Shown: positions 1-64,000 of the stretch, one piece after another
How the letters are laid out: each line of letters opens with the position of its first letter
Position numbering within the stretch: the first letter of the stretch is position 1
Virus record (IMG/VR): IMGVR_UViG_3300045988_132833
Origin: a virus
Reading direction: 5' to 3' (one strand)
DNA: 64,000 nucleotides
Program-made: the position numbers and the translations under genes
Notes under the pieces: model-generated
Told to the model about the DNA's origin: nothing
Database searches by the model: none
Seen by the model: only the letters and a program-made list of their open reading frames with translations

Positions 1-497
1 TCTATTAAGATTAGTCTCTTCCTCTATTTCCTCCATAGAAGGAGCTCTGCCATTCTTCTGCTCAAACTTCTCAGACATTTTATTTATCTTGCTCATATTA
101 ACTATTTGACTCATAGGAATTCTAACAGTTCTACACTGTTCAGATATAGCTCTCATAATAGATTGACGTACCCACCAAACGGCATAAGAAATAAATCTAT
201 ATCCTCTGGTTTCGTCAAACTTATAAGCAGCTTCAAGCATTCCAATATTTCCTTCCTGAATGAGATCAACTAAGTCAAGACCTTTATTCTGATATTGTTT
301 TGCAACAGAGATCACAAATCTTAGATTAGCAGTTACTAATTCATTAGCAGCAGCCTTATCTCCAAGTTTTATTCTCTTAGTAAGCTCTACCTCCTTCTCT
401 GGAGTAATCATAGATAGTTTGGACACATCCTTGAAATAAATTCCTAAGGATGCATCCTTTCTATCTGTTATAGATTGAGTGATTTTAAAACTCTTCA
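1..497 (-). CDS. Sigma-70 family RNA polymerase sigma factor, partial (C-terminus lies beyond the window start)
   Basis: Minus-strand translation from the ATG at 495-497 gives MKSFKITQ...DLIQEGNIGMLEAAYKFDETRGYRFISYAVWWVRQSIMRAI, which matches the sigma-70 region 2.1-2.4 consensus; the ORF runs off the window. Confidence 0.8.
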
Positions 498-1163
498 TTA
501 AAGAGTAATATTATTTTCTACTTGATACCTAGTAGTATCTTCGCAAAGTTGTTTAGTCAAGAACCTATCAGCTGTAGCTACTGAAGCGGCGTCAGTACTA
601 TTTCTTACTGCCTTAGCATAAGTATCAATGTGTGCGTAATTAGCTATAATATTTCTAGAGCCAGATACGGATCTCATTTCGATACCAAGCCTGTTGGCAT
701 CTTTGAGATCTTGGAGATTAGTACCCATATAGACGAAAGTCCAGCTGTACTTCTCCTCCTGGTGTTTAATTTTCGCCTTAACAGTATCAAAGTTATATTC
801 CCTAGAGGCATTTTCCTTACCGTCAGTCATGATTACTATCATGTTCTTAGAAGGACGCTCAGACTCATCCATATCAGAGAGCCATTTGCCTATCTCATCT
901 ATAGCAGTTCCTACACCATCATTCATAGCTGTACAGCCACCAGGAGAATAGGTAAGTCTAGGAACTTCATTTACTGGCTTACCTATATAGTACTTCTTAA
1001 CTGTATCTGAGAACATATATAAAGAAATAATACATTCTCCATTCTTCTCTCCTTTCTGTTCGTCAATGAGTTTCTGAAAACCTCCAATAACATCATCAAC
1101 GGAATTGTACATAGATCCACTCTCGTCTAGTACAAAACAAATGTGCAATAAATTACTTTTCAT
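498..1163 (-). CDS. von Willebrand factor type A (vWA) domain protein
   Basis: MIDAS-like DESGSM motif near the N-terminus, a TDG motif downstream, 221 aa. Confidence 0.6.
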   Translation of the reverse strand: MKSNLLHICFVLDESGSMYNSVDDVIGGFQKLIDEQKGEKNGECIISLYMFSDTVKKYYIGKPVNEVPRLTYSPGGCTAMNDGVGTAIDEIGKWLSDMDESERPSKNMIVIMTDGKENASREYNFDTVKAKIKHQEEKYSWTFVYMGTNLQDLKDANRLGIEMRSVSGSRNIIANYAHIDTYAKAVRNSTDAASVATADRFLTKQLCEDTTRYQVENNITL

Positions 1164-2530
1164 GCTTCATCCTCAATATTAGTTTCACCTTTATCCAATA
1201 ACTCTTGTTCTTTATTTAAGAATCTAAAACACTTAAGCTTAAAGGCATGGCTAAGTCCATCCTCTAGCTTAATTACAAGTCCCTCGTGTGGAACCTTATT
1301 TTTACAGTGTGGCGAATCTTTCTCCATGTAGAACTTAGGATCATCTGCTAACCTTTCTAGGAAGTTCTCATTCCAATGGTTGGCAATATCCAAGTCAGGG
1401 TATAAATCCTTTGCTTGTCCAAAATAGCATTCCTCAACTGGAGTAAGACCTACTTGTGCACACCACTGCTGAACTTGACGAGGAGTATATTCAAATACTT
1501 TACCATCTACATTAGTATAAGTAACTCTATAAATACGAACCTTAAAGTGTTTTTCAGGAGTATATGTTTCTCCCTCATTAGGAGGAACACACCCATAGTC
1601 GTACTTCTTCTGAATAAATCCTCCATTAGGAAGGTAGCCTACTATTTCATAATAAGCAGTCTGACCCTTAGCAAGACATGGGCGAACAATCTTGTCAGCC
1701 TCAGCCCAAACATCAACTCCATAGAAACCTCCCTGTACACCAGGATTATAGGTTCTGTTTTTAATTACCGTTCTGGATGCATATAGATAATCATACTTAT
1801 TAAACTCTTCACCAGTGAGCCACTTAGCAATCTTCTGCCGCCAAGTTAGTTCCTGCTTACAAAGTACGTATGCAGAAATGCCAGAAGTTCCATGGATTTT
1901 ATAAGAGAGCTGAATCCATGCATCTGGAGTAATTACATGAGGACATTTCTTAATAAGAGTTGTGTCGTAATGGAATCTAAATTGGGTATCGATGACCTTG
2001 TCAAGTCCCTTTGGGACCTTCTTGGAGATCCTGCCCTTGCTGCCGCCCTGTGAGATTTGTCTCTTTGCGACATATTTCTTACTAATCCAGAACTCTTTAC
2101 CGCTATGTGATACTGCGTCGAACTCAATACCTTCTTTGATTTCATTGATTTCATGATTTGTTACAGATACAATATAATTCTGAAGTATGACTATTGGTAA
2201 GATGAATCCTTCAGACAATTCACCTCTAAGCTTAATTGCCTTTACTCGTCCATTGTCGTCAAACATTCCAGATTGTTCTGGATCATTGTTTAACTCTTTG
2301 TGTCTATAGAGATTAGCAAATCTTAGAAAATCTCCATTGATACAGGATAAGGCTGGAAAATAGACATACAAGCCTGGTTGTGCATCTATTCCCGTAATAA
2401 TGTTAAATCCATCAATAGTACAACACTTGAGTCGTGTTACCTCTGGATCATTGTGCTTTCTGAAATTTGTAATATTTACAATCTTAGAAAGGTAGTTCTC
2501 ACTTGCTCTTTTACTTTTAATTAATTCCAT
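1160..2530 (-). CDS. Rnl2-family RNA ligase (nucleotidyltransferase) with an N-terminal extension
   Basis: Motif I KIHGTSG (compare T4 Rnl2 KIHGTN), motif IV EGLVIK, motif V FKLK; 456 aa. Confidence 0.6.
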   Translation of the reverse strand: MELIKSKRASENYLSKIVNITNFRKHNDPEVTRLKCCTIDGFNIITGIDAQPGLYVYFPALSCINGDFLRFANLYRHKELNNDPEQSGMFDDNGRVKAIKLRGELSEGFILPIVILQNYIVSVTNHEINEIKEGIEFDAVSHSGKEFWISKKYVAKRQISQGGSKGRISKKVPKGLDKVIDTQFRFHYDTTLIKKCPHVITPDAWIQLSYKIHGTSGISAYVLCKQELTWRQKIAKWLTGEEFNKYDYLYASRTVIKNRTYNPGVQGGFYGVDVWAEADKIVRPCLAKGQTAYYEIVGYLPNGGFIQKKYDYGCVPPNEGETYTPEKHFKVRIYRVTYTNVDGKVFEYTPRQVQQWCAQVGLTPVEECYFGQAKDLYPDLDIANHWNENFLERLADDPKFYMEKDSPHCKNKVPHEGLVIKLEDGLSHAFKLKCFRFLNKEQELLDKGETNIEDEA

Positions 2531-2531
2531 C

Positions 2532-2840
2532 TTATTTAATTATTAATCCACTAGATTTAAAAAACTCCAATAAATACCCAGCGTAGGTATTAGACTCTTC
2601 CTCAGAAAAGTCTCCTTTAGAACGCCATTGAAAAGCATGAAGTAACTCATGCCAAAAGGTATTCTCTATTTGTTCTTCTTTTAAAGGAACTACTGTTCCA
2701 TCATCATCTTTAACATTTCTCGCTAATTTAATCTTATCAGTTATACAACAATATTCTCCAAATTTTTGATCAGGAAGTGTATCAAATAATTCAACAGTTA
2801 TCTCTTGACTATTAATCGTAAATTTTTCAGGTATTCTCAT
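2532..2840 (-). CDS. Small HExxH motif protein (putative zinc metallopeptidase-like)
   Basis: HELLH motif in a 102 aa ORF. Confidence 0.3.
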   Translation of the reverse strand: MRIPEKFTINSQEITVELFDTLPDQKFGEYCCITDKIKLARNVKDDDGTVVPLKEEQIENTFWHELLHAFQWRSKGDFSEEESNTYAGYLLEFFKSSGLIIK

Positions 2841-3030
2841 AGCCCAGTTTGATCCGTAAAGAAATTAACATTACCAATTCCTACTATGTGAGCAGAGCCT
2901 TGCTTATCAACATAGTAATTTACTTCTCCATCGAAGTCAGGTATAGTGGTTACACACCAATCGTGAGATGCAATCCATTCATCTATATCTGGATTATATT
3001 TTCTTACTTCATCCAGATTAAAAACAGAAA

Positions 3031-3447
3031 CTAGTCCGGCGTCTGCGCAGAAGTTACCAAGTTCAGAGCAATGGATTCCATAATCTTCTCCTTTTCCCGA
3101 GCTTCTACAAAGTTATTAATCACCTTATAAGGGTCTTCGGTAATCTTATATGTAGTGCAACTCCAGTCTCCATAGATAGTAGACTCTGTAATATAATTGT
3201 GAATACCTAAAACCTCCATATTTTCCCCGCAATTGCACCTCGACCAGTCATCCTTTTCGTTATACTCTGCAAAATATTTCTCACAGGCTGCTTTATAAGC
3301 TAATTCATCTGGAGTTTTGTACTCTTTATAAGGCTTTCTATCTATACTTTCTGGAAGATTAAAGTCTGCTGGCTTCGGAGAAGGATAATTATTCTTCCTG
3401 ATTACATAGCATGGGTAAGTAATTATTATAGTTCCCTTAAATTTCAT
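3031..3447 (-). CDS. Hypothetical protein (Cys-rich)
   Basis: 138 aa ORF in the gene array; overlaps the neighbouring gene by 4 nt. Confidence 0.4.
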   Translation of the reverse strand: MKFKGTIIITYPCYVIRKNNYPSPKPADFNLPESIDRKPYKEYKTPDELAYKAACEKYFAEYNEKDDWSRCNCGENMEVLGIHNYITESTIYGDWSCTTYKITEDPYKVINNFVEAREKEKIMESIALNLVTSAQTPD

Positions 3448-4196
3448 ATTAATTTTTCAATATAATCCCTATCTTCTCCCTTAAAGATAGGGATTTCAGT
3501 GTCAATAAACCATGAATCTACTCCGTTTACTTCTTTCTTAATGCAGCAACTTCCCCTTTGTAAGTGTACTGGTAACTTATTCCAATCTGTTTGCTTCTCC
3601 TCAAGAAGTTTTTTCAGAATTTGATCTGTAGAAAGTCCCTGTAATTCTTTATGGGAAAAGTTAGCTCGTCCCACAGAATTTATGCTGTTTCTAATTGCAT
3701 CTTGCTGTCGCCATAAAATACAATTAGCTACTTCTTCTTTAGGTATATTAAAGCATCGAGAATCAAATAGTGCTCCCTTTACTGCAGCATCTACGTGGAT
3801 ATCTTCCAATGGAATACTTTTACTCCATATGATGTCTAGGAAGCCTCTATTAAATGCTAAAGTAGCTATTGATGCAGATACGCTACATACTTTTTGAATA
3901 TCATAATCAAACCAGGCAGCAGTTTCTAACTTCTTGTAGTCAGTTAAAACCAACGTAATTTCATCAGATTGTGTGTATCCTAGTACACAACCCTGAATCT
4001 CTTTACATAAAGTTAACATAGTTTGCTGCATAGCTTCAGTAAGAATATCGTCAAAAGGTTTCTTAAAACCTCTTGTAAAGGTATGGAAAGCTTTTCCGTC
4101 TAATCTTATAATTACTGGAGTTCTACGAAGGAGTTGAGTCTTGGCTCTATTCTCGTAGTTCTCTTTCATTCTATCTCCTAAATTATCTTTCTTCAT
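3444..4196 (-). CDS. Thg1-like protein (tRNA-His guanylyltransferase family 3'-5' nucleotidyltransferase)
   Basis: VIIRLDGKAFHTFT...KPFDD...GYTQSDEITLVL...FDSRCFNIP...WRQQD align with the Thg1 signature RLDGRNFHRF...KPND...AYGQSDEYSFVF...FDGRVVVYP...WRQAD. Confidence 0.85.
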   Translation of the reverse strand: MKKDNLGDRMKENYENRAKTQLLRRTPVIIRLDGKAFHTFTRGFKKPFDDILTEAMQQTMLTLCKEIQGCVLGYTQSDEITLVLTDYKKLETAAWFDYDIQKVCSVSASIATLAFNRGFLDIIWSKSIPLEDIHVDAAVKGALFDSRCFNIPKEEVANCILWRQQDAIRNSINSVGRANFSHKELQGLSTDQILKKLLEEKQTDWNKLPVHLQRGSCCIKKEVNGVDSWFIDTEIPIFKGEDRDYIEKLI

Positions 4197-4352
4197 TCAG
4201 TTTATCAATTGTTATAAATGCTAAAGCTGCTCCAAGTGTTAAAAATAGAACAAATGGATCTAAAGCCATCATAATTATCCACAATAAAACTCCAAGAGTA
4301 GCTCCTGGAAGAGCTAACAGCTTGAAGTTTTCAATAGTATATTTATCCATAA

Positions 4353-5573
4353 TTAATCTTCTAAGTCGAATCTAAATATTCTTAATTTTGGTTGAGTTGG
4401 GATGCCATCATCAGAATAGTTAAAGAAAGTACACTCAGCTTTATGTCCTCTATACTTATTATCAAAGCTCTTGACATATTCAGCTTTAGTAGCTCTGTCT
4501 CCAACTGGCATAGCCTCAAATGTTCTTCCATCTTTTAGTGCACATGTAAAGGTCATATCTTCAGAACCCCTAAGACCAAGCTTATATCCAACGACTGTAA
4601 AATCCTCAGATTTATATTGCTTAATCTTTATAAGATTGTTGCAACGAGATCCTACCTTATAAGGCTTAGAAGGATCAGTAATTACTGCACCTTCAAATCC
4701 TTCAGCAACCCATTTGTCATGAAGTTTCTTCATATTATCCCAACCCTCTACATATTCATGTAATAGGAGGCGAATTGGAACATTATGATCATCATCTTCA
4801 ATGGTTAGGTACATAGGAATATCACAATTATCACATAGCTCTAGCATAAGAAACTTATATCTATCTGAAGCTATCATATCTACATTAGAAGAATCGTAGC
4901 AATCGTAAACCCAATATTGTAACCAGTCACAATCATATGCATTCTTCTCCATTCTGGCAGCTCCACTTATTTGTTGAAGAGTTTTACCTCTAACAAAAAG
5001 TTCACCATCCAGAATTACAGTAGGATGTGCTTCAAAGAACTTTAAAAGCTTCAGATCCTCACGCAAGTGAGTAGTAGCAGCATCATAGTCTTCACCTCCT
5101 CTGGAAGCAGTATGTATTACCCCATCCTTGTAATAGAATAGGGCTTTTACTCCGTCAAGTTTTCTACTAATAAGCCACTTCTTTTCAAATATCTTTGGAT
5201 TGGTCACCTTATCTGCTTGTTTAGCAAGTTGGGGTTTAATTACCCCATATTGATTAGTCTTAACCTCTCCAAAAATTGACTGAAGCTCATCAAGGGTATA
5301 TTCCTTAGGATGTTTTTCTACTTCAACATATCCCTTGTCTAAGAACTTTTTGGTTTCAGAATTGAATTGAAGAGTATATTGCTCTTTCCAAGTTCTTTTC
5401 TGTTTAGTCCTATCTACAATAATCTTAGGCGATAGTGTAGTCTTGCCACCTACCTGACCATAGCTACGCTGTATTACGTAGCCATGTTCAGGTTCATGCC
5501 ATTCTTCATCGCATTCAACTACTGCGAAACGAAACTTTCCAGTTGATGCTTTACCAAGGAGATACTTAATCAT
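4353..5573 (-). CDS. ATP-dependent polynucleotide ligase (DNA ligase-like)
   Basis: Motif I KLDGVK, motif III DGELFV, motif IV EGAVIT, motif V LIKIK; 406 aa. Confidence 0.6.
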   Translation of the reverse strand: MIKYLLGKASTGKFRFAVVECDEEWHEPEHGYVIQRSYGQVGGKTTLSPKIIVDRTKQKRTWKEQYTLQFNSETKKFLDKGYVEVEKHPKEYTLDELQSIFGEVKTNQYGVIKPQLAKQADKVTNPKIFEKKWLISRKLDGVKALFYYKDGVIHTASRGGEDYDAATTHLREDLKLLKFFEAHPTVILDGELFVRGKTLQQISGAARMEKNAYDCDWLQYWVYDCYDSSNVDMIASDRYKFLMLELCDNCDIPMYLTIEDDDHNVPIRLLLHEYVEGWDNMKKLHDKWVAEGFEGAVITDPSKPYKVGSRCNNLIKIKQYKSEDFTVVGYKLGLRGSEDMTFTCALKDGRTFEAMPVGDRATKAEYVKSFDNKYRGHKAECTFFNYSDDGIPTQPKLRIFRFDLED

Positions 5574-5878
5574 TTCTGATTATCCTTAACCAAATTCCAA
5601 AGATCTTCTACTGTATCTGTAGGAATTTCCCTTCCATTTTCATCCCACATCTTGAGTTCTGGGTTTCCAGATTTTTCATACATCCACCAGTCTATGTCAT
5701 CTACTCCATCCTCATTAAACAAGAGATCTAAAGTTTTATTGAAGAGAACAGATGCATACTCTACCCAGTCACACTCGAAGAGTGTAGGCACACTGAGAGC
5801 TTCTGAAACTTCATCAATTCTATTAGACCACTCCTGTTGTTTCAAAATAAGATCAATAAATTCTTCCTTAGTTATCAT
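5570..5878 (-). CDS. Hypothetical protein
   Basis: 102 aa ORF; 4-nt overlap with the neighbouring gene. Confidence 0.4.
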   Translation of the reverse strand: MITKEEFIDLILKQQEWSNRIDEVSEALSVPTLFECDWVEYASVLFNKTLDLLFNEDGVDDIDWWMYEKSGNPELKMWDENGREIPTDTVEDLWNLVKDNQK

Positions 5879-5879
5879 T

Positions 5880-6083
5880 CTAACTATTTTTATTTAAACC
5901 ACCAATACAAATCATTTGATCTTTTGTTATGGTTTCGGCAATTTCCTTATTACTATTCCATCCAGTCATAAAATCACTAGTTGGAATATTAATGGCAATG
6001 CCACTACGTAGGTATACAGTAGTTATACCATTTCCTTTATCTAACCATCCATCTATTGCTTCTGTTTTAATAAATCCTTTCAT
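5880..6083 (-). CDS. Hypothetical protein
   Basis: 67 aa ORF in a tightly spaced array. Confidence 0.35.
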   Translation of the reverse strand: MKGFIKTEAIDGWLDKGNGITTVYLRSGIAINIPTSDFMTGWNSNKEIAETITKDQMICIGGLNKNS

Positions 6084-6442
6084 TTAATACCAGTTTCAAA
6101 GTATATGTCTTCTCCTTCCTCTAGAGTATCAAACTCAGGAAGTAACTTGTCTTTGACATAGTCTCTAACTTCTTCTACGTCATCATAGTAGTAATCATCA
6201 TAGTCTGTACTTCCAAAGAAGAATCCAGACATGGTAGGAAGCAATTCTGGACCTTTTGAGTGATCCCATAAAACTTCCTCACACTTAGAAAGTAGTTCTT
6301 CTGCATCTTCTCTCTTGATTACCAGTGGAGTCTGATTTGAAACATCAAACCCCTTCTCAAAGAACTTTACTAGAAAATTAACTTTTCTAAAGTAACCAAT
6401 CTCTGAACGTTTCTTTTTAGTAAGAAATATATCTAGTCCCAT
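6080..6442 (-). CDS. Hypothetical acidic protein
   Basis: 120 aa ORF, DYDDYYYDD acidic tract. Confidence 0.4.
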   Translation of the reverse strand: MGLDIFLTKKKRSEIGYFRKVNFLVKFFEKGFDVSNQTPLVIKREDAEELLSKCEEVLWDHSKGPELLPTMSGFFFGSTDYDDYYYDDVEEVRDYVKDKLLPEFDTLEEGEDIYFETGIK

Positions 6443-6445
6443 AGC

Positions 6446-6967
6446 TTACTTTAATCCAGTTGAATTAAAACCTCCATCTCCTCTCTCAGTTTCATCTAAA
6501 GATGCTACTTCATTCCATTCAATATGGAACACTCGTTCAAGGATACCCTGACAAATACGCTCCCCATCTTCAATGTATACATCCTCCAGACCAAGATTAA
6601 TCACTGGGAGATGCCACTCACCTCTATAGTCAGCGTCGATAGTGCCAGGGGTATTTACAAGAGTCAATCCATTCTTTATAGACATACCACTTCTTGGACG
6701 ACAGCTTACCTGCCATCCTTCAGGAATAGCAGCAAATATACCAGTAGGAAGCAAAGCTCTAGACCTTGGGGCAATTCGAATCATCGGAACTGTATGTCCT
6801 TCACCGGACCAAATAACCTCCGCATCTCCGAAACCCTTAATAGGAGTGTCTGGAGTAACACGACTCAAATCGACTCTAATGTCAAAACCAGCAGCACCTG
6901 CTGTTTCATACTTAGGGAGAGGGTTGTTAGACTTGTTAATTACGTTTACTACTATTTTATTTTCCAT
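6446..6967 (-). CDS. dut: dUTPase (dUTP pyrophosphatase) or dCTP deaminase-family enzyme
   Basis: AGAAGFDIR motif and GTIDADYRGEW motif III; 173 aa. Confidence 0.65.
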   Translation of the reverse strand: MENKIVVNVINKSNNPLPKYETAGAAGFDIRVDLSRVTPDTPIKGFGDAEVIWSGEGHTVPMIRIAPRSRALLPTGIFAAIPEGWQVSCRPRSGMSIKNGLTLVNTPGTIDADYRGEWHLPVINLGLEDVYIEDGERICQGILERVFHIEWNEVASLDETERGDGGFNSTGLK

Positions 6968-7223
6968 TGTTGTTTAAGTATTTAATAAGAGAATCAATTA
7001 CATCTTCTGCTTCTGTGTAAAAAGCTTTAATTGGCTTTTCGTCATCTAATATAACTGCAAATGGATCTAATTTGGCTCCATAGTAGGATTTAATCCTCCA
7101 TGCTTCCTTTTTACTCTTCTTAGCTAAAGAATCAACAAAATGAAAAATCGGAGTATACTTAGAAGTATCTCCGATTCTGTCAAGCTGATTCTTGTCACTG
7201 TAAACAACAATAATGTCTGTCAT
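6957..7223 (-). CDS. Hypothetical protein
   Basis: 88 aa ORF. Confidence 0.35.
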   Translation of the reverse strand: MTDIIVVYSDKNQLDRIGDTSKYTPIFHFVDSLAKKSKKEAWRIKSYYGAKLDPFAVILDDEKPIKAFYTEAEDVIDSLIKYLNNNGK

Positions 7224-7438
7224 AAAATAAACAATATAACAGCACCACAGACTAATCCAATGATGCTGTCAACAATCAGAATAAACATAGCTTTCTTTTG
7301 AAACTCCTCTAAATTGTCTCTTATTTGATAAAATAGATCTCGTGCAAGCTCATGTTTCTCCTGACTTCCTATTATACATAGCTTACTTAAGCTAAGTATG
7401 ATTAAAATAATTGCCCATATCTTCATGATTCCTTCCAA
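7220..7438 (-). CDS. Small membrane protein
   Basis: 72 aa with two hydrophobic segments. Confidence 0.35.
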   Translation of the reverse strand: MEGIMKIWAIILIILSLSKLCIIGSQEKHELARDLFYQIRDNLEEFQKKAMFILIVDSIIGLVCGAVILFIL

Positions 7439-7896
7439 AATTTATTTGTAATGTTAAGCAGAATGTTTTTATCACTTTCATGAACTACCTTATACATAAT
7501 CTGATTAGTATTAGGATTGTTTAGAGGTCCGAATTGCTCAACATATGGTCCAATCTTAATAAAATCAAACCATTTAGGATTAATTTCTGCACTCAGTATT
7601 TGCCTTCCACTATACCATCCAACCTTCAAATCTGTTGTTTCCTTAACTTGCTTAGCTAAAGTATTAATATAGTGTGGCTCAAGATCACCTCCCATAAAGC
7701 ATACACAGGTAATTCCTTTGTTTTTCTCAATGATGTCTTTCAACCTTCTCTGAGTTAATAAGGTACCTATGTCCTCTGCTAAATAAGAGGAATGACAACC
7801 AGGACATTTACAAGGACAATTAGAAATGTTTATTGCTAAGGAAATCTCATCTGGAATTTCTGCGAATACTACTTCATAATTAACGTATTTAAGCAT
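7423..7896 (-). CDS. nrdG: Anaerobic ribonucleoside-triphosphate reductase activating protein (radical SAM)
   Basis: Cys cluster CPCKCPGCHSS near the N-terminus; located directly downstream of nrdD. Confidence 0.7.
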   Translation of the reverse strand: MLKYVNYEVVFAEIPDEISLAINISNCPCKCPGCHSSYLAEDIGTLLTQRRLKDIIEKNKGITCVCFMGGDLEPHYINTLAKQVKETTDLKVGWYSGRQILSAEINPKWFDFIKIGPYVEQFGPLNNPNTNQIMYKVVHESDKNILLNITNKFWKES

Positions 7897-7906
7897 ACAT
7901 TCACAT

Positions 7907-8557
7907 TTAATATTCCCTTATTTCCTTAGAATCTAAGTCCATAATGAAACACTTCCTACAGTCTAGACAAGCAAAGTCAGGTTGAATTATTTCTTTCTTC
8001 ATTTGAGTATGTCCAAAGACTTGATAGAGATCAGGTATATGATCCTCTGACGCATACTCTCTAACGTCTCCCCAAAGGATTCCTCCAACTTCCGAAAATC
8101 CTCCCCTCCAAGGAGATACATCAGTTAAGGCTTTATGATCAAATTTCAGGTTCGGAACATCCTCTATAGAGAGGTTATTAACCTTTAACCACTTAGGAAG
8201 GACTCCAGCATGGCTAAATAGAATATCATTAACATGATAAGCAACCTTAAGATCTAGCCTCTTTAGAAGGGAAGTAACTTCGTGGTAATTGCCATAATCA
8301 ACTCTATCAGCAAACCCATCCATTATAAGGTAGTTGCCATCGTGGTTTCCTAAGAGGCAGACTACTCTGGACTTGTTATTCTCATAGAAATTTATAAGAA
8401 CTTTTAAATTTTCTAAGGAATTGTTTTTACTCACCTGCTGAGGGTATGGGTCGTGGTAGTCTCCTAAAAAGACTACCTTCCCCTCCCATTCTCTGCAAGG
8501 TTCTTTCCAGAAATCACGCCCATGAACATCTGGAATCACTAAAATTTCATTTTTCAT
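7907..8557 (-). CDS. Calcineurin-like metallophosphoesterase (PPP-family phosphatase)
   Basis: DVHGR, GDYHD and GNHD motifs. Confidence 0.6.
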   Translation of the reverse strand: MKNEILVIPDVHGRDFWKEPCREWEGKVVFLGDYHDPYPQQVSKNNSLENLKVLINFYENNKSRVVCLLGNHDGNYLIMDGFADRVDYGNYHEVTSLLKRLDLKVAYHVNDILFSHAGVLPKWLKVNNLSIEDVPNLKFDHKALTDVSPWRGGFSEVGGILWGDVREYASEDHIPDLYQVFGHTQMKKEIIQPDFACLDCRKCFIMDLDSKEIREY

Positions 8558-8750
8558 ACATTAATACCTGAGTTAAATAATTAATTGCAGCAAGCTCGGT
8601 GTCATGGAGTTTGATAGGAGTACCGTTAAGGTCTATATCCCATCCTTCCCCGTTAGCCCACTCAGTGACAGTTATATAATCACCCTCTTTAGCTACATAG
8701 CTATACTTATTTAAATCATCCAAAACGGACTTAAGATTCTTTCTTTCCAT
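8547..8750 (-). CDS. Hypothetical protein
   Basis: 67 aa ORF overlapping its neighbours. Confidence 0.35.
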   Translation of the reverse strand: MERKNLKSVLDDLNKYSYVAKEGDYITVTEWANGEGWDIDLNGTPIKLHDTELAAINYLTQVLMYEK

Positions 8751-19210: not shown

Positions 19211-19810
19211 TTAAAGTTTAAAGAAGTTTGTATCTATAGAACTTACATTTGCATCTTTGTCATCTACTAATCCTTCTAAATTAAGATCTATCCCTTCTGG
19301 AGTGTCAATATTAACATTGTCATCTCCAACTAATTGATCTACAGCCACCTCTTCAGAAGTAAGTACGAATAATCCGGCTTTCGATGGGTGTACAGCTAGG
19401 ACAAATTCCTTTCCATATTTGGAAAGTTCTTCATTCTTGCTACCTCTGCAGGCTATGGTATTTGACTTAGTCAGTTTATTACCTCCCTTCGTACCAAAAG
19501 CCTCATCAGTTCCAATGATAGGAACTGAACCATTCTTTCCATCATCATACTTGATGTCTAACTTATCTCCTGGGCTAATCCCCATAAGGGATACAGCCTT
19601 AGAGTTAAGTCTACACTTGTTATCTTCCAAATAAAGTTTTGGCTCTTTGTCATCATCTTGCACTGCTTCATTTGCAGTTGCTTTCATTGCTTTAACTGGC
19701 TTATTAACACTCCTGTCAATAAGCTTAGTTTCTAACACTTCTCCGGTTTCTGTGTCCACCGACATTTCATAGGTTAGACTTAGGATAAAAGTTTCTTTTA
19801 CAGTAGGCAT
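19211..19810 (-). CDS. Hypothetical protein
   Basis: 199 aa ORF. Confidence 0.4.
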   Translation of the reverse strand: MPTVKETFILSLTYEMSVDTETGEVLETKLIDRSVNKPVKAMKATANEAVQDDDKEPKLYLEDNKCRLNSKAVSLMGISPGDKLDIKYDDGKNGSVPIIGTDEAFGTKGGNKLTKSNTIACRGSKNEELSKYGKEFVLAVHPSKAGLFVLTSEEVAVDQLVGDDNVNIDTPEGIDLNLEGLVDDKDANVSSIDTNFFKL

Positions 19811-20502
19811 TAGTCTTCCTCGTTATATTCCTTAATACGCTTTACTACATAATCAAGATCATTATCGATATAAATATCGTTAAATAATCCCATTGGAGAC
19901 TTAGCAGTACAAGTACCATCAGAATTAGTGATAAACTTATATGAAGGCTTATTGTCCTCATCACGCTGTATAGTAGTGAAGAACACATAAGTAAACAAAC
20001 CTTCCAGAGTAATCACAGAATCCAACATCTTTCCGAGAGTCTTCATTTTGTAATAAGGAGACACTCTATCACCCATGTTTTCACTATGAGTAGAGACTAC
20101 AACATTTAAGTCATCACGCATATTCATTGCAGACTTCAATACCTGATACGCATGCTGTGCCATATCAGTGAATTTATCATAGCTCTTCTCCTTAGCTCTA
20201 TCCATTGCCTCAAAGCCCATCACATACTGGAAATCGTCTATGACGACAGTTGTAATGTGTGGCATTTTCTTGTCAATAATCTGTAATACCTTACCGATTT
20301 GATCAACATTTGCAGAGGCAAAGAAATTGCCAGAAACTTTTCCATCCTGAACAGTGAAAGAAGGATATTTCTTGTTAGCTCCCTTAATTCCAGGACGCTT
20401 ACCAGTTGTTGATATGATAAAGGTCTTTGCTGGGTCAAGATTTCTAACACTTGAAGTTTTACCACTTCCACTTTCACCGACGATTGCTATTAATTCAGCC
20501 AT
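19810..20502 (-). CDS. P-loop ATPase (Sak4/RecA-like)
   Basis: Walker A GESGSGKT at the N-terminus; 230 aa. Confidence 0.5.
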   Translation of the reverse strand: MAELIAIVGESGSGKTSSVRNLDPAKTFIISTTGKRPGIKGANKKYPSFTVQDGKVSGNFFASANVDQIGKVLQIIDKKMPHITTVVIDDFQYVMGFEAMDRAKEKSYDKFTDMAQHAYQVLKSAMNMRDDLNVVVSTHSENMGDRVSPYYKMKTLGKMLDSVITLEGLFTYVFFTTIQRDEDNKPSYKFITNSDGTCTAKSPMGLFNDIYIDNDLDYVVKRIKEYNEED

Positions 20503-21605
20503 TATAATGTAAATTTAGATTTTTGAATAGTTTTATTATCATCTTCTATCTTTACGTTATCTTGCTGCTCTTCCAAAGCCCATTCTGGACTTTTATATTT
20601 TTCATAATCAAATATTTCATCAGGTTTAGGTAATTCTATATAGTGAGAACTATCACCATAATAACCTAGAGGAACCATTATGTCGGAAGTACCAAATCTA
20701 CTCTTTAAAAGGAATAGACCTATGAAACATTGTTCCAACGTCTTAATATCGTACTTCCTATAAGATGAGAGCTTATATTTATGAGGACTAAATAGTGCAA
20801 GAACTACTTGACTATCCTCATAGAGAGCACCACTATCCTTGAAATCATTGGAGGAAGGATCTTGCAAGCCTTGCTTCATTCTTTCTTGATTATTAGAATC
20901 CCTATTAAACTGAGCAATATGAATAGGACTCATAATCTTAGTTTTATTTCTAAGCATTACAGAGTCTCTAGAAATTGCATCTATTTCCTCTTTCTTAGAT
21001 CTTCCAGAAGTTGCTTTAACGAGAGTAAAGTGATCCACAAGAACTCCAAGAATCTGTTGAGGATTATTAGGGATATAACCATCCTCCGTAAATTCTCCAT
21101 ACTTTCTGAGTTCTTTTTCGACTTCTCTAAGATATACTGCTTCAGTTAGACTCCCCTCGTAAAAGGTTAGTCTTTCATCAAGTACATCCATAAATTCAGA
21201 AGCTTTCTCTAGAAGTTCATATCTATCATCAGATAGGATACAATCTTTACCTCTAGAGAACATCTCCTTATATCTAAGTTCTACTCCAAACTTATCCATA
21301 ATATACATGGATACTAGTTTTGCATATACTTGACTTCTAGTCATTTCTAGACTAAAGAGAAGCCATCTTGGATCTCTCTCCGGACACTCTCCATCAAGAA
21401 AGTGAATGAGTGGCTGATATACAAATGTCCATAAAGCATAGGTTGATTTACCTACACCAGACGCAGCACCTATCAAGTAGCTAGTTCCTGGTAAATAGCC
21501 ATCTATAAAGCTTTCTAATCTTTTAGAACCTACAGATAAGCCAATATTCTTACCCTCTCGTCCTTCACGAACTAGGTTAAAAAACTCTTCTCTACCAGTT
21601 ATCAT
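20502..21605 (-). CDS. DnaB-like replicative DNA helicase
   Basis: GAASGVGKST Walker A and the FSLEMT motif. Confidence 0.55.
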   Translation of the reverse strand: MITGREEFFNLVREGREGKNIGLSVGSKRLESFIDGYLPGTSYLIGAASGVGKSTYALWTFVYQPLIHFLDGECPERDPRWLLFSLEMTRSQVYAKLVSMYIMDKFGVELRYKEMFSRGKDCILSDDRYELLEKASEFMDVLDERLTFYEGSLTEAVYLREVEKELRKYGEFTEDGYIPNNPQQILGVLVDHFTLVKATSGRSKKEEIDAISRDSVMLRNKTKIMSPIHIAQFNRDSNNQERMKQGLQDPSSNDFKDSGALYEDSQVVLALFSPHKYKLSSYRKYDIKTLEQCFIGLFLLKSRFGTSDIMVPLGYYGDSSHYIELPKPDEIFDYEKYKSPEWALEEQQDNVKIEDDNKTIQKSKFTL

Positions 21606-22219
21606 ACCAACTTAATTGCGTCAAAATTAACATTAGCGCCATCTCCCTTCTTAAGGGCTTCTAGATCAATCCATCCCTGATTAACAATAAAGCTAGCTAG
21701 ACTACAGTTAATAATATTATTATCTTTCGCCCATCTAACTAATTCAATGATTTGATTATGTTTTTCTTCATTCCACTTAATGCTTTTGCCATATCTAAAA
21801 TAAGCTTCTTCTAATGAATCAAACTTTTTAGCTACAGTTCTTAACGGAACCGTGGAGGTTCCTATAATTCCAAATTGAGGATATGCTTCAAACAATTCCT
21901 TTCCCATTTCAAAAGAACATCTATAAAGATTCTTTATAAAGTTCTTATTGAGTGGTATAGAATATGGATCAAAGGCTTCTCCTTCCTTTGGACAATGAAA
22001 ACTCTTTAGAATAATTCCTTTACTCTGTAAAGATAGAATAACCTCCCTAGTTTTCACTTCACATTTATACAATGCTTCTATGTATGATTTGAATATATCT
22101 TCATTCTCTTCATCCTGAAGCAACAGTAAAGTTCTGATAAACATCAGCTCATTTGGGGTTATTCTATACTTACTGAGTATAGATATTTCTTCTTCTAGTG
22201 TTAAAGTTAAATTTTTCAA
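21602..22219 (-). CDS. Hypothetical protein
   Basis: 205 aa ORF. Confidence 0.4.
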   Translation of the reverse strand: MKNLTLTLEEEISILSKYRITPNELMFIRTLLLLQDEENEDIFKSYIEALYKCEVKTREVILSLQSKGIILKSFHCPKEGEAFDPYSIPLNKNFIKNLYRCSFEMGKELFEAYPQFGIIGTSTVPLRTVAKKFDSLEEAYFRYGKSIKWNEEKHNQIIELVRWAKDNNIINCSLASFIVNQGWIDLEALKKGDGANVNFDAIKLV

Positions 22220-22292
22220 GCAGTTTATAAGTTAATATTGAAAAATACTAATCTTACAACTGCACATAAGTTAAACCTCTTTCGAGGTGGAA

Positions 22293-22484
22293 TCAAATTG
22301 CATACGGCTTCATAAACTCCTCAACTAAGATTTCTGCTCTTTCTTGCATTTTATCTACGTTGTAATAAGTTCCGTCATTTCTTTTAATCATTCTAGTTTC
22401 TCCGTTATATTCAATATCCTTGGTATTAATTGTACTTAAGAGGGAGCTTAGAATGAGAAGTTCATTCATTTTCTCATTTATCAT
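22293..22484 (-). CDS. Hypothetical protein
   Basis: 63 aa ORF. Confidence 0.3.
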   Translation of the reverse strand: MINEKMNELLILSSLLSTINTKDIEYNGETRMIKRNDGTYYNVDKMQERAEILVEEFMKPYAI

Positions 22485-22487
22485 ATA

Positions 22488-23768
22488 TTAATATCTAAAT
22501 GTAAAGTCCTTAATATGTTTAACATAAGGCCTAGGTTCCTTTCCAGCTAAAACGTCATCTAATCCTTTTTCATCAATTGTAATAACACTTGCAGAACTGT
22601 TGGATCTCTTAAACCATTCTGTCTCAACAGTTTGATCTAAGACTAACGTAAATATTTCAGCCTTTTTGTCACCTTCCTTCCTAGCCACACGTCCTATTCG
22701 TTGTGTCTTGCGAATTTTAGAAGAATCCAGACCAAGTATAATAGCAACCGACAATCCTGGTACATCTAAGCCTTCATCGGCTTTTTTGATAGTATGTAAT
22801 ATTCCAGTCTTTTCAGTACTAAATTCCTCTATCGTCATTCTTCCCTTCTTCTTACTATCTTTTCCAGAAAACACTTTTCCTCCCATGCCTATAGATTCTG
22901 CCATCTTGACATTATTTGAAAAAGTAATAATCTTAGAATTTGGTCTAGCTTGAATAATTCGTCTAGCAACTTCTATCTTTTTTGGATGATTATTAATAAA
23001 AGCTTTTCTAGACTGTACAATCCGCATAAATTGTGTTGCGTGATATGTTATTTGCTTAAATACCTGTTTTCTTTGCTCTTCTGTCCCATTAGGACACATT
23101 TCATCCCTCAATAGAGAACGATACATAAACCCCCTTGGTCCTAGGCAATTTAGAACTTCCTCCCAGTCGAAATTAAAGAACTCAAAATGCTCAGTAAATT
23201 CCCTATTCATTTCTTTATAGGTAGCAATATCATCAACATCCAGTATAACTTGGTATTCCTTATAGTCAGAAATCCATCCTTGGAATTTTGATTCGGCAAG
23301 GGTAATTTCATCAATAACCGGACAGTATTTCTTAAGCAACTCATGTTTTCCATCAAGTCTCTCAAAGGTTGCTGTCAAACCAAGAATATACTTATAATTA
23401 ACAGTTTCAAAGACATGCTTCAATGTATCTGCTGCAACTCTATGGATTTCATCAATCACAATAATGTCACATTTGTATAATCTCTTAATAGCAGTATTAA
23501 TTACTAACACCTCACAATTAAGAGACAATCCATTCAAGTCAAGTAGCCCCAGCCACTGCTCTTTTAGGGCAGTAGTGGGAACTATAACTATGACTTTCAT
23601 GCTTGGATATTTTTTCAGGACTGTTTTAATACAGTTAAGTCCAACTCTAGTCTTTCCAAAACCAGTGGATGCAACTATTGTTCCCTTACACTTATTTTTT
23701 ACCCATTTGACTCGACACTTCTCCTGTCTTTCGTCTCGGGTAGTCCTTTTAAATGAAGATTCTTGCAT
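22488..23768 (-). CDS. Superfamily 2 DEAD/DEAH-box helicase
   Basis: Motif I STGFGKT, motif II DEIH, motif III TAT, motif VI QRIGRVAR. Confidence 0.65.
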   Translation of the reverse strand: MQESSFKRTTRDERQEKCRVKWVKNKCKGTIVASTGFGKTRVGLNCIKTVLKKYPSMKVIVIVPTTALKEQWLGLLDLNGLSLNCEVLVINTAIKRLYKCDIIVIDEIHRVAADTLKHVFETVNYKYILGLTATFERLDGKHELLKKYCPVIDEITLAESKFQGWISDYKEYQVILDVDDIATYKEMNREFTEHFEFFNFDWEEVLNCLGPRGFMYRSLLRDEMCPNGTEEQRKQVFKQITYHATQFMRIVQSRKAFINNHPKKIEVARRIIQARPNSKIITFSNNVKMAESIGMGGKVFSGKDSKKKGRMTIEEFSTEKTGILHTIKKADEGLDVPGLSVAIILGLDSSKIRKTQRIGRVARKEGDKKAEIFTLVLDQTVETEWFKRSNSSASVITIDEKGLDDVLAGKEPRPYVKHIKDFTFRY

Positions 23769-23855
23769 ATTCTATCAATCCATATAACAATATAGCATAG
23801 TTATCTATATTGATGAAATTCTGACAGTTAATAAGAAAATCTGATAGCTTATCCA

Positions 23856-24725
23856 TTAGTCTTCAAGTGTGATTCCACGACTTTCTGCAACTAGTTTAAG
23901 CTGACGGATTCTCTCCTCCCACTGGTCAATGTGGAACATAACCTCATTTTCCAAACGGAACAGAACCTTATTACGAAGCACCATAAGTTGATCAGTAGTC
24001 AACTCAGAATACTTCTTAGGTCTTAAGTTGACCATAGCACGCAGTTCATTGAAATTAAGACCTGTAGGCTTTACAGTTAAGCGTACAGTATTCTTAATAT
24101 TAAGGCGCTCCTTAATAACCTCAAGCTTACTACGTGTGTTTCCATCCTTATCCTTTTCATCAAACTCCTTCATTTCAGATGGAGTAAGATATACACCCAT
24201 ATTAAGGATGAAACTAAAAGTTATATGTTTGTTATCAAAATAACCAAGTTGATCCAAGCCTCCGTCAAGAACATCCTCTATAGAGATTCTTTCAAACTCT
24301 CTAGGAAGACCTCCAGTGCATGCTGCAATAGAGATATTCTTTAGTTCATTAGAAGGGAAATCCTCCTTATGACTATTCATATATCCACGAAGGTCCTGAA
24401 TATACAGATGGCGAGGGTAAGGTTTACCATCTACGCATATTTCGCCAGACTCCAACTTACGAAGGAAGAGCTCAACATTACACTTCTTACACTGCTCACT
24501 AATAATGTCCAAAAGAACATATCTACCAGGATTTAACTTATCAGTACTATGAAGCATTGATAAACAATGCTTGTAGAATTGATTAAGTTGTTCTGGAGTA
24601 GCGTCAACAAGATGGATCTCCTCCTGAGTTCCATCTGCCTTTCGTGCAAATTTCCATACAAATGACTTAATATCATTATTCTTTGCTTCCATTGCCTCCA
24701 TAAGTTTGTCTCTCATTACTGTCAT
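23856..24725 (-). CDS. Hypothetical protein
   Basis: 289 aa ORF. Confidence 0.45.
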   Translation of the reverse strand: MTVMRDKLMEAMEAKNNDIKSFVWKFARKADGTQEEIHLVDATPEQLNQFYKHCLSMLHSTDKLNPGRYVLLDIISEQCKKCNVELFLRKLESGEICVDGKPYPRHLYIQDLRGYMNSHKEDFPSNELKNISIAACTGGLPREFERISIEDVLDGGLDQLGYFDNKHITFSFILNMGVYLTPSEMKEFDEKDKDGNTRSKLEVIKERLNIKNTVRLTVKPTGLNFNELRAMVNLRPKKYSELTTDQLMVLRNKVLFRLENEVMFHIDQWEERIRQLKLVAESRGITLED

Positions 24726-24769
24726 AATTTATTTACTGTCTTTCATATTGTTATTTTTTAAATTATATC

Positions 24770-25075
24770 TTACATTGTAAACTTGTGAGGCTTTTTAATA
24801 GGTTTCTCTACAAACTTCATAAACTGAATGTTGCTATAGCGATAAGGGACAAATTTATTTCCGTCAAACCACTTATCAACTCCAGCCTTTACTTCAAAGA
24901 AGTTTAGAAACCCAACCTCACCTATCTCTATCTTACGGTGATCCCAATTTGGATACCTAGTGCACATAATGTACCTAGTTTCTTTAATCACGTCCTCATC
25001 TAGACACTCAAAGACATATGTTGTATAGCCGAGAGCATCCTCTTCACTAGCCAATAATTTAGCTAGAACAGTCAT
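24770..25075 (-). CDS. Hypothetical protein
   Basis: 101 aa ORF. Confidence 0.35.
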   Translation of the reverse strand: MTVLAKLLASEEDALGYTTYVFECLDEDVIKETRYIMCTRYPNWDHRKIEIGEVGFLNFFEVKAGVDKWFDGNKFVPYRYSNIQFMKFVEKPIKKPHKFTM

Positions 25076-25244
25076 GATTAATTTGAAGAATTAAGTTCCC
25101 TATAATAGGTGCAACCATAGGCTGCAAAATTAGAAGAACACTTTTCAATTCCACGAAAGCATGGATACCTTCTACAAGACTTACATTCCCTATTAGGAAA
25201 CTTTAATTTAACTCCAAATTTATCTTTTTCTATCCTTATAAGGC

Positions 25245-25649
25245 TCACTTTACTAACAGAAGTACTAATAAACCAGAACTAACTATAATACCTCCAATCT
25301 TCCAGAAAAATAGAGTTCTATTTTTCTTATTGAGATCCTTGGTTAAAGAATTATTCCAATCTTTGTAGACTTTAATCTGAGCTTGTCTAACCGAATCAGC
25401 TCTTGTAAGAAGTTTATTATCTTCCTTATAATTATTTAATTGCTCAGAAAGTAATTGGTTTTCAATTAATAACTTATGGTGTTCAGCAAAGATTAGATTA
25501 GTCTCCTTCAGTTGAGCTGGAGTTATTGATACTGTCGAATCTTTCTCTATTCCACTTGAGATAGTTGATGAAGAAGATGTAGTCGTTGCTAGTAGTGTTA
25601 TTAACAATGTTACTAATAGTCTCTTTGTAGCTCTTTTCATTCTGTTCAA
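25245..25649 (-). CDS. Membrane protein (C-terminal TM); overlaps 25498..25848 in another frame
   Basis: 134 aa with a Thr/Ser-rich stretch, a coiled coil and a C-terminal hydrophobic helix. Confidence 0.35.
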   Translation of the reverse strand: MNRMKRATKRLLVTLLITLLATTTSSSSTISSGIEKDSTVSITPAQLKETNLIFAEHHKLLIENQLLSEQLNNYKEDNKLLTRADSVRQAQIKVYKDWNNSLTKDLNKKNRTLFFWKIGGIIVSSGLLVLLLVK

Positions 25650-25848
25650 TTTTAATTACAGTTGTATCAATTCTTCCTGCTATAGAATCTCTTTTACTCT
25701 TTATGGAGGAGAGTTCAGACTCCAAGGAATCTATTCTTTCAGAATAGTCCAGAGCCTGAACTTGTTTCTCAGGTTTAAATATAATATATCCTAAAGCTAA
25801 ACTAGTAAATATGAAGAAAACCAGAATTACTTTCTCTGCTTTCCGCAT
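25498..25848 (-). CDS. Membrane protein (N-terminal TM, coiled coil)
   Basis: 116 aa with an N-terminal TM and heptad-like repeats. Confidence 0.35.
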   Translation of the reverse strand: MRKAEKVILVFFIFTSLALGYIIFKPEKQVQALDYSERIDSLESELSSIKSKRDSIAGRIDTTVIKIEQNEKSYKETISNIVNNTTSNDYIFFINYLKWNRERFDSINNSSSTEGD

Positions 25849-26387
25849 TTCTTAGTTTGCTTGTTCAGATAGTCGAGATACTTCTGTACATTGTCAAGGT
25901 AAGCAGGATCCTTTTTCACTCCTTCTACGATAACCTTCTCAATGTCAGTAAAGTTCTCCTTCACCTGCTCCATTTCCTGATGCTTCAAGAAACGAGCCTT
26001 AGCGTCATTATATCCCTTGATGTACTTCTCAGGATTCTCCTTAATATACTCTGCTTCCTGAGCAAGATAAGTACGGATGAGATTATCACTCATCTGTCCA
26101 GGATGTGCAGCATAAAGTGCAATGTCAGAGTTCTTGGCACGAGCAACTGCCTTAAGTACACCCACCTTCTCACTGAACTTATCTACTGGATTACAGATAG
26201 ATACACCAATCTGCAAGCCTACCTGAACACATCCAAGTCCTTCACCAGTTCCATTAACAATCTTCATTACTAATGGATAACCAGAGTCAGTATTCTTGAG
26301 TGCAACCTTTGTAGCTGCAATTACAAACTGATGCTCTTTACCAGCATAATCAACAAACTTGTCCTTAAGTACGATTTCGTTATTCAT
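25827..26387 (-). CDS. Hypothetical protein
   Basis: 186 aa ORF; A10 leader immediately upstream of the ATG. Confidence 0.45.
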   Translation of the reverse strand: MNNEIVLKDKFVDYAGKEHQFVIAATKVALKNTDSGYPLVMKIVNGTGEGLGCVQVGLQIGVSICNPVDKFSEKVGVLKAVARAKNSDIALYAAHPGQMSDNLIRTYLAQEAEYIKENPEKYIKGYNDAKARFLKHQEMEQVKENFTDIEKVIVEGVKKDPAYLDNVQKYLDYLNKQTKKCGKQRK

Positions 26388-26398
26388 TTTTTTTTTAT

Positions 26399-26710
26399 TT
26401 AATTTTTATTTGGTTTAGAAACATAGAGTGGCAGATTCATTTCATCTACAAACTCTTGAGGGACACCTACCAAGGAAATTTCTTTCTCGATACTGTATCC
26501 ATCATATTTTGTTACAATACAATTATCCTTTATATGAAGTAACCTATCAGCCTTGTATAACTTACTACCAAGTTGGCAGAAACCATTATTCCAATACTTA
26601 CTTAAGGTTACTTCATACGTGAAAGTAGGAAGGAGTTCAACAATCCCTCCTTCATACTTATAAAACTTACTTCCAGAATGGTCGTTCGTTTGGCATGTAC
26701 GTTTTCCCAT
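26399..26710 (-). CDS. Hypothetical protein
   Basis: 103 aa ORF. Confidence 0.35.
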   Translation of the reverse strand: MGKRTCQTNDHSGSKFYKYEGGIVELLPTFTYEVTLSKYWNNGFCQLGSKLYKADRLLHIKDNCIVTKYDGYSIEKEISLVGVPQEFVDEMNLPLYVSKPNKN

Positions 26711-27113
26711 TGAAGGTATACTTAGCTACAACACTAACCATCATTCTATTTTGACGATCCCACTGATGGAAGAAGTTAAGAACATCTCCTATCTGGTGCA
26801 TACCACAGATAGTGGAGTATGTTGTATATGGGAATCGTTTGTTCTTCTTTAGCTGAACAATAAGCTTAGCTCGTACAGGAATTACCTTACGAGGAGAGGT
26901 ACCAAGATGCATCTTGCCCTTATGAGCACATCTTAGAGTTCGGAGTATTTTCTTCTCCTGTTTGCTTTTGCTCCAGACACTAGGGTCTCTAGGAGTTACA
27001 GGACGAGGGTGAATACCCAATTCAACCATAAGTGCATCATCATGCACATCTACCCAGCGATCCTCATCACCCTGGGCTGCCTTAATAGGACTTTTAACAT
27101 TTTCTTCTTTCAT
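26667..27113 (-). CDS. Hypothetical protein
   Basis: 148 aa ORF. Confidence 0.4.
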   Translation of the reverse strand: MKEENVKSPIKAAQGDEDRWVDVHDDALMVELGIHPRPVTPRDPSVWSKSKQEKKILRTLRCAHKGKMHLGTSPRKVIPVRAKLIVQLKKNKRFPYTTYSTICGMHQIGDVLNFFHQWDRQNRMMVSVVAKYTFNGKTYMPNERPFWK

Positions 27114-27212
27114 GCGTGTATATTACCACAAATTGTACATTTATAAATTGCATACTCAGGAACATAGAGGGTATGCTTCCCCCTTTGTCTACATCTAGGA
27201 CATAGTAATGTC

Positions 27213-27704
27213 CTAGTGATTGGATAAACCGTTTCTTTCTTCGTAGCCATTAAAAAATGCATTAAAAGTTTTACGAATAATTCTATTGTTATGGACATTA
27301 TACTTTGGATTCCATCTTCCAGACCTATAAATCCATTTAATATCAGAGGACTTTATATCTTCAACCAGATATTTGTTAGGAAGACTATTAAACCCTCCAA
27401 CATTTATAGTTCCCCCTCCTTCTAAATATAGAGCGTAATGATTACAAGTTCCTGAACCTACTATAGAGGTACTTCTTGAGTTGTTCTTAACTTTAGAATG
27501 AATTTCCGATGAAATACTAATATCATCTTTCAACTCATTTGTAAAGATAAGTAACTTATATCTTAGTCCCAACCTATCTAGATGGAAGGCAATCAAATAT
27601 GCAACAAAACAACATCCACCATTGTTTATAAGGTATTTATTGTTAAGTTGCAAGCACAAATCGTTTAATGATCTATGTAAGCTGTGAACATTTAAATTCC
27701 GCAT
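27213..27704 (-). CDS. Hypothetical protein
   Basis: 163 aa ORF. Confidence 0.4.
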   Translation of the reverse strand: MRNLNVHSLHRSLNDLCLQLNNKYLINNGGCCFVAYLIAFHLDRLGLRYKLLIFTNELKDDISISSEIHSKVKNNSRSTSIVGSGTCNHYALYLEGGGTINVGGFNSLPNKYLVEDIKSSDIKWIYRSGRWNPKYNVHNNRIIRKTFNAFFNGYEERNGLSNH

Positions 27705-27961
27705 AGTGCTTTAAGTGAACCTAATTCCTCTCTAAAGTCCTTCAGATATGTTGCCAAGTCAGTAGTATCATGTTTACACGATACTCTATACTGAATAACC
27801 TTCTTTAGAGCGGACTCTAAGCTTATTCCATAGGCTACATTCTTAAATTCCTGTCTGGCCTCTTTACCCTTAGGACGTACTGTATACAGAAGTTCTAAGT
27901 CGAACATAGGACTAGATTCAGAAACTGAAGTTAACCGAAAATCCTTCTCCTCAATTATCAT
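27692..27961 (-). CDS. Hypothetical protein
   Basis: 89 aa ORF. Confidence 0.35.
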   Translation of the reverse strand: MIIEEKDFRLTSVSESSPMFDLELLYTVRPKGKEARQEFKNVAYGISLESALKKVIQYRVSCKHDTTDLATYLKDFREELGSLKALCGI

Positions 27962-28083
27962 TAGGATTATAATTTATATAAAACTCATAACCAATATCAA
28001 AATTATTAAACATCTTCGGACATTGCTCTACAGACATCTTCAATTCATTAGTATCTAAGTCATGTAGTTCCAGAATATATTCC

Positions 28084-28242
28084 AATTCCAACAACTACTC
28101 TCCTCATAAGCTTAAGCAGAAGCGGCTGTTTTCTGATTTATCCCACCTAGGCGAGTTAAACCAGCTTTATCACGTTCTGGAAGCTTATCCTACCATGCCT
28201 GTGCCGCTTTAAGATTTTCAAGTTTCTTCTTGTACTTCATAT
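28084..28242 (-). CDS. Small protein with one in-frame TAG
   Basis: By-eye translation MKYKKKLENLKAAQAW[TAG]DKLPERDKAGLTRLGGINQKTAASA then TAA. Confidence 0.3.
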
Positions 28243-29051
28243 TATACTACTTTAATCATTGTTACATTTTCTGGAAGATTCTCCCAGTCCTTATAAGAGT
28301 TAGTAAACCATACGTGATTGAAATTCTTAGATAGATTCTCAATGCCCTTAGGATTAACCATATGAACTACAGAGATGTTAAGTCTATCTTTAGGTATTCC
28401 AATCTTTTTGAAGCATTCTGCAATTCCACAGAAGGTTCCTCCTCCATCGCACAAATCATCAATTATCATTAATGGTCTACCATCAAGTTTTTCAGGATTG
28501 TCTATTTTAATCTCTAAAATTTTGCCAGTAGCCGTATCACGAACTTTGCTGCAAGATATAGGATCTTTATCAAGATATTCGTAGCGCTCCACTGCTCCAG
28601 CGTCTGGTAAGACTAACTGATAATCAACCGTCCAACCATCTGGGCGTATATGTTTCTCAGGATACAAGGCTCTAAATTTGTCTCCAAATCTATAATCGTA
28701 TATCGCATCTGAGTGAGGCTCTAAAACAGAAATATTTTCTGCGTTAGAATTACCAAGCATCTTTGTTATTACCTTAAGAGTAAATGGGCGGTTAAAGTCC
28801 ATGACTCTATCCATTCTCATTCCCATAAGATAAAATATATCGACGTCATAATAGACATCATGTCTGTCAAGAATGTCAAGAACCTGAGTTATAATGAATA
28901 ACTCCTCAGCATTAGTAATTCTACACTTTACACAGATTTGGTCCTTGTGACTGAAGTCTCCTAAGGAAATTTGTACTTCCCCATCTGGAAATCTGGATAG
29001 AGTATACTTAATGTCACTCTTCTCCAAATTTACTAAATTTAGAATTTGCAT
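28242..29051 (-). CDS. prs: Ribose-phosphate pyrophosphokinase (PRPP synthetase)
   Basis: FPDGEVQI and the PRPP-binding loop MIIDDLCDGGGT. Confidence 0.6.
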   Translation of the reverse strand: MQILNLVNLEKSDIKYTLSRFPDGEVQISLGDFSHKDQICVKCRITNAEELFIITQVLDILDRHDVYYDVDIFYLMGMRMDRVMDFNRPFTLKVITKMLGNSNAENISVLEPHSDAIYDYRFGDKFRALYPEKHIRPDGWTVDYQLVLPDAGAVERYEYLDKDPISCSKVRDTATGKILEIKIDNPEKLDGRPLMIIDDLCDGGGTFCGIAECFKKIGIPKDRLNISVVHMVNPKGIENLSKNFNHVWFTNSYKDWENLPENVTMIKVV

Positions 29052-29445
29052 AATCTACAACTTGTTTTAAAATGTTATAACTTTCTTCCAATCCCGCTCT
29101 ATCATCGAGCAGAATATTATAATAGGGTTTTCTGGATCTACTAAATATTGGACTAGTATTAACAAAGAAATGGGAACTCTTGTAGTTCCATAAATCATTA
29201 GATACTAGCCATCGTACCTTCTCAGATACTTTATCAGGATCCTCATCCACGGTAAACAGAATGAGATCAAACTCTAGTTTAATGCATTCTTTTAAAAGTT
29301 CAATGACTTCACTATAATCACCTCCATTATTATGGAAGTCATATATAGTGTTGTCAAAGTCAAAGGCAACAATCAGCTTACCGTATTTATCATACTCCCC
29401 TTTGAGCCTATCTAAGCAGGCTTGCTGATTGAATGGGTGCTTCAT
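29014..29445 (-). CDS. HAD-like hydrolase
   Basis: VAFDFDNTIYDF (DxDxT) motif; 143 aa. Confidence 0.4.
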   Translation of the reverse strand: MKHPFNQQACLDRLKGEYDKYGKLIVAFDFDNTIYDFHNNGGDYSEVIELLKECIKLEFDLILFTVDEDPDKVSEKVRWLVSNDLWNYKSSHFFVNTSPIFSRSRKPYYNILLDDRAGLEESYNILKQVVDYANSKFSKFGEE

Positions 29446-30992
29446 AGTGTTGAATTTACACGTTCTCGAATCTCAGAAAGAGAATATTCTCTTACTAAGT
29501 CTCCATTTACAAAGACTGTTTCAAGACAACCTTCCAGTTCTGCATCCTTAGTCTGCTGGTCATAAGCAACATACTTACCATTCTCTTCTTCAACTCTTAT
29601 AAGACCTTTAAGAGAGTTCTTTGTCCCATCATCAGTCTTTGGATGCTTATAAATTTCTATAAGTCTTCCATTAATTATACAAGCAGTTGCTTTAACTGCG
29701 AATCCCAAAGAATCACGGGACTTAAACTGATAAGTATAAGATCCAATACCAAGAACAAGATTACAAGCTGCCATATGAGCATTCTCTAATCGAGCATAGA
29801 TGTCACGCTGACGCTCCAGAGTAATAGAATCTCCATAGAGCAAACCTATCTTGGTACTTGGATAACGATAATCATTTATAGTAGTATTCCATCCAAAGAT
29901 TTTACCTAGCATATAATATGCTCCATAATACTGACCTTCAGATACTTCTACATAATGATTCTCATCATCATCCATAAATGGATTGAAATCACAGTAATAC
30001 TTACCTTCTTTCATAGCAGTATGGTAATGAGGATTTGTACGAAGACCACAAATAATGTCTACTGGATCACCACTATCAGGACGAATTACTACTCTACCAT
30101 CACGTTTCATAATATCTGCCTTGAGCTTAGGCAAGAACTTCTCAACTACCTGCCAGAAATCCCAAGTATCAGATACTATTGAAATAATACCTGTTGGATA
30201 TAGGTCATTAATAAGACGGCGATATGTTTCAATCTCATCATCCTCACCTCCTGCACACATTACACTGTGTTCAGTTGCTGGAACAGTTGCAGCTACAAGT
30301 TCTTTAGTAACATCTGCATTGTAATAATGCTCTACTGCTTCGATAGCAGGTATTGTTTCACTACCACAGAATGAAGTCATGTGAGCCATACCAGAGATAA
30401 TAGCAGCATCAAGTCCTGCCATACCTCTCATTGAGAAATCGTGACAAGAGAAGCCTAGATTTACATCTTCTGGGAATCCAGTCTTTTTAGCATGTTCCAT
30501 AAGTCTCTTCTTATAAAGGCGAGCACTTGTTGCAGAAGTACAAGGAAGCCATAGAGTACAACTAATCAAAGTTTCCAAATAATTAGTCAACCAGAAGAAA
30601 TCAGGAAGAGTATTCTTAATAGTCATCATAGGTACTCTTATAGGGCAGATAGAGCCTTCAGGAAGAGCTTTAATTTCAATAGGAAGATATCCTAAATCAT
30701 AAAGTTCCTCAATATGCTTTGTTCCAACCTGATTAAGGTCTACAAAGTTACCTACACGATAAGCAAATTGCTTAATGGCTTCTTCCTTAGGAAGAGCAAA
30801 CCATTTATTAAATTCCTCAATCAGATACTTCTTTACAAAGTACTGAATACCAAATACTACAGAGCCTTCTGTGGCTTCTGGAAAGTAACGGCAACTTCTT
30901 GGAGTCCAGTTACTATAAACCATTTGTGTACCCTCTGGGTACATACGATGATGACCAAGTTTGTAGCCATCAGTTGCATTAATAATTTCCAT
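29442..30992 (-). CDS. nadV: Nicotinamide phosphoribosyltransferase (NAMPT/NadV)
   Basis: N-terminal ATDGYKLGHH matches the NAMPT TDSYK signature; 516 aa. Confidence 0.65.
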   Translation of the reverse strand: MEIINATDGYKLGHHRMYPEGTQMVYSNWTPRSCRYFPEATEGSVVFGIQYFVKKYLIEEFNKWFALPKEEAIKQFAYRVGNFVDLNQVGTKHIEELYDLGYLPIEIKALPEGSICPIRVPMMTIKNTLPDFFWLTNYLETLISCTLWLPCTSATSARLYKKRLMEHAKKTGFPEDVNLGFSCHDFSMRGMAGLDAAIISGMAHMTSFCGSETIPAIEAVEHYYNADVTKELVAATVPATEHSVMCAGGEDDEIETYRRLINDLYPTGIISIVSDTWDFWQVVEKFLPKLKADIMKRDGRVVIRPDSGDPVDIICGLRTNPHYHTAMKEGKYYCDFNPFMDDDENHYVEVSEGQYYGAYYMLGKIFGWNTTINDYRYPSTKIGLLYGDSITLERQRDIYARLENAHMAACNLVLGIGSYTYQFKSRDSLGFAVKATACIINGRLIEIYKHPKTDDGTKNSLKGLIRVEEENGKYVAYDQQTKDAELEGCLETVFVNGDLVREYSLSEIRERVNSTL

Positions 30993-31123
30993 TAATCTAT
31001 TAAATTTATGTTATTACTAAATTTCCTCATTAGGGTCTACCTCTATAGAGGAATACTTTGTCGTCAGAATTGAAAATAGGGCTAAAGCCATAAATATTCC
31101 TAATACAATTAAAAATCCCATAC

Positions 31124-31564
31124 TTAATCTCCCATTCTTTTAGAAGCTGTAGTTGCAAGCTTGTCGCAATATTCATTCCATTTATCACCATTATGCCCTT
31201 TAACATGTTCAAAAACAATATTTGGACATAGTTCGGATACACGAGTATATTGCCTATCAAACTCTTCCCACAACTTTACATTTTTACTTCTTTTCCAACC
31301 CTTAGTAGCACATCCAATGCAATACATACTATCAGATACAATAGTTAGGTTATCAATAGGCTTAGTAATACACTTTAGCCCAGTAATAATTGCTCCTAGT
31401 TCCATCTGATTATTTGTAGTATGTCTATACATCTTTGAATATCTAAGGATTAACTTATCATCTTTTAAAAATACTAAGCCAAGTCCACCTTGGTCTAGTT
31501 TAGATGAATACGCACCATCGGTTATTAACTTATAACTAGACATAGAAAAAAAAGGCTTCCGCAA
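31124..31564 (-). CDS. rnhA: Ribonuclease H
   Basis: ITDGA...E...D...KGHNG...CDKLA matches the RNase HI catalytic D/E/D/H-D arrangement; 146 aa. Confidence 0.6.
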   Translation of the reverse strand: MRKPFFSMSSYKLITDGAYSSKLDQGGLGLVFLKDDKLILRYSKMYRHTTNNQMELGAIITGLKCITKPIDNLTIVSDSMYCIGCATKGWKRSKNVKLWEEFDRQYTRVSELCPNIVFEHVKGHNGDKWNEYCDKLATTASKRMGD

Positions 31565-31593
31565 GAAAAATTCTCACAGAAGCCCTAAACATT

Positions 31594-31944
31594 TTAAGAC
31601 TTGAGAAAATCCACTACCCTTTGCAACTTGCCTGCATCTTGCTTCTTAAAGATAAATTCATCAAAGTGACCAAACATGCACCTATATCCGAATATGTACT
31701 TTATAGAGTTCCAAATGCGTTTCCAGAAAGAATCTGGAGATAAATGTACTGATACATAGACATCTTTATCCTCATCATCAGAAAAGTATGAGAAAATAAG
31801 TTGATGTTCTACGTTATTACATTGGCAAATAAATAACTCATTAACTGAGTCATCACAAGGTACGATAATCTCTTCGTCTTTTACCTTTATATTTTCCATA
31901 TTGCTAAACTTAATTAGCACACCCAGAGAGAATCGAACTCCCAT
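31594..31944 (-). CDS. Hypothetical protein
   Basis: 116 aa ORF. Confidence 0.35.
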   Translation of the reverse strand: MGVRFSLGVLIKFSNMENIKVKDEEIIVPCDDSVNELFICQCNNVEHQLIFSYFSDDEDKDVYVSVHLSPDSFWKRIWNSIKYIFGYRCMFGHFDEFIFKKQDAGKLQRVVDFLKS

Positions 31945-31989
31945 CTGCGATTTTGGAGACCGCTAGTCTAACCATTAACCTATAGGTGT
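31918..31989 (-). tRNA. tRNA-Trp (anticodon CCA)
   Basis: Acceptor ACACCTA/TGGGTGT, anticodon arm GCGGT-CTCCAAA-ATCGC, T-arm GGGAG-TTCGATT-CTCTC; folded by eye. Confidence 0.6.
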
Positions 31990-32211
31990 ATAAAATCAGA
32001 CAACAAGGTTCTAACATTCTCTTTAACCTCCATTGAAGAACCCAAAATAGAGGGGTCTTTATTCATTTTTAAGAAGTGAAGAATAATTTGCTGTATGTTG
32101 TCTTATAAGGATACCTAACAACGCTCCTACCTCATTACAAGGATGGCTGTTTGGCAATTTATAGCCTACTCAGGGTTTCTGGTTTGTATCCTACTTACTA
32201 TAAACCCTTTT

Positions 32212-33096
32212 TCAGTTTGATTCGTGAGTATTCTTTCTAATCCACTTTTCCGCATTGGCTCTAATTAATGAGTCTTTCAACATTTTAGCGTGGACTAGTT
32301 CTTTCTCTTTTCTATACTCCCTTATTCGTTTCCGCTCTGCAGATCTCTCCTCATAATAATGTTTTGAATACTCTGGAGTTCCCTCATAATACGTTTTATT
32401 GATAGAATCGTAATAACACTTTATGAGGTCAGAAGTACTAAGCCTCTTATACTTTTTACTTCGTATGATAGGAGAATACCAGTAATCAAGAGGCAAATTA
32501 GGAGGATAATTTGTACACAGTTTTCCTATTGCCTCAGTAATACACTCCTGTACCTTCTTTCCAAGGTCATTCGAGAGTTGTTCACTAGATGCAATTATAT
32601 AATCTATATCTTTGCCCAATTTGGCTTTTAAATATAGTACAATTTCTGGATGTTCCAAAAAGAGTTTTTCTTTGTTTACAATGTAGTAATCTTCTGACCT
32701 ATCCAGCTCCATAACATACTTTCTGCGCTTATTATTCTTGATAGGTTTATACCTTCTAATAATATAATTGGAATCCAAATAGTAGTTGTTACTATGCCAA
32801 CATACATCAGACATATTATGAGGATCAATCCTTGACTTAAACTCTTCACGGAACCCGAAGTCCTTCTTCTTTCTAAATCTCTCGCATACCTTAGAATATA
32901 CGTTGTCAAACTTCTTCCCAACAGAATCCTCAAGGAATCTATCTATCCAAGTATAGGCATCCTTATTCCAATGGTCATGATACCCATATACTCCCTCTCT
33001 ACGAGTTTTTTCTCTCATTGATTCGTGCTTAGGAAGAACAACGTCTTCATAATTTGCATAATTACTAGGTAATCCTTGATAAAATTCGTTAACCAT
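32212..33096 (-). CDS. Hypothetical protein
   Basis: 294 aa ORF. Confidence 0.45.
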   Translation of the reverse strand: MVNEFYQGLPSNYANYEDVVLPKHESMREKTRREGVYGYHDHWNKDAYTWIDRFLEDSVGKKFDNVYSKVCERFRKKKDFGFREEFKSRIDPHNMSDVCWHSNNYYLDSNYIIRRYKPIKNNKRRKYVMELDRSEDYYIVNKEKLFLEHPEIVLYLKAKLGKDIDYIIASSEQLSNDLGKKVQECITEAIGKLCTNYPPNLPLDYWYSPIIRSKKYKRLSTSDLIKCYYDSINKTYYEGTPEYSKHYYEERSAERKRIREYRKEKELVHAKMLKDSLIRANAEKWIRKNTHESN

Positions 33097-33120
33097 ATGT
33101 TAAAAATTAAAGTTAATTGT

Positions 33121-33166
33121 AGCTCTGGCAGGATTCGAACCTGCCAAAAATACCATATAGAGCTTC
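33121..33166 (-). ncRNA. tRNA-like minihelix (acceptor stem plus T-arm only)
   Basis: AGCTCT-[13 nt]-GGCAGG-TTCGAAT-CCTGCC-AGAGCT: a canonical T-loop in a 6-bp stem, enclosed by a 6-bp acceptor-like stem; no D or anticodon arms. Confidence 0.45.
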
Positions 33167-33172
33167 TTTTTC

Positions 33173-33670
33173 TTAATGTAAGAAATCATAAACAGTTGGG
33201 TCTACTACAATTGTGCCATTAACTACACAGTAGTCATGGTCCTTGGTAAAATTATACATTCTAGTATCTCCAATGGACTTAAAGAATTTTGGAATAAATT
33301 CTAAACCCTTTATGGGTTCTCTCCTTATTTCACAAGTTGCTTTTAAGTTACCTTTTGAGATAATGTAATCAAATACCTTCTTATAAGTTCTAGCATAATA
33401 GACACAATGAGTTTTAGTCTCTTTGTTTAATGATAACTTATCAAAACCCTTATATTCAGATTTTGTAGAAAAAGTTAATGTACGAGAAGTTATCTCATTT
33501 GAGAAATCAATAACTTCCTTCAAATTATTCGGATTGATATGTCCATATTCTATTTTCATATCTATACAAGAATAGATATTTCCAGAATACTGAGATTTAC
33601 CCATCCCATAGCAATACCATGCGATAAACATACATGGAATGCTAATAAGCAATACTAACATCTTTTTCAT
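33173..33670 (-). CDS. Secreted/membrane-anchored protein
   Basis: N-terminal hydrophobic signal MKKMLVLLISIPCMFIAWYCYG; 165 aa. Confidence 0.45.
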   Translation of the reverse strand: MKKMLVLLISIPCMFIAWYCYGMGKSQYSGNIYSCIDMKIEYGHINPNNLKEVIDFSNEITSRTLTFSTKSEYKGFDKLSLNKETKTHCVYYARTYKKVFDYIISKGNLKATCEIRREPIKGLEFIPKFFKSIGDTRMYNFTKDHDYCVVNGTIVVDPTVYDFLH

Positions 33671-35713
33671 GCCTTATTTTCTCTTTCTTTTCTTATTATT
33701 TCAGAATATTTATTGTATACATTCCGCATACTATCTACCTTTTCGAGTGGGATATTATACTAATATCTCATTTTGTCAATATTATTTCCCAAATTCTTTC
33801 TAGTCACTCCTAATGTAACTGGAAGTCCTCTAGGAGAAAGTGCTGAATAGGATGCACCTTCATCTGGATCCCAAGCTGCTTCGTCAGTTAATACTACATT
33901 AAATCCATTCTTATTTCTAGACTAGGACATACTCATACCTCCATTAGAGTATTCAACTCTCTGTCCAGGATTAAGGAATTTTATAGGATTACTAAAATCT
34001 GCATATTTAGCTTCCCTGCCATGTGACCTATTATACACTTGGTAAACCCAAGGAGTTAATCCCTTCTAATCAGAGGCTATTGCCAGAGCAGCCAACTCTT
34101 GAATTTGATTATTGAAGTTATCTGACATATCTTTTTCGGTACGAGTTGTACTCTTTGAATCCAAACCAATTTTATTTCTCCACCCTTTATGAAGATCGTG
34201 AACATAAAAGTTAGTTGGTTCAAAGTTATAACCTGTAGTGACAAGCCCAGCTAAGCCCAAAGTACCTAATGCTCTATTCCTTCGAATTTTACTTGCCTCA
34301 TCCGAAATGAATGGCTTCATTGCTTCTTGCCTAACCTTTAGAAGGGCTAATTTATTTTCATCCCCTCCAAATTCTCTAGTGCCACTCTTGTAAACCTTAG
34401 TAGCTTTATCAGAGTTTTCCTACATCCATTTGAGTTGAGCCTTAGAAGCTGCACTCCTCATGGCTTTTGCATCCCTGATAGACTGCTTCTTCCCTTCTAA
34501 GTTGATTTCTCTCATCTTCTATGTAGGTCTCCAACTACCTGTCTACTGCAATATTTTCTACTTTGCAAGCTTGTTTAACTTCTTTTCAGCTGCAGCTTCA
34601 CCCGTAAAGATCCTCCCTAATCTATTTGAAGCTAACTTAGCCTTATTTACTAACTTACCAAACTAGAGAATTGCTCCTCTCTGTGCTTTATTAATTTGTT
34701 TCATTAGTATCCGAATTGCATCTTTCTCTAGTATATAGAGAATAAACTGTTAGGATTATATTGCTATGCCCAATTTGAAACAGTCTTATTGAAAGCATCC
34801 TAGGTTTGCTATCCCCACTTACCATCAGCATTTATTCCAAGTTTCTCTTGAAGTTGCTTGACAGCTTCCGGACTATTGTAACCAGCTTTAGCAGCACGAT
34901 AATCGAACACACTGTCATAGCCGCTATTATGAGCTTCCATAGTGTCATCAGCCGTACCTATAATTTGTCCAGTTTGTTTATTATATATATAACCATTGCT
35001 GCCTTGTAGGTACTGATCGGGAGTCAACCAATTTGTTCCATCGTAATAATTAGTATTTCCATACCTATCTATTCCGAATCCTTGCTGTTGATTTTCATAC
35101 TAACCAGTTTCCTGATTCCACTCCTGCCAACCATTGTTTGGGTTATACATATATTGCTATGGAGTTTCCTCTGCAGCACTAGGCTATTTAGAATTTCTTG
35201 GAATAACTAGATAAGCTCCAGTACCAAGACCACCTACGAGTCCAGTAGTTTTAAGAGTTCTTTTAATACCCTTATTCCTAACTTGTCTTAGGGCATCATT
35301 CGTAACCTGTCTCTTAGTATTATTGAAAGCTTCCTTAGCTTCCATACTTTTCTATGATGCAGTTATTGCACTTCTTTCAGCTTCATCTGTTTTTCGCGCA
35401 GCATCATTTACTCTCTTTACATTTCTTTTACTATTAGGCTACTTCCAATTTTTAGTACTGTTTAATAATTTACTTTCTGCTTGCTAAGCTTCTTTATATC
35501 TTTGAGCTGCAAGATTATGACTCATTTCAGCTCCTCTCTAACTATTTCTAGATGCAATTAATTCTGGAGAAGCTTGCCTAGCTCTAACGACAGCTCTTTC
35601 ACCTCCTCCAATTCGTCTCATCAGGTTTCCGAAGTAATCTGGTATCATCTAACCATGACCTTTTAACCAATTTACTCCCTCACCTAAGTATTGTGCTTTC
35701 TTTTTAATACTCA
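33668..35713 (-). CDS. Late/structural-region gene(s) densely interrupted by in-frame TAG codons (TAG likely read as sense)
   Basis: By-eye translation from the ATG at 35711-35713 gives MSIKKKAQYLGEGVNWLKGHG[TAG]MIPDYFGNLMRRIGGGERAVVRAR[Q]ASPELIASRNS[TAG]RGAEMSHNLAAQRYKEA[TAG]QAESKLLN... The first ~0.25 kb contains three TAGs and no TAA/TGA. Every ORF-track fragment in the block ends in TAG (34066, 34809, 36238). The terminal TGA overlaps the next gene start. Exact gene boundaries are uncertain. Confidence 0.5.
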
Positions 35714-35729
35714 TATTTAATTATTATTA

Positions 35730-36991
35730 GATAAATTTACCATATAACTGCTATGTGCATAAGGGTATAGTGCCATAGTAGGATCTGAAGCCATAAGCCC
35801 CTGAAATGCAGCTTTTCCTACATTTACAAATCTGCCGCCAATTCCTTCTGCTCCTCCTAGTCTCTTAGGGGCTAATGCCCTTCTTACAGAATTAAGTGCA
35901 CTTCCAGCCTAATAAAGGTTAGCAGCACCTGGTGTATGAGACATAATAGGTTTCCAACTGTTCTTCAGCGTAGTACCTACTCCATCTCTTACCATTCCAG
36001 AGACTCCAGTCTTAAGTCTAGAGACTCCACCCTTCATATCTTTAGTTCCAAGGATAGCCATAGCAAAGTTGGCATCATCGTTAATATTTCTTCTCTACTA
36101 TTCGTCTAGTCCAGTCCAGGCAAAGTTCTAATCAGCAAATCCTTTATTTCTAGGATCATCTGGCAATATGCCTTCTTCTCCTGGAGTTAAATAACTTCTG
36201 ACAGAGTTAACATCTTTACCTAGATCTAGATATTGTCCTAGATTACCAGCTTCTCTTTCAACCTTCTATGGTAGCAAGAGCTGTAAGGCAGTTCCAATAG
36301 TTCCTCCAAGAACAGCATTTCCAGTTCTAGAGATATCTCCAAGAGTATCATTGAATCGTACCAAAGCACCTGTGTTTCGTTTTGGTCCCAACACACTCTG
36401 AGGAACATTATCGTACATTTCACCTCTTCTGGCATATCCCTTTTTCCAAATATCAGGAATTGATTTAAAGGAATCAATGAAGTTTTTTGCTGCACTATCC
36501 CAGTTGCCTTCCCAAGCACCTTTCTTGAAAGGATTTAGATCACTCCAACTAAATTCATCAGGATCCTAAGCAGAAGTCTATGATTTCTGTCGTGCTATAT
36601 AAGCCTTCATAGCTTTATTCTTTGTATCTTGATTTAGATAGGTATCTTTATTATTGAAAGGGTTTCTCTGTGTATAGCCAGTTGCTGTTTTTCTAGCTCC
36701 TGCTGCCTTTGCATTCTCCTCTATTCTAGAAGCTGCTTCATCCCATGTAGCAGTTTTCCCTTGCTTAGAAGATTTGACATCATTAAAACGCCAACGTCCA
36801 TTCTAGAATATGTTTCCATTTCTAGTATTCATTGAGGTTCTATTGGCAACTTCCCTTCCATATTTTCCTGCTAAATATCTCCAAGCAGCACCAGAAATGG
36901 GCTACCCTTTCTAGGCAATCTTGTTGCCGTTTACATCTCGGTAATATCCATCTTTACCAAGCCACAATTTACTCATATTAAAATCAGCCAT
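35730..36991 (-). CDS. Late/structural-region gene interrupted by in-frame TAG codons
   Basis: ATG at 36989-36991 preceded by an A11 leader; translation MADFNMSKLWLGKDGYYRDVNGNKIA[TAG]KG[TAG]PISGAAWRY... continues to about 35730 with only TAG stops in frame. Confidence 0.45.
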
Positions 36992-37027
36992 TTTCTTCTT
37001 TTTTTTTTTGTTTACAGGAACAGGTAG

Positions 37028-37106
37028 TACCTCCTAGTGGATTCGAACCACTGACAGTTTCACTAATATAGACTTTGTTAAACTTCTACCACTGATATAA
37101 GGAGGT
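37028..37106 (-). tRNA. tRNA-like gene with a candidate CUA anticodon (putative amber suppressor), non-canonical fold
   Basis: Perfect 7-bp acceptor ACCTCCT/AGGAGGT, T-arm AGTGG-TTCGAAT-CCACT, D-loop AGTGGTAGA; anticodon arm ACAAA-GTCTATA-TTAGT (U33 then CTA) stacked on a further 5-bp stem AGTTT/AAACT; the D-stem is poorly paired; 79 nt. Confidence 0.4.
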
Positions 37107-37286
37107 AACCTAGTTAGTTATACTCCAACTAAAAATGAGTTTAGGTTATTTTCACTGGTTTTATTATAACATTCCATTGTCCCAGCACCTATCGTACGTT
37201 CTTTCTCTTTCTAACCCAAATGATTAATTTTAAGGTAATTTACGATATTTAAACGAGTCAGTGGGAGATGTTTGTTACCTAAAGTT

Positions 37287-38300
37287 TTACTTAATAGTAA
37301 CTATTGCTACACGACCACTAGTAGTGTCAGTAACACCAGTTCCAATACAATTCTCTACGATTACACCATTTCCAGTTAAGAATTTGGAAACAGTTTTTGC
37401 ACGTTTCTCCGACAACTTCTGATTGTAATTAGAGGAACCTTCTGGAGATGCAGAACCAATAATACTTACCTTAGAACCAGATGGAATCTTAGATAATTCA
37501 GACATCGCGGTTCCAGTAAGTTTTGCAGAATTTTGTGCAAAGAAAATCACTGTGTTACCAACTGTATTAGTAACAACTTCGGTCTTAATGACTTCCTTTA
37601 CAATTTCTGTAGGTTTCTTTGCTAAATCCTTCTTAAGAGAATTAATTTCATTGTTCATTGATGCAATGTCATACGCCTTAAAGCTTCTTGTACCATTAGA
37701 AGTCTTAAAGTGATATACCCATCCAATTAAGACACCAAGCTGAGCATAATTCTTATTGAACTCTACGTGACCTGTCTTGTTCAGATTCCAGTATACTGCA
37801 GGATTAACTATAATCGAGTGAGCCTTCTCCTTACCTAGATTGAATGACAATACCGCTCCAGTTTTAGAGGTAATATAGTTACAGTGTCCTGTCCAACTAT
37901 GCAGCCAGCCAATACCAGTCTCAGTGCTTACTTCAAACCTCCTAGGGGTTCCATTATATCCGCACAGCAGGTTAGAGAAGTTAACAACTCCGTTCAATCC
38001 AGTATTAATAGATTTTACTACAGTAGAAGCACTACCGTAGTGATTATCGCCAAAGGAAGCCAGTCCTTCAACATTAAACCCAAATACAGGAGTAAAGTCC
38101 TTCTGCAACTTAATACCAGCAACTCCATTTACTGGAAATACTGAGTTAAAGTCCAGAGGAGTAGTTGCTCCACCTATAACACTAATAGAAGTGTTATCAA
38201 GGATTTTAGATTCTTCATACGCTGTTTGCGAGTAGGTAAAACTACACAGAGTAAACAGCAAACTCATGATGAAAATAAATTTCTTCATAAAATTTTTCAT
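37287..38300 (-). CDS. OmpA-family protein with signal peptide
   Basis: N-terminal signal MKKFIFIMSLLFTLCSFTYSQ; C-terminal OmpA-like domain SASPEGSSNYNQKLSEKRAKTVSKFL. Confidence 0.55.
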   Translation of the reverse strand: MKNFMKKFIFIMSLLFTLCSFTYSQTAYEESKILDNTSISVIGGATTPLDFNSVFPVNGVAGIKLQKDFTPVFGFNVEGLASFGDNHYGSASTVVKSINTGLNGVVNFSNLLCGYNGTPRRFEVSTETGIGWLHSWTGHCNYITSKTGAVLSFNLGKEKAHSIIVNPAVYWNLNKTGHVEFNKNYAQLGVLIGWVYHFKTSNGTRSFKAYDIASMNNEINSLKKDLAKKPTEIVKEVIKTEVVTNTVGNTVIFFAQNSAKLTGTAMSELSKIPSGSKVSIIGSASPEGSSNYNQKLSEKRAKTVSKFLTGNGVIVENCIGTGVTDTTSGRVAIVTIK

Positions 38301-38423
38301 AAATTAATTAAAATATACAACACAGTGAAATAATAACCGAAAAGACGAGAGTACTAAGTGTACTCATTTCAAGGCAAAAACATTCTTTTTCATCTTATTC
38401 TACTTTAATCTTTATAAACTTAG

Positions 38424-38470
38424 AAGGTTGAGAGGATTCGAACCTCTATAGAGCCTTAACTCCAACCTAA
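38424..38470 (-). ncRNA. tRNA-like minihelix (acceptor stem plus T-arm only)
   Basis: AGGTTG-[15 nt]-AGAGG-TTCGAAT-CCTCT-CAACCT; no 5' partner for a full-length acceptor stem is visible upstream. Confidence 0.45.
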
Positions 38471-38650
38471 ACAGAGCACCTCCACTACTTCTATTTATCT
38501 TCTAATAGTAGCAAGAGAATATTCTACATTGACCTCAATAGAAATCGGACTAGACCAGCTAGTTATTAAATTCAAAAGTCATTTTATGAATAATATTTTA
38601 TTTTTGAATTTTTGCTGCAAGTGCTCTTATTATAAGATTATGGCAAAACC

Positions 38651-38938
38651 TCATTCCAAAATACCGTATCCAAATCCTGATCTAGTTATTAAATACTTGC
38701 CTAAATTTTTCATTTTTTTACGCAATCTCGACATAGTAGTATCTACAGTTCTTAAAGAAACTTTAGAATCCCATACATTATTAAGGATTTCCTGTCTAGA
38801 ATGTATTTTGTTCTTGTTCTTTATAAGAAATTCAAGAAGATTAAATTCATTCCTTGTAAGGTTAATTTCTTCTCCCCCTATAGTACATACCTTTATGTCT
38901 AAATTGAGATTTAGTTCTTTAAACACTAATTCATTCAT
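38651..38938 (-). CDS. OmpR/PhoB-type winged-helix DNA-binding protein (DNA-binding domain only)
   Basis: LTRNEFNLLEFL...RQEIL...VW...RTVDTTMSRLRKKM...ITRSGFGY matches the trans_reg_C pattern; 95 aa. Confidence 0.55.
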   Translation of the reverse strand: MNELVFKELNLNLDIKVCTIGGEEINLTRNEFNLLEFLIKNKNKIHSRQEILNNVWDSKVSLRTVDTTMSRLRKKMKNLGKYLITRSGFGYGILE

Positions 38939-38956
38939 TACTTTTAATTTTTATTG

Positions 38957-39030
38957 TGCTCCCATCCAGATTCAAACTGGAAACCCACAGCTTAGAAGGC
39001 TGTTGCTCTATTCAATTGAGCTATAGGAGC
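38957..39030 (-). tRNA. tRNA-Arg (anticodon TCT)
   Basis: Acceptor GCTCCTA/TGGGAGC, D-arm GCTC-AATTGAATA-GAGC, anticodon arm ACAGC-CTTCTAA-GCTGT, T-arm TCCAG-TTTGAAT-CTGGA. Confidence 0.65.
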
Positions 39031-39122
39031 GGAAAGTCTACTCAATAGAGTACATTTAATACCCATATCAAGTAGACTTATAAAGATACTAATTCTTAGT
39101 TAATTTACAAAATTAATAAAGG

Positions 39123-40931
39123 TTAATCCTTCTTGACCTCTTCCTTGCCTGCGATGGCATTGAGAGTCTTCTTGAAAGGAATAGACTTGAGAAGTTCAAA
39201 TGCTGGATTGAGATTCTCAGCCATTGAAGCCATGAAGTTACCAGCAGTGTTCTCGTTACCATAAACAGTAACCTCACCAAGATGGATATGCTCATAAACC
39301 TCAGCCTGAGCTTCGGCGATACCCTTAAGCTGATCGACAGTCTTATACTGAACAATCATCTCTGGAGTCATACCTGTCTCAATCATCTTCTCAATTGCAA
39401 GTGCTGGAGCCATCTCAATAGCCTGAACCTTATCAGCCTCAGCCATCAAAGAGGCACGCTTACCTTCTGCCTCAGCAAGGAGTTTCTTCTTGTTACCCTC
39501 CGCCTCAGCTTCTGCCTTAGCCTGGATTGCCTGAGCCTCAGCCAGAGCTTTCTGCTTAATTGCTTCAGCCTCAGCCTGTGCCTCAACAATCTTCTTCTGC
39601 TTCTCAGCCTCAGCCTCAATAACTACAGCTTCCTTCTTCTTCTGAGCAGGAACAATAGACTCAGCGTTCAACTGTGCCTCCTTAGCTTCAGCATTCTTCT
39701 TAGCAATTGCTACTTCAGCTTCAGCCTTAGATACACCCTCAACACGGACTGCTTCAGCCTGTGCCTTAGCAGCCTCAGCTTGTGCCTTAGAAACCTCAAT
39801 AGTTGCTGTCTGCTCAGCTACGCCTGCCTGCTTATTAGCTTCAGCTGTACGCTTACGCTTTTCAGCATCATACTCAGCTACCTTAGCTTCCTGCTCATTA
39901 ATAGCCTTTCTGGTTTCAGCTTCCTGCTGCTGTTCAGCCTTAGCCATACGAATATTCTTCTCAGCCTCTGCCTCTGCCTGTGCAGCAAGAGCATCTGCTT
40001 CAGACTTTGCTACAGCGGCAGCTGAACGAGCCTGTGCAGCAGCAGTAGCAGCTTCCTTATCAGCCTGCTGATTAGCAACCTCAGACTCCTTAGTCTTATC
40101 AGCCTCTGCAAGACTAATTGCCTTGTTCTTCTCGATCTCGGCAACCTTTACTTCCTGCTCCTGCTTAGTCTGAGCTACCTGAGTAGCTTGATCCTTCTCT
40201 GCAGCAGCTACGGCAATTGCTTTCTCCTTCTTGGTTTCAGCAATCTGAATATCACCCTTCTTTTCCTCCTCAGCAATGTCTGCCTCAGCTTGTGCCTTTG
40301 CCTTGGTAGCTGCCTTCTTACCGAGATTCTCGATATAGTCAGCATCATCAGTAATATCAGCATTGTTAATGTTAATAATACTGAAACCTACCTTGTTCAA
40401 TTCAGTCTCGATATTCTCCTTAGCATTACCAAGGAACTTAATTCGATCAGCATTGATCTCTTCGATGGTCATAGTAGCCATCAAAGCACGAGTTTCACCA
40501 ATAAGAATATCGGTAATTTGAGCAGAAATTTCCTCAGGTTTAGCAGTCAGGAAACGACTTGCAGCATTTTGCATGAGTACATCAGTTGTACCAATTCCAG
40601 TAGTTAAGGTAACTGGAATTTTGACCTTAATCATCTGACTTGACACACCCGTTACCTCTGTCTGAATCTGGATAGGTTTCAGAGACATCTTCTTCCAATC
40701 CTGGATTACAGGGAATACAAAGGTACCTCCGCCATGGATGATCTTAGAAGGAAGAATTGTTGTTTCCTTCTTGCCAGTTGCTGGATTGATTCCAACTTTC
40801 TTGCCAGTCTTACCAAAGACTACCAAGATTTCATCACTTGCACAACGACGATAACGTGACATGAGACCGATGAGGGTCAAGATTACAAGCACAACTATTG
40901 CGCCTGCAATAACTAAACTTTCTGTTAACAT
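39123..40931 (-). CDS. Flotillin-like SPFH/Band-7 protein (YqiK-like)
   Basis: N-terminal TM, an SPFH-like region, then a long Ala/Glu/Lys-rich coiled coil with AEAEAE repeats; 602 aa. Confidence 0.55.
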   Translation of the reverse strand: MLTESLVIAGAIVVLVILTLIGLMSRYRRCASDEILVVFGKTGKKVGINPATGKKETTILPSKIIHGGGTFVFPVIQDWKKMSLKPIQIQTEVTGVSSQMIKVKIPVTLTTGIGTTDVLMQNAASRFLTAKPEEISAQITDILIGETRALMATMTIEEINADRIKFLGNAKENIETELNKVGFSIININNADITDDADYIENLGKKAATKAKAQAEADIAEEEKKGDIQIAETKKEKAIAVAAAEKDQATQVAQTKQEQEVKVAEIEKNKAISLAEADKTKESEVANQQADKEAATAAAQARSAAAVAKSEADALAAQAEAEAEKNIRMAKAEQQQEAETRKAINEQEAKVAEYDAEKRKRTAEANKQAGVAEQTATIEVSKAQAEAAKAQAEAVRVEGVSKAEAEVAIAKKNAEAKEAQLNAESIVPAQKKKEAVVIEAEAEKQKKIVEAQAEAEAIKQKALAEAQAIQAKAEAEAEGNKKKLLAEAEGKRASLMAEADKVQAIEMAPALAIEKMIETGMTPEMIVQYKTVDQLKGIAEAQAEVYEHIHLGEVTVYGNENTAGNFMASMAENLNPAFELLKSIPFKKTLNAIAGKEEVKKD

Positions 40932-40949
40932 TTATAAAATTTTTATTAA

Positions 40950-41471
40950 TTAAGAAATAAAATAAATTCCTGACTTATATGAGTCAATGTGAAGAATGTC
41001 TCCACACTTTATTGTGTGGTTTGCCGGCTTTGAAAGTCTGCACCTATCCAATGGAATGTATCCAGAGTCTGTTATACAGTTTCCAGAATATTCCATTTCT
41101 GAAATCTGGACAGAAATTGCTACTTCCTTTCCAACTAAACTTTCTCCACTTTTGATTTGGGGTTCACTATTGAACTTTAAACATAGCCTATAGGCATAGT
41201 ATAAAATCACAATAAATGCAAAACCAATTACAGAAGCTATTGCTAAGGTGGTAAGGGTAACCTTTCCCGCCAGCATAAGCCATCCGGAGAAGCCCATTGC
41301 AAAATGAACTAATCCCTTGAAGGAGAGAACATCTCCAAGTCCAAAGTCTGGTTCACCATCAAAATCAATGTCTAAATCTAAATCTCCCCAACCAAAGAAG
41401 TTGGAGAGAAGGAATTGGACAATGAAAATACCATAAGAGATGATTCCCAGAATGTAATACCACTCCATCAT
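40950..41471 (-). CDS. NfeD/YqiJ-like membrane protein (flotillin partner)
   Basis: Multiple N-terminal TM helices plus a C-terminal soluble domain; located immediately upstream of the flotillin-like gene. Confidence 0.4.
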   Translation of the reverse strand: MMEWYYILGIISYGIFIVQFLLSNFFGWGDLDLDIDFDGEPDFGLGDVLSFKGLVHFAMGFSGWLMLAGKVTLTTLAIASVIGFAFIVILYYAYRLCLKFNSEPQIKSGESLVGKEVAISVQISEMEYSGNCITDSGYIPLDRCRLSKPANHTIKCGDILHIDSYKSGIYFIS

Positions 41472-41547
41472 TTTTTCTTACAATCCTTAATAGTGTCACA
41501 AATTGTGTCTACAATGAATAGTGCTACTACTGATATACAGATTATGA

Positions 41548-42129
41548 CTATGCCATCCATCTCCAATCACAGTTTGTACCACCATAACTAACCTCAAACA
41601 GAAGCTTTCCAAATTGCTTAGAAATGTACAGGGCGGCTTTCTTTGAACCAACCGACCGGAAGCCGATATTCGCCCAGGAGTCAGACACGCCGAAAAACGA
41701 GTAGAAGGCACCGAGACCCGCATACGCGCCGGTATCAGCGTAACCGCCCACGACATCGAACTCTTCTCCTTCTGATTTGATTCGTCCTACAACGATGTCA
41801 CCGCAACAATTCTTAAGCTTTCCAGGTCTACAGAACTCAATAGTAGGAAACCAACGTTCTCCAGTGGTAAGATGCCTCTGTTCATTATAGGTTACAGCTG
41901 CAACTACTGCTCTGTAAGCAGCTATCTTCCACTCAAATGAGTCCTTAGGAAGTCTAGACAGTGAGTCCAGAATATCCTCACAGATCCTCTTGTCTGCGAG
42001 AAATTGAGCAGCGTCCTCGATAGTTTTGATACTTTCCATGGTATCTACATCTTCGAAGACAACACGACCATCCTTCCAAATGGCTTTTTTACCATCTGGA
42101 ACTTCAATTTCTAATACCTGTTTTGCCAT
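41548..42129 (-). CDS. Hypothetical protein
   Basis: 193 aa ORF. Confidence 0.4.
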   Translation of the reverse strand: MAKQVLEIEVPDGKKAIWKDGRVVFEDVDTMESIKTIEDAAQFLADKRICEDILDSLSRLPKDSFEWKIAAYRAVVAAVTYNEQRHLTTGERWFPTIEFCRPGKLKNCCGDIVVGRIKSEGEEFDVVGGYADTGAYAGLGAFYSFFGVSDSWANIGFRSVGSKKAALYISKQFGKLLFEVSYGGTNCDWRWMA

Positions 42130-42135
42130 ACTTTG

Positions 42136-43368
42136 TTAAATCTTTAAGCTGTTAAACAATTCTTCCTCCATCCAAACGTCAGCTCCAATAGGATCACCGT
42201 TTCCACGCTGATTTACACTAAGTGCCCAAAGCTTCTTTATACCAAGGCAAAGTTCTTTTGCCAAGTCCGAAGGATAACACTTCTGCATAATCACAGTTAG
42301 ATTAGTGTAACATCCCGGCACATAGTACTCCTCAGCATATCTTAAAATGCCGTTGAATATATAAAGCCATAGGAGGATCTTCTTAAAGCTATAGGTTGGA
42401 CGAAGAAATCTAAACTCGATAGTTTTATTTACCTGATAACAAAGAGCATTAATGAAATTACACCAATAATAACGAGTTGGTATATTCCACTTTCTTTTTC
42501 GTTCTTTATCATCAGGATGAGCTTGGGTAAAGCTTCCGAAGAATTGCCTTCCCACTAGATGCGAATACATATCCTCAAAACTACCATACAAAGCAAGCTT
42601 TTTACAATAGTCTTTACCATTATCCTTATATCTAGCACTATTGAAAGTCAAAGAAGGAAGCATATCTTCCAGCTCAGGTTCAATAGATTTACATACAAGA
42701 TAAAGATTGTAGATAGTATCAGGCTTAAGAGGGTAACCTCCTAGATGAACATGTAGAGAGCATTCCTTATTAAAGTTAGTATACTCTTTGAGTGTCTCTA
42801 TCTGCTGATGAAGAAGAGAAAGTCCCTCTCCTCCCTTCAGTATAACGGTAGAGTACTCTGGTCCGGTAATGGATCCATCCCTTAATGGGATTAATCCATC
42901 TCGATAACATACGTCCTCAGGCACATATCCTTGAGATGTTTCGAACTCCAGTCCAAAAGTGTACTTTAAATATTTTGATAAGGGATACAAAGTTTCATGG
43001 TCTTTGATTTCTTGCTTTCCATTGAAAGCATCAAAATTCTCTACAGCTTCATACCTTCTAGTAAGAATATAAGGAAAATCTCCGAAACCCTTTATGAGCT
43101 GCTCTGTAAGTATAAAATCTTCATTGTGATGGATAGGAGAAAAGTATACTCCATTTCTCTTACTATACAAGAGTTTCCCCTTATATAGATTTAAATCCGT
43201 TTCAAAGTAATTACTATGCCCACTAGAGCTAGCTATAAGAACTCTAACAACCCTATCAGGCTTACTAGTATATCCGAAGATAACTTGCTCTGGGAGTTGT
43301 TGGATGATAATCCTCGCACAATTTCGAGATCTCACCCATCTTTTAGTTATTTCATCAAAGACTTGCAT
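42136..43368 (-). CDS. Hypothetical protein
   Basis: 410 aa ORF. Confidence 0.45.
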   Translation of the reverse strand: MQVFDEITKRWVRSRNCARIIIQQLPEQVIFGYTSKPDRVVRVLIASSSGHSNYFETDLNLYKGKLLYSKRNGVYFSPIHHNEDFILTEQLIKGFGDFPYILTRRYEAVENFDAFNGKQEIKDHETLYPLSKYLKYTFGLEFETSQGYVPEDVCYRDGLIPLRDGSITGPEYSTVILKGGEGLSLLHQQIETLKEYTNFNKECSLHVHLGGYPLKPDTIYNLYLVCKSIEPELEDMLPSLTFNSARYKDNGKDYCKKLALYGSFEDMYSHLVGRQFFGSFTQAHPDDKERKRKWNIPTRYYWCNFINALCYQVNKTIEFRFLRPTYSFKKILLWLYIFNGILRYAEEYYVPGCYTNLTVIMQKCYPSDLAKELCLGIKKLWALSVNQRGNGDPIGADVWMEEELFNSLKI

Positions 43369-44693
43369 TCTTCCTTAATTGTTTTAAAATTAACATCCAA
43401 TTTAGCTTCCTCTAGAGAACTAAATGCCTCATCAGAAGTCCTACCATATTTAGTAGTTCTTCTGCTTCCAGCAAAAAATTCTGTAGAAGAAGTTGATGTA
43501 ATCATATTTAGCGTTCCTGTAAAAGGAACTCTCTTAGTTGGAGAGGTAGCTCGATACCATACATCCTTCTCATGATATACACCATCAACGCTCAAATACC
43601 TTATAAGGTTCTTAAACTTTTTATTAAACTCTTTATCTTCGAGCTTACTGTCCTTCTTAAGGACTGTAAGAAATCGAAAGCATGCAACATTCTTAAGAGC
43701 AACTCCATCCCAGAAGAATATCTCTTTATATGTTGACTTTTTAGGAGCTTCATCCATCATCATTCCATACTTACTAAGTATTACTCGTCCTTGGAGCTTT
43801 TTGCCTCTTCCATGATAAGTATTATCTACTTGGTTAGTCGAAATAAAATCATCGTAAAGATTGCCATTGCTTTCTTCCAGCCCAAATTCTCCCCAATATT
43901 TTCCTCCATATTTAGATGGAGTTACATATACGGTTTCCTTCCTTTGACAAGCATTGGCTCTATAAACTTCCTCAATGGCAATTAAGTCCTTACCATTAAA
44001 CTCAAATAGGCAATTTGGATTTAAAATCCAAGTTGTGAGCTTATGTCTAAGAGACATTAAATAAGAAGCAATAGAAGAGAAAATTAACTCTCCCTTTATA
44101 GGATCAACACAGAAGTACAACGGACGTTCATCAGTTTCCTTCTTATCCCACTTGTCTTTCTTAGAGGCTCCTTTAAAGAGTAAAATCTTTGGTTTTCCAC
44201 CACGGTAGTCTGCAATTGCAAACACTGCTCCACCGTTATACTCACTGAGTGCCTTGTATCCAGAATGATAGAAAATTCTAGCCATTACCTGAGAGTCAGT
44301 CATACCAGTAATATCAATATCTGGTATGTATTTTTTAGCTAACTCCTTGTAATTATAGATAGTTCCGTTATGCATTAGAACATATTCTACCTTTCCATTG
44401 GCATTAGTAAGTACCACTGGCTGAGCAGTTGTTTCGTCGATAATACCAACAGATGCTTTTCTACAATGACCAAAAGCCACTGAACTCATTTTAAGCTCAT
44501 TAAGAAACTTATTGTCTTGGAAAAAACACTGAAACCACTTATCGTCGCCTTTTGCTCCATACTCGTAGTGTCCATCAATAAAATAGCCACAAGAGTCACC
44601 ACCTCTACTATCATTAGCAATACCTAATGTACAGAAAGTTGGAAAGTCAAAAGACCTCATGCTCTTTGTAACGATACCAAATATTCCACACAT
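43347..44693 (-). CDS. Class-II (Ntn) glutamine amidotransferase domain protein
   Basis: N-terminal MCGIFGIV nucleophile-Cys motif; 448 aa. Confidence 0.55.
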   Translation of the reverse strand: MCGIFGIVTKSMRSFDFPTFCTLGIANDSRGGDSCGYFIDGHYEYGAKGDDKWFQCFFQDNKFLNELKMSSVAFGHCRKASVGIIDETTAQPVVLTNANGKVEYVLMHNGTIYNYKELAKKYIPDIDITGMTDSQVMARIFYHSGYKALSEYNGGAVFAIADYRGGKPKILLFKGASKKDKWDKKETDERPLYFCVDPIKGELIFSSIASYLMSLRHKLTTWILNPNCLFEFNGKDLIAIEEVYRANACQRKETVYVTPSKYGGKYWGEFGLEESNGNLYDDFISTNQVDNTYHGRGKKLQGRVILSKYGMMMDEAPKKSTYKEIFFWDGVALKNVACFRFLTVLKKDSKLEDKEFNKKFKNLIRYLSVDGVYHEKDVWYRATSPTKRVPFTGTLNMITSTSSTEFFAGSRRTTKYGRTSDEAFSSLEEAKLDVNFKTIKEECKSLMK

Positions 44694-44695
44694 AA

Positions 44696-45487
44696 TTATG
44701 CTAAATTATAATGAGTTATTAACTGTTCAGCTAGTTCAACATTACTGTTATTAATGGCTTCCTGAACTAAATCTCTACTTGGAAGACTGTAGTTGGTCTG
44801 ATAAGCTTTCAAAGCCTTCTGCAATTGCTTCCAGATGAAAGACAACTTAGAAGGAGAACCCATCATTGCACTACTAAGAACTCGGTACTCAACACCGTAG
44901 TCAGTTAGACGGAAGCAGCCGGCTTTACCATAAAGAGAGCGGCGTTTCTTATCTTTATCCTTAACGACGGAAGGAATACCTAAGAAGGCATCCATATACT
45001 TTACAAGAGCAAGACTAGTATCTACGTCAGGATTTTTATATCCAACATGAATGTGGAAACCAGCAGAACGAAGATTAGTTGATGTACCCTTAGGTTTAGG
45101 GTTTGCCTTCATTGTATAGGCATTATAATCAACATCACATCCGAAAAGCTTAGCTTGATCACTCTGCAATTCAGATGCAGGTACGGTCTGGGAGGCTATA
45201 CATTTTATACCAAGGTCTGGATTTTTACTCTTAACAAACTTATCTATATACTCCTGCATATAAACAATGTTGTTAACAAAGTTTATTCCATTCTTAACAG
45301 GAGGAATGTTAAATTCTGCAAGAATATTATCAGTCTCAAGTCCAAAACCTTCTGGCATATCATCAGACCTCCATGGATTGCCTTTTTCACCAGGGATTAA
45401 TCCAACGGCAGACACTACCTTCTTTGTCTTCTCATTAATAATAAACAGTTCTGGGTCTGCACCAATAGTTACATTACACAATTTCAT
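44696..45487 (-). CDS. Putative amidoligase / carboxylate-amine ligase (GCS2-like)
   Basis: GADPELFI and GFHIHVGY motifs; 263 aa. Confidence 0.35.
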   Translation of the reverse strand: MKLCNVTIGADPELFIINEKTKKVVSAVGLIPGEKGNPWRSDDMPEGFGLETDNILAEFNIPPVKNGINFVNNIVYMQEYIDKFVKSKNPDLGIKCIASQTVPASELQSDQAKLFGCDVDYNAYTMKANPKPKGTSTNLRSAGFHIHVGYKNPDVDTSLALVKYMDAFLGIPSVVKDKDKKRRSLYGKAGCFRLTDYGVEYRVLSSAMMGSPSKLSFIWKQLQKALKAYQTNYSLPSRDLVQEAINNSNVELAEQLITHYNLA

Positions 45488-46103
45488 TTACGAGATCTTT
45501 TACAAGGTTATTAATCATTTCAGCAACGGGAGAATCAGGAATCATTTCAGGATGACCTTGTACTGCGAGACACTTAGGCAATCCCTTCTTATGATATAAG
45601 ACAATTTCTGGCTCTCTTCCAGAAACAACGTTAGGGTCTATTCCCTCCCCTTCATAATAATCACTCTCTACTCCATAGGATACAAACAGGACGTCATAAT
45701 CTTCCCCATTAAGATTAAATGGATACTGCATCTGATGGTGGGTAGAAGTTATTTGATAAATCTTGTCACCATCAGTTATCCCATGAGTAAATCCAGTAGC
45801 ATGACTCGTCACATTTTGAACAAGCTTGCCACCATTCATCACGCATAGAAATTGAGATCCACGGCAAATTCCAAGACAAACCTGTTTCTTTGGATCTATC
45901 TTATTGAAGATAGCCTGTTCTGCCTGATCTCTTCTAAGGTTAGAATAAGTAGTTCTATGCCTCTTACATCCATAAAGAGAAGGTGTGACATCTTCTCCTC
46001 CGGTGAATACTACTAATTGTGCATCTTCAAGTTTATCAACAAGCTGCACATTTTCAATGAAGTTGACGTAGTTATCAGCTCCACCTACAACATAAATCTT
46101 CAT
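45474..46103 (-). CDS. Class-I glutamine amidotransferase-like / gamma-glutamyl hydrolase (peptidase C26-like)
   Basis: Nucleophile elbow GICRGSQ and a QGHPE His/Glu motif; 209 aa. Confidence 0.5.
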   Translation of the reverse strand: MKIYVVGGADNYVNFIENVQLVDKLEDAQLVVFTGGEDVTPSLYGCKRHRTTYSNLRRDQAEQAIFNKIDPKKQVCLGICRGSQFLCVMNGGKLVQNVTSHATGFTHGITDGDKIYQITSTHHQMQYPFNLNGEDYDVLFVSYGVESDYYEGEGIDPNVVSGREPEIVLYHKKGLPKCLAVQGHPEMIPDSPVAEMINNLVKDLVNEIV

Positions 46104-46861
46104 TTCTTCTTTATTACTTCTTTATAAACATTCATGTAAACTGGTTTTCTTCGTCTTTCGAAGATATCATCGCTTTCCCAAAATTCAAAATCAGAAGTGG
46201 TAAGATCCCCATCTTCATTTGGTATTTGGCTGTTATTGCCTTTATTCTTCAACTTATCATAAACGTTATTTAACATTTTGATATACTGAAGTTTCTCTCT
46301 AATGTCTCTCTTTAACATAGTCTTGCTAACTTGGTTCCTAGCTATTTGATGAATATCTCTAGGATTTTCGTTAAAACAGCCTAGCACAAGATTAAACAAG
46401 TCAGACATAGAGGTGAACCTAAAGCATGGGTCCTTTTTTAACTTATAAGCATCATATAAGATAACATTATAAGGGTACTCATACATATATCTCAGCCAAG
46501 TTAAAAGATACTTATGAAACGTACCAGGAACGTTAGTGAGTTTTAAGCGAACCTTAAATACATTATAACCATCTCTCCAGTTGGTAACTTCTGTAATGTA
46601 GAAATCAAATGGATAAATACCTTGAGCTTGTCTGAGATGGTTTCTTATCTGTTTCTTTGTAAAGAAACACGAATTTGAATTATGCTTCTCTCTAGAAAAA
46701 TCAGTTCCCTTATAAAGGATAACTTCATATTCTTCACTTACATTTTCCTCGTCAGTGTGTCTAAATACGAATGAGAAGCATGTTTCTACATCCATGTCCT
46801 TCTTAAAGGCACCTTTACATGAATATTCCGTGTGGTAATCTAAAAATTGAAAATCTTTCAT
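46100..46861 (-). CDS. Hypothetical protein
   Basis: 253 aa ORF. Confidence 0.45.
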   Translation of the reverse strand: MKDFQFLDYHTEYSCKGAFKKDMDVETCFSFVFRHTDEENVSEEYEVILYKGTDFSREKHNSNSCFFTKKQIRNHLRQAQGIYPFDFYITEVTNWRDGYNVFKVRLKLTNVPGTFHKYLLTWLRYMYEYPYNVILYDAYKLKKDPCFRFTSMSDLFNLVLGCFNENPRDIHQIARNQVSKTMLKRDIREKLQYIKMLNNVYDKLKNKGNNSQIPNEDGDLTTSDFEFWESDDIFERRRKPVYMNVYKEVIKKK

Positions 46862-46905
46862 TAAAGAAAAAAAAAATAGAGGCTCCTACTATTATTCAGA
46901 GCCTC
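46862..46905 (-). terminator. Rho-independent terminator (minus sense)
   Basis: Plus strand: A10 then AGAGGCTC...GAGCCTCT hairpin, so the minus-strand RNA has the hairpin followed by U10; sits after the 46925..47959 gene. Confidence 0.55.
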
Positions 46906-46924
46906 TTAAGGTTATGAGGGTGGA

Positions 46925-47959
46925 TTAGTCCTCGATGTCTTCCTCTGTTTCCTTCTCAGGAGCGGCCTGAGCGGGAGCCTGAGCAGCGCCAAACATGTTG
47001 CCGAAAGGACTGTTGCCTCCCATCATGCTCATCATAAGCATATCCTTAGTAGACAAACCATCCTTACCAGCAAGCAATGCAAACATCATAGGATTACCAG
47101 CCACAGCACCTCCCTGCTGATTCATCATCATGAGAGGGAGCAATGAAGCCAATGAGTCATCCTTCTTGCCATCCTTAGCAAGTGCCATAAGCATCATAGG
47201 ATTCATCTGGCCTCCCATGTTACCAGTAAGAGATACCACTACGCGGACCATAGTCTGGTTGAACATAAAGTCCTTGATAGTGCGGATAAGCTTACCAGCA
47301 CCTGTATAGCTGATAGCGTTGATCTTCTCACCCTTGATAGAGGTAACCTTAGCATAGCTACGATCAAGAGCAATGATATCACCTACTACGAGGTTCTCCT
47401 TAGGCTTGCTCATGATGAACACAGGCAGTGGAAGAGTGAGTTCCTCTGGATAAGCAGTCAGGTGATTCTGAGCGTCAATTGCTACATAACCCTGATTTGT
47501 TGCAACACAGATGTTACCATCCATAGAGACGCGAACATCCTTAGCCTCTGTAGGCATGAATGTCTCCTTCAAGCGATCAGAGAAACCTGCGATAGTGTTC
47601 TTGGTAACACCCTCTGTAGAAGTGTTTACAAGAGGCTTCTTTGCGCCAAATGGATAATCTACCTGTACAACACCGATGATGTTGCTCTTCTTAGCGTAGC
47701 TGTAGTCACCACCTGTCTCAAGGACATAGATGTGATTGCCCTTGCTGCTGAGAATATGAGCACCTTCCTCTACTGAGTAGAGTTCAGTACCTTCCTTTGC
47801 AAAGCAAGTCATGAACTTACCATTCTCTTCTGCGAAGTTAGACACCTGCTCCAAAGTTGTTGGAACGAAATTAGGGTTTGAAGTGTACAAAATTGATTTG
47901 ATCATTTTGTGTAAAAAATTTAAAAAGTTATTAAATATGCCTTTCGGCGTTATATACAA
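46925..47959 (-). CDS. Hypothetical protein with a Met/Gly/Ala-rich C-terminus
   Basis: 344 aa ORF; the C-terminal ~80 aa is low complexity (MM/NPMM repeats). Confidence 0.45.
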   Translation of the reverse strand: MYITPKGIFNNFLNFLHKMIKSILYTSNPNFVPTTLEQVSNFAEENGKFMTCFAKEGTELYSVEEGAHILSSKGNHIYVLETGGDYSYAKKSNIIGVVQVDYPFGAKKPLVNTSTEGVTKNTIAGFSDRLKETFMPTEAKDVRVSMDGNICVATNQGYVAIDAQNHLTAYPEELTLPLPVFIMSKPKENLVVGDIIALDRSYAKVTSIKGEKINAISYTGAGKLIRTIKDFMFNQTMVRVVVSLTGNMGGQMNPMMLMALAKDGKKDDSLASLLPLMMMNQQGGAVAGNPMMFALLAGKDGLSTKDMLMMSMMGGNSPFGNMFGAAQAPAQAAPEKETEEDIED

Positions 47960-47993
47960 AAATAGCTGACACTATTACTAGTGCCAGCTTTAG

Positions 47994-48082
47994 AGGAGGG
48001 TGTGAGATTCGAACTCACGGAACGCTTGTCACGTTCTCCGGTTTTCAGGACCGGTGCATTAAGCCAGCTCTGCCAACCCTCC
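47994..48082 (-). tRNA. tRNA-Ser (anticodon TGA)
   Basis: Acceptor GGAGGGT/ACCCTCC, anticodon arm CCGGT-CCTGAAA-ACCGG, long variable arm, T-arm GTGAG-TTCGAAT-CTCAC. Confidence 0.65.
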
Positions 48083-48133
48083 AAATAATAGGACTAAGAA
48101 AAGCATCGTGTCCTATAGATTACTCTATATGCC

Positions 48134-48418
48134 TTACTCATTCACCTTAACGCGCGTACTTGTTTCGTGTGTTGCTTCTTCCTGTCCTACCTTTAATATG
48201 TCTTGGTTCCACCAATCAGTTAATTCCTGAAAAGTAATACCAAATGTATCTTCAAATTTATCTTCTGGCACAGTTTCTATACCTATTTGTATAGCCCAAT
48301 ACCAGCAAGCCTTAGTTTCTTTTAATGGAATTGGTTCTTCACATAACCAAGTATCATCCATTAAGCAATCCAGAAACTCTCTATGTTCCTCCTTAAATTT
48401 ATTAATTTTATCATTCAT
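48134..48418 (-). CDS. Hypothetical acidic protein
   Basis: 94 aa ORF. Confidence 0.35.
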   Translation of the reverse strand: MNDKINKFKEEHREFLDCLMDDTWLCEEPIPLKETKACWYWAIQIGIETVPEDKFEDTFGITFQELTDWWNQDILKVGQEEATHETSTRVKVNE

Positions 48419-48420
48419 AG

Positions 48421-48507
48421 CGGAGAGTAGAGGATTCGAACCTCTGGACCGATTACTCGATCAGCGCCTTAGCAGGGCGCCACTTTAAACCGCTCAGTCA
48501 ACTCTCC
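48421..48507 (-). tRNA. tRNA-Ser (anticodon GCT)
   Basis: Acceptor GGAGAGT/ACTCTCC plus discriminator G, anticodon arm GCGCC-CTGCTAA-GGCGC, long variable arm, T-arm CAGAG-GTTCGAAT-CCTCT. Confidence 0.65.
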
Positions 48508-48514
48508 TAGAGAA

Positions 48515-48748
48515 TTAATTCTCTTCACCTTTGAATACCTCAGCAGCTATAACTGCTGCCTTAAATAGAGCTAGTACAGCATCATTCTGAAGCATTGCAT
48601 TAACAATCATATTCTGCAGATTTGCTCGTCCTTCTGAACCAATGCAAGCTGAGGAGTATTCACCATCGCTTACAATACATACTACACTCTTTACCTCTTT
48701 GAAACCATTTACGGTCTTAAGAGCTTCATCTTTAAAGTTTCTTTCCAT
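48515..48748 (-). CDS. Hypothetical protein
   Basis: 77 aa ORF. Confidence 0.3.
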   Translation of the reverse strand: MERNFKDEALKTVNGFKEVKSVVCIVSDGEYSSACIGSEGRANLQNMIVNAMLQNDAVLALFKAAVIAAEVFKGEEN

Positions 48749-48776
48749 ATTAAATATTTAATTAATAATCTATTTG

Positions 48777-48850
48777 GGTCACACCTGGGAGTCGAACCCA
48801 TTCTTCAATGTTCACAGCATTGCGTGCTAACCGTTACACTAAATGGACCA
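48777..48850 (-). tRNA. tRNA-His-like (anticodon GTG) with an unpaired acceptor stem
   Basis: Anticodon arm CAATG-CTGTGAA-CATTG, D-arm GTGT-AACGGTTA-GCAC, T-arm ATGGG-TTCGACT-CCCAG. G-1 and C73 are present, but the 5' strand GTCCATT pairs with the 3' strand GTGTGAC only at positions 1-3 and 7. Confidence 0.4.
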
Positions 48851-48853
48851 TTC

Positions 48854-49177
48854 TTATAACACCTTCATATACAAGTCCTTTGGATAATTAGGAAAAACTG
48901 CTAATGTAACTGGACATAGCCAAATCTCCCCGCTAAAGTTAGGAGTATTTACTCCATAAGTAGCTCCAAATTCATCCTCAGAAACTCTATTGAGATGAAT
49001 ATAATCCTTTATAGGGTCTGTTGATACTTCTATAGAGATTCTAGTGTTTCCATTACAGAGGGAATCTAGAAGTAAATCTGCACCTGCTACCATTTGCAGA
49101 TCAGACACATCTCCTTCCCAAGGAATATCTACAAACCAACGTTCAGATAATTTAACGAAAGATAATATTTTCTTCAT
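48854..49177 (-). CDS. Hypothetical protein (start trimmed to MKKIL to avoid overlap with the tRNA)
   Basis: The N-terminal 29 codons of the ORF-track entry 48854..49264 overlap tRNA-Cys; the internal Met is the likely start. Confidence 0.35.
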   Translation of the reverse strand: MKKILSFVKLSERWFVDIPWEGDVSDLQMVAGADLLLDSLCNGNTRISIEVSTDPIKDYIHLNRVSEDEFGATYGVNTPNFSGEIWLCPVTLAVFPNYPKDLYMKVL

Positions 49178-49199
49178 AACAATTCTACTTAATAAGTAG

Positions 49200-49270
49200 A
49201 GGGCAGTGAGGGAGTCGAACCCTCTTACACGGTTTTGCGGACCGTGACCTAACCGTTCGGACAACCACCC
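49200..49270 (-). tRNA. tRNA-Cys (anticodon GCA), probable
   Basis: Acceptor GGGTGGT/ACTGCCC (two G-U pairs), anticodon arm ACGGT-CCGCAAA-ACCGT, T-arm GAGGG-TTCGACT-CCCTC; the D-arm is irregular. Confidence 0.45.
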
Positions 49271-49470
49271 TTAAAACAGAATACCTTTTAGAAATTAATC
49301 ACAATAATTCTTGATAAAATTGCTGTTAGTATTCTTATTCAAACAAAATGGATTCAAAACAAAAACGGAATGCTACTAGAAATGTTCAAGATTAAAAGTC
49401 TTGTATTATAGTCTAAGTTTGCTGTGTGCATTCCTATAACAATCTTCTAAATATTTTTTTTTTAGACAAT

Positions 49471-49600
49471 TAGAGTTACCCAGAGTACGCCACGTGGAGG
49501 CTTGTCTATGTACTCCTGGAGATGAGGGGAGTCGAACCCCTGTCTTACATATTTGCATCAAAGCATTCTTACAGCATAGGTTTTAAAGACTATCCTTGTC
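49471..49600 (-). pseudogene. Degenerate tRNA-like element plus a duplicated 3'-flank motif
   Basis: T-arm AGGGG-TTCGACT-CCCCT is present but no 5' acceptor partner or anticodon arm folds. The 49471-49520 segment (ATTAGAGTTACCC[AG][AG]AGTA..CCACG.GGAGG) repeats at 51231-51282, where it flanks an intact tRNA-Pro. Confidence 0.35.
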
Positions 49601-49885
49601 TTTTAGGGTTGACAGGATTGATATACTGTTAACTTCCACCACTCTGTTCCTGAAGTGTACAGAGAACTTATAGAATTGTCAATGGCGCACCTTTCTGTTC
49701 CTAAGCAAGTGCTGCTCGGCTTATTAGGCAGCAGCCTGATAAGCAGGAGTCATATTAATAACTCTAGCATTTATTGTTTTGTTGTCTTTCCAACTGTCTT
49801 TGCTGTGCTTCTTATCTCCTATGCAATCAAAACCAAACATCCCCATAGTAAGCAGTTTCAGGTCATGCTTAGGACTTTCTTTCAC

Positions 49886-50407
49886 TTATACCATTTCTTT
49901 TAATAGTCCAGTATAGTTTGGATGACTAGCATATCCAATTCGATTTAGAAAGGCGTAATAACTACCTCCACTATATCTATTAGATATACATTTCTTATAA
50001 TCCTCTACACATTCTGTCCAATGGGAATATCGTCTATAACGATTCCCCTTCTTAAGTCCAAAGATATTCTGATGAGTACGAACTAAGTCGGACTTAAAAT
50101 TACCTGTCTCAAGCTTGGCTTGAGCAAGTACAATATTTGCGTGAGGTATATTGTTCTTAATAAGCTCAGACCTTAAATTAGTCTCATTAAGAACTTTTGG
50201 TTTAGCAACTGGTTTCACCTGAGCAACTTTAACATTTTTGTCCTTAGATGTAACCTTTGCTGAATCCTTTACCATTTCAATACGGATAGTATTTTCAGAT
50301 GGTTTAGGAGAACTTTTTGGCACTGAAATTATGGTGATTAAAGCGCCAAGGATTAAACCTATCATTAGGTAAAATCCATTTTGATAAATCTGTTGTTTCA
50401 TAATCAT
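49886..50407 (-). CDS. Membrane-anchored glucosaminidase-family peptidoglycan hydrolase (endolysin candidate)
   Basis: N-terminal TM MIGLILGALITIISV; AQAKLETGNFKS...NIFGLK resembles the glucosaminidase motif A..A.LE.GWG.S...N.FGIK. Confidence 0.55.
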   Translation of the reverse strand: MIMKQQIYQNGFYLMIGLILGALITIISVPKSSPKPSENTIRIEMVKDSAKVTSKDKNVKVAQVKPVAKPKVLNETNLRSELIKNNIPHANIVLAQAKLETGNFKSDLVRTHQNIFGLKKGNRYRRYSHWTECVEDYKKCISNRYSGGSYYAFLNRIGYASHPNYTGLLKEMV

Positions 50408-50461
50408 AGTTTTTAATTAATAAATACTAATCTAAAACAGGAATCTATTCTTTCATGGCTG

Positions 50462-50520
50462 CTGCTCTAAACCAGCTGAGCTACCTTTGAGGATTGGATT
50501 CGAACCAATGACTTGCGGCT
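50462..50520 (-). other. Juxtaposed tRNA fragments (a 3' half followed directly by a 5' half)
   Basis: Minus sense: ...ATTGG-TTCGAAT-CCAAT-CCTCAAAG then GGTAGCTCAGCTGGTTTAGAGCAGC (canonical acceptor/D-arm start) with no matching partner halves nearby. Confidence 0.3.
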
Positions 50521-51274
50521 TTTACAAGAATACATTTGCTGTTAGATTCCTTCTTATAATTTATTCTGGTAAATTACCATATTCCCATTTATATTTAAAG
50601 GCAGTTTTAGCCTTGTGCTTGCAGCAATTTGTAATTTTACTCGTTGCTGTTCTATTTTTTGCTAATCCATGCTCTACCAACCAATCCATTGCGTCCTAAA
50701 TGCTCTGGAATGTCTAGATGTAATTCCCAGCAAGATCATACTAAAGAACAACTTTAGAATCTCCCTTCCTTATTTTAATGGAATTTGTTTTTGCTACTTT
50801 ATATACAATATCAGAACAACATCCAACTTTATTACAAACCTGAGCAGAACTATACCCCAATTTAAGGAGATCAACTATTTCACGATAATCATAGAGTATC
50901 TTTCCATCTCCACCACAGGTAGCATTGTATCCTCCAGAGCCAAAGGTTTGCAACTCCTTGATCCAAAAGATCTCTCTTTGCGAGAGGACATCCTAAGATA
51001 TTCCATCTTCTAGTATGTCTAGTCGAAAGTTTTCTATCCCATACTTATTCATTGCATCATAAAGAGGTCGCTTATTACATCTTTTCTTCTAGCTATCTAC
51101 ACAGTGTTCCTTGAATCTTTCCTCAGGATTTTTAGTAGTTTTTCCTATATACCTTTTGTTATTTAATAAGTTTGTAATGCAATAAATATATCCCATATTA
51201 CTTTTTTTTTTCTTTATTATAAGCTATTAGAGTTACCCGAAGTATACCACGCGGAGGTTGCTTACACATACTTC

Positions 51275-51362
51275 TCTAGGTGACAGGACTCGAACCTGCA
51301 TCCGCTTATTAAGCCTCCACCTGATCCCAAATCAGGGCTCTAGCCAATTAGAGTACACCTAG
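51275..51362 (-). tRNA. tRNA-Pro (anticodon TGG) with a long variable arm
   Basis: Acceptor CTAGGTG/CACCTAG, D-arm CTCT-AATTGGCT-AGAG, anticodon arm CCTGA-TTTGGGA-TCAGG, about 20-nt variable region containing a GCTT-AAT-AAGC hairpin, T-arm GCAGG-TTCGAGT-CCTGT. Confidence 0.5.
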
Positions 51363-51474
51363 ATAAACAGAAGACTTGTTTGTACTTACTTGATCCCTAA
51401 TCGAGTGTATGAAATACTTGCTGTTAGTCTTCTTACTTATTAACAATAAAAACAAAAAAGAGTATCCAGTCGAG

Positions 51475-51517
51475 GTGCATGAGGATTCGAACCTCTACTT
51501 CCTACTGAGGAATGCAC
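51475..51517 (-). ncRNA. tRNA-like minihelix (acceptor stem plus T-arm only)
   Basis: GTGCAT-[16 nt]-GAGG-TTCGAAT-CCTC-ATGCAC. Confidence 0.4.
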
Positions 51518-51592
51518 CTTAAACAGAGAACTTAAAAAGAATCATAAAATAACCATTAGCAATATTGCTGAAGTTCTCTTATGATAGCTAGT

Positions 51593-53038
51593 TTACTGCA
51601 CGTTATAGTTATCTAAGCTATCGTCGAAGTAACTTTCAGTCATTGCAATGAACTGTTTAGTACGCTTCTCGTCTACATTGAGACATTCCTTGAGTGCCTC
51701 AACAAGTCTCTTCTCAGGAGTTTGGGACATATCCTTCTTCTGAGAAAGCTTAACCTGGTGCAGATAAGACTTAACAGAGTTAAGAATATACTCTGCCTTT
51801 ACGACACACTCATCAGTGAGCACCATCATAGATTTAACCTTCTCGATAATTTCTGCCATGAATGCAGGAGCGATGTTGTTCTCTTCGATGAACTTACAAA
51901 CATCTGTAAGATCATCCTCAATCTGATAACAACCAATCTCGAAAGATTTACGAATAAACTCTTCTGCTGTAGCAGCATCCAGAGTACCCATAGAGATGAT
52001 GGTACCAACTCGCTTACCTCTTAAGAAGGTAGGCTCAATTAGTTCAATATGATTAGTAGTGAAAAGGGTAATGACATTCATATCCTTAGTATCACCACCA
52101 TCCAATGTGTTAAGGATATCCTGCATAGCAGAATCACGATTGCCTCGTGTTACCTGATCAATATCCTCAACAAAGATTACAACGCCATGTCCAGATTGAT
52201 CGATGATCTTAGACATGCGAAGAGATTCTGCCAAGAGTTTTGGATCCTTCAGATAAATAAACATCCAATTGTTCTTGACAGCCTGACGAGCAAGTTTGAA
52301 GGCAAGAAGAGTTTTACCAGTTCCATAGCCTCCTTCTAACAATGCTCCAAACTTCAATGGAATACCTTTCTCAATACATTTTTCTGGATTGAGAATACGA
52401 GCATTGATTGGACGAAGGGCGTACTCAGTTTCCTTACTAACAACCATCAACTGGTCGTCAATGTTACGTAAGTCGAGAATTTCCGGATTGTTAATGTTAG
52501 AAATCTCCAGAGCTTGACCCTTATAAATCGAATTAGTCTTCAAATTCGTCTTAGTCTGCTCAATAATGTCATCCATTAAAGATGAAAAACGGAACTGAAG
52601 TCTTCCAGTAATTACCAGTTCATGTGTCTCAGAACGATAATTAATGTTAATTGAGGAATCCTCTCCAAGACCATCGAGCTGAATATCTCCGTAAGGAGCC
52701 TTAACTCTAGTTCCGTCAGCGAGAGTAATGTCTACAGTTTGAACACTTTTCTCACCTGATGGACTGCCACTTTCCTTAGAAACAACAGATCCAAACACCT
52801 GAGAAATAGCCTGATTGAGCTGATAGATACCATCGTTGCGGAAACACTGAATGCGATAGTTGATTTTTGCCATCTTCTTAGACTGGGCAATCTCACTCTC
52901 AATGTAGTCAAGGCAATCAGCGTAAGTTGTATCTGGTAACTGCATTACCTCTATGAACTTACTCTTCATAGCCTCTTCATAGTTGTTTACCTTCTGCTCA
53001 AGAACAGAACTCTTGCTTTTTCTTGCAATTTGATTCAT
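51593..53038 (-). CDS. AAA+ family ATPase
   Basis: Walker A GGYGTGKT and Walker B IFVEDID; 481 aa; A11 leader upstream of the ATG. Confidence 0.6.
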   Translation of the reverse strand: MNQIARKSKSSVLEQKVNNYEEAMKSKFIEVMQLPDTTYADCLDYIESEIAQSKKMAKINYRIQCFRNDGIYQLNQAISQVFGSVVSKESGSPSGEKSVQTVDITLADGTRVKAPYGDIQLDGLGEDSSININYRSETHELVITGRLQFRFSSLMDDIIEQTKTNLKTNSIYKGQALEISNINNPEILDLRNIDDQLMVVSKETEYALRPINARILNPEKCIEKGIPLKFGALLEGGYGTGKTLLAFKLARQAVKNNWMFIYLKDPKLLAESLRMSKIIDQSGHGVVIFVEDIDQVTRGNRDSAMQDILNTLDGGDTKDMNVITLFTTNHIELIEPTFLRGKRVGTIISMGTLDAATAEEFIRKSFEIGCYQIEDDLTDVCKFIEENNIAPAFMAEIIEKVKSMMVLTDECVVKAEYILNSVKSYLHQVKLSQKKDMSQTPEKRLVEALKECLNVDEKRTKQFIAMTESYFDDSLDNYNVQ

Positions 53039-53053
53039 CTGGTTTTTTTTTTG

Positions 53054-53398
53054 TTACACTTTTAATTTATTAACTCTGCGCCTAATATCTAGGCAGTTTT
53101 CCATAGTAGTTGTTAAACATCCGAGATGGACAATTCCATTGTCCTTAGTGATTGTAAGATTCTTTTCTGGAATTTCTCCTTTGTCTTCCCCATTTCTAAT
53201 GATACGCTCTATTATAGGGAACTTAACAGCAGTATTCTTACAAAAAATCACATCCTTCTCAGAAATGTAAATAACTTCATTGCCATTTATTTCACCTACT
53301 TTGTGTTTTGGCATACAATTAAACCTGCAATAATTAAGATAATGATTAACAAGATTATTGGTCCATAGAATGGAAGGGTAACCCACCACCAAGACCAA
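53054..53398 (-). CDS. Hypothetical protein
   Basis: 114 aa ORF. Confidence 0.35.
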   Translation of the reverse strand: MVLVVGYPSILWTNNLVNHYLNYCRFNCMPKHKVGEINGNEVIYISEKDVIFCKNTAVKFPIIERIIRNGEDKGEIPEKNLTITKDNGIVHLGCLTTTMENCLDIRRRVNKLKV

Positions 53399-53487
53399 TC
53401 AATTACGCCAACTAGCTTTAATACTACGAAGGCAACACCCAATAGTCCAAGAATACTTGGACCTTTATAAATTACTTGCTTTTCCAT
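53296..53487 (-). CDS. Small two-TM membrane protein (holin-like)
   Basis: 63 aa with two hydrophobic helices and a charged C-terminus. Confidence 0.3.
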   Translation of the reverse strand: MEKQVIYKGPSILGLLGVAFVVLKLVGVIDWSWWWVTLPFYGPIILLIIILIIAGLIVCQNTK

Positions 53488-53509
53488 ATTGACACCTTTA
53501 GAATGTTAG

Positions 53510-53582
53510 AGCCCTCTGCCGGACTCGAACCGACAACTTCCTGTTTACAAGACAGGCACTCTACCATTAAAGTTAAGAGGGC
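53510..53582 (-). tRNA. tRNA-Thr (anticodon TGT)
   Basis: Acceptor GCCCTCT/AGAGGGC, D-arm ACTT-TAATGGTA-GAGT, anticodon arm CCTGT-CTTGTAA-ACAGG, T-arm GTCGG-TTCGAGT-CCGGC; 73 nt. Confidence 0.7.
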
Positions 53583-53649
53583 ATTTTCGGAGGGCTCCCA
53601 GTCAGTTGAGCCCTCCTACTTTTTGGTGAAAAGAGTTACGTACCTATTC

Positions 53650-55392
53650 TCACGAACCAGTACGAACTGTATGCTTTTTACGTTTACGCTTAGTTATACT
53701 AAGCTTCACGATTCTTACTCTGTTAAGTAACTCCTGATCCATTGCTGTTAAGAATAACTCTTCAGCATTCTTAGGAGCTTTAAGTTCAGGTCTATTTCCT
53801 CCTAAAATAAATGACACAGCACTTGGGTCATAGCCAGACATATAGAAGAAATTAGGAGCATCTGCAAAGTCTTCAAACTTTACCTTGTTATCATCGCCAT
53901 ACCATCCATTAGGAATATCCCAAAGGATAATCTTAAAGGAATTGACGTATTCCTCACTAAATCTAGCCTCACGAAGTCTTCTAATTGCAAGTTGGAAATT
54001 TGTGGATTTGTTAGTACCACATCTATTAAACTCTCCATCACTTACGCAAAGGATTCCACTTGGAAAATCCTTTTCCTCAACTCCTTCTGATTTTAACCTT
54101 ATAAAGAGATCTATTACAGATTGGAAATTAGTACTTCCGTAAGCCTCACAATGATCGTTGATGTACTTATCAACTGGAGTTGCTCCAGCCCATTTATGGA
54201 GTTTGCAACCATCAGAGAACTCTGCAAATGTGCCGGCGAAGCATCCCTCTAAGAACTCAGAGAAATACAATGCCATAGATTTAGCAATGCAGAATGAAGA
54301 CACCTTGCATCCTCTGGCGGTTGCTTCCATTGAGCCTGAGGTATCTCGTACTACAAGTAGTGACGACTTAGCATCTACATTCTCTTTGCCTGTCTTTACA
54401 AGTTGTGCAAATTGAGCATTGATTGTCTTCTCCTTGTAATCCTCTATGTGTCGATAGTTTCCATCGAAAGGAGCAAATAGCTCGAACACATATCCTGTGA
54501 ACTTAGCTACAGGCTTAGAGGAAATCCAATCAATATACTTCTTAGTAAGATTGTGGTTTTCCAAGAAGTTAGAACCAACCAAGAGAGCTAAAGCTCTACC
54601 TGCAATGTGGTCAAAGTTAAGTGAGTTATACAGCTGCTGAGAAATAAGTTGTTGCCATTCATGAGCAACACCTTCAGACTTAATCTTTCGATAAGCCTTA
54701 TAAGCTGATTCTTTTTCCAACTTAGGAGAGAATTTTCTAGCTAACCATCTACCTATAAGAGTGTCTGCTTGAGACTCAAGCGTTGTACAGTTCTTATTAG
54801 TTCTAATAGTTGGCAGATACTTACGCACCAGGTGAGTTGTATCAGGATTGTTAAGTCCTGCGGACAAAGTCAGATATAGGAAATTCCAATCTAACTTTCT
54901 CTCTTCCCAGCCATGATATTGTAGGTCTAAAGAGAGCATTTGAATAACATCCTTCCATGAGCCTGCTGCAATGAAAAGAGGAAGATTTACTTTAAATGTT
55001 GCAGGTTGATTAATTGCCAACCACAGCATTCTCATAATACCTTCATTCTTCAAGCCCTGTCCGCGCTGAACTTCTAGTTCTTCACTCTTGTCTTTAGTAA
55101 CAATTTTAGACTTACGTGTAATGAGTCTGAAATAGAGCGCAAGTTTTACACAGAGAGTAGGATTTGAATCCCATAGAGTTTGCATATCCTTTGCTACTTC
55201 CTCATAAGAGCGAGGCTCTTTGAAATATGAAGCAGCAGCAAAGTTATCAACAAAATCGTTTCCAGTTGTGGAATACTTCTTTGCTCCATTGCCCGACTCA
55301 GTTTCAGAAGACACTTTCAGTGCTTGCTTTACGAACTGATTCTCGGCAGGTTTAATGTCGAGAAGTGAATTTACCTTCTTTTGAAATTCCAT
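53650..55392 (-). CDS. TROVE/vWA two-domain protein (Ro60/Rsr-like candidate)
   Basis: About 580 aa. The C-terminal vWA has a MIDAS VRDTSGSM motif after a ~360 aa helical N-terminal region, the same architecture as Ro60. Start trimmed to MEFQKK, which is preceded by an A12 leader. Confidence 0.35.
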   Translation of the reverse strand: MEFQKKVNSLLDIKPAENQFVKQALKVSSETESGNGAKKYSTTGNDFVDNFAAASYFKEPRSYEEVAKDMQTLWDSNPTLCVKLALYFRLITRKSKIVTKDKSEELEVQRGQGLKNEGIMRMLWLAINQPATFKVNLPLFIAAGSWKDVIQMLSLDLQYHGWEERKLDWNFLYLTLSAGLNNPDTTHLVRKYLPTIRTNKNCTTLESQADTLIGRWLARKFSPKLEKESAYKAYRKIKSEGVAHEWQQLISQQLYNSLNFDHIAGRALALLVGSNFLENHNLTKKYIDWISSKPVAKFTGYVFELFAPFDGNYRHIEDYKEKTINAQFAQLVKTGKENVDAKSSLLVVRDTSGSMEATARGCKVSSFCIAKSMALYFSEFLEGCFAGTFAEFSDGCKLHKWAGATPVDKYINDHCEAYGSTNFQSVIDLFIRLKSEGVEEKDFPSGILCVSDGEFNRCGTNKSTNFQLAIRRLREARFSEEYVNSFKIILWDIPNGWYGDDNKVKFEDFADAPNFFYMSGYDPSAVSFILGGNRPELKAPKNAEELFLTAMDQELLNRVRIVKLSITKRKRKKHTVRTGS

Positions 55393-55414
55393 GCTTTTTT
55401 TTTTTACATGATTA

Positions 55415-55762
55415 TTAAAAATTTTTATAACTCCCATCCGAGAATATTACCTTACTAAGAGTTTGCCTCATAGGTCGAATATAATTCTTCGGAGGATAAT
55501 AAGTAATTATTTTGGATGTGCCTGATTCTATATAGGTTTTCACCACAGCCTCCTTGTAACGATTAACATCATACTTAGAGGTATATCCATATTCTACTGT
55601 AAATACTAAACATACAATATCTTTCCATGTGTTATTAAGTATTTCTGTCTTTATATATGGAGTATTATTAGAATCATAGCATCCTTTTGCTCTCAATACC
55701 TTTTGAGAGACTGCACTAGTACTTATAAGTACAAGTAGCAAAGCACATAAAATTTTCTTCAT
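55415..55762 (-). CDS. Secreted protein (start trimmed to MKKILCALLLVLISTSAVSQ)
   Basis: The signal peptide begins at an internal Met; the longer ORF-track N-terminus overlaps tRNA-Leu. Confidence 0.45.
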   Translation of the reverse strand: MKKILCALLLVLISTSAVSQKVLRAKGCYDSNNTPYIKTEILNNTWKDIVCLVFTVEYGYTSKYDVNRYKEAVVKTYIESGTSKIITYYPPKNYIRPMRQTLSKVIFSDGSYKNF

Positions 55763-55779
55763 ATTAGTTACTTTTAAAG

Positions 55780-55860
55780 TCGGAGTAGTGGGACTCGAAC
55801 CCACACGCATTACTGCATATGCTCCTAAGGCATACGTGTCTACCATTCCACCATACTCCG
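55780..55860 (-). tRNA. tRNA-Leu (anticodon TAG)
   Basis: Acceptor CGGAGTA/TACTCCG, anticodon arm TATGC-CTTAGGA-GCATA, variable arm GCA-GTAA-TGC, T-arm GTGGG-TTCGAGT-CCCAC. Confidence 0.6.
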
Positions 55861-55867
55861 AAACCTT

Positions 55868-56086
55868 TTACATAGAATAAGCTTCTTCCAATTCCTTAGA
55901 CCAAGCTTGATAAACACTAATAAATGGTTTATGCATCATATTATGCTTTTTGGCATAATCGAGCAAATACTTTAGTTCTTGTAAATCCATAGTTAATATA
56001 ATTAATGTTTGTAGCTCTAGCGAGAGTCGAACTCGCACGCCCATTCCTGGACAACAGATTTTCCTACCACACTTGCTTTTATACAA
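55868..56086 (-). CDS. Small protein, paralog of 59028..59300
   Basis: C-terminal YAKKHNMMHKPFISVYQAW versus YAKDNNLMDKPFVEVYNLY in the paralog. Confidence 0.4.
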   Translation of the reverse strand: MYKSKCGRKICCPGMGVRVRLSLELQTLIILTMDLQELKYLLDYAKKHNMMHKPFISVYQAWSKELEEAYSM

Positions 56087-56100
56087 GCTAACTTAAATAA
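56020..56100 (-). tRNA. tRNA-like element (T-arm GCGAG-TTCGACT-CTCGC); remainder not foldable by eye
   Basis: A perfect T-arm and 3' acceptor TAGAGCT, but no clean 5' partner or anticodon arm was identified. Confidence 0.25.
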
Positions 56101-56135
56101 AGGGGCTCGAACCCTTAATCCTCAAGAAATATTTA
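56094..56135 (-). ncRNA. tRNA-like minihelix (acceptor stem plus T-arm only)
   Basis: TTAAATA-[11 nt]-AAGGG-TTCGAGC-CCCTT-TATTTAA; the AT-only stem could be chance, but the architecture matches the other three minihelices. Confidence 0.3.
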
Positions 56136-56673
56136 ACGACGACTTTAGAGGCGCTTCCGTCAATCTGCTGCCGTATACCAATTCCGCCATATTTAAGTTA
56201 TTGTGGTCTGGACTATTTTACTACCATATTAGAAATCTTGCAAGTAAGTATATAAGGTTTAATCTAACCTCTAATAGCAGTCTGCTCCCCTTATTTCTGC
56301 GAATCTTGCCAGTTTAATTTTAAATATACAATTCCTAACTTAGGTATCTCCTATATAGTCTCTACGCCATTTATAAACAAAATAAGAGTCTACAATATGC
56401 CTATTGTCTTCGCCACTCCACCGATACATTAAGAGGTATGTCTGTTGCCCCTCACTCTTATTTTGTTTAATTTAGTTCGCCGTCACCAAAACTTACGTCA
56501 CCATAAGTGAGGCTTCCGTGCAAGTTAATTAGATTTCTGAATACTGCTTCTATAATCATTACTCTGCTTCTTACACAGACGCTAACCTTTTTACGATTAG
56601 TAATAACTTGTTTAATTAGGGAGATTCTACTTCTGAACTTTCGTATCAGAGCACTCAAATTTTAAGACTACTT

Positions 56674-57192
56674 CTATAGAAGTTCCTTTCTTCTGCAAAA
56701 ATTATCAGTCTGACTATGACAATTAGGACATAACATTCTCAGATTTTCTATTCTATTATCCGATCTGTCTCCATTTATATGATGAAGTTGTATAGTAATT
56801 GGTTTTCCTCTCCATTCAGTTATACCACATTCTTCACATTTATTTTCTTTTAGTCCTAAATTAATAACTTTTGTTCTAACCTTTGCAGATTTCAAGGTTT
56901 TGTCTTCTGATAGTTTGGAAGCATATTTATCTCTATATACTGGATTTTTATTGTTTGTATTCCATCTTTGTCCAGTAAAATGAGAATAATCTACTTCAAA
57001 CTCATCCATTTTCTTTCTGACTGTTTTTGGATTTGAACCTTCTGGTTTTAATCCTAATTTTCTGCATAATTCTGCAAAAGAATAACAATCCTTAACTTTT
57101 TCTTCCAATAATTCTTTGGTATAATTTACTTTTCTCATATTATATAATTTGTTATTGTATTGTTTACAAATATACAAAAAGTTATACTTCAA
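56674..57192 (-). CDS. HNH homing endonuclease
   Basis: CEECG...HHINGDRSDNRIENLRMLCPNCHSQTDN; ends at a TAG followed 4 codons later by an in-frame TAA. Confidence 0.7.
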   Translation of the reverse strand: MKYNFLYICKQYNNKLYNMRKVNYTKELLEEKVKDCYSFAELCRKLGLKPEGSNPKTVRKKMDEFEVDYSHFTGQRWNTNNKNPVYRDKYASKLSEDKTLKSAKVRTKVINLGLKENKCEECGITEWRGKPITIQLHHINGDRSDNRIENLRMLCPNCHSQTDNFCRRKELL

Positions 57193-57360
57193 AATTATTG
57201 GTAGACAAAATTAAAAAATGATATTTTTGTCTACCTTAAAGTCTGTCGGGTCTACCATTCCCCCATAGAGCCATCCTTTCTTAAAGAAGTTTGTATATCA
57301 TAATTATTATTTTCAAAATAGTCCTGTACGATTTGAGCATTGTTAAGAGGCTTGACAGGA

Positions 57361-57450
57361 AATTAGTTAGTGTATAGAGAATCGAACTCTATTTGTGACC
57401 ATCACACCACAGCAGCAGGAGTATTCTCCAATTGAGAATATCCTAGAATT
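57361..57450 (-). tRNA. tRNA-like element (T-arm TAGAG-TTCGATT-CTCTA plus an upstream 7-bp hairpin TATTCTC-AATTG-GAGAATA)
   Basis: Canonical T-loop and a D-loop-like AATTGG, but acceptor pairing was not found by eye. Confidence 0.25.
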
Positions 57451-57755
57451 GATCTATTAATCTTTGTACTTAATGTAAGGAATTGTGCAACTTGGAGTCC
57501 AAGCATATGTCTTGGCTGCCAAATTCAAGTACCATTTAATTGCTCTCTTAAGTGTCTTCATCATCATAATTAATTTTTAGTAAATAATTAGTTAATCTTA
57601 GGCATAATAAGGATTCAGATATCCTTTCTCATACAATTCTGAGTACTTTCTAAAGTACCAACTTACGGCTTTCTTTACAAATTTAAACATAATAATTTAA
57701 TTTTAAAAGTTAAACAATGTTAAGTAGAAGCCACAAACGGCTTCTACTCGTTTTG

Positions 57756-58190
57756 TTATTTAAACTCTGGAATATCAGAGCGATCGTCATAATATCCCTC
57801 ATCTCCTACTAAAGGAGCAAGACATCCATGCATATAAGGAACCATATCTGGATGAACCTTATAGCATTCAAATAACCTCCAGCTCATTCCAAGGCTATTT
57901 CCACTATGACCTTCGTCAAAGAAAGGAACGTTACTTTTGATGTCATCTATAAAGTCATACACATCGTTATTGTGTTTGTCCTTTATAGTTTTGGTTATTT
58001 CCTCGAATGACTTATCCTTAAAGTATTCACTAAATGAGAGGGCTTGTGCAATACATCCCATTTCATACTGATACAAATCATCCTCCTCAAAAGAATGACC
58101 TGCACCTTTGCTAAACAGACGATTGAATCTCTCAATCCTGTCTTGGAACTCTTTTGGAAGTTGTTCCTTTGTTAAATTCTTATAATCCAT
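57756..58190 (-). CDS. Hypothetical protein
   Basis: 144 aa ORF. Confidence 0.4.
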   Translation of the reverse strand: MDYKNLTKEQLPKEFQDRIERFNRLFSKGAGHSFEEDDLYQYEMGCIAQALSFSEYFKDKSFEEITKTIKDKHNNDVYDFIDDIKSNVPFFDEGHSGNSLGMSWRLFECYKVHPDMVPYMHGCLAPLVGDEGYYDDRSDIPEFK

Positions 58191-58209
58191 AATTATGCAA
58201 GTTTAATTG

Positions 58210-58282
58210 TTCGGGGTGTGGGAGTTGAACCCACTGTTTTCTGCTTATGAGACAGACGTGTAAGCCGTTTCACTCACCCCGG
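58210..58282 (-). tRNA. tRNA with CAT anticodon (Met or Ile2-type)
   Basis: Acceptor CCGGGGT/ACCCCGA with a C1-A72 mismatch, anticodon arm TCTGT-CTCATAA-GCAGA, T-arm GTGGG-TTCAACT-CCCAC. Confidence 0.6.
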
Positions 58283-58409
58283 ATGTTAAAAAGGTATCAG
58301 GCGATTAGATAGACTCACGCAACGACTACATTCCTTACGAATAGTTCGCTATCTTTACGATTGGAGGGCATTGTCTAAATTAACCTTGTTTGCAGTTTCT
58401 ATACCTTAG

Positions 58410-58483
58410 TAGCGGAAGTAGGACTTGAACCTACGACCTCAACATTATGAATGTTGCGCTCTAACCAGCTGAGCTATTCCGCC
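58410..58483 (-). tRNA. tRNA-Met (anticodon CAT)
   Basis: Acceptor GGCGGAA/TTCCGCT, D-arm GCTC-AGCTGGTTA-GAGC, anticodon arm CAACA-TTCATAA-TGTTG, T-arm GTAGG-TTCAAGT-CCTAC. Confidence 0.7.
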
Positions 58484-58609
58484 ATCTCGTCTCTTCTTTA
58501 TCGTGTAGAGACTTAGGAACACGTATAGCCCGAAAGCTACCCACACACGATTCTCACGAACAGTAGTACTGCCATTTGATTCAAACAGCGTCTATGATTA
58601 TTTATCACC

Positions 58610-58698
58610 TGGTGTTCCCTATGGGACTAGAACCCATGACCCTCGGATTAAAAGTCCGATGCTCTCTAGCCTTGCGGAACCAACTGAGCTAAGGGAAC
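58610..58698 (-). tRNA. tRNA-Lys (anticodon TTT) with an enlarged D-loop; CCA encoded
   Basis: Acceptor GTTCCCT/AGGGAAC followed by ACCA, anticodon arm TCGGA-CTTTTAA-TCCGA, T-arm ATGGG-TTCTAGT-CCCAT; D-arm GCTC...GAGC encloses about 21 nt. Confidence 0.6.
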
Positions 58699-59027
58699 GA
58701 ATGACGTAGGAGTTTCTAGCTTTATTCTCAAACTACTAGAAGGTCTCCTACGTGTTACTCTTTATGAGCCTAACATTAATTTGGGATAATGTCAATCCTC
58801 AGCATTTTCTTGTTGAAAATCAACAAAAGTCACTAGTTTATGGATTACTAGAAACCTGAGAATGTGAAGGTACAAAACTCCAAGAGAGGAAACTTCGCTT
58901 CAATGTTTTTAACAGTAATCTTTCCATTTTGGAGTGCACCGGTTTCTATAGGAAAGACAGAGCTCTTCTAGCCTAGGACTCATAGAAGGGCTAAGGAAAT
59001 TATCCAGTACCGACTGGAACTATATTC

Positions 59028-59300
59028 TTACTGACGCTTATAAAGATTATACACCTCTACAAATGGTTTATCCATTAAGTTATTATCCTTAGCATATTCA
59101 AGGATAGCTCTTAAATCATTACCATTGTACCTTATGGCACGAATGGTTTTTGATTCAAGAAGGTTATTGGCAAGTGCAGCTGCTCGCATTGCATCACCAA
59201 TTGTTTCATACTTTGTTGCCTTCTCCTTATCAGGAGTAATTACGAGTTCATCATTAAATACTCTGATGAATGCTCTAGAAGTTACTTGAACTATAAACAT
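59028..59300 (-). CDS. Small protein, paralog of 55868..56086
   Basis: Shared C-terminal motif (see 55868..56086). Confidence 0.4.
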   Translation of the reverse strand: MFIVQVTSRAFIRVFNDELVITPDKEKATKYETIGDAMRAAALANNLLESKTIRAIRYNGNDLRAILEYAKDNNLMDKPFVEVYNLYKRQ

Positions 59301-59327
59301 ACTTATATATTTTTATTGTTAATAATG

Positions 59328-59401
59328 TGGGTAGTGAGGGACTTGAACCCCCGACCGCTTGGGTATAAGCCGAGTGCTCTAACCAACTGAGCTAACTACC
59401 C
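59328..59401 (-). tRNA. tRNA, anticodon uncertain (possibly TAT)
   Basis: Acceptor GGGTAGT/ACTACCC, D-arm GCTC-AGTTGGTTA-GAGC, T-arm GGGGG-TTCAAGT-CCCTC; anticodon arm CTCGG-CTTATAC-CCAAG has one mismatch. Confidence 0.45.
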
Positions 59402-59486
59402 GTAAGCACATCTTTCGATGTGCGTGCCTTAGTATATTCCACCTAAGGGTTTAACTCTCTTTAGAGAGACCTTGCCAAGTTGGGAT

Positions 59487-59650
59487 TAATCCATACACAC
59501 AGTGTCAACTGAAGCAGTGTCCGCATTGAGGGTATCTACCTGAACAGTATCAATACTGTCATTGTCAGCGTTAGCTGAGTTAGTAGAATTTCCACATGAA
59601 GCAAACATTGCTCCAAACATCAGTGCAAATGCAAAAATTAACTTTTTCAT
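59487..59650 (-). CDS. Small lipoprotein
   Basis: By-eye ORF MKKLIFAFALMFGAMFASCGNSTNSANADNDSIDTVQVDTLNADTASVDTVCMD with a lipobox FASC; below the ORF-track size cutoff. Confidence 0.4.
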
Positions 59651-59704
59651 TTTAATACAATTTAATTAAATATTTAAATTATCTATGCTACATCCAAAAA
59701 ATTG

Positions 59705-59775
59705 TTGGACCACTCGGATTTGAACCGGGACTAACAGAATCAAAATCTGTTGTGCTACCGTTACACCATAGTCCA
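59705..59775 (-). tRNA. tRNA-Gln (anticodon TTG)
   Basis: Acceptor TGGACTA/TGGTCCA, D-arm GTGT-AACGGTA-GCAC, anticodon arm ACAGA-TTTTGAT-TCTGT, T-loop TTCAAAT. Confidence 0.55.
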
Positions 59776-60027
59776 ATAAAGTAGAACTACCTTCACAGGC
59801 AATTCTACTAAAACAAAAACAAACAATAAAACAATGTTTGCGTTTTGTTATTGATTTGTGTCTTTTAATTATTGATTTTAGCAAAGTAGTGGGGCAACAT
59901 GTTAACGATCTACTACCTCAAGTTTTTCAGACTTGCGCTCAGACCATCTAAGCTATTGTCCCAATTCGCTAGAAAATCTATTCACATAGACTTCCTAGCT
60001 TGCATATCATGCCTACAAAACAAAGTG

Positions 60028-60102
60028 TCCACGGTACAGGACTCGAACCTATAACCTAGAATTTAGGAAACTCTTGCTCTAATCCAATTGAGCTAACCGT
60101 GG
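60028..60102 (-). tRNA. tRNA-Arg (anticodon CCT)
   Basis: Acceptor CCACGGT/ACCGTGG, D-arm GCTC-AATTGGATTA-GAGC, anticodon arm AGAGT-TTCCTAA-ATTCT, T-arm ATAGG-TTCGAGT-CCTGT. Confidence 0.55.
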
Positions 60103-60162
60103 ATGAAAATAGTATCTATATTCACATACCAATACTATTACTTTACAAAATAAAAAATGGCG

Positions 60163-60236
60163 TGGAGCCTGAGGGATTTGAACCCTGAATTTCACTTTGC
60201 AAAAGTGATATGTTAGCCAATTACATCACAGGCCCC
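60163..60236 (-). tRNA. tRNA-Ala (anticodon TGC)
   Basis: Anticodon arm TCACT-TTTGCAA-AGTGA, D-arm ATGT-AATTGGCTA-ACAT, T-loop TTCAAAT, acceptor GGGGCCT/AGGCTCC. Confidence 0.55.
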
Positions 60237-60359
60237 AAAATGCTACTGAAAAAGCACTCTGGCACAAACAGTAACTAGTCTTGTACTTTGACTTTGTTTC
60301 GAGGATTCAGTATCGATGTTTCCTCCAAGTTCGATGGCATTTGTTGCAAGCCACGAGCG

Positions 60360-60605
60360 CTAGATTATTAACCCAAATAATCCTAAAAGCTTCACACACA
60401 ACTTATAAATAAGTGGTAGTGACATTAGGAGTATCAAGAAAATAGCATTATATTCTTTATAAGTATATTTCATTCTAATTAGAGTTATTTCTTTTCCTCT
60501 GCAATCCTTATATTTATCACCAATATGGGCTGCAAAGTTTTTGAACCATTCTGGTAAATCTTCTCTATCTTTTACTTCATTATAAGAGGAATAGATTTTT
60601 CCCAT
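60360..60605 (-). CDS. Small membrane protein
   Basis: 81 aa with a C-terminal hydrophobic segment. Confidence 0.3.
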   Translation of the reverse strand: MGKIYSSYNEVKDREDLPEWFKNFAAHIGDKYKDCRGKEITLIRMKYTYKEYNAIFLILLMSLPLIYKLCVKLLGLFGLII

Positions 60606-60840
60606 TTTATATACCCATTCTTGTCATACTCTTTAAACTCCATACTTTCTTACCTTTAATTGTAATTCTCTAAATTCATCTTTAGAAAGAACTTTCTTAA
60701 GAACTTCTAAAGAGACATAAGTATGAGAAGTATCTGGAAAATTCATCATAGGGTGTTCTGTCCAAATATTTCTCGTGATGTCATTAGTATAAATATATTT
60801 TTTCATCTCCTTATCTCCTTATCTCCTTATCTTATTAGCG

Positions 60841-60911
60841 CGCCCTGTGATGGAGTCGAACCACCCTAGCGAAATTAACAGTTTCGAGTTCTACCGATGA
60901 ACTAACAAGGC
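60841..60911 (-). tRNA. tRNA-Asn (anticodon GTT)
   Basis: Acceptor GCCTTGT/ACAGGGC, D-arm GTTC-ATCGGTA-GAAC, anticodon arm CGAAA-CTGTTAA-TTTCG, T-arm GGTGG-TTCGACT-CCATC. Confidence 0.65.
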
Positions 60912-61104
60912 ATATCCACTATCGAGTTCCTCAAGCTCTTGTAATTGAATACAGATAGTGGTGGAAGGTTTCTAGATTACCTTCTAACTGACTCTCTTTT
61001 GGCGTAGTCACATCCTTCTGTCATTATAGTGTACAGATAGCACTGAGGAACACAAGACTTATATATGTCTTGTCTCAAAACTAACTTCTAAATAAGAAAC
61101 AGCG

Positions 61105-61175
61105 TAGCCCATGAAGGAGTCGAACCTTCCTCTTAAAATAGAGAGTTTTAAGTTCTACCGCTAAACTAATGGGCC
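61105..61175 (-). tRNA. tRNA-Glu (anticodon CTC), probable
   Basis: Acceptor GGCCCAT/ATGGGCT, D-arm GTTT-AGCGGTA-GAAC, anticodon arm TAAAA-CTCTCTA-TTTTA, T-arm GAAGG-TTCGACT-CCTTC. Confidence 0.5.
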
Positions 61176-61200
61176 TTATCTAAACAAAATTCTTTTAAGT

Positions 61201-61870
61201 CTCTTTTAGTACTAGGCAGACCATATCTCATACACCATTTTCTAACAGCATTATCAGATACTCCATACTTTTGCCCAATCTTAATAAAGGAAGTAGTTAG
61301 AATTAGTTTTTCTAATTCTTCTTTACTCGGTTTATTTTCGATTCTATCCTGGGCATAGTGTTTTGGGGCGCATTTCCTGCAATAAGCGGATCGTACATTT
61401 ATTTCTATTCCGCAGTCTCTACAATAATTTTTTGCCTTCTCATGTCTACTTCCCCAGTTATCTGTCTGTGAGTGACAGTTAGGACAAAGTACCTATAGAT
61501 TTTCCAATCTATTATCGTAGTGATTTCCATTAATGTGGTGTAGTTGATAAGTAATAGGATTATCTAACCAATATCCATTCTTACAAGGACATTTAGGATT
61601 TTCACATTCATTCCTTTTAAGACCTTCAGATATAAGTCTTTGTAGAAGCTTACTAGACTGATAATTACTACCATTAACTAATATATCTTCTAATGGAATT
61701 AACTTTTTAGAAGATTTATCTGGCAGAAAGTGATAATCTATTTGATGTAGATCAAGTTCCTGTTTTAATAGTTTCATGGAAGCTCCAGACACAGCCTTTC
61801 CCTATCTTCTAATAATGTCTGATAGACTTGAAGAGGTCTTTACAAGATTTTGTAATTCGTCTTTATTCAT
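61201..61870 (-). CDS. HNH homing endonuclease paralog with at least two in-frame TAG codons
   Basis: MNKDELQNLVKTSSSLSDIIRR[TAG]GKAVSGAS...HHINGNHYDNRLENL[TAG]VLCPNCHSQTDN...; the TAG occupies the position of Arg in the paralog motif NRIENLRMLCPNCHSQT at 56674..57192. Confidence 0.5.
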
Positions 61871-62231
61871 TATTTCTAAAAATGTTAAGTCCTAACCACT
61901 AGACGATGGCGATAGAAGCAGAGTACAAACTAAAGATATTTTTAGCAAAATAAGTTTAAAATTCAAATCGTAAAGTTTGCTGTAAGTACTCTTATTATAA
62001 TTTTAAAAATTACAAGAAATGTCAGAGAACAGAACACTTTTGTACTTCCAAAAAGTTGCGGAACAAAATTGCTGTCAGTGTTCTTATATCTATAACCAAA
62101 AAATTCATAAACTAATCAGATGACGTTTTGGTTGTTTATTTACTTCGGACAACCTCCGAACACTCAATTACCATAAAATTGCGTTTGGAATAAGTAATTT
62201 TGCTGTGCGCCATCTTGTTGGTGAAAAGAAG

Positions 62232-62304
62232 AGTCGTGAATGGGACTCGAACCCACCCATTTAGCTTGGAAGGCTAACATGCTAACCACTAACACCACCA
62301 CGAC
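62232..62304 (-). tRNA. tRNA-Gly (anticodon TCC)
   Basis: Acceptor GTCGTGG/TCACGAC, anticodon arm TTAGC-CTTCCAA-GCTAA, T-arm GTGGG-TTCGAGT-CCCAT. Confidence 0.6.
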
Positions 62305-62457
62305 ATAGGTTTTTATTAACTTCTTGTTCTTCTTTGTAAAATTGTATAGCAAAGATAGTATCTACAAAGAAAATTGCAAAATCAAATACTGTTAAAAATT
62401 TGTAAATTGATCTAAATCAAGTCTTCCTCATAAATACTATCTTAACCCAATAAAAGA

Positions 62458-62868
62458 TTATATATCAAGACATATCTTTTGGACACTGAGTACAACATCC
62501 ATACCATTCTCTCTTAAGAGTTTGATCGCAGCTTGTATATCAGGTCTTTTAAGTACATCCTTACGCCTCTTCTTATCGTACCATTTATTATGATACGTAT
62601 TCACTTTCTTTTGGTATTCCTTATAAATCTCGTTAAGCTTATGAAAATGAATAGGCTTATTAGGATTATTAAAGCAATACAAGTCATCTCCAATTTGCTT
62701 TACAAGCTCAGAGTTGGAAAATACCGTCCAAAATACTGGATTTGATGGTATTCCACAACTCTTAAATCCTTCTCGGATTGTATCACTTGTAAAAGGAGTT
62801 TTAGCTAGCTGGTGGCGCAATGTATTTAATCCTACAATATGCGCCTCAGCATCAAACTTCTTAGCCAT
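62458..62868 (-). CDS. Hypothetical protein
   Basis: 136 aa ORF. Confidence 0.4.
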   Translation of the reverse strand: MAKKFDAEAHIVGLNTLRHQLAKTPFTSDTIREGFKSCGIPSNPVFWTVFSNSELVKQIGDDLYCFNNPNKPIHFHKLNEIYKEYQKKVNTYHNKWYDKKRRKDVLKRPDIQAAIKLLRENGMDVVLSVQKICLDI

Positions 62869-63115
62869 TGATCTTCTCCTCGTGAAGTCCGCGCATCTCC
62901 TCTACTAAGTCTGAGCACCAATCCATAGTGCGACCATGATACTTGGAGAATAAATCCACGCCAAGGAAAGTTCTAGGCTGGATGTCATGAATCTGGTTGT
63001 TCTTGTCAATTGTAATCTCCAATTCAAATGGGAGATTCACAACAGCCTTCTGCTGATTCTGACCAACCTGTGCATCTTTGTTTGTAGTGATAATAGCTTT
63101 AAAATTCTTCAACAT
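62861..63115 (-). CDS. Hypothetical protein
   Basis: 84 aa ORF overlapping the previous gene by 8 nt. Confidence 0.35.
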   Translation of the reverse strand: MLKNFKAIITTNKDAQVGQNQQKAVVNLPFELEITIDKNNQIHDIQPRTFLGVDLFSKYHGRTMDWCSDLVEEMRGLHEEKING

Positions 63116-63244
63116 AGAATTTCACCTCCCTAGCGAGGATTTGTTACGTCTAGGAAAAATTACAGTCTTTGACTGTCAGTCAGTATAATTTTTCAAGCGG
63201 AGCTACTATTATTCACTCAAAACTATACAAAACTAGAAATGTGT

Positions 63245-63335
63245 TCCCTCTCTAGGTATCGAACCTAGTAACTATCTCTTCTATAGCCTACAGATAAGAA
63301 AGTTAACAGCTATACTTGTGGACAGGGACTATTTA
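63245..63335 (-). tRNA. tRNA-like element (T-arm CTAGG-TTCGATA-CCTAG), probably a long type-II tRNA; anticodon undetermined
   Basis: Acceptor candidate TCCCTGT/AGAGGGA with one mismatch; the interior includes a CTAT-AGAAGAG-ATAG hairpin. Confidence 0.3.
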
Positions 63336-63617
63336 CTTTCTTTTAAGGAGATGTTATCCTATTTTAGAGGGAATTGTGAGAGCAATACGAATCGAACGTA
63401 CTTTGATTACTTGATGTATTAACTTCATCCACTATCATTTATTTGCTAAAACATTACATAGCTAATAATGGAAAGTCTTCACCTGCAATATTATTTTGCG
63501 TTACCTTTTTATCTTATCACCTGTCCTATGTATTTGCAACTACATAGGTAGCTCCCAAGTTCACCTTTTCATTTAATTGAGAGGTGTAACTCAATTCTTT
63601 TAGGATTGAAACTTTCC

Positions 63618-63914
63618 CTAGCCCATTTTCTCAAAGGCTTCTTTGAAAAGTTTGTCTGCATCCTCCTTGGTAGGATTCTTCATTTCCTTCAACTTCTTCT
63701 CAATTTCAGAAGCTTTAGAAAGAACCTTTCTCATTTGCGCATGAATTGCGACATGTCCTGCCAAAACTGATGCAATAACCATAGCCTGTACTTCCTCAGG
63801 AAGTTCTTTAATACTTTCTTTAAAGCTAGTGTCATCGCAACTAAATCCCATTGCTACAGCTGAGGTTGCCTTGTCTACAACCTTAGCACTGTACATTTTG
63901 TCTCCTTTTTCCAT
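63618..63914 (-). CDS. Hypothetical helical protein
   Basis: 98 aa ORF; A14 leader upstream of the ATG. Confidence 0.4.
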   Translation of the reverse strand: MEKGDKMYSAKVVDKATSAVAMGFSCDDTSFKESIKELPEEVQAMVIASVLAGHVAIHAQMRKVLSKASEIEKKLKEMKNPTKEDADKLFKEAFEKMG

Positions 63915-64000
63915 TGTTTTTTTTTTTTTTAGTTAACTAATTAAAGATATAGCCTACCATTCTTTAGCTATACCAAATTTCTGGAAAGTTTGTCATCTTA

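Follow-up and report, generated by a model that had tools for sequence, protein, structure and literature searches.

A Thg1-like protein and an Rnl5-like RNA ligase in the replication module of a large gut phage: candidate members of a dispersed RNA end-repair toolkit

The DNA analyzed here (the window) is a stretch of 64,000 nt, IMG/VR record IMGVR_UViG_3300045988_132833, from a large gut phage with a genome of ~175 kb. ORFs, motifs and profile matches confirmed three nucleotidyltransferase genes that a preliminary description had reported. In the translated ORFs, all three sit on the minus strand exactly at the coordinates below, each with the motifs quoted. Features of the locus, and two more distant features discussed later, were as follows.

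1..498, minus strand: sigma-70-family factor, N-terminal 166 residues, running off the window (from translation)
1160..2530, minus strand: ATP-dependent RNA ligase of Rnl5-like layout, 456 aa (YKIHGTSG, PHEGLVIK)
2532..2840, minus strand: 102-aa HExxH protein (WHELLHAF), possible small zinc metallopeptidase
2838..3447, minus strand: frameshifted gene directly after the Thg1-like protein gene (138-aa ORF at 3031-3447 plus out-of-frame remainder at 2838-3030)
3253..4359, no strand assigned: presence/absence cassette (55-aa ORF, Thg1-like protein and the start of the next gene)
3444..4196, minus strand: Thg1-like protein (TLP), bacterial-type, 250 aa (IRLDGKAFHTF, QSDE, WRQQD)
4183..4350, minus strand: 55-aa hydrophobic protein, gained or lost jointly with the TLP
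4353..5573, minus strand: ATP-dependent DNA ligase, 406 aa (RKLDGVK, LDGELF, FEGAVIT, LIKIK)
7907..8557, minus strand: calcineurin-type metallophosphoesterase (PF00149, E=3.3e-6)
48777..48848, minus strand: tRNA-His(GUG) (Rfam tRNA model, 33.9 bits; missed by ARAGORN)

Genes of the locus are closely spaced, with overlaps or gaps of 1-14 nt, bar one 190-nt stretch (2841-3030) that three-frame translation identified as the out-of-frame tail of the frameshifted gene. This gene is intact as a single ORF in the closest relatives (203 aa in L085 and L087, 162 aa in L086, 191 aa in L141), and family searches with it in Pfam and PHROG gave no match. The 102-aa HExxH protein, whose gene directly precedes that of the RNA ligase in 66/75 related loci, had weak matches only (SprT-like PF10263, E=0.009; PHROG 1233, function unknown, E=2e-8). 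The sigma-70-family factor matches L085:12033-12887 in a relative and PHROG 351 (E=2.8e-65). As judged from sequence comparison, the family assignments of the TLP, the RNA ligase and the DNA ligase are all far above chance.

The TLP is firmly assigned, by profile and motif, as a predicted bacterial-type templated 3'-5' nucleotidyltransferase with its catalytic carboxylates intact. It matched Pfam PF04446 (E=2.5e-30, 105.5 bits against a cut-off of 29.2), PHROG 4717 'tRNA-His guanylyltransferase' (E=1.8e-85) and, across residues 4-249, the solved Bacillus thuringiensis TLP (BtTLP, 4kgk; E=3e-60), against E about 1e-7 only for eukaryotic Thg1 proteins. Metal-binding carboxylates were placed by motif at D33 (RLDG) and D78/E79 (QSDE), and a WRQQDAIRN motif lies at 162-170. 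In an alignment of seven phage TLPs that are 34-68% identical to the window TLP, residues D33, G34, S77, D78, E79, R163, Q164, D166 and N170 were invariant; the earlier Thg1-like call and its catalytic acidic residues are upheld by these matches and this conservation. The full-length match to BtTLP includes the catalytic DG and SDE motifs and WRQQD-x-x-NS, common to both, whereas the window protein is phage-encoded, carries a 13-residue insert near positions 120-140 and is known from sequence. [quoted passage not shown] TLPs are uncommon in phages, as had been remarked (164 of 50,697 GenBank phage records), but this one belongs to a family already catalogued (PHROG 4717) and discussed in jumbo-phage RNA repair (PMC7824862).

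By profile and modelled fold, the RNA ligase is a predicted ligase-type nucleotidyltransferase. It consists of an OB domain (~1-152), a basic disordered linker (157-177) and a nucleotidyltransferase domain (~180-456) with invariant motifs: I at K211 (KIHGTSG), III at E295, IV at E416-G417 (EGLVIK) and V at K431/K433. A Pfam search gave nothing above threshold; PF21189 (OB), PF09414 and TIGR02306 matched below it, and PHROG 968 'RNA ligase' matched at E=2.1e-40. A profile of 68 diverse homologues matched the NgrRnl OB domain (E=5e-7) and the T4 Rnl2 nucleotidyltransferase domain (E=6e-6). Foldseek comparison of an AlphaFold model (pLDDT 74) placed NgrRnl structures at the top (E about 1e-12 over ~440 columns), followed by T4 Rnl2 (E=4e-6). 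An Rnl2-type identity, initially proposed for this enzyme, was rejected: T4 Rnl2 matches the common nucleotidyltransferase core alone, and both profile and Foldseek comparisons gave an Rnl5 layout, in which the C-terminal helical domain of Rnl2 is absent and an N-terminal OB domain stands in its place. With that common core, the nick-sealing chemistry of T4 Rnl2 would also be expected of the phage ligase. The Rnl5 enzymes of Naegleria and Deinococcus are its best profile and fold matches; like them it has an N-terminal OB domain, then a nucleotidyltransferase domain stopping just past motif V, and keeps the residues of motifs I, III, IV and V, but it is ~115 residues longer (456 versus ~340 aa), with inserts and the basic disordered linker. 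Because it scores 25 bits against the curated DRB0094 model (cut-off 151), it is placed in a distant sister clade of Rnl5 (PHROG 968) and is not an equivalog. The Rnl5 family has already been reported to include bacterial viruses, and its enzymes join nicks having RNA as the 3'-OH strand (PMC5397189).

The DNA ligase has motif I at K138 (KLDG), an N-terminal domain of ~105 aa and matches to PF01068 (E=1.6e-15, 57.8 bits against a cut-off of 26.2) and PHROG 114 (E=2.9e-42); among solved structures, the DNA ligase of African swine fever virus (6imj) matched best (E=2.7e-15). In 73/75 related loci it is found upstream of the RNA ligase, and it adjoins dUTPase and NrdG/NrdD, plus DNA polymerase in relatives (73/75 again). 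By its predicted family and setting it is an ordinary replicative enzyme of a conserved replication and nucleotide-metabolism backbone, not an RNA-repair enzyme. The earlier call of an ATP-dependent ligase stands (PF01068), but the RNA-repair role attached to it found no support: this is the DNA ligase of the replication module.

The most constant neighbours of the RNA ligase are likewise replication genes (DNA ligase, dUTPase, NrdG, sigma factor and DNA polymerase). This setting bears on a possible, though rather unlikely, account in which there is no joint pathway and the locus holds three unrelated early genes. The RNA ligase would then act on DNA replication or repair intermediates beside the DNA ligase, closing nicks with a ribonucleotide 3'-OH (unremoved primers, ribonucleotide patches), and the TLP would be an independent accessory gene whose position here is accidental. 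Consistent with this, dUTPase, NrdD/G, sigma factor and DNA polymerase A surround a conserved backbone made up of the two ligases and the 102-aa HExxH protein, and the TLP is a presence/absence cassette. In Lak-B2, ligase and TLP flank a 502-aa P-loop ORF, a putative DnaB-type replicative helicase. DraRnl, moreover, tolerates DNA both as the template and as the strand with the 5'-phosphate, and genome reassembly is delayed when it is knocked out (PMC5397189).

DNA ligase and RNA ligase are neighbours throughout the phage family, with the TLP between them only in the sub-clade of the window; elsewhere in the family the TLP and RNA ligase are 3-13 kb apart. The three-gene adjacency is lineage-specific, and the cluster of the preliminary description is not a conserved unit: the TLP sits here in one sub-clade only, and a near-identical relative is without it. 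By blastn of the window against that ~95%-identical relative (L141, IMGVR_UViG_3300045988_110911), the cassette at 3253..4359 is swapped for 275 bp; the 55-aa hydrophobic protein, seen only in the closest TLP-bearing relatives, is missing with the TLP. The relative still has the RNA ligase, the kinase described below and tRNA-His. A full Pnkp (AAA_33 + HAD_PNKP, E=8.7e-27) is found 0.9-2.5 kb from the TLP in ~45 sister-clade loci, where a CCA-adding-type nucleotidyltransferase (PF01743, E=7e-18) 1-4 kb off completes a compact tRNA-end module. Of 73 IMG/VR contigs with the ligase, at least 48 have the TLP as well.

Further afield, TLP and RNA ligase both occur in 15/15 Lak megaphage records (2.7 kb apart in Lak-B2). 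RNA ligase homologues adjoin Pnkp in the unrelated Microbacterium phage Alleb and Stenotrophomonas phage Jojan60, the TLP of Mycobacterium phage Pound is two genes from Pnkp, and in Aeromonas phage 4L372D a tRNA nucleotidyltransferase lies ~1 kb from the TLP. TLP and RNA ligase are not obligate partners, since, in Omegavirus, no ligase turned up in the 60-90 kb stretch covered in Pound, which has a TLP, and Courthouse has ligase and Pnkp annotated and no TLP. Prokaryotic assemblies supplied 80 more TLP loci, of which only 4-5 had a detectable homologue of the ligase, Pnkp or CCA enzyme.

A search for a polynucleotide kinase elsewhere, as had been advised, located a T4-Pnk-like kinase three genes downstream of the RNA ligase, ~0.4 kb (about 0.36 kb) past the window edge. 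Read from the relative L085, it occupies L085:12884-13348, starting where the sigma-70-family factor gene ends. It matched PHROG 505 'polynucleotide kinase' (E=4.6e-26) and AAA_33 (E=1.5e-14) and aligns to Capnocytophaga Pnkp1 (4xrp) and T4 Pnk (1ly1) with P-loop, NxDDxR and RxSKR motifs. Pnkp plus RNA ligase is the classical T4 RNA-repair pair. The kinase following the ligase in 59/75 related loci, the ligase family abutting Pnkp in two unrelated phages and the recurrent linkage of TLP with Pnkp or a CCA-adding enzyme all argue against three unrelated genes. In the lineage of the window the enzyme is kinase-only, the HAD phosphatase domain kept in sister clades having been lost. With no CCA-adding enzyme found in the window or in the flanking DNA of the relative, 3'-end healing is thus unaccounted for in this lineage. 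The metallophosphoesterase at 7907..8557 is a weak candidate for that step; it is part of the conserved backbone, and Lak-B2 has a 35%-identical homologue 3 kb away from its ligase. It is present with or without a phosphatase domain on the kinase, and so its link to repair is not established.

The phage encodes ~21 tRNAs. ARAGORN found 18 and Rfam an extra tRNA-Thr, and two tRNA-like genes score low. A large array of this kind could suggest that the TLP corrects mismatches at the 5' ends of phage tRNAs by editing, as happens in amoebozoan mitochondria, a role held by a Dictyostelium mitochondrial TLP (PMC6471195). Acceptor stems are, however, fully paired at positions 1-7 (Watson-Crick or G-U) in 18/18 ARAGORN tRNAs and tRNA-Thr, and the two low-scoring genes are irregular at positions 4-6 or 4:69, not 1-3. 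This check largely refutes 5' editing, which we regard as very improbable, and with it the idea that the system matures aberrant phage tRNAs.

The tRNA-His(GUG) is a possible TLP client. The TLP might secure G-1 opposite C73 where the irregular stem may mislead RNase P, leaving the ligase irrelevant. The gene has C73 and an aberrant acceptor stem with positions 4-6 unpaired or bulged, and TLPs add G-1 opposite C73 through Watson-Crick templating (PMC3061083; DdiTLP2 in PMC6471195). Yet G-1 is already gene-encoded, the same tRNA-His is kept in the TLP-less relative (L160), an irregularity at 4-6 is beyond mending by addition at -1, and BtTLP-type enzymes favour truncated tRNAs whatever their identity (PMC3061083); we consider this role improbable.

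Our preferred reading, to which we give about an even chance, is that two of the window's enzymes belong to a dispersed phage toolkit for RNA/tRNA end repair and lie within an early replication module. The toolkit would comprise the kinase-only T4-Pnk-like enzyme outside the window, the bacterial-type TLP and the Rnl5-like RNA ligase, with the DNA ligase brought between its members through lineage-specific rearrangement. From the families, catalytic residues and gene-neighbourhood patterns observed, we infer the following working. Host nucleases would damage tRNAs, possibly including the ~21 encoded by the phage, during infection. The kinase would convert 5'-OH ends to 5'-phosphate, and the TLP would activate this phosphate with ATP and restore lost acceptor-stem 5' nucleotides in the 3'-to-5' direction, with the 3' strand as template. 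The RNA ligase, adenylylated on K211, would close 3'-OH/5'-phosphate nicks inside base-paired RNA, and the DNA ligase would close replication DNA nicks only, outside RNA repair. The nearby kinase, the sister-clade module and the recurrent ligase-Pnkp and TLP-Pnkp adjacency, as predicted from homology, lend this support. Counting against it are the lineage-specific adjacency, the TLP-less relative, the replication genes around the RNA ligase, the non-obligate pairing of TLP and ligase, the few partner genes at the further TLP loci and the unaccounted 3'-end healing. In addition, 5' refilling by a TLP does not require a ligase, and we know of no nuclease that trims tRNA 5' ends. The sole genetic evidence on an Rnl5 enzyme, furthermore, indicates DNA repair (PMC5397189).

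The cluster is real but no new type of system: the RNA ligase and TLP fit a type of phage toolkit for tRNA repair that is known from earlier work. According to one proposal, phages use Thg1, RNA ligases, kinases and tRNA arrays to counter tRNA-cleaving host defences (PMC7824862). Among the closest known systems is the sister-clade CCA-Pnkp-TLP module (e.g. L012:6213-10786), with an orthologous TLP 65% identical and a kinase domain ~52% identical to those of the window's lineage, in which, by contrast, a CCA-adding enzyme was not found, the kinase is a truncated form and the TLP has been relocated to between the DNA and RNA ligases. T4 Pnkp with Rnl1/Rnl2, and the jumbo-phage sets (Iyer et al. 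2021, PMC7824862), combine a 5'-kinase, an ATP-dependent RNA ligase, a tRNA array and, sporadically, Thg1. The window phage departs from them in that its ligase is Rnl5-like and not Rnl1/Rnl2, its kinase is without the HAD phosphatase domain, its genes are scattered in the replication module and form no operon, and its ~175 kb genome is under the usual jumbo-phage size.

Translation of the window recovered the three nucleotidyltransferase reading frames named in the preliminary description (an RNA ligase, a Thg1-like protein and an ATP-dependent ligase), with every motif quoted for them, at the positions listed here. All genes in the window lie on the minus strand.

1160-2530, minus strand: RNA ligase, 456 aa; PHROG 968 'RNA ligase', E=2.1e-40
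3444-4196, minus strand: Thg1-like protein (TLP), 250 aa; PF04446, 105.5 bits vs a gathering score of 29.2, E=2.5e-30
4353-5573, minus strand: DNA ligase, 406 aa; PF01068, 57.8 bits vs a gathering score of 26.2, E=1.6e-15

Judged by its sequence, the 250-aa protein belongs beyond doubt to the Thg1 family, and the Thg1-like call holds: in addition to PF04446, it matched PHROG 4717 'tRNA-His guanylyltransferase' (E=1.8e-85) and aligned end to end with the structure of the Bacillus thuringiensis TLP (BtTLP, 4kgk; E=3e-60). In Thg1 structures, the palm-domain carboxylates that bind metal (the D of xDG and the D and E of SDE) have a catalytic role. All three are present on alignment, as D33 (RLDG) and D78/E79 (QSDE), where they match their counterparts in BtTLP, an archaeal TLP and Candida Thg1, and they are invariant across seven phage TLPs 34-68% identical to the window TLP; the enzyme looks catalytically active. 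Candida, human and yeast-type Thg1 matched it at only E ~1e-7 to 1e-6, and where Candida Thg1 has HINNLYN, a motif of eukaryotic Thg1 enzymes, the window TLP has AIRNSIN. These comparisons place the TLP as bacterial in type, with BtTLP a closer match than the G-1-specific Thg1 enzymes. BtTLP favours 5'-truncated tRNAs, whatever their identity, by 5- to 160-fold (PMC3061083), and by analogy the phage TLP may carry out templated 3'-5' addition to 5'-truncated tRNA, a reaction whose first step is activation of the 5'-monophosphate by ATP (PMC6471195). TLP homologues were present in 164 of 50,697 GenBank phage records, usually annotated, and the TLP-bearing complete phage genomes among those listed were all large (88-552 kb).

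The ATP-dependent ligase was also upheld and could be typed as a DNA ligase, with PF01068 above its gathering score, motif I (KxDG) at K138-L-D-G, and a match to PHROG 114 (E=2.9e-42). Its nearest solved structure was the African swine fever virus DNA ligase (E=2.7e-15, residues 107-356).

The RNA ligase proved to be of another type than the Rnl2 family to which it had been assigned. The whole protein gave no above-threshold Pfam match other than a glycosyl-hydrolase hit, which was rejected as spurious, so the family was placed by profile and by structure model. Relatives of the protein form ~1,960 clusters at 50% identity. Across 68 homologues (34-56% identical to the query), residues K211, G214, E295, E416, G417, K431 and K433 were invariant, covering nucleotidyltransferase motifs I, III, IV and V. 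The 68-member profile matched the OB domain of the Naegleria gruberi ligase NgrRnl (residues 7-110, E=5e-7) and the nucleotidyltransferase domain of T4 Rnl2 (E=6e-6). In Foldseek searches with an AlphaFold model (pLDDT 74), NgrRnl structures ranked at the top (E ~1e-12 over ~440 columns), followed by T4 Rnl2 and the trypanosome editing ligase, and residues 1-152 correspond to an OB-type domain matching NgrRnl in both profile and model. The nucleotidyltransferase domain with motifs I, III, IV and V is common to T4 Rnl2 and the phage ligase; T4 Rnl2, however, has a C-terminal helical domain and no N-terminal OB domain, and the phage ligase fits neither feature, lacking the Rnl2-defining C-terminal domain because it stops 23 residues after motif V. 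An N-terminal OB domain and a C-terminal adenylyltransferase domain in one protein are the signature of Rnl5 (PMC5397189), exemplified by NgrRnl and the Deinococcus ligase DraRnl, and the phage protein has this layout. Rnl5 ligases close 3'-OH/5'-phosphate nicks in duplexes with RNA as the 3'-OH strand, and the phage enzyme may do likewise. Its match to NCBIfam TIGR02306 (RNA_lig_DRB0094) was confined to the OB region and reached 25.4 bits, where the cut-off is 151.15; those to PF21189 (OB; 18 bits) and PF09414 were below threshold; by sequence and model it is a distant Rnl5 relative and no equivalog. The family occurs in 379 GenBank phage records, mainly of actinobacteriophages, annotated 'RNA ligase'.

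No GenBank phage matched the first 8 kb by megablast, and the phage, whose host is probably one of the Bacteroidota, is known only from metagenomes; its nearest relatives are IMG/VR gut-virome contigs of 165-175 kb, with ligase identities of 96-100% and TLP identities of 86-99%. Neighbourhoods were compared across 75 loci centred on the RNA ligase. Of the 75, 73 have the DNA ligase 1.8-4.1 kb upstream. The immediate upstream neighbour of the RNA ligase is a 102-aa HExxH protein (window 2532-2840, minus strand) in 66, a conserved pairing, and on the downstream side there is a sigma factor in 65 and a polynucleotide kinase (Pnk)-like kinase in 59. The constant backbone, made up of metallophosphoesterase, NrdG, dUTPase, DNA ligase, HExxH protein, RNA ligase, sigma factor, kinase and DNA polymerase A, is a replication/early-gene module. 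The only genetic evidence on any Rnl5 enzyme concerns DNA repair, DraRnl tolerates DNA both as template strand and as 5'-phosphate strand, and the functions of Rnl5 ligases have been termed "uncharted" (PMC5397189). The DNA-repair evidence fits the constant neighbours of the RNA ligase here, and the ligase may serve replication or repair of RNA-containing DNA nicks, with the TLP an independent accessory gene; we regard this as the main rival reading, possible but less likely than the repair reading, and the kinase and TLP contexts described below bear on the other side.

Just 14 of the 75 loci had a TLP within 10 kb. It lies between the two ligases in the sub-clade of the window only, and elsewhere 3-13 kb downstream of the RNA ligase. 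In a relative that is ~95% identical (IMGVR 110911), 275 bp stand in for window 3253-4359, a stretch containing a 55-aa ORF, the TLP and the beginning of the gene that follows, which marks the TLP as a cassette the phage can do without. The three-gene cluster is no conserved unit. In ~45 sister-clade loci the TLP sits in a compact module with the order CCA-adding-type nucleotidyltransferase (PF01743, E=7e-18), MazG-like protein, full Pnkp (AAA_33 plus HAD_PNKP, E=8.7e-27), one to three small genes, and TLP. A CCA-adding enzyme was seen neither in the window nor, in the closest relative, in the reading frames that follow the RNA ligase. Scans of ~40 more of the window's proteins likewise gave no hit to a CCA-adding enzyme, RtcB, a 2H phosphoesterase or a peptidyl-tRNA hydrolase. 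A promoter and terminator scan of positions 1-9000 was uninformative on operon structure, as counts were not above those of shuffled sequence (26 sigma-70 promoters vs 31.9±5.6; 6 terminators vs 3.8±2.0).

The gene following the TLP (2838-3447, minus strand) is frameshifted into a 138-aa ORF and an out-of-frame tail where relatives have a single ORF of 162-203 aa, and is either a pseudogene or a sequence error. In close relatives (loci L141, L085 and L003), mobile insertions break up core genes. The RNA ligase of L141, the TLP-less relative, is cut after about residue 189 by a 1.36-kb insert with a 261-aa ORF (L141:8659-10018); L085 carries 1.4 kb of inserted sequence at the DNA ligase 5' end (upstream of 7380); and in L003, GIY-YIG and LAGLIDADG ORFs divide the genes for ribonucleotide reductase and DNA polymerase.

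A polynucleotide kinase was sought elsewhere in the genome, and a T4-Pnk-like gene was found in a related contig (locus L085).

L085:12884-13348: Pnk-like kinase, 154 aa, three genes past the RNA ligase, just outside the window

The sigma factor, whose first 166 residues are encoded at window 1-498, lies between the RNA ligase and the kinase. The kinase matched PHROG 505 'polynucleotide kinase' (E=4.6e-26, spanning positions 2-142 of 295) as well as Capnocytophaga Pnkp1 and T4 Pnk (1ly1), with the P-loop, NxDDxR and RxSKR motifs aligned. Since it also resembles seryl-tRNA(Sec) kinase (TIGR03574, E=1e-12, under the cut-off), its substrate is only inferred. By profile coverage of the 154-aa protein, the HAD phosphatase domain is absent from the window lineage, whereas the 304-aa sister-clade Pnkp orthologue keeps HAD_PNKP. 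Replacement of the lost phosphatase by the metallophosphoesterase at 7907-8557 is unsupported, that gene being equally present in clades with full Pnkp.

Among unrelated phages, Pnkp adjoins a ligase of the same family in Microbacterium phage Alleb and Stenotrophomonas phage Jojan60, and their kinase domains are homologous to the window-lineage kinase (E=2e-13 and 4e-11, respectively). Pnkp is two genes from the TLP in Mycobacterium phage Pound, where no ligase was found within a 60-90 kb stretch, and a tRNA nucleotidyltransferase is ~1 kb from the TLP in Aeromonas phage 4L372D. TLP and ligase occur together in 15/15 Lak megaphage records (in Lak-B2 2.7 kb apart, with other genes between), the annotation of phage Courthouse has Pnkp and ligase and no TLP, and no repair gene was seen near the TLP in Bacillus phage FADO or Fusobacterium phage FNU3. 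A general link of TLP to repair genes was not seen in prokaryotic assemblies, where homologues of the ligase, Pnkp or CCA-adding enzyme, counted as relatives of the query proteins only, accompanied the TLP at 4-5 of 80 further loci.

ARAGORN predicted 18 tRNAs in the window, and Rfam added tRNA-Thr(UGU), a weak tRNA-Phe-like gene, a tmRNA and a weak tRNA-His(GUG).

48777-48848, minus strand: tRNA-His(GUG); Rfam, 33.9 bits, missed by ARAGORN

Acceptor stems are fully paired in all 18 ARAGORN tRNAs and in tRNA-Thr, so mitochondrial-style 5' editing is unsupported, and the suggestion that the cluster matures aberrant phage tRNAs by that route was rejected. The tRNA-His gene encodes G at -1 and C73, with stem positions 4-6 unpaired or bulged. 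Four close relatives share the gene, with a single G/A change that preserves pairing. Its retention in the TLP-less relative weakens the idea that this irregular tRNA is an obligate client of the TLP.

Other RNA features were recorded in the same searches, all on the minus strand. The tmRNA (49514-49844; RF00023, 60 bits vs gathering 47) was unreported by ARAGORN. For tRNA-Lys(UUU) (58610-58698), the only tRNA here to encode a 3' CCA, ARAGORN gave a 4-base anticodon and the Rfam alignment a 14-nt D-loop insertion. The tRNA-Phe(GAA)-like gene (59890-59962; 35 bits) is mismatched at A4:C69, has a non-canonical T-loop and is possibly a decaying tRNA. An abiF RNA motif (57322-57359; RF03085, 50.1 bits vs 37) lies in the tRNA array and adjoins an HNH endonuclease gene (56674-57138).

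Three successive ORFs at 33667-37106 (minus strand; 345, 336 and 424 aa) are open only with readthrough of 8, 12 and 10 in-frame TAG codons, respectively, and an amber-suppressor tRNA (anticodon CUA, 37027-37106) is immediately upstream. The block seems to be partially TAG-recoded; elsewhere the window follows the standard code. One of the products ends in what we take to be a peptidoglycan-binding-like motif. The ORF at 50561-51196 (minus strand), by its motif presumably GIY-YIG homing-endonuclease-like, requires readthrough of 5 TAG codons; its neighbour is a 90-nt tRNA-Pro (51274-51363) whose variable region is unusually long. Further auxiliary genes, of kinds common in large phages, were found at 28242-30992 and 39123-46103, all on the minus strand: nicotinamide phosphoribosyltransferase (29442-30992), a Band-7/SPFH protein (39123-40931), and a cluster of amidoligase, glutamine amidotransferase, phiEco32-like COOH-NH2 ligase and Peptidase_C26 (42136-46103).

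The tRNA-repair reading put forward in the preliminary description survives in part. It gains support from the nearby kinase, the sister-clade module, the Pnkp and tRNA-nucleotidyltransferase links in unrelated phages and the joint carriage of TLP and ligase by Lak megaphages; the three-gene cluster as a unit, the Rnl2 ligase and aberrant-tRNA maturation fell away. Our best reading, to which we give an even chance, is a toolkit for tRNA/RNA end repair, made up of the kinase, the TLP and the Rnl5-like ligase and scattered inside the replication module, with the DNA ligase an unrelated neighbour. This reading is limited by the Pound, Courthouse, FADO, FNU3 and prokaryotic loci noted above, by the DNA-repair evidence on Rnl5, and in that refilling by the TLP does not itself need a ligase. 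A more specific proposal, which we consider improbable, is that kinase and TLP, with the Rnl5-like ligase for in-stem nicks, form a dedicated repair route for the acceptor-stem 5' strand against an undescribed host nuclease. Such a nuclease would trim or nick tRNA 5' ends, the route would answer it, and the ligase would handle nicks inside stems; retention of the kinase alone from Pnk would fit a 5'-end-centred pathway needing no 3'-end healing. If true, a bacterial-type TLP would for the first time have a physiological role assigned to it, and the natural TLP-plus/TLP-minus pair and the sister-clade CCA-enzyme/Pnkp/TLP module would make the proposal testable.

In genome-annotation terms the cluster is ordinary. 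The setting is an abundant gut-phage family in which TLP and Rnl5-like ligase recur with polynucleotide kinase, CCA-adding enzyme, ~21 tRNAs and tmRNA, and it provides substrates and comparisons to test whether 3'-5' polymerisation sustains translation during infection. The components are each already catalogued in phages: the jumbo-phage RNA-repair set of Iyer et al. 2021 (PMC7824862) comprises RNA ligases, polynucleotide kinases, CCA-adding enzymes and tRNA arrays and already includes Thg1, described as sporadic. The specifics are modest but useful: the ligase is Rnl5-like and not Rnl1 or Rnl2, the Pnk consists of the kinase only, the TLP sits in a mobile cassette, and sister clades have the tight CCA-enzyme/Pnkp/TLP module.

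Follow-up and report, generated by a model that had tools for sequence, protein, structure and literature searches.

A compact and strongly covarying RNA structure of about 44 nt, here called type A, is widespread in phages and absent from Rfam, and we see its recognition as the main, and a valuable, outcome of this analysis. The members of the family mimic the acceptor/T-arm top half of tRNA together with its elbow. One solid member, locus 1, is present in the window, i.e. the whole 64,000-nt stretch of phage DNA that was analysed (IMG/VR record IMGVR_UViG_3300045988_132833), and it is the sole solid one there. Type A is one of three kinds of tRNA-derived structure found at four T-arm hairpins of the window; the first two kinds most likely function as RNase P/RNase Z signals that would punctuate phage transcripts, a reading suggested by analogy with known processing elements. 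We put the probability of the whole interpretation, in which the four loci represent three kinds of structure and the first two act as processing punctuation for tRNA enzymes, at roughly 0.55.

The window is AT-rich (36% G+C) and comes from a group of gut phages roughly 130-180 kb in size, in which relatives from IMG/VR and ENA share 67-100% protein identity. Its minus strand carries, between 31.9 and 62.3 kb, about 22 tRNAs (one of them an amber suppressor), a tmRNA and several other RNA elements. The features discussed below are collected in Table 1.

Table 1. Features of the window, with the geometry of the T-arm hairpins where it applies. R1 is a covariance model of the locus-1 type; fold z-scores are relative to shuffled sequences.
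Feature	Position	Strand	Coaxial pairs	Linker (nt)	Fold z-score	Basis
Locus 1, type-A tRNA top-half minihelix	33121..33164	minus	12	13	-2.95	R1 38 bits, E 2e-6
Locus 2, tRNA-like RNA without anticodon arm	38424..38470	minus	11	15	-1.05	sequence and fold; R1 15 bits
CAGCAA leader hairpin before locus 2	38473..38628	minus				
tmRNA of phage	49514-49844	minus				
YrlA-like RNA	50434-50542	minus				Rfam YrlA 31.4 bits vs gathering score 69, E 2.4e-5 on 201-nt stretch
Locus 3, tRNA-like RNA without anticodon arm	51473..51519	minus	12	16	-3.17	sequence and fold
CAGCAA leader hairpin before locus 3	51525..51582	minus				
Ro60-like protein (predicted), helical repeat and vWA domain	53650..55437	minus				Pfam DUF2828 and DUF7788; fold search
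Split tRNA-Leu(UAA) gene	56011..57272	minus				exon 1 57272-57239, exon 2 56062-56012; ARAGORN
Group I-like intron, 1176 nt, inserted at U34/A35 of the tRNA-Leu(UAA) anticodon loop	56063..57238	minus				ARAGORN -i
tRNA-like side branch, 105 nt, with locus 4 T-arm at 56100-56116	56092..56196	minus				
Locus 4, hairpin as first described (42 nt)	56094..56135	minus	12	13	-0.20	
HNH endonuclease ORF in intron	56674-57192					Pfam HNH and HNH_3
Fifth minihelix, type-A-like	57368..57409	minus				descriptor scan; R1 17.4 bits, E 0.21

A family of tRNA top-half minihelices in phages

A preliminary description of the window had reported, at four loci, a T-arm enclosed directly by an acceptor-like inverted repeat, and had treated them as a single family of minihelices devoid of D and anticodon arms. 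A canonical T-arm, with a stem of 4-6 bp and the loop TTCGAAT or TTCGAGC, is indeed present at all four coordinates. Since the plus strand reads GGATTCGAACC at the four hairpins, the T-arms belong to the minus strand, which is the strand of the tRNAs, and the orientation assigned to them earlier was thus correct in each case. The flanking inverted repeat is also real: at every locus the 3′ strand of the second stem runs directly on from the T-stem, and its 5′ strand is found 13-16 nt upstream of the T-arm, giving 11-12 stacked pairs per locus. A descriptor scan of the window yielded six such arrangements, all on the minus strand, as compared with 0.3 per sequence (maximum 3) when the window was randomised by a first-order Markov model. 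Of the six, one lies inside a tRNA-Thr by coincidence, and another is an element absent from the preliminary description, listed as the fifth minihelix in Table 1.

The notion of one family at four loci is, however, ruled out by covariance-model scores. The R1 model separates the loci, and three kinds of tRNA-derived structure take the place of one: at loci 3 and 4 its score comes from the bare T-arm alone, and by their R1 scores loci 2, 3 and 4 are not members of type A. Loci 1-3 are nevertheless genuine mimics of the tRNA top half, oriented like tRNAs, and for them the description as minihelices without an anticodon arm stands; at locus 4 it gives way to a larger tRNA-like branch of a tRNA-Leu(UAA) intron. 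The Rfam tRNA and YrlA models gave no match at any of the four loci in a 33-kb scan, nor did RF00005 match loci 1-3 at E<=10 (gathering score 29 bits), and ARAGORN at its default threshold calls no tRNA at the four loci. The copy in L039, identical to locus 1, obtains 19.8 bits with RF00005.

Locus 1 consists of AGCUCU, the linker AUAUGGUAUUUUU, the T-arm GGCAGG-UUCGAAU-CCUGCC and the closing strand AGAGCU, followed by A-CAA. It is flanked by two ORFs on the minus strand, 33173-33670 and 32212-33096, and lies 24 nt upstream of the ATG of the latter. In close relatives it is kept 24 nt before the same gene, and the gene on the other side differs from genome to genome. Compared with locus 1, the copy in L011 shows two compensatory T-stem pairs and the paired loss of one G-C pair, and that in L027 shows a C-G to A-U change.

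We scanned metagenomes with the pattern ATATGGTATT, a gap and GTTCGAWTCC, which requires the linker and the T-loop and leaves the stems free. This yielded 89 loci, about 60 of which have perfect outer and T stems of many different sequences. A covariance model built from nine of the scan loci gave 107 matches in 0.6 Mb, many of them copies outside the selection of the pattern, and the elements occur in arrays of 2-5 copies per contig, spaced ~300-600 nt apart. In the copies not selected by the pattern the linker is relaxed to WWUGGWAWW, with the GG retained. In the model-derived alignment, 94.9% of cells are paired, double changes are seen in 13 of 13 pairs, and the covariation score is 0.627 vs 0.137 for shuffles and <=0.138 for slid controls. 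Because that alignment was fitted to the covariance model, covariation was retested on a plain MAFFT alignment of 30 sequences, in which RNAalifold recovered 6+6 = 12 pairs, all 12 compensatory, and an invariant GG. Type A is a real, selected structure.

The family can be defined by an outer stem of 6-7 bp, a linker with an invariant GG, a T-stem of 5-7 bp with a UUCGAWU loop, and a coaxial stack of 12-13 bp. The seventh outer pair is often open and a loose C-N-A follows the stack, so that the geometry amounts to a 12-bp stack, a discriminator-like base and a degenerate CCA; the invariant GG of the linker could replace G18-G19 of the D-loop. Neighbouring ORFs are mostly co-oriented with the elements (32/35 downstream and 35/37 upstream), which are located 18-69 nt upstream of an ATG. 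Genes for terminase, an exonuclease and a DnaD-like protein occur on the carriers, which are phage contigs. Members come from marine, freshwater, soil and gut samples, and matches were also found in Clostridia and Anaeroplasma MAGs and in contigs binned with Alistipes. Type A is present in the crAss-like phage cr131_1 and also, near 46632-46676 on the reverse strand of NC_054778, in Mycobacterium phage Archetta; neither GenBank record annotates it. BLAST of the marine arrays against cultured phages gave no match, and matches in an Arthrobacter phage and in Pectobacterium phage CBB resolved into no clear minihelices. Even at permissive thresholds, Rfam gives type A solely sub-threshold tRNA, tmRNA and mascRNA scores, and in the full-text literature, within its incomplete coverage, we found no description of phage elements of this kind. 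The family is in no Rfam model, and we rate it as a new variant of tRNA-like processing elements.

The fifth element of the window (UGGUGUG, linker AUGGUCACAAA, T-arm UAGAG-UUCGAUU-CUCUA, closing strand UACACUA) has an abiF-motif RNA directly downstream. By score it is a marginal member of type A, although its syntenic homologues covary: the copy in L120 differs by three compensatory T-stem pairs (TTAGG/CCTAA). These homologues are situated upstream of the Ro60-like gene region.

tRNA-like RNAs behind the CAGCAA leader

In loci 2 and 3 the linker is unlike that of type A: it folds into a small D-arm-like hairpin of 3-4 bp with a 6-nt loop, so that the RNA corresponds to a tRNA minus the anticodon arm and variable region. 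Locus 2 is composed of the acceptor stem AGGUUG/CAACCU, the mini D-arm GAG-UUAAGG-CUC and the T-arm AGAGG-UUCGAAU-CCUCU; locus 3 is composed of the acceptor stem AGGUGCA(U)/(A)UGCACCU, the mini D-arm UUCC-UCAGUA-GGAA and the T-arm GAGG-UUCGAAU-CCUC. Each is preceded by a leader hairpin, which at locus 2 has the stem AGAGCAC/GUGCUCU and a 132-nt insert followed by GUUU and the minihelix, and at locus 3 the stem AGAGAACUU/AAGUUCUCU and a 31-nt insert followed by GUUUA and the minihelix. The leader element comprises AUAAGA, 4-6 variable bases, 1-3 further bases, CAGCAA, the insert, the bases complementary to the variable ones, and UCU-G. The same leader precedes many real tRNAs and the tmRNA, both in the window and in relatives (~48 instances), with 5-9 nt from the end of its stem to position +1 of real tRNAs and 4-6 nt to the minihelix at loci 2 and 3.

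The corresponding slots in relatives are occupied by real tRNAs: tRNA-Ile(GAU) takes the place of locus 3 in L006, L117 and L118, and tRNA-Leu(UAG) that of locus 2 in L118. The locus 3 slot is empty in L120, and the locus 2 slot of L119 contains an aberrant tRNA-like RNA of 75 nt, in which the acceptor stem (7 bp) and the T stem (6 bp) are perfect and the middle is scrambled. Homologues are limited to a close clade (L015-L018 for locus 2, L001-L004 and L121 for locus 3). Loci 2 and 3 are thus clade-specific tRNA-like RNAs that fill tRNA slots behind the CAGCAA leader, and what recurs is the retention of the top half of a tRNA upon loss of the remainder.

Could these two RNAs simply be young, functionless pseudogenes, formed by internal deletions of the tRNA-Ile and tRNA-Leu genes? 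Their confinement to the close clade, the real tRNAs in the same slots of L006, L117 and L118 together with the empty locus 3 slot of L120, and the fact that all covariation is of the wobble type speak for this origin, and with changes of that kind alone in a close clade they may be recent tRNA remnants that have not yet decayed. On the other side, all four stem substitutions in the locus 3 homologues (A to G opposite U, or C to U opposite G) keep the pairing, and so does the single one at locus 2, where four changes fell in the loops; the D-arm hairpin of the L003 homologue of locus 3 has been remodelled and is still paired, and loops, linkers and trailers vary freely among homologues. For the four pairing-preserving substitutions at locus 3 we obtained P ~0.004, a rough estimate of our own from a small sample, which assumes that transitions are twice as frequent as each transversion, so that about one-quarter of random stem substitutions would be tolerated. 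The independent L119 remnant has kept its top-half stems perfect despite the scrambled middle, and the spacing behind the leader hairpin is preserved. Stem pairing, which the preliminary description had expected to persist in relatives, is strongly maintained at locus 1 (12/12 pairs compensatory), modestly at locus 3 (4/4) and more weakly at locus 2 (a single substitution), and we consider a pseudogene origin without function possible but rather unlikely.

Locus 4 and the tRNA-Leu(UAA) intron

When introns were allowed, ARAGORN called one extra gene at its default threshold, a type II tRNA split in the anticodon loop by 1176 nt. The program labels it Phe(GAA). With the boundary moved one base, the loop becomes CUUAAAA, that of Leu(UAA); the joined exons with this loop match the intronless tRNA-Leu(UAA) of L121. 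Exon 2 holds the T-arm of this tRNA at 56020-56036. The intron boundaries are CUU/UAAGG...GUAGG/AAAA, with U as the last base of the 5′ exon and G as that of the intron. The intron and its 560-nt ORF-less version in L119 have in common conserved blocks that include GTAGAGACTATA and ATAGTCC, which are able to pair as in P7 and resemble the R/S core motifs. At this site the intron is absent in L121 and L002, and measures 524-748 nt in other close relatives.

Both its insertion site and its presence/absence behaviour are those of the classical tRNA-Leu(UAA) group I intron. The cyanobacterial and plastid intron occupies the identical U34/A35 site, has the same exon-U and intron-G ends and R/S-like motifs, may contain a homing-endonuclease ORF, and shows the same presence/absence polymorphism; in contrast to it, the phage intron is far longer, has a variable P9-side branch and is unmatched by the Rfam group I model. 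Indeed, Intron_gpI gave no match at E<=10 either to the window intron or to the ORF-less 560-nt homologue from L119, and because the model is silent on both versions we call the intron "group I-like" only, an assignment suggested by the insertion site, the U/G boundaries, the R/S-like motifs and the presence/absence polymorphism.

Locus 4 lies near the 3′ end of this intron, in a side branch closed by UAACUUAAAUA/UAUUUAAGUUA. The 3′ strand of its outer stem, TATTTAA, has two identical 5′ partners; the longer stem is formed with the distal one, which lies 80 nt upstream and is used in the minimum-free-energy fold. The whole branch can be aligned with the Rfam tRNA model, a 34-nt insertion replacing the anticodon loop, and its 28.9 bits fall just short of the gathering score of 29. 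In L001 the closing stem is kept with a compensatory change, and the interior is unrelated and has no T-arm. Since the distal stem is the longer one, is kept in L001 and agrees with the tRNA-model alignment, the 42-nt minihelix that had been drawn at 56094..56135 is not the likely structure. Locus 4 is part of a variable peripheral domain of the intron, a P9-side branch, which happens to be tRNA-like in the window genome.

Some further readings were tried and rejected. Loci 1-3 are not 3′ exons of intron-split tRNAs, as ARAGORN with introns finds only the tRNA-Leu to be split; at locus 1, moreover, the 3′ strand covaries with its local 5′ partner, and the upstream genes differ among relatives. 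Attachment-site tRNA fragments would be without an adjacent complementary 5′ strand and a GG linker, and would not be expected 3-5 times within 2.5 kb. Intrinsic terminators do not fit with A-rich downstream sequence and the absence of a U-run, nor simple repeats or MITE-like copies with stems that differ among the copies of one array.

Proposed processing punctuation and its alternatives

Minihelices made of an acceptor stem and a T-arm suffice as substrates of RNase P, RNase Z and the CCA-adding enzyme, and both the plant mitochondrial t-elements and MALAT1-mascRNA are tRNA-like structures that act as processing signals setting transcript ends. As the top half retained at loci 1-3 and in the fifth element is the minimal substrate of these enzymes, we propose that it serves as punctuation. 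Punctuation of mRNA processing had been among the roles suggested initially, and by analogy it stays the best functional guess. RNase P would cut on the 5′ side and RNase Z on the 3′ side of the top-half elements. Type-A elements, placed in sense orientation between small phage genes and often one per gene, would together with loci 2 and 3 split polycistronic phage transcripts into units. Loci 2 and 3 might in addition set the 3′ end of the upstream leader, perhaps a Y-like RNA, and would keep a processing site that frees the CAGCAA hairpin and the downstream RNA. The cleavage may release a small, stable minihelix RNA.

Some properties of type A count against this proposal. Mostly A or U precedes the stack, and the tail that follows it is C-N-A, not RCCA; these flanking bases are not an optimal context for bacterial RNase P. 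Also, two copies can be 64 nt apart without an intervening gene, and such tandem copies are unexplained by simple one-per-gene punctuation.

Several known systems invite comparison. The t-elements of plant mitochondria, which direct processing by RNase P or RNase Z at the ends of transcripts, are likewise tRNA-like acceptor/T-arm structures in mRNAs, and neither they nor the phage elements decode; the phage elements differ in their bacterial setting and are much shorter, more uniform (a 12-bp stack with a GG linker) and present once per small gene. It should be kept in mind that t-elements are known as cleavage signals, whereas type A is likened to them from sequence and structure. In mascRNA of MALAT1 and its MEN-beta counterpart (RF01684), a tRNA-like RNA is found behind another RNA, and the cut by RNase P that sets the small tRNA-like RNA free also fixes the 3′ end of the RNA before it; this is the logic proposed here for loci 2 and 3 behind the CAGCAA hairpins. 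Unlike the phage elements, mascRNA is eukaryotic and has kept a small anticodon arm, and its Rfam model gives a type-A element 19.8 bits against a gathering score of 42.5. The tRNA-like domain of tmRNA also combines an acceptor stem, a T-arm and a D-loop analogue without an anticodon arm, and one type-A element can be aligned over its full length with the Rfam tmRNA model (22.5 bits, far below the gathering score of 47), but type A has no mRNA-like part, pseudoknots or G3-U70. Synthetic acceptor/T-arm minihelices, which RNase P, RNase Z, the CCA-adding enzyme and some aminoacyl-tRNA synthetases accept as minimal substrates, have the same architecture and the same 12-bp length; those are laboratory constructs, and the natural elements add a GG-containing linker between the stems.

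The minihelices could instead be produced early and in abundance as decoys or sponges, soaking up host factors or defence toxins that recognise the acceptor end, the T-arm or the elbow. Such a function would agree with the presence of several copies per array in regions of small early-type genes, with the precise preservation of tRNA geometry, including the elbow GG and the unpaired 3′ tail, and with the abiF-motif RNA next to the fifth element, itself a candidate counter-defence RNA. No tie to any defence system was found, however; the stems of type A vary so freely that no particular tRNA is mimicked, and the elements are embedded in mRNAs and have no evident promoters of their own, all of which makes a decoy role unlikely. 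Examples of such targets would be nucleotidyltransferase or pyrophosphokinase toxins acting at the 3′ end and tRNA-modifying or processing enzymes. A bolder version would make type A a new class of abundant phage small RNAs, excised from early transcripts by the host tRNA machinery, CCA-tailed, and acting in trans either as decoys for tRNA-directed immune toxins or as competitive inhibitors that retune host RNase P, RNase Z, the CCA-adding enzyme or EF-Tu to the benefit of the phage, and thus a widespread device of counter-defence or takeover; we regard this, too, as improbable.

The preliminary description had pointed out a Ro60-like TROVE/vWA candidate in the vicinity, and a fold search bears this out, with the ORF extending over 53650-55437. 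The AlphaFold2 prediction for this ORF is moderately confident (pLDDT 62), and the PDB structures that Foldseek ranks highest for it are a TROVE domain, human and Xenopus Ro60 and Deinococcus Rsr (E 5e-8 to 2.5e-4), each Ro60/Rsr/TROVE match covering ~530-600 alignment columns; a phmmer search of the protein against PDB sequences gave no match. On the predicted fold, the ORF does look Ro60-like. This one phage clusters a whole set of tRNA-related parts, namely real tRNAs, a tmRNA, an intron-split tRNA, a Ro60-like protein, Y-like RNAs and tRNA stubs.

Bacterial Y RNAs such as YrlA are tRNA mimics found near a Ro60 homologue (Rsr), in phages as well, and the YrlA-like RNA at 50434-50542 is an instance of the CAGCAA hairpin with an insert of 90-110 nt, in which a permuted tRNA-like domain (T-arm, hairpin, D-arm) is enclosed within the CAGCAA stem. 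As many as four elements of this type occur in relatives. CAGCAA falls, in the Rfam alignment, on the YrlA motif GNCGAA, which is thought to contact Rsr (PMC4201824), with two positions differing. YrlA of M. smegmatis is cleaved by RNase P and receives CCA (PMC4201824). The Y-RNA-like reading once offered for the four T-arm loci has to be abandoned, as the YrlA model matches solely 50434-50542, and the four loci have the normal order of arms and no enclosing stem, unlike YrlA with its permuted order from T-arm to D-arm inside the Ro-binding stem, on which the motif GNCGAA(N)G is located. Locus 3 is 2.1 kb and locus 4 0.7 kb away from the Ro60-like ORF on the same strand, as against more than 15 kb for loci 1 and 2. 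Because loci 2 and 3 are directly 3′ of hairpins with a YrlA-like 5′ motif, a looser tie to Ro60 remains conceivable. That the minihelices, alone or with the preceding CAGCAA hairpin, are themselves bound by the Ro60-like protein would be in keeping with the supported Ro60-like fold, with the CAGCAA stem common to these hairpins and the YrlA-like RNA, with its alignment to the motif thought to bind Rsr (PMC4201824) and with the position of loci 2 and 3 next to such hairpins; yet the YrlA model misses all four loci and CAGCAA departs from GNCGAA at two positions, and we judge binding to be very unlikely.

Equally doubtful, in our view, is the possibility that the 44-nt elements are primarily recombination cassettes, short homologies for the shuffling of small genes comparable to the promoter-stem-loop (PeSL) repeats of T4-type phages. 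Four near-identical genomes have a different gene upstream of locus 1, synteny breaking exactly at the 5′ edge of the element, and arrays flank small genes; but stems differ among the copies of one array, leaving little homology, and the selection on pairing and on tRNA-specific tertiary features points to a role at the RNA level. Recombination and RNA-level roles are compatible with each other, and the position of the synteny break beside locus 1 suits gene shuffling as a secondary function.

If the punctuation reading is true, many unrelated phages, including marine and gut phages, crAss-like phages and a mycobacteriophage, would share a compact, covariation-supported RNA module of ~44 nt that puts the tRNA-processing enzymes of the host to use in shaping phage transcripts or producing small RNAs. 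The copy in Archetta makes type A directly testable in M. smegmatis. Punctuation by tRNA, which is known in mitochondria and from MALAT1, would thereby be extended to bacterial viruses, and the gene-dense early regions of phage genomes would gain a new feature for annotation.

CAGCAA leader hairpins and YrlA-like RNAs

Many tRNAs and the tmRNA are preceded, 5-9 nt upstream, by a repeated leader hairpin that we also found in the relatives L005, L006, L009, L010 and L117-L121, genomes or contigs from IMG/VR and ENA. Of its parts, AUAAGA and a variable stem come first, then CAGCAA with an insert, and last the complementary stem and UCU-G. The stems of the approximately 48 instances are highly diverse in sequence, but the instances were picked by perfect stem complementarity, and this diversity is therefore no independent test of covariation. 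Inserts fall into two size ranges, 30-60 or 88-132 nt: hairpins with the long insert are YrlA-like, resembling the bacterial Y RNA model in Rfam, while those with the short insert may represent additional Y-like RNAs, or they may act as processing signals. Since a YrlA-like RNA and a Ro60-like protein occur together in the window, they suggest a putative phage-encoded Ro60/Y RNA system; four YrlA-like elements are present in the relative L120.

Features of the window, in order of coordinates
Feature	Position	Strand	Remarks
CAGCAA leader hairpins	C of CAGCAA at 62074, 61982, 51570, 51423, 50541, 49424, 49325, 38617, 32093	(-)	
Amber suppressor tRNA (anticodon CUA)	37027-37106	(-)	
HDV-like ribozyme (F. 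prausnitzii) match	49453-49516	(-)	sub-threshold, 24-26 bits; directly 3' of tmRNA
YrlA-like RNA	50434-50542	(-)	31 bits, under Rfam threshold
HDV-like ribozyme (F. prausnitzii) match	51196-51274	(-)	sub-threshold, 24-26 bits; directly 3' of tRNA-Pro
Ro60-like protein	53650-55437	(-)	fold search as sole support
abiF-motif RNA	57322-57359	(-)	50 bits, above Rfam gathering score of 37
tRNA	58610-58698	(-)	64 bits (Rfam model)
tRNA-Glu 5'-half-like sequence (GCCATCGTCTAGTGGTTAGGAC)	~61905-61925	(-)	
Orphan T-arm	63252-63268	(-)	
Orphan T-arm	63384-63402	(-)	

Other tRNA-like elements and the tRNA-Leu(UAA) intron

The first of the two orphan T-arms is followed by AGAGGGA, the perfect complement of which, UCCCUCU, lies 104 nt upstream, and this stretch may form another oversized tRNA-like RNA. 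Similar bases make up the outer stem of a minihelix in L118 (2128-2173) that resembles type A, the ~44-nt mimic of a tRNA top half. In the type-A arrays of the marine phage contigs L036/L082 and L067, a second small hairpin comes after every minihelix, and a repeated GTTTAAAC motif also lies between the minihelix and the ribosome-binding site; motif or hairpin may act as a promoter or operator. The abiF-motif RNA, which has the fifth minihelix on one side and tRNA-Leu(UAA) on the other, could act as a decoy in the manner of an antitoxin.

Among the relatives L001-L004, L009, L119 and L121, the tRNA-Leu(UAA) intron is polymorphic in presence and length, being missing from L002 and L121, while the remaining relatives have lengths of 524, 560, 597, 716 or 748 nt. 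The HNH ORF and the tRNA-like branch, a 105-nt side branch, are confined to the intron of the window. L004 may have a 750-nt intron in tRNA-Ser(UGA) as well.

Unusual tRNA genes and possible TAG recoding

The sub-threshold HDV-like matches 3' of tRNA-Pro and tmRNA are consistent with "theta" ribozymes, for which trimming of tRNA 3' ends has been reported in recoded gut phages. In the ARAGORN drawing of the 64-bit tRNA, the anticodon has four bases (AGAG) and the variable arm is long. The tRNA-Glu-like 5' half, immediately preceded by a CAGCAA hairpin and followed by non-tRNA sequence, occupies a slot that in relatives holds an intact tRNA-Glu(UUC); the gene here is either truncated or split, as tRNA-Leu(UAA) is. 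Finally, the amber suppressor tRNA adjoins a 3-kb region (~34300-37290) without a long ORF in the standard code, which suggests that part of the genome is TAG-recoded.

Follow-up and report, generated by a model that had tools for sequence, protein, structure and literature searches.

Amber codons evidently read as glutamine in selected genes, most likely including a lysis or cell-envelope operon, of a large tailed gut phage

[quoted passage not shown] The published proteomic proof of this recoding consists of Gln peptides that span TAG sites (Peters 2022). It is already well described that TAG recoding in phages is thought to delay the late and lysis genes until a phage suppressor tRNA has been made. 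In the human-gut phage phAss-1 ('Phassvirus'), TAG is read as Gln in 28% of the ORFs (Int J Mol Sci 2023, PMC10607447).

We analysed a window of 64,000 nucleotides, the whole stretch of IMG/VR record IMGVR_UViG_3300045988_132833 under study, which is part of a tailed gut phage of ~175 kb. The amber recoding in this phage belongs to the type already published (Ivanova 2014; Devoto 2019; Borges 2021/22). As in other code-15 phages, in-frame TAG is limited to some gene modules while the replication genes follow the standard code, Gln appears at the TAG sites, a phage tRNA(CUA) exists (here seen in relatives), several recoded modules are distributed across a large genome, homing-endonuclease genes are recoded, and strongly recoded TM-type proteins lie beside lysis enzymes. 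An earlier comparison of this locus with crAss-like and Lak phages was apt, the phenomenon being that of Borges et al. However, searches of the GenBank phage collection with megablast and tblastn matched the ~175-kb clade neither in DNA nor in protein, and only ~6 of the 75 window genes are recoded, below the published clade means of 26-71%. Another difference is that the hydrolase gene itself, in relatives, has no TAG, although its start overlaps the stop of the last recoded gene. phAss-1 resembles the present phage in its tRNA-Sup(CTA) genes, large tRNA set and lack of a dedicated synthetase (PMC10607447), whereas its genome is 136 kb, its gene content differs and no sequence similarity was detected.

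Table 1. Features of the window discussed in the text
Feature	Coordinates	Strand	Description
165-aa gene	33173..33670	minus	TAG-free; N-terminal hydrophobic signal-like segment; start-stop overlap with C
Recoded block A+B+C	33667..36991	minus	three tightly packed ORFs, 424 + 336 + 345 aa
Gene C	33667..34704	minus	345 codons, 8 TAG, TGA stop
Gene B	34704..35714	minus	336 codons, 12 TAG; start 2 nt past A's stop
Gene A	35717..36991	minus	424 codons, 10 TAG, TAA stop; ATG 36989-36991
tRNA-like element	37027..37106	minus	ARAGORN 'tRNA-Pyl(cta)'; 35 nt upstream of A's ATG
~142-nt structured RNA	37141..37282	minus	between OmpA-like gene and tRNA-like element
OmpA-family gene	37287..38300	minus	signal peptide, 0 TAG; upstream neighbour of block
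189-codon gene	16846..17415	minus	2 in-frame TAG, good coding score
GIY-YIG + NUMOD1 homing-endonuclease gene	50561..51196	minus	5 in-frame TAG
HNH endonuclease-like gene	61148..61870	minus	2-3 in-frame TAG, one within HNH motif

A preliminary description, made from the sequence alone, had proposed that TAG is a sense codon between 33.7 and 37.0 kb, and the TAG-only frames, coding score, homologues and Gln replacements reported below bear this out. Under the standard code, the region 33670-37287 yields only ORF fragments of at most 93 aa, and the three six-frame fragments singled out earlier (34066..34320, 34809..35027 and 36238..36519) all end in TAG. When the minus-strand stops were listed frame by frame, three successive TAG-only stretches emerged, each in a different frame: 37117 to 35719, with 11 TAG and a terminal TAA; 35720 to 34706, with 12 TAG and a terminal TAA; and 34749 to 33669, with 8 TAG and a terminal TGA. 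The three genes A, B and C, taken from their likely ATGs, together contain 30 in-frame TAG and no TAA or TGA in 1105 codons, and 50 confident genes from other parts of the window, 13,883 codons in all, have no in-frame TAG. The off-frame positions of these 50 genes, where TAG accounts for 23% of stops and TAA plus TGA occur at 0.078 per codon, provided the chance baseline. Against it, the probability of encountering no TAA or TGA was 1e-15 for A, 2e-12 for B and 8e-13 for C, and the probability that all 30 of 30 stops are TAG was ~9e-20. In addition, the codon-usage score of the TAG-containing frame (0.25-0.31) matched that of ordinary window genes, while the other two frames scored negative. 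The details given in the preliminary description mostly stand: the ATG of the upstream unit is indeed at 36989-36991, in a TAG-only frame, and the closing TGA of the block does overlap the ATG of the next gene (ATGA). The ATG of gene B, placed there at 35711-35713, lies at 35712-35714, and the run from it is indeed free of TAA and TGA but extends for 1.0 kb with 12 TAG, not for 0.25 kb with three.

Homologues of all three merged products were found at full length, with 32-98% identity, in hundreds of contigs. Many are phage contigs of ~165-182 kb. The homologues were called with Q at the TAG sites, and standard-code translation of the contigs encoding these homologues does not give the query protein. 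Relatives with 54-98% identity carry 5-21 TAG per gene in the block and none in the flanking genes, and TAG-rich genes are retained at this position even in relatives whose gene content is different. Genes A, B and C are shown to be genuine, conserved and protein-coding.

To identify the encoded amino acid, 139 TAG columns over the three alignments, with 13-15 relatives, were counted. CAA (44 columns) and CAG (34) were the commonest partner codons, and the residues comprised Gln 78, K 54, E 31, Y 21 and W 7, with R and N also frequent; in near relatives, TAG is exchanged with CAG and CAA. Because TAG columns are most often CAA or CAG in relatives, these substitutions indicate that TAG in A-C is evidently read as Gln (code 15), and TAG makes up 43% of the Gln-equivalent codons of these genes. 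tRNAs with a CUA anticodon are good GlnRS substrates in bacteria, as illustrated by the E. coli amber suppressors supE, a tRNA-Gln with CUA, and su7, which is derived from tRNA-Trp and charged with Gln. The present system is alike in that a tRNA with a CUA anticodon and a Gln-like or Trp-like body would insert Gln at TAG in competition with RF1. Whereas those suppressors, of laboratory or host origin, are weak, the 8-21 TAG of single genes here imply that read-through is efficient.

The decoder is probably a phage tRNA with anticodon CUA, which was seen in relatives only. No tRNA(CUA) fitting a tRNA model was detected within the 64-kb window, and decoding in this very genome therefore rests on relatives. 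A canonical tRNA(CUA) is present in five related contigs (L012, L014, L015, L071 and L072) at a syntenic site ~4 kb past the high end of the window, with Rfam scores of 55-59 bits in L012 and L015 and 51-53 bits in L071 and L072, and its U1 and D arm are as in the phage's own tRNA-Gln(UUG). This tRNA adjoins, in the closest relatives, a second, even more heavily recoded block, which holds an NlpC/P60-like motif. Neither a release factor nor an aminoacyl-tRNA synthetase turned up in the window ORFs that were scanned. Six ordinary window genes end in TAG; therefore, TAG must also act as a stop, at least early.

The tRNA-like element upstream of gene A has a tRNA-like acceptor stem, T arm and D loop, conserved with compensatory changes, and an aberrant, variable anticodon arm. 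It occurs in an 80-nt form, with CUA in a 7-nt loop, and a 91-nt form without an anticodon loop; the latter is probably ancestral because it is present in three diverged lineages. The Rfam model RF00005 gave no match to 37027..37106 even at E<=10, no consistent fold was found for the middle of the element, and a covariance-model search for further copies returned only the known ones and ordinary tRNAs. Judged by these features, it is only a tRNA-like element and no credible decoder. An exact-pattern scan had at first favoured the idea that the 80-nt element replaces the canonical suppressor in its lineage; this was refuted, as the contigs concerned carry a second tRNA(CUA) allele at the syntenic site.

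Several other explanations of the TAG-containing frames were considered. The probability that the region is decayed or non-coding, or consists of pseudogenes with nonsense mutations, is negligible. Fragmentation under the standard code and the lack of family matches for A-C would fit such decay, but TAG alone interrupts the frames (P ~1e-12 to 1e-15 per ORF), the coding signal is frame-specific, the proteins are conserved at full length in hundreds of contigs, and TAG positions turn over to Gln codons; the stop statistics, the coding score and this turnover refute it. It is also extremely improbable that TAG encodes pyrrolysine or a different amino acid (Glu, Trp or Tyr, for instance). ARAGORN tags every CUA tRNA as 'Pyl', suppressor allele 1 has a tRNA-Trp-like anticodon stem that would suit Trp, and the resemblance of the tRNA-like element to tRNA-Glu would suit Glu. 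However, no genes for Pyl synthesis or charging were present among the window ORFs scanned, and the CUA tRNAs are ordinary cloverleaves (Rfam 51-59 bits). A tRNA of the pylT type has a short D loop, a 3-nt variable loop and a 6-bp anticodon stem and goes together with pylS/pylBCD; direct reading of the tRNA-like element instead shows a canonical D loop of 7 nt that includes GG, and a variable region of 9 nt. Moreover, Gln far outnumbers W, Y and E in the TAG columns, and the commonest partner, CAA, is two mutations away from TAG. It is slightly less improbable, although still very unlikely, that the 80-nt element is a working local amber suppressor, forming a 'code-change module' directly upstream of the operon. 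The ARAGORN call of tRNA(cta), the perfect acceptor stem and T arm, the canonical D loop, the distance of only 35 nt to the first recoded gene and the loop GUCUAUA, which resembles the CUCUCUA loop of the phage's own tRNA-Glu, all agree with such a role, and a comparable layout has been published for Jade phages. In the Jade-phage module, a tRNA-type gene likewise lies immediately upstream of recoded lysis-region genes and the upstream genes use the standard code; there, however, a true suppressor tRNA is accompanied by TrpRS and RF1 and TGA is read as Trp, whereas here the element is only tRNA-like, the codon is TAG, the window ORFs scanned yielded neither a synthetase nor a release factor, and the true tRNA(CUA) lies ~30 kb off, beside the other recoded block (in relatives). 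Against a suppressor role, in addition to the missing Rfam match and the lack of a conserved fold in the middle part, 4 nt separate the D and anticodon stems where a tRNA cloverleaf has one base, the anticodon stem contains a mismatch, the 91-nt form buries CUA in a long hairpin and receives a different ARAGORN call each time, and genomes with the 80-nt form still carry a canonical tRNA(CUA) elsewhere.

No family with a known function was matched by the products of the block. Gene A encodes a conserved N-terminal domain (residues 1-130) and one Gly-rich, weakly hydrophobic central segment. The product of gene B has a helical hairpin at its N terminus and a Gly-rich segment that may be a TM; its C-terminal domain is conserved and contains a PG_binding_1-like motif that falls below the Pfam cut-off. 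The C-terminal half of gene C is replaced by other domains in relatives. The hydrophobic segments are weak (KD 1.0-1.25), with one Gly-rich segment in each protein of 336-424 aa. For A, B, C and the 165-aa protein, Pfam, PHROGs, NCBIfam and PDB sequences gave no usable match, and structure models were poor (pLDDT 51-63) and fold searches uninformative. For A-C, neither a holin or spanin family match (Pfam, PHROG, NCBIfam) nor a clear TM topology was found. When 1.84 billion proteins were searched by profile and the long matches were passed to Pfam, nothing usable emerged except a single fusion, in which a remote homologue of A's C-terminal half is joined to a TseH-like peptidoglycan-hydrolase domain. 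No terminator-like site was found between the OmpA-family gene and the block, and a scan for sigma-70 promoters and terminators was uninformative, with fewer promoter-like sites than in shuffled sequences.

The block had earlier been labelled 'structural', a label that found no Pfam or PHROG structural match for A-C, and the context favours a different role. Its Gly-rich putative membrane proteins, one with a peptidoglycan-binding-like domain, make a lysis or cell-envelope operon the most likely identity of the block. This is also suggested by the TAG-free, signal-peptide peptidoglycan hydrolase that follows the block in relatives, usually with a start-stop overlap; such hydrolases include GH25 (1.7e-19), YkuD_2 (5e-26) and an M10-like peptidase, and lysozyme/C92 genes are neighbours of the block in relative L009. 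In the window itself, no peptidoglycan hydrolase adjoining the block was identified; the place of the TAG-free secreted enzyme (GH25, YkuD_2 or Zn-peptidase in relatives) is occupied by the 165-aa gene, which has no family match. On balance, we lean slightly towards a lysis-related block over any other kind. A-C could instead be virion-associated or ejection proteins that cross the envelope at infection, with the same recoding mechanism, which we consider possible but rather unlikely. The TseH-like fusion and the peptidoglycan-binding-like motif of B would suit such proteins, the NlpC/P60-like motif in the relatives' other recoded block is typical of tail lysins, and published cases as a rule involve recoded structural genes. 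However, the hydrolases of relatives are TAG-free with signal or lipoprotein peptides, as expected of secreted endolysins and not of virion enzymes, the block lies among replication and metabolic genes, far from recognisable capsid or tail genes in the window, and no structural match was obtained in PHROG or Pfam.

Taking the explanation as a whole, we consider it highly probable that the phage decodes TAG as glutamine in selected genes, with a lysis or cell-envelope operon as the most likely identity of the block. Early in infection, host release factor 1 would end translation at the first TAG, which is codon 14-27 in each gene, and therefore only short peptides would be made. Once the suppressor tRNA accumulates, ribosomes would read through TAG; with 8-12 successive read-throughs per protein, the output would therefore climb very steeply with the suppressor level (yield ~p^n). 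The starts and stops of A, B, C and the TAG-free gene after them are closely packed, by a 2-nt gap, the overlap of C's ATG with B's TAA (TAATG) and the ATGA at C's end, and therefore the last gene is probably translated by coupling, under the same control.

TAG is also a sense codon outside the block, including in homing-endonuclease genes (Table 1). The true stop of the HNH gene is uncertain because its 3' end overlaps tRNA-Glu, and no family match was found for the 189-codon gene. The rest of the window consists of replication, nucleotide-metabolism and tRNA genes without TAG. The window and the common ~175-kb gut phage clade must thus be annotated with TAG translated as Gln, because several genes would otherwise be missed, among them the probable lysis/envelope operon and several homing endonucleases. 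They offer an independent, very clean example for the published idea that dangerous genes (lysis proteins and nucleases) are gated behind a suppressor tRNA, with the added detail of a TAG-free hydrolase gene that is apparently slaved to the recoded genes through a start-stop overlap.

Two conserved RNAs stand at the head of the recoded operon: the tRNA-like minihelix and the ~142-nt RNA, the latter present in this lineage. It is conceivable, although improbable, that these RNAs are parts of the code switch or its timing. For instance, the tRNA-like element could be processed by RNase P/Z so as to free or stabilise the mRNA of the recoded operon, and the ~142-nt RNA could act on Gln decoding or termination. 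The tRNA-like element and the tRNA-Gln-linked structured RNA are leads for recoded phages without a known mechanism beyond the tRNA.

The ~142-nt RNA, for which Rfam gave no identity, also occurs, at ~84%, in Lak megaphages and in at least 36 phage contigs of IMG/VR. Lak megaphages and many other large phages have it in their tRNA arrays, ~10 nt past tRNA-Gln(UUG), and several of the arrays with this RNA carry CUA, UUA or UCA suppressor tRNAs.

Between the genes at 33173..33670 and 37287..38300 lie 3.3 kb in which standard-code translation yielded short ORFs only. The preliminary description had proposed that TAG is read as a sense codon throughout this block, and its coordinates are correct to within one base; the three fragments it named all end in TAG, and the TGA that ends the block does overlap the ATG of the next gene. 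Three successive stretches interrupted by TAG alone were found, each in a different minus-strand frame, and the block was resolved into genes A, B and C, with the first TAG at codons 27, 22 and 14, respectively. Gene A, the upstream unit, behaves like the others, as had been claimed. No TAA or TGA is interspersed within A-C; based on off-frame stop frequencies, the probability of this is 1e-12 to 1e-15 per ORF, and that of all 30 stops being TAG is approximately 1e-19. Codon usage, scored with long ordinary genes as the training set, gave 0.25-0.31 in the TAG frame, as in normal genes, and negative values in the other two frames. In-frame TAG was absent from all 13,883 codons of 50 confident genes located elsewhere in the window. 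In addition, the protein database contains full-length homologues of A, B and C in which the TAG positions appear as Q; these entries are gene calls made under a TAG-sense table, and standard-code translation of their loci does not give these proteins. The TAG-only frames, the frame-specific coding score and the full-length homologues of the merged products bear out that TAG is a sense codon in A-C.

Coordinates of the features described in the window and, where marked with an L number, in contig loci of other phages
Feature	Coordinates	Strand	Remarks
Gene A	35717..36991	-	424 codons, 10 TAG, closed by TAA; ATG confirmed by homologues
Gene B	34704..35714	-	336 codons, 12 TAG; ATG confirmed by homologues
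Gene C	33667..34704	-	345 codons, 8 TAG; ATG confirmed by homologues
TAG-only stretch 1	37117->35719	-	11 TAG, closed by TAA (stops listed by frame)
TAG-only stretch 2	35720->34706	-	12 TAG, closed by TAA (stops listed by frame)
TAG-only stretch 3	34749->33669	-	8 TAG, closed by TGA (stops listed by frame)
165-aa gene	33173..33670	-	TAG-free
tRNA-like element	37027..37106	-	ARAGORN 'tRNA-Pyl (cta)'
Structured RNA	37141..37282	-	~142 nt, non-coding
GIY-YIG + NUMOD1 homing endonuclease	50561..51196	-	5 TAG
HNH-like endonuclease gene	about 61148..61870	-	2-3 TAG, one in HNH motif
189-codon gene	16846..17415	-	2 TAG
TAG stops of ordinary TAG-free genes	56674, 41548, 27213, 17388, 12214, 3031
tmRNA, Glucosaminidase-domain protein, YrlA-like match	49514..49844, 49886..50407, 50434..50542	-
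HDV-ribozyme-like matches	49453..49516, 51196..51274		weak; beside tRNAs
abiF RNA motif	57322..57359	-
tRNA-Lys(UUU) with D-loop insertion	58610..58698	-
Thg1-like gene	3444..4196	-
Second recoded block	L015 234..4541		19, 20, 9, 14 TAG per gene; also in L012, L014
tRNA(CUA)	L015 5100..5174
tRNA(CUA)	L071 6480..6551
UUA or UCA tRNAs	L002 6356..6440; L034 7115..7187		also in L041, L057, L059, L060, L062
B + C fusion	L003 9272..10744		491-codon ORF, 15 TAG

The substitution pattern indicated that TAG in A-C means Gln. In gene A, TAG was exchanged across four near-identical genomes with CAG in two columns, CAA in two, GAG in one and AAG in one. Across 13-15 relatives, the partner codons at 139 TAG columns were mainly CAA (44) and CAG (34), followed by codons for K, E, R and N, with Trp (7) and Tyr (21) rare; because CAA lies two mutations from TAG, mutational proximity is not the reason for the Gln partners. 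In the block, 30 of the 69 Gln-equivalent codons are TAG. The relatives carry 5-10 in-frame TAG in A, 7-15 in B, 4-21 in C-like genes, six in an extra 207-aa gene and none in the flanking genes, and recoding persists at this site even where the gene content differs.

TAG is not fully reassigned in this genome. Six of the 50 ordinary genes end in TAG, followed by an in-frame TAA or TGA 2-19 codons on, and the TAG-x-TAA at 41548 was kept in all 10 related loci examined. Three further genes of the window contain sense TAG, including two endonucleases; the Pfam match of the GIY-YIG enzyme (3.6e-13) spans two of its TAG codons, and recoded homing endonucleases have already been reported in the literature. 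TAG thus seems to be a stop in some genes and Gln in others.

Neither a release factor nor a synthetase was found among the window ORFs scanned. Canonical tRNA(CUA) genes (Rfam 51-59 bits) were found in relatives as two alleles, one in L012, L014, L015 and L069 and the other in L071 and L072; both have U1 and the D arm in common with the phage's tRNA-Gln(UUG), and the alleles are otherwise quite different from each other. In contig 120048, the start of which corresponds to the window's high end, 3.9 kb separate the tRNA(CUA) from the contig end; from this layout, the tRNA(CUA) of the present genome is expected approximately 4 kb beyond coordinate 64000. Relatives carry a second recoded block directly upstream of the tRNA(CUA); its genes each contain 9-20 TAG, which make up as much as 6% of codons, and one of them has an NlpC/P60-like motif. 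This second block reveals a genome with several recoded modules, as in published large recoded phages. The order just past the window's high end is, in relatives, the denser recoded block, a TAG-free gene and the tRNA(CUA).

ARAGORN also calls a tRNA with a CUA anticodon 35 nt upstream of A, which was rejected as a credible tRNA. The Rfam tRNA model gave no match there even at E<=10; the D loop, the T arm and the acceptor stem are perfect, and the anticodon arm is aberrant, with four bases between the D and anticodon stems and a mismatch in the latter. In three diverged lineages (L004/L021/L028, L006/L022 and L019/L023), the element is 11 nt longer, CUA is sequestered within a long hairpin and the ARAGORN calls are Asp or '???'; in the L007/L026 lineage, nothing but the acceptor stem and T arm is kept. 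The 12 pairs of these two helices are intact in all seven variants, including compensatory AT->GC and GC->AT changes, and no common fold was found for the middle, the forms being of 80, 91 and 74 nt with a variable anticodon arm. The element always precedes gene A by 35-40 nt. A search with its covariance model revealed no further copy and ranked the phage's tRNA-Glu, with a loop (CUCUCUA) resembling that of the element (GUCUAUA), next as the closest tRNA. These comparisons identify it as a conserved tRNA-like element, the 80-nt CUA-loop form of which appears to derive from a recent 11-nt deletion. Genomes with the 80-nt form were also considered to have possibly lost the canonical suppressor; this proved wrong, since contigs 120048 and 073177 have both.

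No match to a family of known function was found for A, B or C, and structure models and fold searches of the block proteins gave generic helical matches only. Each has one central Gly-rich, weakly hydrophobic segment that may be a membrane helix. In B, the N-terminal part is helical and variable, and the strongly conserved C-terminal domain carries a PG_binding_1 motif (LG..DGKWG..T..A) just below the Pfam cut-off; in C, the C-terminal half is replaced by unrelated domains in relatives. In the closest relative, L003, approximately 570 nt are missing with respect to window positions 34596..35165, and B and C are fused into a single ORF, which suggests recombination between the similarly built B and C.

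In relatives, the gene next after the recoded block encodes a TAG-free peptidoglycan-acting enzyme with a signal or lipoprotein peptide: a GH25 muramidase in L005 and L006, a protein with a YkuD_2 domain in L004 and a Zn-peptidase in L007; in L009, a lysozyme and a C92 peptidase neighbour the block. The 165-aa gene takes this place in the window; it has an N-terminal hydrophobic segment and no family match. The genes are tightly packed (TAA, 2 nt and the ATG of B at the A-B junction; TAATG at B-C; ATGA between C and the 165-aa gene), the last recoded gene of L005, L006 and L007 is likewise joined to the hydrolase by ATGA or TGATG, and no terminator-like site was found between 38349 and 31586. 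On this context, we lean towards the view that the block is an operon for lysis or the envelope; the main alternative, that it is a virion module that penetrates the envelope, we consider rather improbable. Translational coupling probably drives the last gene, which is not recoded, and would place it under the same control as A-C. Before suppressor tRNA builds up, host RF1 would terminate A-C after a short peptide; once it is present, each protein would still need 8-12 read-throughs (21 in one relative), so that output would scale roughly as p^n, giving 0.02-0.4% full-length product at p=0.5 and 28-43% at p=0.9. Such a dependence would make a steep, late switch for A-C, in line with what Borges et al. 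proposed for the timing of lysis.

The ~142-nt structured RNA upstream of A is 84% identical in Lak megaphages and MT835539, in surroundings that are unalike, and its core occurs in at least 36 IMG/VR contigs of 50-550 kb; most of it is missing in L006, L022 and L023. It mostly begins approximately 10 nt after a tRNA-Gln(UUG), and in one type a tRNA-Met follows. Several of its loci carry suppressor tRNAs with a CUA, UUA or UCA anticodon; the UUA (ochre) and UCA (opal) tRNAs reveal different stop-codon suppressors within this phage set. A five-helix consensus showed compensatory changes at 7 of 31 pairs, compared with 2.8 +/- 1.2 in shuffles (0 of 500 reached it) and 0-2 in slid controls, the structure being derived from the same alignment of three sequence types only. 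It had no Rfam match and is a candidate new phage small RNA.

All window genes lie on the minus strand (GC ~36%). Its content identifies the source as a large phage: 20 tRNA genes (Rfam), one tmRNA and one abiF-type RNA, and genes for replication and nucleotide metabolism that encode a DNA ligase, helicases of the DnaB-like and SF2 types, NrdD, a dUTPase, an RNase H, a Thg1-like enzyme, NAMPT and an amidoligase/GATase set. Contigs of 165-182 kb from IMG/VR and ENA are close relatives (92-98% DNA identity), and the protein clusters of A, B and C comprise as many as several hundred sequences. In the GenBank phage collection that was searched, nothing was similar except one 130-nt non-coding stretch. 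The phenomenon is therefore the known TAG->Gln recoding of gut phages, in a clade absent from deposited phages whose recoding gene callers already handle. Four points are of some interest: recoding that is dense and very local within a replication/metabolism region, the overlap between the last recoded gene and the TAG-free hydrolase, a tRNA-like element heading the operon, and the ~142-nt RNA.

Several other features were observed. The tmRNA (Rfam 60 bits), absent from the ARAGORN list, has as neighbours a protein with a Glucosaminidase domain, encoded without TAG, and a weak, sub-threshold match of 31 bits to YrlA (Y RNA-like). The abiF motif scored 50 bits against an Rfam gathering score of 37 and also occurs in L012 and L015. 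ARAGORN reads a 4-base anticodon in the tRNA-Lys(UUU), and the Thg1-like tRNA-His guanylyltransferase gene adjoins an ATP-dependent ligase.

Follow-up and report, generated by a model that had tools for sequence, protein, structure and literature searches.

The DNA analysed here, referred to as the window, is a 64,000-nt stretch of the IMG/VR virus record IMGVR_UViG_3300045988_132833 and represents part of a phage of about 175 kb (related contigs measure 165-182 kb) equipped with more than 20 tRNAs, a tmRNA, NrdD and NAMPT. The locus of interest is a tRNA-like gene of 79 nt on the minus strand (37028-37106, the discriminator A at 37028 included), and the order along the strand is tRNA-Arg, two genes, a structured RNA, the tRNA-like gene, four genes, a minihelix, one gene and tRNA-Trp. 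The upstream neighbour is an OmpA-family gene, for whose 337-aa product an exact sequence look-up returned no record, and the structured RNA (37141-37282, minus strand, 142 nt) starts 5 nt after the stop of that gene. Just upstream of the tRNA-like gene lies a leader hairpin, UUAGUU-(11 nt)-AACUAG (37110-37132, minus strand), and 35-36 nt downstream, with its ATG at 36991, begins the first of the genes interrupted by in-frame TAG codons. The element is flanked by the OmpA-family gene and its structured RNA on one side and by the TAG-dense cassette on the other, all of them sharing one strand, and from the OmpA-family gene as far as the cassette no intrinsic terminator or terminator-like site was predicted.

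The far end of the cassette block is occupied by a tRNA "top-half" minihelix of 45 nt (33120-33164, minus strand), which consists of an acceptor-like stem and the T arm GCAGG-UUCGAAU-CCUGC, has neither D nor anticodon arm, and scores 23.2 bits on R1, a covariance model that we built from 11 canonical tRNAs of the phage family. It is 100% identical in two loci of relatives, L285 and L286, though the flanks differ. A further armless minihelix was picked up at 51472-51519 by the R1 scan, and the same phage also has other hairpin-bearing tRNAs, namely a tRNA-Lys with an insert in the D-loop and a tRNA-Pro with a hairpin in the variable region.

The three cassette genes, all on the minus strand, are gene 1 (35717-36991; 424 aa) with 10 in-frame TAG codons (5-8 in its homologues), gene 2 (34704-35714; 336 aa) with 12, and gene 3 (33667-34704; 345 aa), the start of which overlaps the gene 2 stop by 1 nt, with 8. 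Altogether TAG occurs in frame at 30 of 1105 codons here vs 0 of 4909 in ten other long genes, and it accounts for 43% of the Gln-type codons of the cassette. The position claimed for the element by an earlier reading of the DNA from sequence alone (the sequence-only reading), 35 nt upstream of the first TAG-interrupted gene and at the head of a TAG-recoded cassette, proved correct. Where genes 1 and 2 of close relatives align well, the TAG columns alternate with CAA (5), CAG (4), AAG (5) and GAG, and never with TTG or TGG; TAT, TAC and TCA stand opposite TAG in a few columns, nearly all of them contributed by the divergent gene 2 of L007. From this pattern it follows that TAG in the cassette is a sense codon, most likely with the meaning Gln; a meaning of Tyr, Leu, Ser or Trp was rejected. 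In the rest of the window TAG ends about 7 of 63 ORFs, and since most of these have a back-up stop 1-18 codons further on, use of the alternative code is specific to the cassette.

As to what the cassette encodes, a central hydrophobic segment is present in every one of its proteins, no matches to PHROGs or Pfam were obtained for genes 1 and 3, and gene 2 shows a weak, sub-threshold peptidoglycan-binding domain. In relatives the cassette is neighboured by genes for GH25 lysozyme, Phage_lysozyme2 and Peptidase_C92. It can fairly be taken for an envelope or lysis module, and the label of "late genes" that had been attached to it was not borne out.

The 142-nt structured RNA has counterparts at 82-84% identity in Lak megaphages and crAss-like phages, and compensatory changes were seen at eight of its pairs. 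It recurs at 37 IMG/VR loci (contigs), inside tRNA arrays and always on the tRNA strand, usually directly after tRNA-Gln(UUG) or 12 nt before tRNA-Met. It matched nothing in Rfam and nothing in GTDB genomes, and in our literature searches nothing relevant was found on this RNA or on phage tRNA-like minihelices. In the window it is probably co-transcribed with the OmpA-family gene. This RNA, unannotated in Rfam, is common to Lak megaphages, crAss-like phages and the phages of about 175 kb considered here.

Read on the minus strand from 37106 to 37028, the tRNA-like gene begins with ACCUCCU UA UAUCAGUGGUAGA AGUUU A ACAAA GUCUAUA and continues, after GUCUAUA, with UUAGU G AAACU GUC AGUGG UUCGAAU CCACU AGGAGGU A. 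Its upper half has the canonical features of a tRNA: the 5' acceptor strand ACCUCCU (37100-37106) forms 7 perfect pairs with AGGAGGU (37029-37035), and this stem with its discriminator stacks on the T arm AGUGG-UUCGAAU-CCACU (37036-37052; 5-bp stem, 7-nt loop), in which U54, U55, C56 and A58 are in place. The D region UAUAUCAGUGGUAGA (37085-37099) is less regular. Its loop, AGUGGUAGA, contains G18G19 and, read as AGUGGUA(GA), is canonical, and its stem has about two Watson-Crick pairs in any register, whether UAUC/GAAG as in the R1 alignment or UAUC/GUUU as in ARAGORN; the stem drawn by the latter consists of two Watson-Crick and two U.U pairs and leaves a variable region of 9 nt.

The anticodon arm (37056-37084) is aberrant. 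It can be drawn as 11 layers, AGUUU.ACAAA over UUAGU.AAACU, and measures 24-29 nt vs 17 nt in a normal tRNA, an excess of 7-12 nt. The inner hairpin ACAAA/UUAGU is interrupted at its centre by an A.A mismatch and set off from the outer helix AGUUU/AAACU by an A.G mismatch, and the folding energy of the entire 29-nt arm is only -0.8 kcal/mol. The loop GUCUAUA (37067-37073, 7 nt) presents CUA at 37069-37071 preceded by U33; it also has G at position 32 and, where a purine is expected, U at position 37, so that the canonical arm of 5 bp and a 7-nt loop with U33 and purine 37 is not what was found. The parts list of the sequence-only reading, with its 7-bp acceptor stem, canonical T arm, GG-bearing D-loop and outer AGUUU/AAACU helix, can be recovered in full on the minus strand. 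Its anticodon hairpin survives in the U33-CUA of a 7-nt loop, but not as a well-paired stem, in view of the A.A mismatch within, the A.G mismatch between the helices and the stability of -0.8 kcal/mol.

ARAGORN at default settings called a tRNA(cta) at 37027-37106 and returned the same fold in intron mode. On R1 the element scored 36.6 bits (E about 4e-9 in 34 kb), within the range of the class-II and odd tRNAs of the phage; the alignment used the acceptor, D and T parts and passed over the interior of the anticodon arm, 20 nt of which were treated as a local insert. Rfam RF00005, by which 20 other tRNAs of the window were found at 34-73 bits, gave no match to the element at its gathering score (29 bits), nor at E<=10 on 251 nt, and the folding z-score of the whole molecule was an unremarkable -1.69. 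The R1 score and the ARAGORN call together indicate that the element is clearly tRNA-derived and not a chance resemblance, with a lower half unlike that of a normal tRNA, and in this respect the earlier view of a tRNA-derived gene with an abnormally long anticodon arm holds. The sole Rfam match at the locus, Plastid-ycf2, was set aside: it lies on the plus strand, reaches 23 bits against a threshold of 65.7, and corresponds to the tRNA shape read in reverse complement. A BLASTN search of GenBank phages with the element yielded generic T-arm matches only, and pattern scans of IMG/VR and metagenomes for the odd loop and the D/T motifs retrieved only near-identical relatives and unrelated tRNAs.

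Among the near-identical phages recovered by these scans, two alleles of the element were distinguished, the 79-nt form of the window and a form of 90 nt. Apart from one D-loop change, at least six contigs carry the short allele without variation. In the long one, 11 nt (UGCAUAGAUAG) are inserted and three positions are changed A->G; it occurs in two independent assemblies, c110911 and ERZ1034865, the cassettes of which keep their TAGs. In c110911, A29G and the inserted GC build a GCAA/UUGC stem with CUA still exposed, and the ARAGORN fold is a class-II cloverleaf. Origin from a class-II tRNA (Leu, Ser or Tyr) fits this allele, but the variable-arm helix breaks in L285 and L289, with C30-G43 lost in L289, and the idea was given up. 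An intron was likewise considered: the insert falls at canonical positions 39/40-40/41 and no bulge-helix-bulge was apparent on inspection, which, together with the unchanged fold in intron mode, leaves a splicing role unsupported, though conceivable.

More distant loci were fetched through homologues of gene 1, the slot being defined as the interval between the OmpA-family gene and gene 1. L285 and L289-292 hold a 90-nt form, in which the arm becomes a near-perfect hairpin of about 19 bp with CUA buried in the stem. The orthologue of L286/L287 has lost the region of the CUA loop, and its interior defies alignment; L293 forms a cloverleaf with a 6-nt anticodon loop; the slot of L294 contains an ordinary tRNA-Arg(UCU), and those of L288 and L295 contain no tRNA at all. 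Loop sizes among the orthologues include 6 and 8 nt, and for six versions ARAGORN reported the anticodons cta, "ct", gtc, none, none and "tt". Decoding of UAGN quadruplets by the allele with an 8-nt loop was dismissed, as the reading frames need triplets. All the fetched relatives have TAG-dense cassettes (5-14 TAG per gene), and CUA is thus not conserved among the orthologues of TAG-recoded relatives. For the structure-based check that had been proposed for the suppressor idea, the outcome is therefore mixed: ARAGORN does return tRNA(cta), but RF00005 rejects the locus and the anticodons of orthologues differ or are absent.

The upper half behaves quite differently. Across four distinct orthologous sequences, all 12 pairs of the acceptor and T stems are kept, seven of them with changes on both sides (4 of 7 acceptor pairs and 3 of 5 T-stem pairs) and none broken, a count for which the segments were picked by hand, which favours pairing, and which includes L293, possibly not a strict orthologue. 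Examples are 2-71 (C-G to A-U), 50-64 (G-C to A-U) and 51-63 (U-A to A-U). In the controls, 0 of 500 shuffles matched this result, and slid registers paired in 35-56% of cells. At these loci, identity of the neighbouring protein is down to 54-62%, and no alignment is possible for the interior of the element. The covariation of the top half, set against the variation of the anticodon arm, argues that selection holds the former and not the anticodon. Conservation also extends beyond the tRNA-like gene itself, to the leader hairpin and the CCUGUUCC trailer. The leader hairpin, CUAGUU/AACUAG in c120048, reads CCAGUU/AACUGG in L285/L289, a compensatory change, and element and leader are near-invariant between clades in which the gene 1 proteins are about 54% identical. 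Inside the element, GUCUAUAU is common to the window, c110911 and L285/L289 alleles, and the equivalent of A21 is G in L332/L333, from a genome 98.5% identical.

A walk beyond the window end, by way of a protein encoded in the window, led to ERZ10407480 NODE_87, a contig that matches the window at 97-99% identity and carries both the short allele of the element (L332) and a canonical tRNA(CUA) (L297) with the loop CUCUAAA and 55.2 bits on RF00005. This tRNA lies about 5.6 kb upstream of a 98-aa gene (63618-63914 in the window) that itself lies within the window, some 90 nt from its end. In c110911, the long-allele genome, this tRNA is likewise present, 5.4 kb upstream of the same tRNA array, and 32 IMG/VR loci hold a suppressor of this type. 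It was seen in near-identical genomes, the contig of the window's own strain (L298) ending about 1.3 kb short of the site. The canonical-suppressor patterns had no match in the short-allele contigs c120048 and c073177, and in c120048 the site would span the contig ends. The idea that the short allele occurs only where the canonical suppressor is missing, as a stand-in, is refuted by NODE_87 with both tRNAs. Given the canonical tRNA(CUA) of near-identical genomes, the element is probably neither the only nor the best CUA tRNA of its genome. The canonical molecule is 75% identical overall to the tRNA-Trp of the window; their anticodon arms, GCGGU-CUCUAAA-ACCGC vs GCGGU-CUCCAAA-AUCGC, differ by CCA->CUA and by C40 vs U40, and its D arm resembles that of the phage tRNA-Gln.

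The sequence-only reading had regarded the element as the expected switch for TAG recoding. This was not supported, as orthologues lose or bury CUA and a near-identical genome has a canonical tRNA(CUA) on the same contig. With relatives that lose the CUA loop and a canonical suppressor elsewhere, a tRNA-shaped processing signal is more likely than a recoding switch. The reading to which we incline, tentatively, is that of a tRNA-derived "top-half" element kept as a signal of the RNase P/Z type, with the canonical tRNA(CUA) responsible for decoding. The element would be co-transcribed with the upstream OmpA-family gene and the 142-nt RNA, and this part of the transcript would fold into a tRNA-shaped module, to be cut by host RNase P on the 5' side and by RNase Z after the discriminator; such cleavage would release both the A-rich leader and the TAG-dense cassette's mRNA. 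Processing by RNase P/Z is something that we purely infer. The other end of the block would be marked by the 45-nt minihelix at 33120-33164. Selection would keep only the acceptor/T top half with its elbow, the anticodon arm having decayed, and the element may descend from an older suppressor. TAG would probably be read by a different molecule, the canonical tRNA(CUA) that heads the phage tRNA array, about 5.6 kb past the window end, and the CUA of the window allele would not decode. What a punctuation element should look like, a minihelix under selection with an anticodon arm free to vary or vanish, is indeed what was found. Several facts count against the processing signal, however. The 7-nt loop with U33-CUA presents the very anticodon that the neighbouring genes need (a random loop would do so with a chance of about 1/256). 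The window, c110911 and L285/L289 alleles have GUCUAUAU in common, the short allele is near-invariant in at least six contigs, c120048 and c073177 lack a match to the canonical-suppressor patterns, and some phages are known to carry more than one Sup-CUA gene (PMC10607447).

The same facts could be accommodated by a working, though structurally aberrant, second amber suppressor with a long anticodon stem or an enlarged variable region and a weak D stem, which would top up TAG decoding for the cassette, the long-hairpin alleles being possibly masked or inactive. We consider this unlikely. ARAGORN's tRNA(cta) and the 36.6 bits on R1 agree with it, as does a U33-CUA loop of 7 nt at a distance of 35 nt from a cassette whose Gln-type codons are TAG in 43% of cases; in c110911 the GCAA/UUGC stem still exposes CUA within what ARAGORN folds as class II, multi-copy Sup-CUA phages exist, and undetected non-canonical suppressors were predicted by Borges et al. 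Against it stand U37, G32, an A.A mismatch in the stem, a D stem of about two pairs, an arm at -0.8 kcal/mol and the lack of a match to RF00005. Moreover, L285/L289 bury CUA and L286 has none, yet their cassettes are TAG-dense, and a canonical suppressor is available in the same genomes. The distance from anticodon to CCA is fixed in tRNA geometry, and an anticodon helix of 8-11 layers misfits it unless the D stem is given up. Precisely such a trade, of the D stem for an anticodon helix of 9-11 layers, would define a new structural class of phage amber suppressor, a cassette-specific and switchable decoder added to the canonical tRNA(CUA), and this we regard as quite improbable. Here the 79-nt allele of the window would be the "unmasked" form and the 90-nt alleles the "masked" ones, their 11-nt insert, complementary to the anticodon region, hiding CUA until it is removed or remodelled.

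Two other explanations dispense with decoding altogether. A tRNA pseudogene in decay, functionless today and left over from a duplicated tRNA or from a redundant former suppressor, would account for a hypervariable anticodon arm with indels and loops of 6 or 8 nt, for G in place of A21 in a close relative, and for slots that have no tRNA (L288, L295) or an ordinary tRNA-Arg (L294); it is hard to reconcile with acceptor and T stems that stay perfect through compensatory changes next to a protein only 54-62% identical, or with an element and leader near-invariant across clades in which gene 1 is about 54% identical, and it seems to us rather doubtful, somewhat more so than the second suppressor. 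Selection on the top half only is equally in line with some other role of that half, be it a decoy or sponge for host defence nucleases that target tRNAs, a non-ribosomal aminoacyl carrier, or a 5'-UTR module that controls the stability or translation of the cassette. The inserted hairpins of the phage tRNAs Lys and Pro, the further armless minihelices, and the conserved leader hairpin and CCUGUUCC trailer point the same way. No partner enzyme was identified among the window proteins scanned. We hold such a role to be about as unlikely as a second suppressor, and return to the processing signal as the reading that we prefer.

Among phage genomes recoded at TAG, no more than about 40% have a detectable suppressor tRNA, and suppressors of a non-canonical type have been put forward to account for the others. 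The present locus looked like such a missing case. It illustrates that the call of a CUA-bearing tRNA beside recoded genes can mislead when the canonical decoder lies elsewhere. If the processing reading is true, a family of gut phages cuts out the mRNA of a TAG-dense envelope/lysis cassette with tRNA-like modules, and the same genes are subject to both RNA processing and code switching.

In comparison with known systems, the first candidate is the phage tRNA-Sup-CUA of TAG->Gln (code 15) phages, namely Lak, crAss-like, Sapphire/Agate-type and phAss-1 (10.1101/2021.08.26.457843; PMC10607447; PMC9523058). The element shares with it that it is a phage tRNA gene with CUA in the loop, in a genome with TAG as a sense codon; unlike it, the element fails RF00005, has a non-canonical anticodon arm (U37, G32), and its anticodon is unconserved in orthologues. 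A phage Sup-CUA beside recoded lysis genes is of an already known kind, and the real counterpart of this family is the canonical tRNA(CUA) outside the window. That tRNA, and not the element, also recalls su+7 of E. coli, a tRNA-Trp with CCA->CUA that is charged largely with Gln: it has a Trp-type anticodon arm with CCA->CUA, and TAG behaves as Gln, although its D arm, unlike that of su+7, resembles that of phage tRNA-Gln.

The CUA anticodon and the longer-than-usual anticodon helix bring to mind tRNA-Pyl and tRNA-Sec. The "Pyl" label of ARAGORN is simply its name for the anticodon CUA. A tRNA-Pyl would have a 6-bp anticodon stem, a 3-nt variable loop, a small D-loop without GG and a one-nucleotide connector, and was rejected on these features; the element has two nucleotides (UA) between the acceptor and D stems and a D-loop of 7-10 nt with GG, and no Pyl genes (pylS/pylBCD) were among the proteins covered by a non-exhaustive scan. 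The tRNA-Sec-like geometry put forward by the sequence-only reading fails on its defining features as well, since the helices are 7/5, not the 8/5 or 9/4 of tRNA-Sec/allo-tRNA, and the D-loop has GG. The 13-bp stack, the 6-bp D stem with a 4-nt loop and the long variable arm are all lacking; the variable region of the window allele measures 3-9 nt, and a variable-arm hairpin is possible only in the long allele. A further comparison is with mitochondrial tRNAs without a D arm, such as the mammalian mt-tRNA-Ser(AGY) with its extended anticodon stem. If AGUUU/AAACU pairs, the 11-layer helix has the normal length of an anticodon-stem plus D-stem stack, and the D region becomes a connector that keeps GG. 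However, mt-tRNA-Ser(AGY) conserves a canonical 7-nt anticodon loop in its orthologues, and the element does not.

There remain the tRNA-like processing signals, represented by the tRNA punctuation of mitochondria, the t-elements of plant mitochondria and the mascRNA of MALAT1. These are known from organelles and eukaryotic nuclei, whereas the element belongs to a phage operon, in which cleavage is only what we infer; to our knowledge, neither t-elements nor tRNA punctuation have been described for phage operons. As in these signals, it is the acceptor/T top half of the element that is conserved, the anticodon arm being dispensable or degenerate. Furthermore, the element stands at a gene boundary in a probable polycistronic transcript, with an armless minihelix at the other end of the block. 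By analogy, it is these tRNA-like processing signals that the element would most resemble in function.

An ordinary amber suppressor, the canonical tRNA(CUA), was found outside the window and is distinct from the tRNA-like gene (the 79-nt element upstream of the cassette of three TAG-dense genes). It heads the tRNA array, and was located at 4282-4353 of L297 (a related phage locus on contig ERZ10407480 NODE_87), about 5.6 kb past window coordinate 64000, and at 9858-9932 of a second locus, L302. Its RF00005 score is 55.2 bits and its anticodon loop reads CUCUAAA; the anticodon arm differs from the one in the phage tRNA-Trp only by the change of CCA to CUA and by one stem base, and the D arm is similar to that of tRNA-Gln. 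Suppressors of this type were counted at 32 IMG/VR loci. Neither of the canonical tRNA(CUA) patterns matched in two IMG/VR contigs with the short allele (the form present in the window), 3300045988_073177 and 3300045988_120048, the expected site in the latter being one that would span the contig ends.

Outside the cassette, about 7 of the 63 ORFs in the window end in TAG, examples on the minus strand being 12214-13761, 17388-18398, 27213-27704 and 41548-42129, and most of them have a TAA or TGA 1-18 codons downstream. Therefore, TAG terminates some genes, and in the cassette this same triplet is read as sense.

The 5' leader of the tRNA-like gene contains a conserved hairpin, UUAGUU ... AACUAG (37110-37132, minus strand), and in the clade of the related loci L285 and L289 the pairing CUAGUU/AACUAG has become CCAGUU/AACUGG, a compensatory change. 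Inserted hairpins occur in two otherwise good minus-strand tRNAs: tRNA-Lys(UUU) at 58613-58698, with a D-loop insert of 14 nt, is miscalled by ARAGORN with a 4-base anticodon 'agag', and tRNA-Pro(UGG) at 51274-51363 has an additional hairpin, GCUU-AAU-AAGC, in its variable region.

With R1, a covariance model built from 11 of the phage's own tRNAs, we matched two armless tRNA top-half minihelices on the minus strand (33120-33164 and 51472-51519), each of 45-48 nt and composed of an acceptor-like stem and a T arm with the loop UUCGAAU, lacking an anticodon arm. The former is 100% identical in relatives, where the neighbouring proteins are only 54-62% identical to those of the window. Lower-scoring R1 matches in the window lie at 63244-63303, 56012-56136 and 38424-38468.

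The tRNA-rich region also holds, on the minus strand, a phage-encoded tmRNA (49514-49844; Rfam RF00023, 60 bits), not called by ARAGORN run on the window, and an abiF RNA motif (57322-57359; RF03085, 50 bits). Auxiliary genes on the same strand encode an NrdD-like anaerobic ribonucleotide reductase (8750-10921), a NAMPT/NAPRTase-family enzyme (29442-31010) and an SPFH/Band 7 protein (39123-40931).

Directly upstream of the tRNA-like gene lies a 142-nt structured RNA (37141-37282, minus strand), for which comparison with its relatives revealed compensatory changes at 8 pairs. Searches of Rfam and of GTDB genomes returned no match; elements with 82-84% identity were found in Prevotella Lak megaphages, crAss-like Burzaovirus phages and numerous viral contigs from the gut (50-550 kb). 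Without exception, these relatives lie within tRNA arrays, on the same strand as the tRNAs, usually directly 3' of tRNA-Gln(UUG) or 12 nt 5' of tRNA-Met. The 142-nt RNA is reminiscent of the small stable RNAs encoded in the tRNA cluster of T4.
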